Source of the DNA: Alphaproteobacteria bacterium
GTDB lineage: Bacteria; Pseudomonadota; Alphaproteobacteria; Micropepsales; Micropepsaceae
Length of the DNA: 35,495 bases
Reading direction: 5' to 3'
Assembly (NCBI GenBank): GCA_003131925.1
Contig: PKWC01000255.1
Span: forward strand, 3,973-39,467
This document shows, piece after piece, positions 1 through 35,495 of this stretch (the stretch's first letter is position 1; every line of letters starts with the position of its first letter). Under the pieces are notes generated by a model. That model ran no database searches. It saw nothing but the letters and a program-made list of their open reading frames with translations, and was not told the origin of the DNA. Position numbers and translations under genes: made by a program.

Positions 1-193
1 CGAAAGCGGGGACCCAGATGTACGGTACTGCGAGAGAAGTTCGTCACAGATTCTCGTTTGCAGGCGCCCTTCGATCTGCGGCTGCAGCTGATCAAAAGGT
101 GCAAACCGGATTCGAACAAACTATTCGATATCGTTCTTTGAATATACTTCGCAACGCCGTTCATCTGGGTCCCCGCTTTCGCGGGGATGACAC
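1..193. repeat. REP/REPIN-like element: two inverted REP-type palindromic units around a lower-GC spacer; left unit cut by the window start
   Basis: 1-20 (CGAAAGCGGGGACCCAGATG) is the exact reverse complement of 162-181, and the match extends to 29/33 nt (1-33 vs 149-181). The right unit contains the hairpin TCCCCGC-TTTC-GCGGGGA (170-187) followed by TGACAC. Confidence 0.75.
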
Positions 194-292
194 GCTTTTG
201 GGCGGGAGAAGGCGTTAGCTCGGCGCCTATGCGCTTGCGCGGGCCATGACGATAAAGATTGGAATCGCTTCTCAACGACCTTTTCATCGCGC

Positions 293-1627
293 TCAGTCCA
301 TGAACAACGTGGCGGGATGCTCGAGCAGCGCTTTGAGTTTCTGGATGAATTCCGCCGCGTCGTAACCGTCGACGACGCGATGGTCGAACGATGAAGACAG
401 GTTCATCATCTTGCGCACGACGATCTGTCCCTCGCGAACAACCGGGCGCTCGACGATCGCATTCGGCCCGATGATGGCGACTTCCGGACGATTGATGACC
501 GGGGTGGTGACGACGCCGCCCAGCGCGCCGAGACTGGTGATAGTGATCGTCGATCCGGTCAACTCCTCGCGAGACGCTTTGCCGTCGCGCGTGAGTTGCG
601 CCAGCCGTGCCACTTCCGCGGCCGCCTGCCAGATATCGAGCGCTTCGGCATGGCGCACGACCGGCACGATCAACCCGTTCGCGGTCTGGGTCGCGATGCC
701 GATATGCACGCCGGCATGACGATGAACAATTCCGGCCTCGTCGTCGAAGCGCGCATTGATCTGCGGCCAGAACGGAAGCACGCGCACCAGTCCCCGCATC
801 AGGAACGGCAACAGCGAAAGTTTGGGCTGCCCTTCCGCCCGCGTTCGATTCAGATACGCGCGCAGATTCTCCAATTCCGTCATGTCGATTTCCTCGACAT
901 AGGCAAAATGGGGAATGTGCCGCTTCGATTCCTGCATCTTCTCCGCGATCTTGCGGCGGAGCCCGATCACCTTGATCTCTTCGACGCCTTCGCGCTGGGC
1001 ATATCCGCCACGCACATTCGCAATGCGCCCCCCCGAGGCGAGGAACGCATCGAGATCGGCGTGCTCGATGCGGCCGGCTGGTCCGGTGCCGGGCACAAAG
1101 GGCAGGGAGATCCCCATCTCCTCCGCGCGCTGGCGAACCGCGGGTGAGGCGAGCGGTTTTGTTCCGGGTGCGCGCGTTGCGAAGGCTGCCGCAGGCGCGG
1201 GCGCCGATTTTGCGGCCCGTTTCCCCTCCGGCCCCTCGCGCCCGGAGATCTTTGCGGCGCTCGCCCGCTCATTGTGTTCGCGCGCGCCCGCCACATCGCG
1301 AGCGGCCTTTTCCTTCTCGACCCCTTTCTCCGGTTGGGCGGGGGAAGACTTTGCAGCGATTGCAGTTGCCTCGGCATTGCCGGCGCCTTCGACGTCCAGC
1401 TCCACGAGGGGCGCACCGACCGTCGCCATTTCGCCCGGCGCACCGTGCAGGGACACGACGACACCCGTCACCGGCGAGGTCATCTCGACCGTCGCCTTGT
1501 CGGTCATGACGTCGACGAGCTGCTGGTCTTCCTCGATGCGGTCTCCGACCGCGATATGCCAGGCCACGATCTCGGCCTCGACCGTTCCTTCGCCGACATC
1601 CGGCAGCTTGAACACGTAGCGTCCCAT
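293..1627 (-). CDS. bkdB: Dihydrolipoamide acyltransferase (E2) of branched-chain 2-oxo acid dehydrogenase
   Basis: Lipoyl domain (VMTDKATVE), Ala/Pro-rich linker, subunit-binding domain (ASPAVR...GTGPAGRI) and catalytic SFDHRVVDG motif. Lies directly downstream of E1 beta. Confidence 0.95.
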   Translation of the reverse strand: MGRYVFKLPDVGEGTVEAEIVAWHIAVGDRIEEDQQLVDVMTDKATVEMTSPVTGVVVSLHGAPGEMATVGAPLVELDVEGAGNAEATAIAAKSSPAQPEKGVEKEKAARDVAGAREHNERASAAKISGREGPEGKRAAKSAPAPAAAFATRAPGTKPLASPAVRQRAEEMGISLPFVPGTGPAGRIEHADLDAFLASGGRIANVRGGYAQREGVEEIKVIGLRRKIAEKMQESKRHIPHFAYVEEIDMTELENLRAYLNRTRAEGQPKLSLLPFLMRGLVRVLPFWPQINARFDDEAGIVHRHAGVHIGIATQTANGLIVPVVRHAEALDIWQAAAEVARLAQLTRDGKASREELTGSTITITSLGALGGVVTTPVINRPEVAIIGPNAIVERPVVREGQIVVRKMMNLSSSFDHRVVDGYDAAEFIQKLKALLEHPATLFMD

Positions 1628-1628
1628 C

Positions 1629-2642
1629 TCAGCCCCCCATCGCGCGGCGCATCGCTTCGATCAATCGCGCAGGCCCCGGAAAGTATTGCCATTCGAACGC
1701 ATGAGGATAGGGCGTGTCCCAGCCCGTCACGCGCTCGATCGGCGCCTCGAGATGATAGAAGCAGTTTTCCTGCACGAGAGCGGAAAGCTCGGCGCCGAAG
1801 CCGGCGGTGCGCGTGGCCTCATGCACAATCACGCAGCGTCCCGTCTTCTCGACCGATTGCACGATCGTCTCCACGTCGAGCGGCACGAGCGTTCGCAGGT
1901 CGATCACTTCCGCGTCGATGCCGCTCTCGTTTGCGGCGGCAAGCCCGACATGCACCATCGTTCCATAGGCAAGTAGCGTGAGATCGCTTCCTTTGCGCAG
2001 GATCGCGGCGTTGCCGAGCGGCACTTTGTAGTAATCCTCGGGAACTTCACTCGCCGGATGCTTGGACCAGGGCGACACGGGACGGTCGTGATGGCCATCG
2101 AAGGGCCCGTTATAGATTCGTTTTGGTTCCAGAAAGATCACCGGATCGTCGTCCTCGATGGAACTGATCAGGAGCCCTTTCGCATCGTAGGGTGTCGACG
2201 GGATCACCGTTTTCAATCCTGCCACATGGGCGAACAATGCTTCCGGGCTCTGACTGTGAGTCTGGCCGCCGAAAATCCCGCCGCCGTAAGGTGTGCGAAT
2301 GGTGATCGGCGCGGTGAAATCGCCTGCGGACCTGTAGCGCAGGCGCGCTGCTTCGGAGACGATCTGATCGAATGCCGGATAGATATAGTCGGCGAACTGT
2401 ATCTCGACGATAGGGCGCAGTCCGTAAGCGCCCATCCCGATCGCCGCGGCGACGATTCCGCCTTCGCCGATCGGGGTGTCAAAACAGCGTGTGAGCCCGT
2501 ATTTTTTCTGCAGACCGTCCGTCGCGCGGAACACGCCGCCGAAATAGCCGACATCCTCGCCGAAGACGAGAACGTCGGGATCGCGCCCCATCATCACGTC
2601 CATCGCCGAGTTGAGCGCCTGGATCATGTTCATCGTCGCCAT
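1629..2642 (-). CDS. bkdA2: Branched-chain 2-oxo acid dehydrogenase E1 beta subunit
   Basis: Starts MATMNMIQALNSAMD at ATG 2642 (track start 2834 is an over-extension). Motifs GEDVGYFGGVF, EIQFADYIYPA, GGQTHSQSPE. Confidence 0.95.
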   Translation of the reverse strand: MATMNMIQALNSAMDVMMGRDPDVLVFGEDVGYFGGVFRATDGLQKKYGLTRCFDTPIGEGGIVAAAIGMGAYGLRPIVEIQFADYIYPAFDQIVSEAARLRYRSAGDFTAPITIRTPYGGGIFGGQTHSQSPEALFAHVAGLKTVIPSTPYDAKGLLISSIEDDDPVIFLEPKRIYNGPFDGHHDRPVSPWSKHPASEVPEDYYKVPLGNAAILRKGSDLTLLAYGTMVHVGLAAANESGIDAEVIDLRTLVPLDVETIVQSVEKTGRCVIVHEATRTAGFGAELSALVQENCFYHLEAPIERVTGWDTPYPHAFEWQYFPGPARLIEAMRRAMGG

Positions 2643-2644
2643 GC

Positions 2645-3946
<1,302 letters not shown>

Positions 3947-4095
3947 TCACGCGGCGTCAAGCAGGGTGCCTGTCTTCGCAGCCGCGGAATCAGCGGGCGA
4001 ACGGCGCAGCCAGCCGCACACCAGCGTTCCATGTCGGCCTCATCGACCGGCAGCAGGCAGGATGGGTGCACCGTAACAGTGACGGTTCGCCGCGC

Positions 4096-4710
4096 TCACG
4101 ATGGGGCTGAAGCAGGTTTCGCGTCGCGTTGCATCATTCTCTGAAAGGCAGGCCGGGACGTGATGCGGCCGGTATATGCCTTGAGCACCGGCGTCTCGGC
4201 GACCAGCTTCGCCATCATCATGAAATTGAGGCCGCCGCCCAGGAGAATATCGAGAGCCGAGAATTCGTCGCCGAGGAAATAGTTGCGCGACGACAGATGC
4301 GCGTTCAATACTTCTTCGACCTCCTGCGCCGGCGCCCATCCCATCGCGCCGTAGACGTGCTTGATATCAAAGCGCCGGCAGATCAGGGCCGGCTCCATCA
4401 CGCCCGGACGATAGGCAAGCCAGGAGAGATATTCGCCGCGTTTGGGCTCACCCGCGGCGGGACCCATTCTTTGTTTCCGGTACTTGTCGGTGAGATAAAG
4501 TGCAATCGCGCTGCTTTCGAAGACGACGTCGTCCCCGTCCGTCAGCGCGGGCACTTTGCCGTGCGGATGCGGATTGACCGGGTCGCGGGCGCCGCTGCCG
4601 TCCGCGCGGCGAAAATCCACGATTCTGGTTGCGTAAGGAACGCCGAGCTCCTCGAGCAACCAGACGATGCTTGCCGAACGGGTCATCGGCGAGTGGTAGA
4701 GTGTGATCAT
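4096..4710 (-). CDS. Glutathione S-transferase family protein
   Basis: MITLYHSPMTRSASIVWLLEELGVPY N-terminus, NPHPHGKVPAL, ESSAIALYL and YFLGDEFSALDI. Start set at ATG 4710. Confidence 0.9.
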   Translation of the reverse strand: MITLYHSPMTRSASIVWLLEELGVPYATRIVDFRRADGSGARDPVNPHPHGKVPALTDGDDVVFESSAIALYLTDKYRKQRMGPAAGEPKRGEYLSWLAYRPGVMEPALICRRFDIKHVYGAMGWAPAQEVEEVLNAHLSSRNYFLGDEFSALDILLGGGLNFMMMAKLVAETPVLKAYTGRITSRPAFQRMMQRDAKPASAPS

Positions 4711-4742
4711 GAAAGTTCCTGATGTCCCGAGGGAGACGCATC

Positions 4743-5192
4743 TCAACGGCGCTTTTTGCTCTTAGGGGATTTCTTAGCAGGCTTTTTCTTCGCGGCTTTG
4801 CGCGCGGCGGGCTTGTTTGCGGCGCGTTTCTTCGGAGGCTCGGCGGCGCCATGTGTCGGCCGCTTGTGGTGAGGCTGATAGACGCCGAGCGTGCCGCCGC
4901 CCGGTAGGGTAATCTCCGTCACGGTTCCCCAGCTCTGGCGCTGCGGCGTCGAGAAGGGGATGCCGTGCTTAGTCATATCGGCCGTGAAGCGCGCGATGTC
5001 GTCGCACATCAGATAGAGCTGGTGCACGCTATTGCGGTCGGACCCATGTATCGCCACTTCGGCCGGTGGCACGGCGAAGATGCGAAATCCGCCGCCGGCG
5101 TCCACGGATGAGAGTTTCAGAACGTCCGAGAAAAATGTCTTGTCCGCTGAGTCGTTGGTGCTCTGAAGCATGATGTGTGCGCCGATGATCAT
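4743..5192 (-). CDS. VOC (glyoxalase/bleomycin-resistance/extradiol dioxygenase) family protein with Lys/Ala/Pro-rich basic C-terminal tail
   Basis: From ATG 5192: MIIGAHIML...FFSDVL...HQLYLMCDDI...QSWGTVTEITLPGGGTLGVYQP, a VOC-type pattern, then a low-complexity basic tail. Confidence 0.75.
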   Translation of the reverse strand: MIIGAHIMLQSTNDSADKTFFSDVLKLSSVDAGGGFRIFAVPPAEVAIHGSDRNSVHQLYLMCDDIARFTADMTKHGIPFSTPQRQSWGTVTEITLPGGGTLGVYQPHHKRPTHGAAEPPKKRAANKPAARKAAKKKPAKKSPKSKKRR

Positions 5193-5254
5193 GGAACCGT
5201 CCCCTGTGCTGCACCCCGATGCTGCCACAAATCCTGCGACGGCGCATCGGTCCT

Positions 5255-5587
5255 TTACCGGCAGTCTGCGATCTCGAAATAGACTGGATGATGGCTGCGG
5301 CAGCCGGGATTGAACAGCGCCCCACAGGCCGGGCATGCATTCGCGCATTCGAGGGACTGACGGACCGTCAATACCGCTCCACAAACACCGCACAGCACCG
5401 CGCGCTCGTTCCATTCGCTGCGTGGCCAAGTCTCGATCGCGTGGCCGGCCAAAGCGTCGTGACAATCCTTGCAGGCGTAATAGATGCCGCAACACTTCAT
5501 CTTGACGGCGACCACATCCCGCCGCGAGCGGTAGTGGGTGCAGCGCGTCTGCGCATCGACACCGCGGCCGCGAACGGAAGGATGCAC
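5255..5587 (-). CDS. CHY-type zinc-finger protein
   Basis: RCTHY...KCC...ACKDCH...CGVC...CPAC...FNPGCRSHH Cys/His pattern. GTG at 5587 follows GAAGGG, just after the upstream stop; start uncertain. Confidence 0.8.
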   Translation of the reverse strand: MHPSVRGRGVDAQTRCTHYRSRRDVVAVKMKCCGIYYACKDCHDALAGHAIETWPRSEWNERAVLCGVCGAVLTVRQSLECANACPACGALFNPGCRSHHPVYFEIADCR

Positions 5588-5600
5588 CCCTTCCGCAGTC

Positions 5601-6182
5601 TCAGTAGCCTCGCTCGACACTGCCGCCGCCCTCTACCGCTTCCGTGAGCTTGGGGGCGCCCCAATACCTGATCTTGCCACCGCCGTTGATGGCCGCTGTC
5701 AATTCGCGCTGCGCATTCACAAGAATGCGCCCGCCGCCATCGACCGCTGCCGTCGCTCCTTCGCTGCTCATCGCACGCACATCGATCGTACCACCGCCAT
5801 CCACGGCCAAAGTGAGTTGGTGCCTGGACGGGAAATCGCCACCGCTCTCGATTCGCCCGCCGCCGGACACGGCGAGAGTATCGATGCCTGGAGTGGTTAT
5901 TTCGACCTCGAGCTCATAATTGTGCGGGCAATCATTGTTGCAGGCTTCTATTCGAAGCTTGTGCGGCTGGCTGCTCTCCACGATGAAGCGCGTGAACCGG
6001 GTGCTCCCCTTGAGCAGCCGGACCTGCTGGGCGCTTCCGTGCCTGAGCGTCACATGCCCGCCGCCTTCCAGTTCGATCGCGTTGAATGCGGGCGTGGGAA
6101 CAATCGTCTGCGCGGCGACCGGCAGCGCGACCAGGCACGCGGCAAGAGAGACAAGCAACGCCCGTGATCGATCGGTTTCCAT
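5601..6182 (-). CDS. Secreted GIN-domain (DUF2807-like) beta-helix protein
   Basis: Signal peptide (ALLVSLAACLVALPVAA/Q) and repeated units LAVSGGGRI, LAVDGGGTI, AAVDGGGRI, AAINGGGKI, EAVEGGGSV. RBS GGGAGG before ATG 6182. Confidence 0.8.
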   Translation of the reverse strand: METDRSRALLVSLAACLVALPVAAQTIVPTPAFNAIELEGGGHVTLRHGSAQQVRLLKGSTRFTRFIVESSQPHKLRIEACNNDCPHNYELEVEITTPGIDTLAVSGGGRIESGGDFPSRHQLTLAVDGGGTIDVRAMSSEGATAAVDGGGRILVNAQRELTAAINGGGKIRYWGAPKLTEAVEGGGSVERGY

Positions 6183-6369
6183 GATGGGACCCTCCCTGTA
6201 TTGGATCCCCCTCACCATAGCGCCGGCGCGCTAGTTTGATCGCATGCCGAATCCGGCACCCTCCCATGAAATCAAGGCCAAATCACGCCGTCAGGCCGAG
6301 GGTGAAATGCAGGCCCCATGCCGAGCCCGTCGAGCGTTGCTTCAACACACTCGGCATGAGGCGGATGGT

Positions 6370-7356
6370 CTACGGCGTCGCGTAATCGAGCTTGATGCCG
6401 AGGACGTTTCCGTTCCTGTTTCGCGCCCCCGTGTCGAGTGCCGGATCGGCGAAGAGCGTCCTGCCATTGCTGTAACTGTCGTAGTCATAGGTTGCGGCGA
6501 GCACCACAGCATTCGGTACGAGATGATAGTTCAGCGCGAAGCGCAGTGACGTTTCATCGCCCGGCTCGGTGACGCGGGCAACGCCATTGGCGACGTTGAC
6601 CGAGTTCACGTTGGAACTGAAGGTGTGATCGATTCCCGCGTTCACCGAGAACAGATCCGCAAGGCGGGTCTGCGTCGCAAGAGAGAGTTCGCTGTTGTTG
6701 TAGCTCCCGTCCTCCAGAGTGTCTCCATCGGCGAGATTGAGGTGGTTGCTGGTGCCGAAGAAGTTTTCCGTGAACGCGCCCCGAATTGTGAAGCTCCGGG
6801 TTTCGTAGCCGACCGCCGCACCTGCGGCGCCCGATTGGCCGCCGCGCGCCACGGTTCCATCTTCCACTGCGGATGCCGTCTGCGCATTGATCAAGTCTGG
6901 CGTATAGGACCCAAAGAGGTCGAAGCTGACGGGCCAAGCGTTCTGGCCGAGCGCGCGCCAGGTCGCGCCGAATGTCGGATCGCTGAAGCCGGAGCTGTCG
7001 AAACTCGTTACTCGCCCGTCTGCACCGTCCCCTTCGCGAAAGGTGCGCGGGACATATTGCACGGAGCCGTTTACACTCAGATCGTCCGTGATGCCGTAGG
7101 CGAGAGTCTGCCCGATCACGTTCGAGTTGATATGGAAAGACGAAATCTGGTCGCCAGCCGCATTGACTCCGCTGCCATTGATCCAGCCATGCGAGTAGGC
7201 AGTACTACCCTCAATCTGCCCGGCAAGCGGCAGATAATTCGGGTCGGACAGGATGCGGCTCGTATCGGGTGTCAGATCCAGCGCCTGCGCATGGGCCTGA
7301 AGGGGAATACAAAGCAGTGCGGCTCCGGCCGCAAATCTCGCCAATCGGTCAGTCAC
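6370..7356 (-). CDS. Putative outer-membrane beta-barrel protein, possibly phenol-MetA-pathway/transporter-like
   Basis: AAGGAG RBS before GTG 7356; signal peptide ending AHA/Q; alternating amphipathic strands (TLAYGITDDLSVNGSVQY, GFSDPTFGATWR, SLRFALNY, LGIKLDY). Family call is tentative. Confidence 0.55.
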   Translation of the reverse strand: MTDRLARFAAGAALLCIPLQAHAQALDLTPDTSRILSDPNYLPLAGQIEGSTAYSHGWINGSGVNAAGDQISSFHINSNVIGQTLAYGITDDLSVNGSVQYVPRTFREGDGADGRVTSFDSSGFSDPTFGATWRALGQNAWPVSFDLFGSYTPDLINAQTASAVEDGTVARGGQSGAAGAAVGYETRSFTIRGAFTENFFGTSNHLNLADGDTLEDGSYNNSELSLATQTRLADLFSVNAGIDHTFSSNVNSVNVANGVARVTEPGDETSLRFALNYHLVPNAVVLAATYDYDSYSNGRTLFADPALDTGARNRNGNVLGIKLDYATP

Positions 7357-7563
7357 GGCAACGGACTCCTTTTGCAAATGGGCAACAGCCCGGCTTTCCC
7401 CCCGTTGCTCGATATCGCGCGACACCGCGCGCACGAATGATCTGGATTTCGAAAGACTTCCCCTCCTTCGACTCCCCGCTGGGTTACATGGATAAAGGTT
7501 GAATGGCGTCACCTGAACGGCAGATGAATGAACAAACTTGTGAGACGTGGCCTGACATCGCGC

Positions 7564-7594
7564 AAAAAAAAGGCCGCGGGATTTCCGCGGCCTT
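7564..7594 (-). terminator. Rho-independent terminator
   Basis: On the minus strand: perfect 10-bp stem AAGGCCGCGG/CCGCGGCCTT with a 5-nt loop, running into an 8-T tract, 18 nt downstream of the stop at 7613. Confidence 0.85.
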
Positions 7595-7612
7595 GTCGAC
7601 TCCGGCTACGTG

Positions 7613-7930
7613 TCAGCCGGGAAAATCGTCGTCATAGTCGTGGTCGTAGTCGTTGTAGTAGGTGTAACCCGGGGCCACATAGGTGTCCGGATAGGAGTAG
7701 TCGTAGGTGCGCGTATAGCCGTAAGGCAGCGCACGGTCATAGTCGTGCCGCTCGAAATACCCGATGCGGAAACAGTCGCCTCCGAAGTCGTTGCATCGCA
7801 GTCGCACGCAATCGTCGCCTGTACAGCGCGTCTTGATCGTGTCCGCCAATGCGGAACTGCTCGCCGCGCCGGCCACTCCCAATCCCAACAACGCCGCGAT
7901 TGCCGTGATCTTCAACGCATTTGCTAACAT
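7613..7930 (-). CDS. Small secreted hypothetical protein (4 Cys, Tyr/Asp-rich tail)
   Basis: GCAGGAG RBS before ATG 7930; signal peptide ending ALA/D; its own downstream terminator; coherent 105-aa product. Confidence 0.75.
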   Translation of the reverse strand: MLANALKITAIAALLGLGVAGAASSSALADTIKTRCTGDDCVRLRCNDFGGDCFRIGYFERHDYDRALPYGYTRTYDYSYPDTYVAPGYTYYNDYDHDYDDDFPG

Positions 7931-8064
7931 GATCGTCTCCTGCAGTTGCAGTCCAACCCTCCGCTGGACACGTTGGTTGTGCGCGGCAGCGACCGCGTCT
8001 TTGCGCGTCTCGCAATTCTCGGCTCGTGCGAAGCTGCGCGAGCCTTGCCGCATCCGTCTAAGCT

Positions 8065-8089
8065 AATGAGCGGCGAAGCAGAGAGTTCC
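8065..8089 (-). promoter_or_regulatory. Candidate EcfG/SigT/RpoE2-type (general stress response) promoter
   Basis: Minus strand GGAAC-N16-CATT in the intergenic region upstream of the 7613-7930 gene, matching the alphaproteobacterial GGAAC-N16/17-C(G/A)TT consensus. Confidence 0.4.
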
Positions 8090-8191
8090 TCTGCCGCCCT
8101 GCGCTAAGCCAAGGAAATTGCTTGCGAATTGTTGGCCGCGAGAAGGCCCGAATTGCGTCTCAATTGCGGCACCAGTCGCAACGCGGTGAAC

Positions 8192-10378
8192 TCACTTCAT
8201 CGCGGTCTGATGCGTGACGGCGAGCTGATCGAAGAGGAAAGCCAGCTCATCTGTTTGCTCTGCGATGCGCTCGGAAAGAGAACTTCCGATGCCGTGACCG
8301 GAATTCGCGCTCGTGCGCAACAGGATCACGCGGCCCGACGATGTTGCCGACTGCAGCGCCGCAGCAAACTTGCGCGAGTGCATCGGATTGACGCGCCCGT
8401 CCGTCGCGCCGGTCAACATCAGCACCGCCGGATAGGCCGTGCCTTTGCTGACATGGTGATACGGTGAATAGGCGTAGAGCGCACGGAATTGATTGGCATC
8501 CTTCACCGTGCCGAATTCGGTGGTGTTGAACGAACCGTTGGGATCGAGCTCCACGCGCACCATGTCGTAGATGCCGACGGCCGAAACGACGGCGCGCGCG
8601 AGATCGGGGTGCTGGGTGATCGTCGCGCCCATCAGCAATCCGCCATTGGAGCCGCCCATCAGTGCGAGCCTGTCATGCGAGGTGTAGTGCTGCGCAACCA
8701 GATACGCGCCGGCAGCCGCGAAATCGTCGAAGACATTCTGCTTCTTCGTCAGCATTCCTTCCTGGTGCCACCGCTCGCCATATTCGGCGCCGCCGCGGAT
8801 GTTGGCGACGACATAGACTCCGCCCGCATCGAGCCAGAGACGCCTCATCGCGCCGAGGAACGCCGGTGTCATGCTGATGCCGTAGCCGCCATAACCGTAG
8901 AGAAGCATCGGGTTGGATCCGTTCTGCTTCGTACCCTTCTTCTCGATGATATTGAGCGGAATGCGCGTGCCGTCCTTTGACGTGGCGAATACGCGCTTCA
9001 CCTCGGCGTCCGCGAAGGAAACGGGCGACGTGACCCTCAATCCTGTTTCCGTGGTCTTGCCCGTCGCGGAATTCCAGCTCTCGAAATAGCGGGGCCGGAG
9101 ATAAGTCGAAACGTCGAACAGCACCTCGCCGGTTGCGAGCGGCTCGATTTCAGAATTGGCGGAAACTTGCGGCAGCGGCAGACTGCCTTCGGGCGTTCCG
9201 TCCAGCCCGAACATCCGCACATCGTTGGGACCGCCGACAATATCGCGCACGAAGAGTCGTGTCTGCGAAAGCGAAAGGTCCTGCACATGCTCCTCGGCCC
9301 CGCCGGAGAGAATGGCGATCTGGCTCTCGGGAACGATCACCTTTCCCTGTGCGAGCTTCGCGCTTCCGTACGGCGCCGCGAGCTTGACGATCTTTCCGTT
9401 CGGCGCGTTGGCGCGCGAGATACCGTAAAGCCCATCGTCGGGACCGATGGTGGCGTAGACAATGCGATCGGCATAATCGGCGACCTGAAGCGGCGGCTTG
9501 CCGTCGAGGAGCACATAGTGAGCCCATTCGCCGCCGTCTCCGCGTTGAACGGAAGCGAGAACAGCCGGCCGGTCATAGCGATTGTCGAGGAACACCTCGG
9601 AGACGCGCTCGAGACCGTCCTTCTGTTCGAGCACCAACGCGTCTGTGTTCCAGTCGCCGCCGAGGCGGTGGAGATAGACCTGCATGTTGAAATGCTGATC
9701 GGCGGCGGGCGCATCGGGCCCCGGATAGCGCGTGTACCAGAACGACTTGCCGTCCTGCGACCAGGCGAGGCTGCCGCCTGCCGTCGGGTATTGGACGCGT
9801 GGAATCGGCGCGCCGATTTCCTTTCCGCTCGCCACGTCGAAAATGTGCAGCGTGCCGTCCTCGCTGCCGTTCTTCGACAGCGACACCGCCGCACGAGTCC
9901 CATCGGGCGATGGGACGAACCAGTCAATTGCGGTCAGGCCCTTGGAGTCCATCGCATTGGGATCGAGCACGATTCTACGGCTCGACGGATCCGCCTTTGC
10001 ATTGAGCGCGACAAGCATGGGCTGCTGCCTGGCCGGATCGTTGTACATCGCGAAGACGGCGGTGCCTCTCGCGGTCAGTTCGGAATAGGCGGGCGAGGTC
10101 GCCGTGATGAGCTTTGTCAGCTTTGCCTTGATCCTGGCTTCGCTCGGCAGGGCGTCCAGATAGGCGCGCGTACGTACATTCTGCGCATCGCTCCACGACT
10201 TCACGCCAGGATCGGCAGGATTTTCCAGCCAGCGATAGGGATCGGCCACTTTCACGCCCTGGATCGTATCGATCGTCGAACCAGCCGGCGTTGAAGGCGG
10301 CGGCGGAACGAACGCGGCCATCGCCGCACCGGCGGCCAGACCAAAGGCGAGAATGCCGAAGCGGGCGAAAAGGGACAT
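8192..10378 (-). CDS. Secreted prolyl oligopeptidase (peptidase S9A)
   Basis: DPYRWLE N-terminus, LLYGYGGY, NIRGGAEYGERWH, catalytic GGSNGG (Ser), DGRV (Asp) and GHG (His). N-terminal signal peptide from ATG 10378. Confidence 0.93.
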   Translation of the reverse strand: MSLFARFGILAFGLAAGAAMAAFVPPPPSTPAGSTIDTIQGVKVADPYRWLENPADPGVKSWSDAQNVRTRAYLDALPSEARIKAKLTKLITATSPAYSELTARGTAVFAMYNDPARQQPMLVALNAKADPSSRRIVLDPNAMDSKGLTAIDWFVPSPDGTRAAVSLSKNGSEDGTLHIFDVASGKEIGAPIPRVQYPTAGGSLAWSQDGKSFWYTRYPGPDAPAADQHFNMQVYLHRLGGDWNTDALVLEQKDGLERVSEVFLDNRYDRPAVLASVQRGDGGEWAHYVLLDGKPPLQVADYADRIVYATIGPDDGLYGISRANAPNGKIVKLAAPYGSAKLAQGKVIVPESQIAILSGGAEEHVQDLSLSQTRLFVRDIVGGPNDVRMFGLDGTPEGSLPLPQVSANSEIEPLATGEVLFDVSTYLRPRYFESWNSATGKTTETGLRVTSPVSFADAEVKRVFATSKDGTRIPLNIIEKKGTKQNGSNPMLLYGYGGYGISMTPAFLGAMRRLWLDAGGVYVVANIRGGAEYGERWHQEGMLTKKQNVFDDFAAAGAYLVAQHYTSHDRLALMGGSNGGLLMGATITQHPDLARAVVSAVGIYDMVRVELDPNGSFNTTEFGTVKDANQFRALYAYSPYHHVSKGTAYPAVLMLTGATDGRVNPMHSRKFAAALQSATSSGRVILLRTSANSGHGIGSSLSERIAEQTDELAFLFDQLAVTHQTAMK

Positions 10379-10478
10379 GAGGGCTCTCCGGAAGGCCGGC
10401 AGACGCACCGGCGAGAACGAGCCGTTTTTACACGATTTCAGAAGAGCGTGTCATCCCCACGTCTGCCGTTACATTCTC

Positions 10479-12065
10479 TCAAGGATGAATTTTCTCAAGC
10501 GTCGCGCTGACATCGGCGTCGAAAAGGCCTTCGACGACGAAATTGTCTGGTAGCAACGCGATCCGGCCGAGACGCAGATCGTCATCGGCGACTTCGATCT
10601 TCACTCCGCCCGTATTCTTCGGATCTTTGATCGCCTCATCAACTTTTGAGCGAGCATCGCGGACGAGCAGCGACAGGTCGTATGAATAGGCTTTGCCGAT
10701 CGCCTGTGGCAGCCCGTTGCGGATCGCAGCGGAGAGAGCCCACAGGCGGCTGCCGATCTTGCGCGTCATCGCGAAATTGCGCAGCCGGATCAGGTGGCCA
10801 TCGTTTTCGACCGCGGGCATTGCCGTGAACCACACCGTACCGGTCTGGCCGTGAAGCTTGCCCAGCCCATCGACGCGGAACGTCGCGCTGATCGCAAGCC
10901 GGTTGGTGCTCGGAAAGAACTCCATCCCGGTCGGCGTGATCGCCTGAGCTCCGGACTTGACCGGTTTGCCGATGATGTTCGCAGATGCCGCAGCCGCAAG
11001 AAGGGGATAGGGAATCGCAATCGGCACGGCGAGAGAAAACTTTCCCGGCTGCGGCGGCAACGGAGCGTTCTCCGGAAGCTCGCCTGGACCCGCATCAGCT
11101 GGCTTGGTGGCCGACACGCTGGTCGCCGCTTCCAGCCGCGCGACGAGCTTGATCCCGTCATCTCCCACCTGCACGCCCGGAACCGAAAGCGATTTTGGCT
11201 CGACGCTCGCAAAGAAGGTTGGCGAGTTGCCGAGCGTGATCGGAAGCGACCAGGTTTTCCAGACCTGTTTCAGCTGGTCGCGGATCTTGTCGCAGGGGAT
11301 TTTGCCATTGATCTCGTCGACCTGGCTCTGAAGGGAACGGTTGATCTGCTCCGTCATCATGGCGCCGGCGGGAAATTTCCACGGTCCGATGCATGCCTTG
11401 AGCCCGCTGCCGGCGTCGAGGCAGCTCCGCCCGATGATGTCGATATCGGGCGGCGTGCCCCAGGCGAAATGCGTGACCGCCTGTTCGAGCTTCGGGCAGT
11501 ACGATTTGTCGAGCCGCACCATCCCCGAAATCGATACGACGAAGGTCCCGCTGAAATTCTTGTTGTTGATTTGTACGGCCTTGGCGAGACCTCCGGCGAA
11601 ACCGCCATTGCCGTCGAACTTGACGGGCACAGCGATGGCGATTCCCTGTCCGCCCCGCTTGACGGTGATGTTGCCGTTGCGCACGGCGTTCACGTGCCAA
11701 TCGAAATCCGCGCAGCCCTTGAACAAGGTGACATTTACAGACGGCGCAGACGAAGAAGACGGAGCCGAAGAGCCGAATCCGAGCTGACTGCAGCCAATCC
11801 TCGTGTGTCCCGATCGTGGTCCCGAAAAACGATCAGCCGCGGCATTCGCGGCATCGGCCAGCACATCGTAAGTGACGGTGAGGCTGGGCTGGAGGGTGCT
11901 CGTGCGTGCCTGGAATTCGGTCGTCGCGGCGCTGCGGGGCGGTTTCTCAGACAGAAGCGGGGCGGTTTCGGCGGCGGCGTGCGAAACGAGAGCCGCCAGA
12001 ACAATCATGGCAGGCGTCGTTGCAGCGGTCTTTGAAATTCGGAGTCCATTCCCCAACCTGGCCAT
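10479..12065 (-). CDS. DUF4403-like exported protein of unknown function
   Basis: 528-aa ORF with RBS GAGAGG, hydrophobic N-terminal segment and beta-rich two-part body (SLTVTYDVLADAANA; FSLAVPIAIPYPLLAAAAS). Family recognised by pattern only. Confidence 0.6.
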   Translation of the reverse strand: MARLGNGLRISKTAATTPAMIVLAALVSHAAAETAPLLSEKPPRSAATTEFQARTSTLQPSLTVTYDVLADAANAAADRFSGPRSGHTRIGCSQLGFGSSAPSSSSAPSVNVTLFKGCADFDWHVNAVRNGNITVKRGGQGIAIAVPVKFDGNGGFAGGLAKAVQINNKNFSGTFVVSISGMVRLDKSYCPKLEQAVTHFAWGTPPDIDIIGRSCLDAGSGLKACIGPWKFPAGAMMTEQINRSLQSQVDEINGKIPCDKIRDQLKQVWKTWSLPITLGNSPTFFASVEPKSLSVPGVQVGDDGIKLVARLEAATSVSATKPADAGPGELPENAPLPPQPGKFSLAVPIAIPYPLLAAAASANIIGKPVKSGAQAITPTGMEFFPSTNRLAISATFRVDGLGKLHGQTGTVWFTAMPAVENDGHLIRLRNFAMTRKIGSRLWALSAAIRNGLPQAIGKAYSYDLSLLVRDARSKVDEAIKDPKNTGGVKIEVADDDLRLGRIALLPDNFVVEGLFDADVSATLEKIHP

Positions 12066-12070
12066 AGTCT

Positions 12071-12085
12071 GTTCCCTCTCGGTTC
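12071..12085. promoter_or_regulatory. Candidate alphaproteobacterial LexA (SOS) box
   Basis: Exact GTTC-N7-GTTC (GTTCcctctcgGTTC) in the divergent intergenic region between the DUF4403-like gene and the exonuclease-ligase operon. Confidence 0.45.
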
Positions 12086-12243
12086 CGGAATATTCGGAGC
12101 GTGCGTGCCGACACCGCCCTTAACGTTTGAGAAGCCGTTTGCGTTTGCGAGTGCCTGATTTGCATCCATCTGCGCCACCGCCAGCCTTGCTCGCCGTTCG
12201 ACCGCTTGCTTCGCGCAAGCGCGAATGAGCACGTTTAAGAGCG

Positions 12244-13254
12244 ATGACCAGACCCGAAGAGCTGCTTCGCCCGACGCCGAACGGGCTCCATTGCCCGCCG
12301 GGCGATTTCACCATTGATCCGGTTCGTCCGGTGCCGCGCGCGGTAATCACGCACGGTCACGGCGATCACGCGCGGCCGGGCCATGGCGCGGTGCTGGCGA
12401 CCCGCGAGACGCTCGCCATCATGGCGGCGCGCTACGGAGAAGGGTTCGCGGAAACCGCACAGCCCGTCCGCTACGGCGAGACCAGTTCGCACAATGGCGT
12501 GGAGGTAACCCTGGTGCCCGCCGGGCACGTGCTCGGCTCGGCGCAGATCGTGCTGCGCTGGAAAGGACTCACCGCCGTCGTTTCGGGCGATTACAAACGC
12601 CGCCGCGACCCGACCTGTGCAGCGTTCGAGCCGGTGCCCTGCGACGTCTTTGTGTCCGAGGCGACATTCGGCCTGCCCGTCTTCCACCATCCCGACGACG
12701 CGGGCGAGATCGCCAAGCTGCTCAAATCCGTCGCGCAGTTTCCCGGGCGCGCCCATCTCGTCGGCGCCTACGCGCTCGGCAAGGCGCAGCGCCTGATCTG
12801 TCTGCTGCGCGAAGCAGGATACCAGAAAACAATATTTGTTCACGGCGCGCTTGCGACACTGAACGCGCTCTATGAAGCACATGGCGTCAGCCTGGGTCCG
12901 CTCGCGCCTGCCACCACCGAAACGCGCGATGCGTTTGCGGGCGAGATTGTTCTTGCTCCACCCGACGCACTTGCCGATCGTTGGTCGCGCCGCTTCGCCG
13001 ATCCGCTGCCTGTCTTTGCCTCAGGCTGGATGCGCGTGCGGGCGCGCGCGCGGCAGCGACAGGTGGAATTGCCGCTGGTGATTTCCGATCACGCCGATTG
13101 GGACGAGTTGACGCAGACATTCCGCGAGCTTCACCCCGAACAGGTGTGGCTCACCCATGGCGAGGACCAGGCACTGCTGCGCTGGGCTTCACTGAACGGC
13201 ATCACGGCGCAGACGCTGTCGCTCGTGGGTTACGGCGAAGAGGAAGGCGGGTAG
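12244..13254 (+). CDS. Ligase-associated DNA damage response exonuclease (metallo-beta-lactamase/beta-CASP fold)
   Basis: THGHGDH, PAGHVLGSAQ, SGDYKR, FVSEATFGLPVF, GAYALGKAQR and SDHAD motifs. Its stop abuts the ligase start. Confidence 0.93.
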   Translation: MTRPEELLRPTPNGLHCPPGDFTIDPVRPVPRAVITHGHGDHARPGHGAVLATRETLAIMAARYGEGFAETAQPVRYGETSSHNGVEVTLVPAGHVLGSAQIVLRWKGLTAVVSGDYKRRRDPTCAAFEPVPCDVFVSEATFGLPVFHHPDDAGEIAKLLKSVAQFPGRAHLVGAYALGKAQRLICLLREAGYQKTIFVHGALATLNALYEAHGVSLGPLAPATTETRDAFAGEIVLAPPDALADRWSRRFADPLPVFASGWMRVRARARQRQVELPLVISDHADWDELTQTFRELHPEQVWLTHGEDQALLRWASLNGITAQTLSLVGYGEEEGG

Positions 13255-14883
13255 GTGCGCGCCTTCTCACGGCTGCTCGACCGGCTCGCCTTCACCCCTG
13301 CACGCAACGCGAAACTGACGCTGCTGCGCGACTATCTGCGCCAGTCGCCCGACCCGGAGCGCGGCTGGGCCCTCGCTGCGCTCACCGGCGCGCTCGGCTT
13401 CGACGTGGCGAAGCCTGCCGCCATCCGTAAAGCGATCGAATCGCGGATGGATGCGCAATTGTTTGCACTCTCCTATGATTACGTCGGCGATCTCGCGGAA
13501 ACAGTAGCGCTCGTCTGGCCGAAGAAGACCGGGACGAATGCTCAAGCGGATCGGGCGGAACCCCAACTCTCCGAAGTCGTCGACACGTTGCAAAGCGCGT
13601 TGCGTCACGACGTGCAACGCCTGCTCGAGGACTGGCTGGACGCACTCGACGCGGACGGGCGATGGGCGTTGCTCAAGCTTTTGACCGGCGGGTTGCGGGT
13701 CGGCGTGTCCGCGCGGCTCGCAAAGCAGGCGCTTGCGGCACTTGGCAATGTAGATGTCGCCGAAATCGAGGAAATCTGGCACGGCCAGCACCCGCCCTAT
13801 GAAGACCTCTTCGCCTGGCTCGATGGGCGCAGCGGGAAACCCACCCGCGCAGCGCCTGGCCGCTTCCGGCCGGTGATGCTCGCGCAGGCGCTGGACGAAA
13901 CGGCCGATCTCGCGAAATACGACGCGCGTGATTTCGCCGCCGAGTGGAAATGGGACGGCATCCGCATCCAGGCGGTGAGCGAAGGGGGCGTGAAGCGCCT
14001 CTTCAGCCGCACCGGCGACGAGATCAGCCACTCCTTTCCCGATGTGGTCGCAACGCTCCGCTTCGAAGGCGTGATCGACGGCGAATTGCTGGTCGTTCGC
14101 AACGGCGCCATTGCGCCCTTCGCCGACCTGCAGCAGCGCCTCAACCGCAAGACGCCGGACGCGAAAGCGATCGCAAAGTTTCCAGCCGGCATCCGCGCCT
14201 ATGATCTTCTGCTCGCTGGCGAAACGGATCTGCGCACCTTGCCCTTCCGCGAGCGACGGGCGCGGCTCGAATCGTTTGTCGCCCGCGCGAAGGTGCCGGG
14301 ACTCGGTCTCTCGCCTCTCATCCCCTTTGATAGCTGGCCCGCGCTGGCGGCATTGCGCGCAAACCCACGCGCGGCCGATGCGCGTCTCGCAGAAGGTTTG
14401 ATGTTGAAGCGCTGGGATTCGATGTACGAAGCTGGGCGCCCAAAAGGACCGTGGTTCAAATGGAAGCGCGATCCGCATCTGATCGACGCCGTGGTCATGT
14501 ACGCGCAGCGTGGCCACGGCAAGCGCTCGAGCTACTATTCGGATTACACGTTCGGTGTCTGGCGTGAGGATGCGAGCGGCGAGCGGACGCTGACGCCCGT
14601 CGGCAAGGCCTATTTCGGTTTCACCGACGAGGAGCTAAAGGCGCTGGATAAATTCGTGCGCGACAACACGACCGAACGGTTCGGTCCGGTGCGCGCGGTG
14701 CGCGCGGACAGGGATTTCGGCCTCGTGCTCGAGATCGCCTTCGAGGGTTTGCAGCGCTCGACCCGCCACAAATCTGGCGTCGCCATGCGCTTCCCGCGCA
14801 TCAGCCGCATCCGCTGGGACAAGCCGGCGCGGGAAGCCGATGAACTTGCGACGCTTGAGCGCATGCTGGACGCGCGCAGTTAA
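13255..14883 (+). CDS. ATP-dependent DNA ligase (ligase-associated DNA damage response type)
   Basis: Nucleotidyltransferase motifs EWKWDGIR, IDGELL, AYDLL, EGLMLK and WFKWK; OB domain with RFPRISRIRWDK. GTG start directly after the exonuclease stop. Confidence 0.93.
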   Translation: MRAFSRLLDRLAFTPARNAKLTLLRDYLRQSPDPERGWALAALTGALGFDVAKPAAIRKAIESRMDAQLFALSYDYVGDLAETVALVWPKKTGTNAQADRAEPQLSEVVDTLQSALRHDVQRLLEDWLDALDADGRWALLKLLTGGLRVGVSARLAKQALAALGNVDVAEIEEIWHGQHPPYEDLFAWLDGRSGKPTRAAPGRFRPVMLAQALDETADLAKYDARDFAAEWKWDGIRIQAVSEGGVKRLFSRTGDEISHSFPDVVATLRFEGVIDGELLVVRNGAIAPFADLQQRLNRKTPDAKAIAKFPAGIRAYDLLLAGETDLRTLPFRERRARLESFVARAKVPGLGLSPLIPFDSWPALAALRANPRAADARLAEGLMLKRWDSMYEAGRPKGPWFKWKRDPHLIDAVVMYAQRGHGKRSSYYSDYTFGVWREDASGERTLTPVGKAYFGFTDEELKALDKFVRDNTTERFGPVRAVRADRDFGLVLEIAFEGLQRSTRHKSGVAMRFPRISRIRWDKPAREADELATLERMLDARS

Positions 14884-14899
14884 GCGTATGCGATCAATC

Positions 14900-14917
14900 G
14901 CAGTTTGCGAAAACTGC
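14900..14917. terminator. Possible terminator hairpin between convergent genes
   Basis: GCAGTTT-GCGA-AAACTGC: 7-bp stem with a GNRA loop between the ligase stop and the lipoprotein stop. No clear U tract. Confidence 0.25.
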
Positions 14918-14925
14918 CGCCGCCG

Positions 14926-15198
14926 TTAGAGATGCAATTCGACGACGGTGACGGCATCGGCCGTCGGGTGGTAAGGCGAGTTCACAGCCGGCGTTGGCTC
15001 GTACATCTGCTGGTTTTGCAGATATTGCGTGGACACCTGTTCGCGTTCTTCGGCGAGCTGGCTGCGGCAACCGGAGTAAGCTTCCGTTCCGCGATCCGCG
15101 CCGCCCGAACGGCAAACTGCATCGTCATTTGCAGCCATGCGGGACGCGCATCCCGGCAACAGAAGAAGCAACGTTAACGCAAGCAGTCCCGATCTCAT
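14926..15198 (-). CDS. Small hypothetical lipoprotein
   Basis: GAGGG RBS 7 nt before ATG 15198; MRSGLLALTLLLLLPG/C lipobox; then DDAVC...YSGCR two-Cys motif. Confidence 0.7.
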   Translation of the reverse strand: MRSGLLALTLLLLLPGCASRMAANDDAVCRSGGADRGTEAYSGCRSQLAEEREQVSTQYLQNQQMYEPTPAVNSPYHPTADAVTVVELHL

Positions 15199-15317
15199 GT
15201 CCATGCCCTCGAATCGGTGGCCACGACCCACGTCGCGCCATTCCGCTTTCCGTATAGAGCCTCGGCGTTAGCGGCAGGCTAACGGGTTTCCGTGCCTTTT
15301 ATTCAGCACACGTTTTG

Positions 15318-16337
15318 TCAGGCAGCGGGTGGATCGGAATCCATCGCGAGCAGGGCGAAGCTCGCCAGCCAGTGCTCGCCCATATAGTCGCCTGTCACAT
15401 GCGGAAGCGCGCTGTCCAGATGCCGGTCAATCGCATATTTAATGCGCCCGCGCGCGTCCTGATCAGCGACCGCGTCCACGATCAGGTTCCAGCACCAGGC
15501 GCGCGACAGGTTGAGCCCGTCGAGATGCGCGATCTTGCCATCGCTGCGGTCGCTGACGAAAGCCGGCGAAAACAGCGGCGCGGGTTCGCCCTGCGCGAGG
15601 CGTGGAAGGAATCGCGTGAACCACCGCGCGAAACCGTCGCGCCCAAGAACTTTGCGCATGCAAGCGGCTTCGACAAGCGTCGAGGAAAGTAAGTCGTCGC
15701 CGCAGGGCTCCCAGGCCTGACAATCCGTATCGCTCGCGTACCACTGCATTGCCTTCTCCGTACAGAGAGTGGCGAATGACGGGTTGTCGATGGTGCGCGC
15801 GTAGTCGAGTGCGAGAAGAAGCGCGAATGCCGTGTTGGCGTGCGTGCCTGCGCGCACGGGATAGGTGGCAAGCGGAAGCCACGCTTCGAACCTGCGTTCG
15901 AACGCCCGCGCGAGCGGCGCGACTTCGCGGCTCCAGCGCCTGCCTTCTTCACTTCGGTGGCGTGCAACCTCACCGGCCAGCATCAGCGCCCACGCCCAGC
16001 CATAAGGCCGTTCGAATCCGCGGCTTTCGGCGCGGGCGAGATAGGCAATCTCGCCCGCAATGTTCTGCGATGTGAGCTGCACATCGAAAAGCGCACGGAT
16101 GCGGTTGCGCTCTGGCAGTTGCGAAAAGCGCCTGTAGAGCCGCGCAAGGAGCCAGGTGCCGTGCACGCAGGAATGCCAGTCGAAGCTGCCAAAGAATACC
16201 GGATGCAGCGCGCGCGGCCTCTTCACATCGAGGGGGCCGCCCATCACATGGTCGAGTTTGTTCGGCCATTCGCGTCCGACATGGCCGAGAGCGGCCTGCG
16301 CGAAACGCGAAGCGATGTCCTTCGTCAATGATCTCAT
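15318..16337 (-). CDS. DUF2891 family protein
   Basis: REWPNKLDH, HPVFFGSFDWHSCVHG, FERPYGWAW, HLDGLNLSRAW, YMGEHWLASFA. ATG 16337 overlaps the upstream stop (ATGA). Confidence 0.88.
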   Translation of the reverse strand: MRSLTKDIASRFAQAALGHVGREWPNKLDHVMGGPLDVKRPRALHPVFFGSFDWHSCVHGTWLLARLYRRFSQLPERNRIRALFDVQLTSQNIAGEIAYLARAESRGFERPYGWAWALMLAGEVARHRSEEGRRWSREVAPLARAFERRFEAWLPLATYPVRAGTHANTAFALLLALDYARTIDNPSFATLCTEKAMQWYASDTDCQAWEPCGDDLLSSTLVEAACMRKVLGRDGFARWFTRFLPRLAQGEPAPLFSPAFVSDRSDGKIAHLDGLNLSRAWCWNLIVDAVADQDARGRIKYAIDRHLDSALPHVTGDYMGEHWLASFALLAMDSDPPAA

Positions 16338-17305
16338 GCGTGGTGCGCGCCGAAACGGAAGACGAGCACATACATCAGGATGGTGTTGGCAGCCAAAAGC
16401 AGAATCGCGGTGGGCAGCTGCGCTTTTATGACCGCGTATCGGTCGGGCAGTTCGAGGAGCGCGGCGGGCACGATATTGAAATTGGCGGCCATGGGCGTAG
16501 TCAGCGTTCCACAAAAACCGGACAGCATGCCGATTGCGCCCATGATTGCCGGGTCGCCGCCGAATTTGTGGACAATCAGCGGCAGACCGATTGCCGCGGT
16601 CATCACCGGAAACGCAGCGAACGCATTGCCCATGATCGCAGTGAAGACTCCCATGCCGATGCAATAAGCGGCGATGGCGGTAAAGGCGTGGTCGAACGGG
16701 ATGTAATGGGCGAACACCAGTCCCACGGCGCGGCCCACGCCCGCCAGCGCGAACACCGCGCCGAGAGAGGCCAGCATCTGCGGCAGAACTGCGGCCCAGC
16801 CGATCGTGTCCATCAGGCGCCTGCCCTCGTCGAGCGGCGCCAGCAGTCGCGGCCGCAGCCAGAGAAGCGCGACAATCCAGGCGATCGCGACGCCGAGCGC
16901 GAGCGAGATCAACGTCGCCTGCTTCGCGTCGATGAATGGCATGCCGCCCGGCGCCACATTCTTCAGCGCCACCGTTCCAAGGAGTGCCGTTGCGGGAATG
17001 ATGAGCGCCGGAACGAACAGCGCGTTGCCGTATTCCGTGGCGCTCGCGCGGCGATCGGCTTCGCTTGTTGTTCGCTCGCCACCTTTGCCAAGAGCATGGA
17101 AACCGCCGAGAAGCACCAGCGCCAGGGCGAGCGCGCCATTTGCCGAGTCCGGAAGATGCGAGCCGAGGAGAAAACTCGTGGAGAACAGCCCCCAGAATGC
17201 GGCGGTTCCAAACCTCCTGGGATTGCTGCGGTCGCGCGCGCTTTGCACCGCAAAGCCCGCGAAAACAAACCCCGCGAACAGATAAACCTCTTCCAGGCCG
17301 ATCAC
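16334..17305 (-). CDS. DUF979 family membrane protein (putative 5-oxoproline transporter subunit)
   Basis: Polytopic hydrophobic protein with LPQMLASLGAVF, IMGNAFAAFPV and GFCGTLTTPMAANFNIVPAALLEL. GTG 17305 overlaps the upstream stop (GTGA). Confidence 0.88.
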   Translation of the reverse strand: MIGLEEVYLFAGFVFAGFAVQSARDRSNPRRFGTAAFWGLFSTSFLLGSHLPDSANGALALALVLLGGFHALGKGGERTTSEADRRASATEYGNALFVPALIIPATALLGTVALKNVAPGGMPFIDAKQATLISLALGVAIAWIVALLWLRPRLLAPLDEGRRLMDTIGWAAVLPQMLASLGAVFALAGVGRAVGLVFAHYIPFDHAFTAIAAYCIGMGVFTAIMGNAFAAFPVMTAAIGLPLIVHKFGGDPAIMGAIGMLSGFCGTLTTPMAANFNIVPAALLELPDRYAVIKAQLPTAILLLAANTILMYVLVFRFGAHHA

Positions 17306-17991
17306 GGCGAGCTTTCGGACGGCACGACGGCGGTTTGCGTCGCGAGCCATCGGTCGAGAAGCAGCAGACGCGTGCCATGGATCGCGAGCGCCATGAGCGC
17401 CGTCGGTATGGCCCAGAGCGAAAGCTCGAGCGGCTGAACCACGACACCGCTTTGCTCGAGAAAGCCCTTGATCAGGAGAATTGAGCCAATGGCGATAAAA
17501 ACGTCTTCGCCGAAAAAGACGCCGACATTGTCGGCAGAGGCGGCGTAGGCGCGGATACGGAAGCGGGCTCCGCTGCTCAATTCCGCCCCGCGCTTCTCAC
17601 CCGCGGCTTCCGCCATCGGCGCGATCAGCGGCCGGACCATTTGTGCGTGCCCGCCGATCGAGACGAGGCCCACGGCAGAAAACATCTGGCGCAGCGCCAG
17701 ATATGCAACCAGCAGGCGTCCGGGCGTCGCGGCAGGGATGCGGGCGACGAGCATGCGCGCGCGCTCCTGCAATCCGTAGCGCTCAAGTAGACCGATCACG
17801 GGCAGAACCAGAAATACGAGGCTGACATAGCGGCTCTCGTTGAACGCCTTCCCGAAGGCCACGAGAATTGCGACGGGGCCGAACCCGGCCGCCCATCCGG
17901 TCACGAATGCCGCCGCCGCAATGACCAGCAACGGATTGATGCGGATCAGAAATCCCAACACCACGACACCGACACCCAGCAGTGTCAGCAT
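17302..17991 (-). CDS. DUF969 family membrane protein (putative 5-oxoproline transporter subunit)
   Basis: MLTLLGVGVVVLGF...NPLLVI, LPVIGLLERYGL, GGHAQMVRPLIAPMAE, DNVGVFFGEDVFIA. RBS GGGAGG before ATG 17991. Confidence 0.88.
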   Translation of the reverse strand: MLTLLGVGVVVLGFLIRINPLLVIAAAAFVTGWAAGFGPVAILVAFGKAFNESRYVSLVFLVLPVIGLLERYGLQERARMLVARIPAATPGRLLVAYLALRQMFSAVGLVSIGGHAQMVRPLIAPMAEAAGEKRGAELSSGARFRIRAYAASADNVGVFFGEDVFIAIGSILLIKGFLEQSGVVVQPLELSLWAIPTALMALAIHGTRLLLLDRWLATQTAVVPSESSP

Positions 17992-18108
17992 AAGTCCCCC
18001 TCCCCATTTCGAATCAGAAACTACCGCTGAAAAACCGATTTTTTGCGATTGCATTTCGAATTGCGCGCAGACATTGTGATTCGCTTTCGTGCCCCGCAAG
18101 TTCTCATT

Positions 18109-18136
18109 TGTTAAACAAGTGCTGTTAAACAAGTGC
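18109..18136. repeat. Exact 14-bp tandem direct repeat (2 copies) in a divergent promoter region
   Basis: TGTTAAACAAGTGC at 18109-18122 and again at 18123-18136. Confidence 0.85.
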
Positions 18137-18264
18137 GCGCTATTGTTCCATGAGCGTGTACGACGCTGCCGGGCAGCGCGAGGCTTATCGAAGGCGCTAT
18201 CCTCCACTGCGCTGCCTCTCGCCGCCGGCGGGTTGCGCGCCGAACGGCAAGCAGAGGCATGCCA

Positions 18265-19443
18265 ATGAGATTGGTGGAAACGAGCAGCAGCCTCGAGCCG
18301 GCGGCGCTGCCCCTGCCAGCGGCGGTTTCTGCGCGGAGCGAAGTTGCGACCGTGCGCGAGCGGCTTGTCTCGCTCGACGCGATGCGCGGCTTCGCCGTCA
18401 TCGGCATGATCGTCGTGAACGCGCTTGCGACTTCGAAGGAAGCCTACGGCTTTCAGCCGGACTATTCATTTCTGTCGCATTCGGCCTGGGCGGGATTCAC
18501 CTTTGCCGATTTCGTTTTTCCCGCCTTCATCTTCATGGCGGGATTCTCCTTGGCTGCATCCCTGCGCCGTGCGCGGCTCGATTGGCCGGTGCTGCGCCGA
18601 ATCGGAGCGCGAACGGCAGGGCTGATGGCGCTCGGCTTTCTGCTGACCAATATCGCCTGGTTCGGCAATATGGATCACGGCGACTGGCGCCTGCTTGGTG
18701 TGCTGCAGCGCATCGGCATCTGCTATTTCGCCACAGCGATCCTCTTCGTCACGTGCGGCGCGCGCGCGCGGCTCCGGCTGGCGTTGCTAATTCTTCTTGT
18801 CTATTGGCCGCTGACGCTCATCCCGATTCCTGGCCACGCCACAAGCCTTCTCCTTCCCGGAGCCAACTTCGCCTCCTTCGTCGATCGCATGGTCCTTGGT
18901 TCCCATGCGCTCGTGACAGGTCCGAGCGGATACGATCCCGAAGGTCTGCTGAGCACGTTGCCCGCAATCGCCCAATGCCTGCTCGGTGCGCTTGCCGGCA
19001 ATTGGCTGTTGAACAACCGTGCGGTGGAGCGTGCGCCGTGGAAACTCGCCGCGGCCGGCGCCGTAACGCTTGCGGTCGGCCTCGCCTGGAGCCCGCTTTT
19101 TCCTCTCGTCAAGAACATCTGGTCCAGCAGCTATGTTCTCTTTTCCACCGGACTTGTGATGCTGCTTCTCGCCATCTCCTGGTGGGCACTCGACCGCAAA
19201 CGGCTGAACTTCTGGGGCGTGACGTTCCTCGAAGCATTCGGCGTCAACGCGCTTCTGGCTTACGTTATCCAGCAAACCGCACAGCTTCTGCCCGCCGGCG
19301 GCGAAATGCACGCGATAGGCGCCGCCAGCATGAAGATGGAGGCACCGGTCCTCATGACAAACCTGCCCATCGTGGCGTTCCTCGTCATGCTCTGGATGCC
19401 GCTCGAATTCATGCGGCGACGGCGCTGGATCGTCAGGCTCTGA
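18265..19443 (+). CDS. HGSNAT-like (heparan-alpha-glucosaminide N-acetyltransferase/DUF5009, NagX-like) membrane acyltransferase
   Basis: RLVSLDAMRG, HSAWAGFTFADFVFPAF, GVLQRIGICY, DPEGLLSTLPA, KNIWSSSYVL and many hydrophobic segments. ATG 18265 chosen from GAGG spacing (18259 is the alternative). Confidence 0.85.
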   Translation: MRLVETSSSLEPAALPLPAAVSARSEVATVRERLVSLDAMRGFAVIGMIVVNALATSKEAYGFQPDYSFLSHSAWAGFTFADFVFPAFIFMAGFSLAASLRRARLDWPVLRRIGARTAGLMALGFLLTNIAWFGNMDHGDWRLLGVLQRIGICYFATAILFVTCGARARLRLALLILLVYWPLTLIPIPGHATSLLLPGANFASFVDRMVLGSHALVTGPSGYDPEGLLSTLPAIAQCLLGALAGNWLLNNRAVERAPWKLAAAGAVTLAVGLAWSPLFPLVKNIWSSSYVLFSTGLVMLLLAISWWALDRKRLNFWGVTFLEAFGVNALLAYVIQQTAQLLPAGGEMHAIGAASMKMEAPVLMTNLPIVAFLVMLWMPLEFMRRRRWIVRL

Positions 19444-19449
19444 CGCGCC

Positions 19450-20598
19450 TCAGATCGGTTTTGCGTAGATGCGGTAAGTCTTGGCGGGCGGCCCGGCGAT
19501 CGCTTCGCCGAGCGCCACCATCCGGGAATCGTTCTCGCGAATCCAGGAATACTCGGCCCAGTCGAGCTGGTAGCGCGTCGAAGCCTGGATCACGAGCGAC
19601 TTGACCAGCAGGATGACAAGCGCGCTGCCGCGCGGCGTGGTGCGCCAGGCGCGGCGGATGCCGAGGAAAGGAATGCGTGCAGTCCGCCAAGTCTCGCGTT
19701 TCAACGTCCAGATCAGCTTCGCCCAATTGAAGGGAAACAGGCGACCGCGGAAAGGCGCAATGATGCCATTCAGATCGGGGAGGGCGACGGCAAAGCCGAC
19801 CTCCTTGCCATCGATCATCAGAAAGCGGCCATATTCGTTGCGGAAGAAAGGACGCAACTCCTTCGCCAGCGAGTCGATCTCCGCGGTGCTGAACGGGACA
19901 AATCCCCAGGCGTCGCTCCACGCGTCGTTGTAGATTTCGACAAGAAGATCGATCTCCGCACGATAGCGGCGCATGTCGAAATTGCGCAGTTGCGTTTTGC
20001 CGAAGCGCTCGGCGCGTGCCGCAAGCTGCTCGATGCGCGGCGGCAATCGGCGCGGCGTCGTGCGGTAGGCGTAAAGATCGATCTCCTTGGCGAGACCCGT
20101 ACTTTCAAGCAACGGCCCCATCCATGGTTTGCCATGAGGCATGAGCATGGCCGGCCGCGAGTCGAAGCCGGAGACGAGGCAACCGCATTCTTCGTTGACA
20201 GAGAAACTGAGCGGCCCCATCATCCGCGTGAGGCCCTGCGTCTTCAGCCAATCCGCCGCCGTTTCGACCAGAGCGCGCGCGGCTTCCCTGTCGTCTGCGC
20301 AATCGAAAAAACCAAAATGGCCGGTGTTATCTCGATGACGTTCGAGATGACGACGATTGACATGCGCGGTGATGCGGCCAACCGGCTTGCCGCTCCGCAA
20401 AGCGGCAAAAAAGGCCGCTTCGCCGAAAGTGAAGAACGGCGCATGCTTCTTTGAAATTCGTTGCTTTTCGAGCAGGTTGAGTTGGGGAACCCAATTGGGA
20501 TCGTTCGCGTAGACAGCAAAGGGCACAGCGAGCCAGTCGTCCGCGCTTTTTTCAACATCGACCCGGGAGATCCGCACGCTCTGTCCGGAATTGCTCAT
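19450..20598 (-). CDS. Tandem-GNAT N-acyltransferase of the YghO / bacterial ceramide synthase (bCerS)-like family
   Basis: VYANDPNWVP, PVGRITAH, GHFGFFDC, MGPLSFSVNEECGCLVSGFD, IYNDAWSDAWGFVP, SWIRENDSRM...KTYRIYAK. RBS GGAGAGG before ATG 20598, which overlaps the SDR stop. Confidence 0.75.
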   Translation of the reverse strand: MSNSGQSVRISRVDVEKSADDWLAVPFAVYANDPNWVPQLNLLEKQRISKKHAPFFTFGEAAFFAALRSGKPVGRITAHVNRRHLERHRDNTGHFGFFDCADDREAARALVETAADWLKTQGLTRMMGPLSFSVNEECGCLVSGFDSRPAMLMPHGKPWMGPLLESTGLAKEIDLYAYRTTPRRLPPRIEQLAARAERFGKTQLRNFDMRRYRAEIDLLVEIYNDAWSDAWGFVPFSTAEIDSLAKELRPFFRNEYGRFLMIDGKEVGFAVALPDLNGIIAPFRGRLFPFNWAKLIWTLKRETWRTARIPFLGIRRAWRTTPRGSALVILLVKSLVIQASTRYQLDWAEYSWIRENDSRMVALGEAIAGPPAKTYRIYAKPI

Positions 20599-21398
20599 GT
20601 GCGGCCTCTCCGTGTCCGTTGGAGAAGCGGATCGATCAGCGACGGCGGCAACACTGCCGCAAATCTTGTCAACGCCGCGAGCTGCCAGGGAAAACTGATT
20701 TCCCGCTTGCCGCGTCCAAGCCCGGAGACAATTCGCGCTGCGGCCCGCTCCACGCTCCAAAGAAAAGGCGGGTGCCCCGGCACGCTTGCGCTCATCGGCG
20801 TGGCGACGAAGCCGGGACATACGACCGTGACACGGATGCCTTTAGGTCCAAGCAGACGCCGCAAACCGTGGCCGTACACACGGACGGCAGCTTTCGATGC
20901 CGAATAGAGCGGCGCATCCGGGAGGCCGACATGGGCAGCGAGCGAACTCATGATCACTACATGCCCTTTCCCGCGTGCGACGAAGCGAGGCAAAAGGGGA
21001 ATCACGCTGTTTGTTACGCCCAGAACATTCGTCTCGATGATGTCTCGAGAGACGGAGAGAGATTCACCCGCAGGTGGGGCGATCACGTTCTCGCCGCCGA
21101 TGCCGGCATTGGCGATGACCATGTCGATGGGCTGCCGCCCATCGCATTCCTCAATCCAGGAGCGCATCGCTTCCGAATGGACGACGTCAATTGTATTCCA
21201 CTCCGTCCTGGCGCCCGCCTTCCGACATTCGAGCGCAACCTGCTCCAGCCTCTCCTCGTTGCGCGCGACAAGCGAAAGCCGCATCCCCTTGCGCGCATAA
21301 TAGCGCGCCAAAGCCGCGCCGATTCCGCTGCTCGCTCCGGTGATGAGGATATGTGCAGGCGCGACCAAAGCGGCATCCGCGCCAACATCAGCGGCCAC
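20595..21398 (-). CDS. Classical short-chain dehydrogenase/reductase (SDR)
   Basis: ITGASSGIG, IANAG, MSS and YSASK catalytic motif, CPGFVATPM. GTG 21398 is 8 nt after GGAG (TTG 21404 is the alternative). Confidence 0.9.
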   Translation of the reverse strand: MAADVGADAALVAPAHILITGASSGIGAALARYYARKGMRLSLVARNEERLEQVALECRKAGARTEWNTIDVVHSEAMRSWIEECDGRQPIDMVIANAGIGGENVIAPPAGESLSVSRDIIETNVLGVTNSVIPLLPRFVARGKGHVVIMSSLAAHVGLPDAPLYSASKAAVRVYGHGLRRLLGPKGIRVTVVCPGFVATPMSASVPGHPPFLWSVERAAARIVSGLGRGKREISFPWQLAALTRFAAVLPPSLIDPLLQRTRRGRT

Positions 21399-21417
21399 GC
21401 TCAACGCTCCATCGCGA

Positions 21418-22554
21418 TCATCGCGTCCGCCAGACGAACTGGCTCGACATCGAGTAATTCCAGAGCGCGCCCATGATCGCGCCGGCTGCGCCTGCGAGCC
21501 ACCAGGTCGGCTCCTGAGAATAGAGCCACGAGGCAAGTCCTACGTTGGTAACCGCACCGGCCGCGCCAATGAGACAGAAACCCAAAAATCCCGTGATCAG
21601 TCTCCAGCCGGAAAGACGCCGGTCGTAATAGGTGAGCCGGTTGTTCAGCAGAAAATTGCTAACCAGCGCGGCGAAGGTCGCGATGGTCTGCGCGAGCCAG
21701 AATTTGAATGCAAAGCTCTCGAAGGCAAATCTCAAAATGACGAGATGAACGGCCAGACCCGTCGTGCCAACCAGCGCAAAGGAGATGAACCTTGGATCGA
21801 TCACGCCGCCGGTCAGTTTCGCGAGCGCGAGGCCCGCGAATTCAAGCGCGATCGCCGCATCGAACTTGCTTCGGCCATGCGTGCGTTCGCGGAATTCATA
21901 TGGAATTTCGGTGACGCGCAAGCGGTTCTTTGCCGTCAGCACGATGTCGAGGAGAATCTTGAATCCGACCGGCGAAAGCTCGGCGGCAACGTCGTCGAGC
22001 TGATCCCTTCTCAGCATGAAGAAACCGCTCATCGGATCGGAAAGGTCAACCCCCAACAGCCGGCGCGCGAGATTGGTGGCGGTGCGGCTGAGCTTCGCAC
22101 GCTCGGGAGTGAAGGAGCCGGCGCTGCCGCCCGCCACATAGCGGCTGCCGACGACGAGATCGGCTTCGTCTGCAGCCAGCGTGGCGAGCATGCGCGGCAG
22201 AATGGTTTCATCATGCTGCTGGTCGGCATCCATCACCGCAACATACGTCGCGCTCGACGCCAGCATGCCTTCGATGCAGGCGCCCGCCAGCCCTCTGCGT
22301 CCCAGACGCTTCAGGCAGCGCACGCGCCGATCCTCAGTCGCCACATCCTTCACGACCTCGGCAGTGCCATCCGGCGAATCGTCGTCGACGAAGATCGCCT
22401 CCCAGGCAATTCCAGCGAGTGCGCGATGGAGCCGTGCCACAATTTCGCGCACGTTGCCACGTTCATTGAACGTCGGAATGACGACGCTCAAAAGCGCGGG
22501 CGCAGACGTTGGCACCTCAGCAGGCGATGACGTAGCAATTGCGCGTGCGGACAT
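21418..22554 (-). CDS. Polyprenol-phosphate glycosyltransferase (GT2, DPM1/GtrB-like) fused to a C-terminal GtrA flippase-like domain
   Basis: VVIPTFNE, FVDDDSPDGT, VMDADQQHD, VGSRY, DPMSGFF; C-terminal hydrophobic domain RFISFALVG...SNFLLNNRLTY. Confidence 0.9.
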   Translation of the reverse strand: MSARAIATSSPAEVPTSAPALLSVVIPTFNERGNVREIVARLHRALAGIAWEAIFVDDDSPDGTAEVVKDVATEDRRVRCLKRLGRRGLAGACIEGMLASSATYVAVMDADQQHDETILPRMLATLAADEADLVVGSRYVAGGSAGSFTPERAKLSRTATNLARRLLGVDLSDPMSGFFMLRRDQLDDVAAELSPVGFKILLDIVLTAKNRLRVTEIPYEFRERTHGRSKFDAAIALEFAGLALAKLTGGVIDPRFISFALVGTTGLAVHLVILRFAFESFAFKFWLAQTIATFAALVSNFLLNNRLTYYDRRLSGWRLITGFLGFCLIGAAGAVTNVGLASWLYSQEPTWWLAGAAGAIMGALWNYSMSSQFVWRTR

Positions 22555-22626
22555 AGGCTTTATCTAACCGACAGGTTGAACTCGATCGCGGCGGGAGAGG
22601 GCCAGGCAGAGCGGTCACACGAATAA

Positions 22627-22655
22627 AGAATCAATGAAAATCAGTTAATTGTAAA
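22627..22655 (-). promoter_or_regulatory. Candidate sigma70 promoter for the GT2-GtrA/SDR/GNAT operon
   Basis: Minus strand TTTACA-N17-GATTCT in an AT-rich intergenic tract, about 70 nt upstream of ATG 22554. Confidence 0.4.
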
Positions 22656-22665
22656 GCAATCGATT

Positions 22666-24033
22666 TCACGTTACGCCGCAATAAAGGCAGCCGGCGAGCG
22701 CGGCAAGATCCAAAAACAGCAAATAGCGATAGTCGCAGGCGATCGAGATCGCGAAAAAGCTGGCAGTGAAGACGAGCGCACAGACGAGCAGCGACGCGAT
22801 GGCGAGATCGGCCGGACGCCGGCGCCTCAGCAATACGAACAACAAGGCCGAAGCCAGCACTGCATAGGTTGCGTGCGAAAATATCGGCGTCCCAACGAAA
22901 AAGTTTGCATAATTTCCGAGCGCTCGGTCCTGCGGGCGGATCCGACGCTCAAGGCCCAGTTCGTGCAAATATCGCGGAAATCCGGTCACCCCGACGTACC
23001 AGTCTTCGCAACCTGCGGGATCGGGCGTGAGGAAGGTCCAGGCGAAGACACGCGCGCGCACGCCGAGGTAGTCGAGCGGATGGTGCACCAGGACGCCCCA
23101 CCATTGCGACGCAATTGCGCCCGGGCTCGTGCTCGCGAATTCGTTCAGCAGTTCCGTTGAGCCGTATAGGGTGTCGTTGCGCGCGGGCGTGTAGAGGCGC
23201 ACGCCGTCGGAGCGGATCAGCCGCTCGAGATCGGGATTCGCGCGGGAAAGTACGTCCAGCCTGAGCCTGGGATCGGCCTTCGCCTCTCCAATCAGATCGT
23301 AAAGCTGCAGAAGCCTGATCTGCCCAAGCGGCCCTGAGCCGCCGCTCGCGCGCTGCGCGAGCGCAAGGCTTGCGGCCAGCACGACCAGTGCAGCGGCTGT
23401 TCCCATCCCAATGGTGCAAACGACCGCACCCCGCCAGCCGACATGATTCTTTCTTGCGATCACAAAGAGCGCAATCGCGCCGAATGCCAGCGCAATCGCG
23501 CCGTTCTGGCGCGCAAGCGTTGCCAGGGCGAAAAGAAAAAACGCGGCAACGATCAGCGCCCATCTTTGCCTCGCGGAGGCCCAGCGCGAGGCCGCGTGAG
23601 CGAGCAGCACGAAGCCTGCGATAGCCGCGTCGGCGAACAGGATGTCCTTCCAGACGATGCCCTGGTAGAGGACGAATTGTGGGAGGGCGACGGTGATCGC
23701 GGCGACTGCGACCGCAGCCCAGGACACGCGTGGCGCAATCCACAGGATCGACAGCATGCCGCCGAAGAGCAGGATGGAGTCGAACAGGATGAAAAGGCCG
23801 GTGCCAGGATGCACCGCGTCAGCGAGACCCAGCATCCACGCCATGACCGGAGGGTGCCAGTCGTTGTAATGCCCGGTGCGGCCATCATGGAGTTGCGCGA
23901 CGGAGTCATAGGAGAGCTGGCCGGGCCAGTTCAGGGCGACGGAAACCGTGCTGCCAAGCACGATCGCGGCGCCTGCCGCGATCGTGCTGGCCTGCCCTCG
24001 CGGGCGCCGGCCGGGTCCGGTTGCGCTGTTCAC
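22666..24033 (-). CDS. Polytopic membrane protein, putative GT-C-fold glycosyltransferase
   Basis: First loop WPGQLSYDS...YNDWHPPVMAW (acidic residues plus HPP), internal soluble loop and C-terminal DYRY. RBS GAGGAGG before GTG 24033. Confidence 0.6.
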   Translation of the reverse strand: MNSATGPGRRPRGQASTIAAGAAIVLGSTVSVALNWPGQLSYDSVAQLHDGRTGHYNDWHPPVMAWMLGLADAVHPGTGLFILFDSILLFGGMLSILWIAPRVSWAAVAVAAITVALPQFVLYQGIVWKDILFADAAIAGFVLLAHAASRWASARQRWALIVAAFFLFALATLARQNGAIALAFGAIALFVIARKNHVGWRGAVVCTIGMGTAAALVVLAASLALAQRASGGSGPLGQIRLLQLYDLIGEAKADPRLRLDVLSRANPDLERLIRSDGVRLYTPARNDTLYGSTELLNEFASTSPGAIASQWWGVLVHHPLDYLGVRARVFAWTFLTPDPAGCEDWYVGVTGFPRYLHELGLERRIRPQDRALGNYANFFVGTPIFSHATYAVLASALLFVLLRRRRPADLAIASLLVCALVFTASFFAISIACDYRYLLFLDLAALAGCLYCGVT

Positions 24034-24276
24034 CCCCCGATCCTCCTCTGATTGAGTAACGATTACAGTTTTCAGCTAATAAAAAAATCACCGTGACCTT
24101 GCGTCGGATCGGCTGCCCGGCGCCGATTTGCCTTGAAAATGCCGGACTGGAGGCATTACCTGATGTCAGATGGGGGATTACATTTTTTCTGCGTGACCTG
24201 ACGCAGTGCGGTCCAAATTCGATGATCCCCGCGCATGGCATCGGTCGGTGGGGCGGAGCGCGGTTGCGGACGTGAC

Positions 24277-27200
24277 ATGATCGACAAGCCGGTCTTCTTC
24301 GACGCAAGCGGGCGCCGGGCATCGCGCATGTCCGTTTTCGGACGCGCCGCCGCGGTCATCACAACCTTCATCGGCATCGTCTTCATCGGCAGTCTGATCG
24401 TCGAACCGCGCGTCGCCGGCCCAAACCTTCCCGGTCGTCTCAGCGCCATCAATCCGGCCGAACTTGTGCGGCGCGCCTTCGATCCGGCGATGATGAACGC
24501 TGCCGCCAGGCTCGCCGCGGAGGCGAGGGCTGAGCGCGCAAAACTCGTGCGCGCGTGGCGCGCGCAGCGCGCGCTGGTCGCGCAAGCCCATTCTGCAAAA
24601 ACGGCACTGCGTCCCTTCCCCAACCGTCCGCTCACGGTCGGATTCTATTTGAGCACCGACGAACTCGGATACCCCGACCTGAAGCGCGTCGTGTCGAAAC
24701 TCGACTGGTTCGTTCCGGCATGGATGAATCTCGACGGGCCCGACATGAAGCTTGTCCACAACGTGGACAAGCGAGCGATCTCGGCGATCGCGCATGCCAA
24801 ACCGAATGTCGCCATTCTGCCGCTGGTGCAGAACGCCTCGAACGCGGTGTGGAACGGGCAGGGAATGGCGGAACTGCTCTCGGATCCGGTGAGGCGGCAC
24901 ATTCTCCTGAACGGAGTTGTCACCTATCTCGCCAAAAACAAGTTTCAGGGTGCGGTTGTCGATTTCGAAAGCCTGCCGCAGAGCGCTTATCCCGATCTCG
25001 CGACTTTTCTCGGCGCAATGAAGGCGGCATTCAAACCGCATGGCTGGCTCGTCGTCGTCGCTTCTCCCTTCGACGACGACAGCTGGCCTTACGCCGATTA
25101 CGCAAACCTCGTCGACTACACGCTGCTCATGGCCTATGACGAGCATGACGACGCGGCGGAGCCCGGAAGTATCGCCGGCCAGAGCTGGTTCGAGGAGAAT
25201 CTCGACGAGCGCATGGCAGTCCTCTCGCCTAGTCGCACCATCATCGGTCTCGGAAATTACGGCTACGACTGGTCGGAAGGCAAAGGCGAGGCGCTGTCGT
25301 TCCAGGATGCGGTGATTGCCGCGCGCGATTCCCAGGCGCGCATCGTCTTCGACGACCGCACCAACAACCCGCACTTCTCCTATCTCGAGGACGACAATAG
25401 CAAGCACGAAGTGTGGTTTCTCGACGGCGTGACGGCCTACAACCAGATCCACGCGGCGGATCCGTATCAGCCCGCGGGCTATGCGCTATGGAAGCTCGGC
25501 AGCGAGGACCCTTCCACCTGGACCGTACTCGGCCGTCGCTACGGCACCCCTGCGCCAGGCGGGTTACGCGACATTCCGACCAGCCAGGACGTCGATTTCG
25601 AGGGTGTGGGCGAAATCCTCGATGTGGAGGCACGCCCCACCCCGGGCACGCGCGCGCTGGATATCGACAGAGATACGGGCGATATCGACGACGAGACCTA
25701 CACCAAGCTGCCGACGCCGTACGTCATCCGCCAGGTGGGGGCCAGCCGCAAGAAGCTCGCGCTCACTTTCGACGATGGTCCAGATCCGCAATGGACTCCG
25801 CAGATCCTGGACATTCTGAAGGCAAAAAACGTCAAAGCGACGTTCTTTGTCATCGGCGAAAATGCGGAAGCCTATCCCGAGATCGTGCAGCGCATGGTCG
25901 CGGAGGGACACGACGTCGGCAACCACACTTTCACCCATCCCAACCTCGCCGACACGCCGGGCCCCGCGATTGTGCTGGAACTGAACGCCACCCAGAGACT
26001 CTTTCAGGCGCTGACCGGACGTTCGCTACGGCTGTTCCGCCCGCCCTATCTGGGCGACGCGGAGCCCTCCGACGAGCCTGAGCTTCGTCCCGTAGAGCTG
26101 GCTCAGAGCCTCGGTTACATAACCGTCGGAATGCACGCCGACCCCGTCGACTGGGCGCTGCCCGGAACTGACGCGATCCTGCAGCGCACGCTCGCGGCGG
26201 TTCATGCGAAGAACCCGGATCAGCGCGCCAACATCGTCTTGTTTCACGACGCCGGAGGAGATCGCTCGCAGACCGTGGCGGCGCTGCCCAACGTGATCGA
26301 CACGTTGCGGGCTCAGGGCTATCAGTTCGTGCCGGTCGCCCAACTTGCCGGACTGACACGCGCTCAGGCCATGCCGCGCCTGCCAGTGACAGCGACGCTC
26401 ATCATGGACCGGCTTGTCTTCCTTGCGCTCAGCTGGACCGGCGTCATTCTTTATTATTGCTTTCTGACGGCGATCTTCCTGGGAATAGGCAGGCTGCTCG
26501 TCTGGTGCGTGCTCGCAATGTTTAATCGGCCGCGCGAAGCGGAGCAGGCCGCGCCGCCTGCGTCTACCAATCCAAGTCGCGTATCGGTGATCATTCCTGC
26601 CTTCAACGAAGAGAAAGTGATCGCGACGACGGTCGAGCGAATACTCGCGAGCGATCATCGCAATATCGAAGTGCTCGTGGTGGATGACGGCTCGCGCGAC
26701 GCAACCGCCGCAATCGTCGAGCAGCAATTCGGCGCCGACGCACGCGTGGAGCTTGTGCGCATCGCGAATGGCGGCAAGGCCAACGCGCTCAACATAGGTC
26801 TTGCACGCGCGCAAGGCGACGTGATCGTGGCGCTGGACGCCGACACTCAGTTTTGCGCCGACACGATCTCGCGGCTGGTGCGCTGGTTCGCCGATCCGCA
26901 TGTTGGCGCCGTGGCCGGCAACGCCAAGGTCGGCAACCGCATCAACACAATCACGCGCTGGCAGGCGCTCGAATATATCGTGTCCCAGAATCTCGAACGT
27001 CGCGCGCTGGCCGCTCTCGACACGCTGACCGTGGTTCCCGGCGCCGTCGGCGCGTGGCGCCGCAGCGTGCTCGAGGAGCTCGGCGGCTTTACCGCGAGCA
27101 CGCTCGCCGAGGACCAGGACCTCACCATCGCCGTGCAGCGTGCGGGATATCGCGTGTTGTTCGACGCGAGCGCCATCGCCTGGACCGAGGCGCCGGCCAC

Positions 27201-27711
27201 GGTCCGCGGGTTCGCCAAGCAGCGTTTCCGCTGGGCTTTCGGGACACTGCAATGTCTGTGGAAATATCGCAGCATGACGTTCAATCCGCGCTATGGTGCA
27301 CTTGGACTCGTCGCGTTGCCCCAGGCGTGGCTGTTCCAGATTTTCCTGACTGCTCTCGCGCCGGTCGCGGACCTCATGCTGATCTGGCAATTGCTGTTCC
27401 AGTCGATCGCCTATCTCGAGCACGGCGCGGAGTTCAGCAACACCAATCTGGTCACCGTCGGTGTCTACTATGCGGTGTTCATGGTCGTCGATCTCCTCGC
27501 TGCGCTCTTCGGATTCTGCATGGAGCGGCGCGAGAACTGGAACCTGACCTGGTGGCTGATGTTGCAGCGCTTCGGCTATCGCCAGATCATGTATTACGTG
27601 CTCGTGCGATCCATCTCCACGGCATTGCGCGGCCGGTTCGTCGGCTGGTCCAAGCTCGAGCGCACCGGAACCGTAAAGGTGAACTACACGCGCGATTTGC
27701 CGGCGCATTGA
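24277..27711 (+). CDS. Three-domain fusion: GH18-like hydrolase + NodB/CE4 polysaccharide deacetylase + processive GT2 (PgaC/IcaA-like) synthase
   Basis: GH18-like GAVVDFE and LMAYDEH; CE4 motifs TFDDGP, GNHTFTH, FRPPY, LFHD; GT2 motifs IPAFNEE, VDDGSRD, GKANALN, ALDAD, AEDQD, QRFRW; TM segments at the N-terminus, middle and C-terminus. ATG 24277. Confidence 0.9.
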   Translation: MIDKPVFFDASGRRASRMSVFGRAAAVITTFIGIVFIGSLIVEPRVAGPNLPGRLSAINPAELVRRAFDPAMMNAAARLAAEARAERAKLVRAWRAQRALVAQAHSAKTALRPFPNRPLTVGFYLSTDELGYPDLKRVVSKLDWFVPAWMNLDGPDMKLVHNVDKRAISAIAHAKPNVAILPLVQNASNAVWNGQGMAELLSDPVRRHILLNGVVTYLAKNKFQGAVVDFESLPQSAYPDLATFLGAMKAAFKPHGWLVVVASPFDDDSWPYADYANLVDYTLLMAYDEHDDAAEPGSIAGQSWFEENLDERMAVLSPSRTIIGLGNYGYDWSEGKGEALSFQDAVIAARDSQARIVFDDRTNNPHFSYLEDDNSKHEVWFLDGVTAYNQIHAADPYQPAGYALWKLGSEDPSTWTVLGRRYGTPAPGGLRDIPTSQDVDFEGVGEILDVEARPTPGTRALDIDRDTGDIDDETYTKLPTPYVIRQVGASRKKLALTFDDGPDPQWTPQILDILKAKNVKATFFVIGENAEAYPEIVQRMVAEGHDVGNHTFTHPNLADTPGPAIVLELNATQRLFQALTGRSLRLFRPPYLGDAEPSDEPELRPVELAQSLGYITVGMHADPVDWALPGTDAILQRTLAAVHAKNPDQRANIVLFHDAGGDRSQTVAALPNVIDTLRAQGYQFVPVAQLAGLTRAQAMPRLPVTATLIMDRLVFLALSWTGVILYYCFLTAIFLGIGRLLVWCVLAMFNRPREAEQAAPPASTNPSRVSVIIPAFNEEKVIATTVERILASDHRNIEVLVVDDGSRDATAAIVEQQFGADARVELVRIANGGKANALNIGLARAQGDVIVALDADTQFCADTISRLVRWFADPHVGAVAGNAKVGNRINTITRWQALEYIVSQNLERRALAALDTLTVVPGAVGAWRRSVLEELGGFTASTLAEDQDLTIAVQRAGYRVLFDASAIAWTEAPATVRGFAKQRFRWAFGTLQCLWKYRSMTFNPRYGALGLVALPQAWLFQIFLTALAPVADLMLIWQLLFQSIAYLEHGAEFSNTNLVTVGVYYAVFMVVDLLAALFGFCMERRENWNLTWWLMLQRFGYRQIMYYVLVRSISTALRGRFVGWSKLERTGTVKVNYTRDLPAH

Positions 27712-27738
27712 TGGCCTCGGGCCGGCGCGCTCGTTCAG

Positions 27739-29196
27739 TTACTTTGGAACGAAGAATACCCCTTCGTCGTTGGCGCGATCGATTCGATAGTTGCGGCGGA
27801 TCGCGCCCTGCACATCGGGGGGCAGCGGAAATGGGTCCGTTTCGTCAAGCTCAATAGCCGAAAAATGACGTGCGTCGAGCAGGCCGATAAACGGCGCCGG
27901 GTTGCGCGCATGGGTGACGTACTGCTGGTCGAGATTGAACATGTCGACCTCCGCTGGTTTTCCGGCCCAGTAGCACAATGCCAGACTCTCGCACATCGCC
28001 GGTCCCCGATGGTTGCGCAGGAATGTGATGTCATCACTCGCCAGCGCTGCCTCATCCCGCATCGGATGCAGCCAGTATGCCGGCTCGCGCCAATCTGAAA
28101 CGGTGAACGCAATCATCGCTATCGGCAACAGGCAGAAAAATGCGAGCGCGCGGCTCGCAATGTGCGGCACGGGGCCTCTCCGGCGCGTGAGCACGTCCAG
28201 CGCAAGTCCCGCACCGAGCGCGAGCGCTATATCGGCGTCGAACATCGCGTTGACATCGACACCTGCGCCGCCGAGCAACCAGCCGCCCACAGCAACCGAT
28301 ATCGCCGCGTAAAGGGCGGACAGTGCGACAAACCGGTCGCGCCAGCGCCAGATCATCAAACCCAGGAGCGCGCAGAGCGGGATCAATCCGACCTCCAGCC
28401 AGCTCGATACGTTTTCGCGCAGCTGGGCAAACGAATAGGCGCGTGCCGAATTGAGGCGATCGAGCAGGTCGAACCCGAAAGTGATCCGGAATGCCAATAA
28501 CCCCGCAACCGACAACGCAGCGATCCAGACCGCGAATCGCAATGCATTGCGGCGGTCGTAGAGGGCCAACCAAATCTGCGCCGCGAGCGGCAGCGCAAAG
28601 AGATTGTGTTTCACGAAGCCGCCGGCCACAAAGAGCGATGCACTTGCGAATATCGCAAACGCTCCGCGCGGTTCGCGCAACAAAAAAGGAAGCGCCGCAA
28701 GCTGGAGTGCGTGTCCGAGAAGCTGGGGGTCATCCATACCCACATAGTCGGACGTAACGAGCAGAATCCCGGCAAAAAGCAGCGGCGCGAAGGCGGTCGC
28801 CTGCCACGCACCCTCCATGCGGCGAATTGCAATCGCGACGAACCAGGAACAGCAAAGGAACGACGCAAGTGATATGACGCGTCCGGCGATGATGTGATCG
28901 TCCAGCAATTTCCCCAGATAACCGACCACATAAAAGGAAAGCGGCGGATAGTTGTTTGTCGTCAAGCTGGCGGCCGACGGATAGAGTCCGTGTCCCGCAA
29001 GGGCTGCAGCTGCGTGGTAGGCGTTCCAGCCTTCATTCGGATCAAGAGAAACGTGAAGCGGTAGAACCGAAATCGCACGCACAACGCCTGCCACGCACAA
29101 TAGCGCGGCAGCCATGAGGAGAACAGGCAACATGGGCGTAAGCGCGTGGTCGAGCGCGTTCGCGCGCGCGTCTCCCTTGTCGCGAGAAGCGTTCAT
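27739..29196 (-). CDS. Polytopic membrane protein, putative GT-C-fold glycosyltransferase
   Basis: First loop LDPNEGWNAY...NNYPPLSFY, many hydrophobic segments and a small soluble C-terminal domain. ATG 29196 overlaps the upstream stop (ATGA). Confidence 0.6.
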   Translation of the reverse strand: MNASRDKGDARANALDHALTPMLPVLLMAAALLCVAGVVRAISVLPLHVSLDPNEGWNAYHAAAALAGHGLYPSAASLTTNNYPPLSFYVVGYLGKLLDDHIIAGRVISLASFLCCSWFVAIAIRRMEGAWQATAFAPLLFAGILLVTSDYVGMDDPQLLGHALQLAALPFLLREPRGAFAIFASASLFVAGGFVKHNLFALPLAAQIWLALYDRRNALRFAVWIAALSVAGLLAFRITFGFDLLDRLNSARAYSFAQLRENVSSWLEVGLIPLCALLGLMIWRWRDRFVALSALYAAISVAVGGWLLGGAGVDVNAMFDADIALALGAGLALDVLTRRRGPVPHIASRALAFFCLLPIAMIAFTVSDWREPAYWLHPMRDEAALASDDITFLRNHRGPAMCESLALCYWAGKPAEVDMFNLDQQYVTHARNPAPFIGLLDARHFSAIELDETDPFPLPPDVQGAIRRNYRIDRANDEGVFFVPK

Positions 29197-30782
29197 TGCG
29201 TACCGCAATCCTCACGGCGAATGCGGTAGAGAGAGAAGAAGCTGCCGGCATGCCGAAGCTCGAGCATGTCGGGCACACGACTCCTGTGTCCGCCGAGGTG
29301 CACCACGACGGCGACGTCGTAGTGGCACTGGAACCGGATCAGGTATGGAAAGACCTCCCGGATATCCTTGTCGTCGGTGACGTTTCCGGCGGCGAGATCG
29401 TCAAGTTCCGAAATGTCGGGCGGCGAGCCTTCCTGCGCGGACTTCGCGGCGATGCCCGCGACGGCCGGCTGCAGCCTGATCACGTGCTGGCCGGCAGTCG
29501 TGAAAAGAAGAGGCGTGAAGGCTCCACGGTCGATGATCGCATATTCCGCCATGTGCCAGTATGGCTGATCGGAGGCGAGCCCCATCGCGTCGCCGTCGAG
29601 CACCGTCACGAGCTTTGCGCCGGGCTCGATTTTCCCGGCTGCGGCGCGAAATTCCGCGAAACGCCGGTCGTAGTAGCGCCAATTGCCGGTCAGCGTTGCG
29701 GCACTCCACGCCGCAACGGCAAGCGCCGCCACGAGAAGGGCTGCTTCGGTCCGGCGCTCGAAGCGAAAATCGGCGGATGCGAATGCGATGGTTCCAAGTA
29801 CAGCAGGCAGACGCAGATCGACGCCCCAGCCGCCCATCGCCCACTCGGGCGCGAGGATACAGGCGATGGCGACAACGATGAGTCCGAACCTCATGCGCGA
29901 ATGCACGAAAATTTTTCCGCGCCACACGCCCACGGCAAAAAGCGCGGCCAACGCGGCGAGCAAAAGCCAGGCTGGCCGGTCGAAGGTGAATTGCACCGCC
30001 GCACTCAGTCGATCGATGATTGTATCGAGCAGGTTGAACGTGATCACTCCGCCGACGCCCTTCGGCTTGAAGAGAACAAAGGCGAGAGCCGAAGGAGCTC
30101 CGAGCACCGCGACATTTGCCAGGCGCGTGAGCGCCGCTCGAAATGAAATCGGGCGGTCACAGTTTGATACTTCGTAGCACGCGATAAGAACGAGAAGCGT
30201 TGCCGCGGCGAAGACGTGACAGAAATAGATTGCCAACGTGGCGAGCGCGAAGCCGGCGAGGTGCATCGGCCTGCCGCGATTTCCATCGGCAATCCAGCCA
30301 GCGAACCCGAAAAGGGCGAACCCCACGCCAAAAGTGTAGTTGAAGAAGCCCCACATGAAATTCGCGTTGTAGGCAAAAAAGCAGGCGAAGAGCGGAGCGG
30401 TGCCGATGCGACCATAGAGAGCCCAATGCACGGCTCCGGCGCCCAAAACCCATGTGGCAACAGTCAAGCTGAGGAAGATCGCCGTTGCCTGCGCGAGGCC
30501 AACAAGGTGTGAAAGGCAGGGCACAATCGCTTCCGACGCAAGATTCGGCACGAACGCCCATTGCACGCGGTAATACTGTGAGAGCGGGGACGATTTCGCA
30601 CCGCCCGCCAAGAGATCGAAACTCGCCAGGTGCGCGGGATAATCCGGCATGGCCGGCATGCGCGCCAACCAGATGGGCAGCACAAGCAGGAGTGCGGCGG
30701 CGAAAAGGGCCAGTGCAGGCCATGGCAGCCGAAGGCCGCCAATATTGCCCGTGACACGCACTGGATCGGGTTTTGGCCCCAT
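29193..30782 (-). CDS. Polytopic membrane protein, putative GT-C-fold glycosyltransferase
   Basis: First loop [12 protein letters not shown]...[10 protein letters not shown], then [15 protein letters not shown] and multiple TM segments, with a soluble C-terminal domain. Start uncertain (ATG 30782). Confidence 0.55.
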
Positions 30783-31026
30783 CGAAATCGTTCTTCTGTC
30801 CCCTTTTGTTCCAGCACGCCCTGCCGACATTTCGGCGCAATTTGTAGCCGATTCGAGAACCAGGGTGCGGTCCCATGGGGATCGATTGACCGTTTCGCCG
30901 CTTAGCTCTCTTGCAGGGTTTCGCCATCGAGGGCTTTTCGGCTATAGCCAGGCCCGGCACTTTCTGGCGGGATTCCTCAATGTTGCGGTTGAACGCGGTG
31001 GGAAAAAGAATAAGTCACGGGGTCAA

Positions 31027-31980
31027 ATGATGCGCGTCATTCTTGCACAGCCTCGGGGCTTTTGCGCCGGTGTCGTCCGCGCGATCGACATCGTTGAGCA
31101 TGCGCTCGAAAAATATGGCGAGCCTGTCTATGTGCGCCACGAGATCGTGCATAACCGTCACGTCGTCGAGGCGCTGAAGCGCAAGGGCGCCCGTTTCGTC
31201 GAGGAGCTCGACGAAGTGCCGCACGGCGCCGTGACCGTTTTCAGCGCACATGGCGTTCCCCAGGCAATTGTCCGCGAAGCGGCGCGCCGCGAACTTCCGG
31301 TCCTCGATGCAACATGTCCTCTGGTCTCCAAGGTGCATGCTCAGGGCAAGCGTTATGTGTCGAAAGGCCGCACGCTTGTCCTTATCGGCCACGCGGGCCA
31401 TCCCGAGGTCGAGGGAACGATGGGTCAGGTTGGCGCTCCGGTCCATCTCGTCTCTTCCGAAGCCGACGTGCAGGCGCTCGACCTTCCTGACGATGCGCCC
31501 GTCGCCTATGTCACGCAGACTACGCTCAGCATTGACGACACGCGCGGCGTGATCTCCGCACTCAAGCGGCGGTTCAGGAACATTGTAGGTCCGGATACAT
31601 CCGATATCTGCTACGCGACGCAGAATCGGCAGTCGGCGGTACGTGAATTGTGCAAGATCGCAGAAGTGATCCTGGTGGTCGGCGCGAAAAACAGCTCGAA
31701 TTCGAATCGCCTTCGCGAAATCGGACTCGAAGAAGGCGTTCCGAGTTATCTGATCGCTGATGGCAGCGAGCTGGACCCCACCTGGGTCGCCGGCAAGCAC
31801 ACAATCGGCCTTACCGCGGGCGCATCGGCCCCCGAGGAACTCGTTCGCAACGTGATCGACGCGTTGCGCCTGCTTGGCGAAGTCGAAGTCAGCGAAATGG
31901 ACGGCGTCGAAGAAAAGATCGAATTCCGCCTGCCCGCGGAGTTGAGAAACCGGAAACGCCAATCGGCGAATGTGGAGTAG
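31027..31980 (+). CDS. ispH: 4-hydroxy-3-methylbut-2-enyl diphosphate reductase
   Basis: [65 protein letters not shown]. Start ATG 31027 or 31030. Confidence 0.97.
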
Positions 31981-31983
31981 GAC

Positions 31984-33132
31984 GTGGGAATTCCACTGAG
32001 ACAGGCCGCGCGCGTCGGCGCCTATGTGATGAAGCAGCATCTGGCGGGACGAAAGCGCTATCCGCTCGTGCTGATGCTCGAGCCGCTGTTCCGTTGCAAT
32101 CTCGCCTGCGCCGGCTGCGGCAAGATCGACTATCCCGACGACATCCTCAATCAGCGTCTCAGTTACGACGAATGCATGCAGGCGATCGACGAGTGCGGCG
32201 CTCCCGTCATCTCGATTGCGGGCGGCGAACCGCTGCTGCACCGCGAGTTGCCGCAGATCGTTCGCGGCTTTCTGGAGCGCAAAAAATTTGTCATCCTGTG
32301 CACCAACGCCCTCCTGCTCGCCAAGAAGATCGATCAGTTCCGCCCACATCGCGACTTCACTTGGTCGATCCATCTCGACGGCGACAAGGCGATGCACGAC
32401 AAGTCGGTCTGCCTCGAAGGCACGTATGAGAAAGCCGTCGATGCGATCAGACTGGCGAAATCGAAGGGCTTTCGCGTCAGCATCAATTGCACGCTGTTCA
32501 GCGATGCCCAGCCCGAGCGGGTTGCCGCCTTCTTCGACGAAATGAAGGCGATCGGGCTCGATGGCATGACGATTTCGCCCGGCTATGCTTATGAGCGCGC
32601 TCCGGACCAGGAGCATTTTCTCAATCGCGAGCGGACGAAGAATCTCTTCCGTGGAATATTTTCACGCGGCGACGGCGGCAGAAAATGGCCGATCAGCCAA
32701 TCCGCCATGTTCCTCGACTTTCTCGCCGGAAATCAGACCTATCACTGTACGCCCTGGGGCAATCCCACCCGGACTGTCTTTGGCTGGCAGAGGCCCTGCT
32801 ATCTTCTGGGCGAAGGTTACGCGCCGACGTTTCGCGAGCTGATGGAGGAAACCGACTGGGACAAATATGGCGTCGGCAATTACGAGAAATGCGCGAACTG
32901 CATGGTGCACTGCGGATTCGAAGCCACCGCCGTCATCGACAGCGTGACGCGCCCGTTGACGGCGCTCGGCGTGATGCTCAAAGGCGTGAGAACGGAGGGA
33001 CCGATGGCGCCGGAAATTCCGCTGGACCGGCAACGGCCGGCGCAGTTCGTGTTTTCATCCCATGTCGAACGCAAGCTCGCCGAGATTCGCAGAGGCAAAT
33101 CCGCCAACGAGCAGGTGGCGGCAGCGGAATAG
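31984..33132 (+). CDS. hpnH: Adenosyl-hopene transferase (hopanoid radical SAM)
   Basis: YPLVLMLEPLFRCNLACAGCGK radical SAM motif, CTPWGNPTRTVFGWQRPCYLL, CANCMVHCGFEATAV. Adjacent to shc/hpnG. Confidence 0.95.
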   Translation: MGIPLRQAARVGAYVMKQHLAGRKRYPLVLMLEPLFRCNLACAGCGKIDYPDDILNQRLSYDECMQAIDECGAPVISIAGGEPLLHRELPQIVRGFLERKKFVILCTNALLLAKKIDQFRPHRDFTWSIHLDGDKAMHDKSVCLEGTYEKAVDAIRLAKSKGFRVSINCTLFSDAQPERVAAFFDEMKAIGLDGMTISPGYAYERAPDQEHFLNRERTKNLFRGIFSRGDGGRKWPISQSAMFLDFLAGNQTYHCTPWGNPTRTVFGWQRPCYLLGEGYAPTFRELMEETDWDKYGVGNYEKCANCMVHCGFEATAVIDSVTRPLTALGVMLKGVRTEGPMAPEIPLDRQRPAQFVFSSHVERKLAEIRRGKSANEQVAAAE

Positions 33133-33741
33133 GATCGCGAACGCGATCTCCGCTTCCCACGCGGTGCGCAGAAGAGCCGGAATCTGTTGCGGTGCGCGCA
33201 GGAGCGACCACACCACCCCCATAAGGTCGATTCCACCCGACGGATTCAGCGCAACGCAAGCTGCCGGCGGAAGCGTGCGATCAGCTGCATCGGAGACCAC
33301 GCGAAGCGCCGCAAAGGGCAGGCCTCTCGACCGTGCCGCGCGCGCCGCGACATGCGACTCCATGTCAGCCGCTGACGCGCGAGTCGCCGCGTACAATTTC
33401 GCCTTGGCATCGCGATGACTCGCGATCATATCGATGCCGGCCAGGGGAGCCACCACCGCGCCCGGCACGCGCTGCGCGAGCTCGCGAGTCCACGATGTAT
33501 GTGTCGGAATCGATTCCGAGTCTGCGACGACCTCGGATGCGACGATTACGTCTCCCACGCGCAACTCGGGCGAGAGGGCGCCGCAAATGCCGATGCTCAG
33601 AACGCGGCGTGCGCGTTTTCCAAGCTCATCCGCCAAACGTCGCTCAAGCGAAACCGCATCGCCGCCGCCAACGACTGGCACGATTCTGGGATTCGCGATC
33701 AGGCGCGCTTCGCGCGCGAGACCTGTTACGGCAACTATCAT
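33055..33741 (-). CDS. hpnG: Hopanoid-associated phosphorylase/nucleosidase
   Basis: MIVAVTGLAREARL start overlapping the shc stop (TGATG); SIGICGALSPELRVGD, ADMESHVAA and ALRVVSDAADRTLP PNP/MTAN-fold motifs. Confidence 0.9.
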   Translation of the reverse strand: MIVAVTGLAREARLIANPRIVPVVGGGDAVSLERRLADELGKRARRVLSIGICGALSPELRVGDVIVASEVVADSESIPTHTSWTRELAQRVPGAVVAPLAGIDMIASHRDAKAKLYAATRASAADMESHVAARAARSRGLPFAALRVVSDAADRTLPPAACVALNPSGGIDLMGVVWSLLRAPQQIPALLRTAWEAEIAFAILFRCRHLLVGGFASANLGELAFDMG

Positions 33742-35495
33742 CAAATTCCGTATGAAACCCGATAGGAATTCCCAGCCCGGTGATTTCGGAACCGCGCGAC
33801 CGCCCACAACGGGAAAAACTTCGAATACCCATGATAGCGCAAATAGAAGACGCGTGGGAAGCCTCCCCCCGTGTAGCTTTCCTCCGGCCAAAGCCCTTGA
33901 TTGTCTTGCATTTTCTGGAGAAAGCCGATTCCCCGCGTGACGGCAGGATGGTCGATCCGCCCTGCGGCCATGAGTCCCAAGAGCGCCCAGGCGGTCTGCG
34001 ACGGCGCAGAAGGCGCCGGCTCGTATCCGTGATAGTCGAGCTTGTAGCTGTCGCAGCTCTCTCCCCAGCCGCCATCCTCGTTCTGAATCGCGACAAGCCA
34101 GTCTGCCGCCCTGCGAATGCTGGGCGAATCGGGGTCGAGACCGGCCGCGTTGAGGCCCGCGAGCGCCGACCATGTGCCATAGATGTAGTTCACGCCCCAT
34201 CGACCGAACCAGCTGCCGTCCTTTTCCTGGACGTGGGCCATGAAATCGAGCGCCGCCTTCATCGGAGGACTGTCCGAAGTCTCGCCCAATTGCGCGAGCA
34301 TACCGATGCATCGGGCGGTCACGTCGGCAGTGGGCGGGTCAAGAAGCGCGCCGTGATCGGCGAATGGAATGTTGTTGAGATAGTGATCGGTATTGTCAGC
34401 ATCGAATGCCGCCCAACCGCCATTGCGGCTTTGCAAGCCCTCAAGCCATTCGCGCCCGCGCGCGATCGCTTCGGAGTAATCGCTGCGCGCCCTGCCGATG
34501 CTGCGCGCGCGATCGAGCGTCATCACCACCACGGCAGTATCGTCGAGGTCGGGATAGTGAGCATTGTTGTACTGAAACGCCCATCCACCCGGACGCACAT
34601 CGGGCCGCTCCTCCGCCCAATCTCCTTTGACGTGCAAAACCTGCCGTGACTTCAGCCATTCGCACATGGCGCCGATCCGCGCGTCGGCATTCGCGCAGCG
34701 GGATTCCATCAGGGCATGCGCGGCGAGAGCAGTATCCCACACCGGCGAGACGCAGGGCTGGCAATAGGCCTCGTCCGCCCGGTGCACGAGGAGATTCTCG
34801 ACCGATTTGCGCGCCAATGCACGCTCTGCATGAGCGGTCGGATAGCGGAGCGCGTCGTACATCATCACGCTGTTAGCCATGGCAGGATAGATGGCGCCGA
34901 GACCGTCCTCGCCATTCAACCGCTCGGACACGAACTCCACGCAGCGCGCGATGGCGCGCTTGCGCAATCTCCCTGGCCAGACCGGTTCGACAAGCTTGAG
35001 AATACGATCGAGCACGGAAAACAAGGCCGCCCACCAGGGGTTCTGGTGCGGCGCGCGCAATGGAGGCGGCGCGCCGCTGTCGGCGAACAGCTCCCCGATA
35101 TGGATTCCGCGCGGATTGCGCGCCAGCGGCCGCAGAGTCGCAAGCACCAGCAGCGGCACGATCACCGTGCGCGCCCAATACGACATTTTCGACAGATGGA
35201 TCGGAAACCAGCGCGGCAGCAGGATGATCTCAACGGGAATGGTCGGCACGTTTCGCCACGACGATTCCCCGAAGAACGCAAGCAGGATGCGCGTGAAAAC
35301 ATTTGATCGCGCGGCGCCACCGCGCGCCAGCAGCTCTTCGCGCGCGCGGCGCATATGCGCCGCTTCGGGCAGATCGCCGATCATCTTCAGCGCGAAATAG
35401 GCCTTGACGCTGGCGCTGATGTCGAAGGCGCCGCCATGGATCAGCGGCCAGCCGCCGTGCTCGCCGAGATGATGCAGCGCCGCCATGTAGATCTG
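33741..35495 (-). CDS. shc: Squalene-hopene cyclase, 5'-truncated by the window end
   Basis: HGGWPL...SASVKAYFALK, CQPCVSPVWDTA, catalytic YPDLDDTAVV, QW repeats (QSRNGGWAAFD, QEKDGSWFGRWG, QNEDGGWGE), YLRYHGY. Frame is open to the window edge. Confidence 0.96.
   Translation of the reverse strand, partial: QIYMAALHHLGEHGGWPLIHGGAFDISASVKAYFALKMIGDLPEAAHMRRAREELLARGGAARSNVFTRILLAFFGESSWRNVPTIPVEIILLPRWFPIHLSKMSYWARTVIVPLLVLATLRPLARNPRGIHIGELFADSGAPPPLRAPHQNPWWAALFSVLDRILKLVEPVWPGRLRKRAIARCVEFVSERLNGEDGLGAIYPAMANSVMMYDALRYPTAHAERALARKSVENLLVHRADEAYCQPCVSPVWDTALAAHALMESRCANADARIGAMCEWLKSRQVLHVKGDWAEERPDVRPGGWAFQYNNAHYPDLDDTAVVVMTLDRARSIGRARSDYSEAIARGREWLEGLQSRNGGWAAFDADNTDHYLNNIPFADHGALLDPPTADVTARCIGMLAQLGETSDSPPMKAALDFMAHVQEKDGSWFGRWGVNYIYGTWSALAGLNAAGLDPDSPSIRRAADWLVAIQNEDGGWGESCDSYKLDYHGYEPAPSAPSQTAWALLGLMAAGRIDHPAVTRGIGFLQKMQDNQGLWPEESYTGGGFPRVFYLRYHGYSKFFPLWAVARFRNHRAGNSYRVSYGI

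Follow-up and report, generated by a model that had tools for sequence, protein, structure and literature searches.

A classical SDR gene overlapping a bCerS-like tandem GNAT gene: a candidate compact route to ceramide-type lipids in soil Alphaproteobacteria

The window, which is the whole 35,495-nt stretch of DNA analysed here, encodes a classical SDR and a tandem GNAT whose genes overlap, and these enzymes probably catalyse the two final steps in the compact synthesis of a ceramide-type lipid, which would take place wholly in the cytoplasm. In this ceramide-like pathway of three enzymes the SDR most likely stands in for CerR, the unrelated reductase of Caulobacter.

Results

The SDR-GNAT gene pair

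The features on which the analysis rests are the following.
18259..19443, plus strand: HGSNAT/NagX-like polytopic acyltransferase (HGSNAT_cat 1.1e-12, Acyl_transf_3 2.9e-09)
19450..20598, minus strand: GNAT-like ORF, 382 aa, predicted bCerS-family tandem-GNAT N-acyltransferase of the SDR-coupled clade A
20595..20598, minus strand: ATGA stop/start overlap, translational coupling of SDR to GNAT, read directly
20595..21398, minus strand: classical SDR, 267 aa, GTG start, proposed to act as 3-keto reductase in place of CerR
21418..22554, minus strand: GT2-GtrA fusion glycosyltransferase (Glycos_transf_2 2.9e-32, GtrA_DPMS_TM 3.2e-17)
7399-8673 of contig C194, same genome (G000): Spt-like alpha-oxoamine synthase (AOS), unlinked to the SDR-GNAT pair

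In the overlap the SDR stop codon TGA occupies positions 20597-20595 and the GNAT ATG positions 20598-20596. This start agrees with the GNAT homologues both in N-terminus and in length, theirs being 376-388 aa. The SDR GTG start is preceded by GGAG, and signal peptides are absent from both proteins. What the initial annotation had read at this locus was borne out, namely the overlap itself, the location of the pair on the same strand downstream of GT2-GtrA, which lies 19 nt upstream of the SDR start, and all six of the GNAT motifs: DPNWVP (residue 33), VGRI (73), GFFD (96), GPLSFSVNEE (128), NDAWSDAWGFVP (224) and SWIREN (351). It had also reported that the window holds no spt, and no alpha-oxoamine synthase was found there; one is encoded elsewhere in the genome, on contig C194.

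The GNAT tree splits the family at 98% SH-aLRT and places the window GNAT on the SDR-coupled side. In this clade A, drawn from Rhizomicrobium, Hyphomicrobiales and Beijerinckiaceae, the classical SDR lies immediately upstream (within 200 bp) in 32 of 35 entries; in clade B, which contains all 23 CerR/AcpR/AasR clusters, this SDR adjoins the GNAT in 0 of 45. The coupling exceeds chance: of the 29 related loci with the SDR upstream, 25 retain a stop/start overlap, which is a 4-nt NTGA in 20, 1 nt in three and 7-8 nt in two, and only five loci have gaps, of 3 to 148 nt. The SDR orthologues directly upstream of clade-A GNATs (45-87% identity) form one clade (95%) with a topology mirroring the GNAT tree, which points to co-inheritance. 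Within the genus of the window the SDR and the clade-A GNAT are both present, as here, or both missing (genomes G208 and G023). Clade A was so rare in an even sample of 301 Alphaproteobacteria, occurring in only two or three genomes, that the phylogenetic profile was built on targeted genomes instead. Two cultured strains carry the module, Terripilifer ovatus H3SJ34-1 (locus L056) and Methylocella sp. CPCC 101449 (L052).

Placement of the GNAT in the bCerS family

Fold, homology and synteny support the predicted membership of the window GNAT in the bCerS family. The protein has more than 2000 homologues of equal length, and its profile matches are limited to a weak one with Pfam Acetyltransf_1 and none in NCBIfam. 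A sequence search against the PDB gave no match and the fold search alone was informative, the top PDB folds for the AlphaFold2 model (pLDDT 91.2, pTM 0.89) all being tandem-repeat GNATs. Among these, MAB_4324 (7q3a), the clavulanate tandem GNAT (2wpx) and MshD (1ozp) have the same two-domain fold (Foldseek E ~1e-11, TM 0.53-0.67), but they are only 10-14% identical to the window GNAT and acetylate small amines, none being a lipid N-acyltransferase.

Much closer are the GNATs from 23 clusters of the aasR-cerR-acpR-spt type, at 36-42% identity over about 375 residues, that is full length (tblastn E 1e-86 to 1e-94). The window GNAT belongs to the family found in such clusters, which speaks against a position outside the bCerS clade. 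Their gene order is AMP-ligase, Epimerase-type SDR, ACP, AOS, DUF2141 and GNAT with a fatty-acid hydroxylase near, and the order aasR-cerR-acpR-spt known from Caulobacter (PMC11324152) is the same. The AOS of these clusters (locus L058) passes the curated Spt model NF047599 with 578.6 bits at a cut-off of 500. Fusion proteins also occur among the relatives, one joining AOS to GNAT (P0197) and one FA_hydroxylase to GNAT (P0168).

An Spt-like partner synthase outside the window

Every one of the 13 SDR-coupled genomes tested encodes an AOS 49-81% identical to the C194 protein, here termed A-type AOS, as do two genomes of the clade-A branch with no adjacent SDR (G011 and G013); in seven genomes lacking the SDR-GNAT pair no AOS reached 49% identity. 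In 14 clade-A loci an AOS is encoded no more than 5 kb from SDR-GNAT. The gene order AOS-SDR-GNAT is seen in three loci (L032, L033 and L034) and in two independently gene-called metagenome contigs (L131 and L132), and in locus L053 the GNAT starts 8 nt beyond the AOS (8221-9984). The AOS-SDR-GNAT loci also carry genes for a GT4 and a CDP-alcohol phosphatidyltransferase, candidate head-group enzymes of which no homologues were found in the genome of the window. A 146-aa ORF over the start of the C194 synthase was rejected as spurious, being Arg-rich, without Pfam match and without homologue in 80 loci.

The A-type AOS is a separate clade (99%) distinct from BioF, Kbl and HemA, paralogues of which coexist with it (G003 has a true BioF besides), in a tree that does not place it relative to true Spt. 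An AOS has been regarded as Spt-like when it is distinct from BioF, Kbl and HemA and co-localised with bCerS (PMC11334938), and this holds for the A-type AOS, given its own clade and its orthologues adjoining SDR-GNAT elsewhere; in this sense the genome is not without a candidate serine palmitoyltransferase. With the curated Spt models the C194 AOS gained 272.6 bits for NF047599 (cut-off 500), 260.3 for NF047600 (640) and 190.5 for NF047603 (670), thus failing all three. The top curated model was bioF, likewise under its cut-off. NF047603 was above cut-off in none of the control genomes, Caulobacter among them; as the curated models are unreliable as a yes/no test, synteny, trees and phylogenetic profiles were used.

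Since the A-type AOS fails the Spt models, ceramide as the product is not proven, and there is a minor chance that the chemistry is as proposed but that the synthase takes glycine, alanine or cysteate, for instance, yielding a sphingolipid-like N-acyl amino alcohol instead of ceramide, possibly beside true ceramide. The separate clade and the model scores are in keeping with this, as is the loop of the C194 AOS, which reads APPIPIMAVP and which we take to match the PPATP loop of Spt with a four-residue insertion. Aquibaculum arenosum (G018) further has a canonical CerR-type cluster plus a second locus AOS-GNAT-SDR, so the module does not replace the CerR-type system in every case and might produce another lipid. 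The closest solved relative of the A-type AOS is, however, the serine palmitoyltransferase of Sphingobacterium (3A2B/8GUH, 210.6 bits), with the solved cysteate acyltransferase lower at 143 bits; most carriers have no other Spt candidate, and the adjacent GT4 and CDP-alcohol transferases suit a lipid with a free C1 hydroxyl, like ceramide. On balance serine is the favoured substrate.

The SDR as an analogue of CerR

The SDR matches adh_short with E=1.7e-43 and 148.8 bits, and Epimerase with 19.6 bits, which is under the cut-off. It has the TGxxxGxG and NAG motifs and the N-S-Y-K catalytic tetrad of the classical SDRs (PF00106), in the form of TGASSGIG at residues 20-27, NAG at 97-99, N124, S151/S152 and Y165xxxK169, along with R46 after beta2. 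Its best PDB matches are ketoacyl reductases of the polyketide and fatty-acid type, topped by actinorhodin ketoreductase, and it is thus classical and ketoacyl-reductase-like and not of the sugar-nucleotide type. No KDSR was among the best 60 solved SDRs matched, and the likeness to KDSRs is at superfamily level. The CerR type is an extended SDR (Epimerase/NmrA/3Beta_HSD) of about 310 aa, and the CerR-like protein of a canonical cluster (L058:6737-7669) is of the Epimerase type. Judged by its sequence, the window SDR is an analogue of CerR and does not belong to the CerR family.

No CerR orthologue was found in any of the 12 SDR-coupled genomes tested. The top CerR-like score was at most 70 bits in the 15 tested genomes of the clade-A branch (12 of them SDR-coupled) versus 153-662 bits in five clade-B genomes. 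The genome of the window is 91.6% complete, so the absence of CerR from this genome alone is no proof. The initial annotation's idea that the SDR acts in place of CerR beside a bCerS-like GNAT is, at the level of comparative genomics, supported. Lone SDR homologues with 45-47% identity also occur in clade-B genomes, and in G208, of the same genus, both CerR and a window-type SDR are missing although an spt-bCerS cluster is present, so other reductases must exist.

This last cluster also fits a different and rather improbable role for the SDR, in which it would prepare or modify the N-acyl donor, perhaps producing a 3-hydroxyacyl chain in the manner of FabG, and the base would either keep its 3-keto group or have it reduced by a different enzyme. 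Its polyketide and fatty-acid type relatives agree with such a role, and Terripilifer (L056) has a FabG-like SDR, an ACP and a ketoacyl synthase directly upstream of the pair. The distributions of the SDR and CerR are nevertheless complementary, the minimal conserved operon AOS-SDR-GNAT holds no further reductase, and a classical SDR, BT_0972, is the proven 3-ketosphinganine reductase of Bacteroides thetaiotaomicron (PMC9278070). Reduction of the base itself is accordingly the preferred role of the SDR.

Neighbouring genes

GT2-GtrA is probably context and not part of the core module; it adjoins the SDR in Rhizomicrobium loci only and is variable even there, being 1.5 kb away in L028. The HGSNAT/NagX-like gene, convergent with the GNAT and with 6 nt between the stops, is context only: its neighbourhood is kept solely within Rhizomicrobium loci, and its product matches the NagX model with 1.5e-45 but under the model cut-off. 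An amino-hopanoid acylation, previously offered as an alternative, found no support, since hopanoid genes (homologues of Shc, HpnH and HpnG) lie within 10 kb of the GNAT in 0 of 80 related loci. That the Rhizomicrobium pair was recruited to a glycan or envelope locus, to N-acylate a non-sphingoid amine (a polyprenyl-linked or polysaccharide amino sugar, or an amino-hopanoid) with the SDR acting on a keto-sugar like DprE2, is very improbable: the pair does lie next to GT2-GtrA, the NagX/HGSNAT-like acyltransferase and a GH18-deacetylase-GT2 protein, with hopanoid genes 10-16 kb off and the AOS unlinked, but such neighbours are conserved in Rhizomicrobium only, varying there, whereas in Hyphomicrobiales and the metagenome contigs it is the A-type AOS, and not glycan or hopanoid genes, that accompanies the pair, and every SDR-coupled genome tested, this one included, retains the A-type AOS.

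Discussion

Proposed pathway

We infer the substrates, product and reaction order of the module as follows. The Spt-like AOS would form a 3-keto long-chain base from an acyl thioester and an amino acid, most likely serine; as the genome was found to lack orthologues of AasR and AcpR, acyl-CoA is the probable source of the acyl group. In either order, the tandem GNAT would then N-acylate the long-chain base and the classical SDR would use NAD(P)H to reduce the 3-keto group, a step that the NDUFA9-like CerR carries out in Caulobacter. The ATGA overlap would keep the ratio of SDR to GNAT constant and may be a sign that the two form a complex. A bolder proposal, which we rate somewhat below even, is that three genes, for the acyl-CoA-using A-type AOS, the classical SDR and bCerS, suffice for a ceramide pathway located entirely in the cytoplasm, which evolved as an alternative to the route of five genes (AasR, AcpR, Spt, bCerS and CerR), possibly with an SDR-bCerS complex and reduction before acylation.

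Comparison with known pathways

The ceramide pathway genes of Caulobacter crescentus encode AasR (CC_1165), CerR (CC_1164), AcpR (CC_1163), Spt (CC_1162) and bCerS/CerS (CC_1154). The proposed module has the same logic of an alpha-oxoamine synthase, an N-acyltransferase and a keto-reductase, and the same acyltransferase family, its tandem GNAT being homologous over the full length to the GNATs of Caulobacter-type clusters. Unlike in Caulobacter, the reductase is a classical SDR of 267 aa and not the NDUFA9-like extended SDR, AasR and AcpR orthologues are lacking, the synthase is from a separate AOS clade, the reductase gene is translationally coupled to that of the acyltransferase, and neither product has a signal peptide, CerR of Caulobacter having been reported as periplasmic (PMC11087976).

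BT_0972 of Bacteroides thetaiotaomicron is likewise a bacterial classical SDR with a 3-keto long-chain base as its substrate (PMC9278070), a likeness at superfamily level; it differs in having no reported coupling to a ceramide synthase gene and in coming from a different taxon. In the capnine/sulfonolipid pathway an AOS (CapB/CFAT, cysteate acyltransferase) is followed by an SDR-type keto-reductase (CapC), as here (PMC11211663, PMC9304779), but that pathway belongs to Bacteroidota and the C194 AOS is closer to Spt than to cysteate acyltransferase.

The eukaryotic de novo pathway consists of SPT, KDSR (TSC10/FVT1) and CerS, of which KDSR is likewise a classical SDR. Eukaryotic CerS, a polytopic protein of the Lag1p type, is not related to GNATs, and the enzymes of this pathway are integral to the membrane. 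As both enzymes of the module would be cytoplasmic, a eukaryote-like order of reduction and then acylation is possible.

Implications for sphingolipid-producing bacteria

Bacterial ceramide synthesis is now defined by Spt, bCerS and CerR, with the order of acylation and reduction disputed and the source of reducing power for the reportedly periplasmic CerR unexplained (PMC11087976, PMC11324152). A module of bCerS and a cytoplasmic classical SDR without CerR, AcpR and AasR would be a natural minimal system for the question of reaction order, and its SDR may be one of the "alternative non-homologous" reductases whose existence metagenomes have suggested (PMC11334938). The module would also give a better set of genomic markers, as these soil Alphaproteobacteria would escape surveys that demand CerR or all four genes of the spt operon. 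If the proposal is true, Rhizomicrobium, many Hyphomicrobiales and Beijerinckiaceae, cultured strains of Methylocella and Terripilifer included, would be unrecognised sphingolipid producers.

The SDR-GNAT gene pair

The source genome is a Rhizomicrobium-like MAG with a completeness of 91.6%. The initial annotation had proposed that the SDR stop overlaps the GNAT start, and reading the sequence confirmed this: in ATGA at 20595-20598 the TGA of the SDR and the ATG of the GNAT share bases. The genes at the locus are:

21398 to 20595, minus: SDR ORF, 267 aa, GTG start
20598 to 19450, minus: GNAT ORF, 382 aa
ending 19 nt upstream of the SDR, same strand: GT2-GtrA fusion
convergent on the GNAT stop: NagX/HGSNAT-like membrane acyltransferase

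The SDR is a classical short-chain dehydrogenase/reductase (Pfam adh_short, E=1.7e-43) with the motifs TGASSGIG (20-27), NAG (97-99), N124, S151/152 and Y165xxxK169. The GNAT start at 20598 agrees with the N-termini and lengths of homologues, and all six motifs previously listed for the GNAT were present in the 382-aa protein. Its Pfam match, to GNAT, was sub-threshold, and there was no match in NCBIfam or, by sequence, in the PDB. Other genes in the window are:

15318-18207, minus: DUF2891 (709-aa ORF) and DUF969 side by side, kept near the locus in several Rhizomicrobium relatives
22666-24033, minus: 455-aa ORF without Pfam match, near the GT2-GtrA gene
24235-27711, plus: 1158-aa fusion of GH18, polysaccharide deacetylase and a GT2/GT21/chitin-synthase-like domain
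27739-29208, minus: 489-aa ORF without Pfam match, likewise near the GT2-GtrA gene and overlapping the next
29193-30830, minus: 545-aa ORF without Pfam match, of the same group near the GT2-GtrA gene
30649-35495: hopanoid and isoprenoid block, comprising
30649-31980: IspH/LytB
31984-33132: HpnH-like radical SAM with DUF3463
33055-34311, minus: HpnG-like phosphorylase
33741-35486, minus: squalene-hopene cyclase, running past the window edge

Family of the GNAT and co-inheritance with the SDR

The AlphaFold2 model of the GNAT, built from 38 sequences, was confident (pLDDT 91.2), and its best structural matches were exclusively tandem-repeat GNATs (MAB_4324, the clavulanate tandem GNAT, a glucosamine N-acetyltransferase and MshD). 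The family comprises 6161 representative clusters (E<=0.001), and 80 related loci drawn from named genomes were compared. Relatives of up to 42% identity in Parvularculaceae, Hyphococcus, Rhodovibrionaceae and Geminicoccaceae are encoded inside clusters ordered AMP-ligase, Epimerase-type SDR, ACP, alpha-oxoamine synthase (AOS), DUF2141, GNAT, with a fatty-acid hydroxylase close by, a layout matching the aasR-cerR-acpR-spt arrangement plus cerS of Caulobacter (PMC11324152). The AOS of these clusters clears the curated Spt model NF047599. Natural fusions of bCerS-type GNATs with an AOS (P0197, 780 aa) and with FA_hydroxylase (P0168, 630 aa) tie the family to sphingolipid-cluster chemistry. The representative library also holds a double tandem-GNAT of bCerS type (P0123, 784 aa). 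Because of the tandem-GNAT fold, the clusters of its relatives and these fusions, the window GNAT is assigned to the bCerS family as a putative member.

A maximum-likelihood tree of the 80 GNATs split in two (98% SH-aLRT). Clade A holds 35 rows including the window, with a classical SDR within 200 bp in 32, and clade B holds 45, among them all CerR-type clusters (23/23) and none with a coupled-type SDR beside the GNAT. The clade-A SDRs lie directly upstream of the GNAT and are 45-87% identical; the stop/start overlap is preserved in 25 of 29 loci, as an identical 4-nt NTGA in 20. The coupled SDRs form a single clade (95%) whose topology mirrors that of the GNATs, as expected of a co-inherited unit. 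Within the window's genus both genes are present (G000, the window's genome) or both missing (G208, G023). The GT2-GtrA, GH18-deacetylase-GT2 and NagX-like neighbours are conserved in Rhizomicrobium only, and unevenly there (the GH18-deacetylase-GT2 protein with 79-96% identity), and none of the 80 loci has a homologue of Shc, HpnH or HpnG 10 kb or less from the GNAT. By these comparisons the SDR belongs with the GNAT and not with its Rhizomicrobium neighbours.

The candidate partner synthase

Three genes of the AOS family are present in the window's genome: HemA, Kbl and an orphan (C194:7399-8673). The orphan exceeds the cut-off of no curated model, and its closest solved relative is the Sphingobacterium serine palmitoyltransferase (210.6 bits, against 192 for BioF/Kbl). 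Its orthologues are here termed A-type AOS. The A-type AOS failed every curated Spt model, and the A-type proteins form their own clade (99%) apart from HemA, Kbl, BioF and cluster-type Spt, in a tree that supports no order among the deep branches. One genome (G003) carries a true BioF (431.7 bits, cut-off 426.45) alongside its A-type AOS. Linked or unlinked, an A-type AOS (identity 49% or higher) occurred in 13/13 SDR-coupled genomes tested and in two further members of clade A that lack an SDR beside the GNAT (G011, G013); in seven genomes without the SDR-GNAT pair no AOS reached 49%. G230 has the pair and an AOS equally distant from both AOS types.

The A-type AOS lies within 5 kb of SDR-GNAT at 14 loci, in the order AOS-SDR-GNAT in L032-L034. 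The same operon (Aminotran_1_2, adh_short, GNAT) appears on two metagenome contigs whose genes were called independently, with GT4 glycosyltransferases and a CDP-alcohol phosphatidyltransferase on its flanks; comparable candidates for head-group enzymes, and a fatty-acid hydroxylase, occur at other clade-A loci. After the unlinked AOS of the window's genome (G000:C194:7399-12364, L020) come two ATPases of ABC type, each with a C-terminal Wzt domain (9490-10926, 11009-12364), and ABC-2 transporter genes recur next to the module in L038 and in one of the metagenome contigs (L131); these could be a lipid exporter or merely serve O-antigen export. In Terripilifer ovatus (L056:6681-9201) a FabG-like SDR, an ACP and a ketoacyl synthase directly upstream of SDR-GNAT suggest a dedicated acyl-chain supply.

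Absence of CerR

In whole-genome searches, a CerR-like query from a Parvularculaceae-type cluster found no orthologue in 15 genomes of clade A, the window's own among them (best score <=70 bits, as generic epimerases give); in 12 of these the SDR adjoins the GNAT. Five clade-B genomes scored 153-662 bits. A genome search of G000 likewise gave no orthologues of AasR, AcpR, DUF2141 or the hydroxylase. In these genomes CerR is missing where the SDR is present, and the earlier proposal that the SDR could replace CerR is the reading that comparative genomics makes most likely. SDR homologues without a GNAT partner occur in three clade-B genomes (45-47% identity).

G208, of the window's genus, carries a Caulobacter-like cluster (L136:3646-5959 and L133:600-10560) with two LptF/LptG paralogues, acpR-spt, DUF2141, a radical SAM, a Polysacc_synt_3 flippase, GT4 and a hydroxylase-GNAT pair. 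A CerR-like gene and an orthologue of the window SDR are both missing from G208, therefore further reductase solutions must exist. Aquibaculum arenosum has both a CerR-type cluster (aasR-cerR-acpR-spt-bCerS) and a second AOS-GNAT-SDR locus (L127:4448-7551, SDR convergent). The two systems are therefore compatible within one genome, and the lipid made by the module may differ from that of the canonical route.

Proposed pathway

In the most likely mechanism, predicted from gene content, the A-type AOS would form a 3-keto long-chain base, the bCerS-type GNAT would N-acylate it and the coupled classical SDR would reduce the 3-keto group as CerR does, with acylation and reduction in either order. 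BT_0972, a bacterial 3-ketosphinganine reductase that is a classical SDR (PMC9278070), is a precedent for this role. Whereas CerR is reported to be periplasmic (PMC11087976), inspection revealed no signal peptide on SDR or GNAT, therefore the entire route could lie on the cytoplasmic side, where NAD(P)H is available. The missing AasR and AcpR suggest acyl-CoA as donor, which would fit the resemblance of the AOS to the acyl-CoA-using Sphingobacterium enzyme.

In the literature the bacterial ceramide core is Spt, bCerS and CerR, surveys have searched by CerR or the four-gene spt operon, and non-homologous replacements are mentioned as speculation only; these papers contain no case of translational coupling between bCerS and a classical SDR (PMC11334938, PMC10411912, PMC11087976). 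On the evidence of comparative genomics, the SDR-coupled module is real and conserved and would be a new form of a known pathway.
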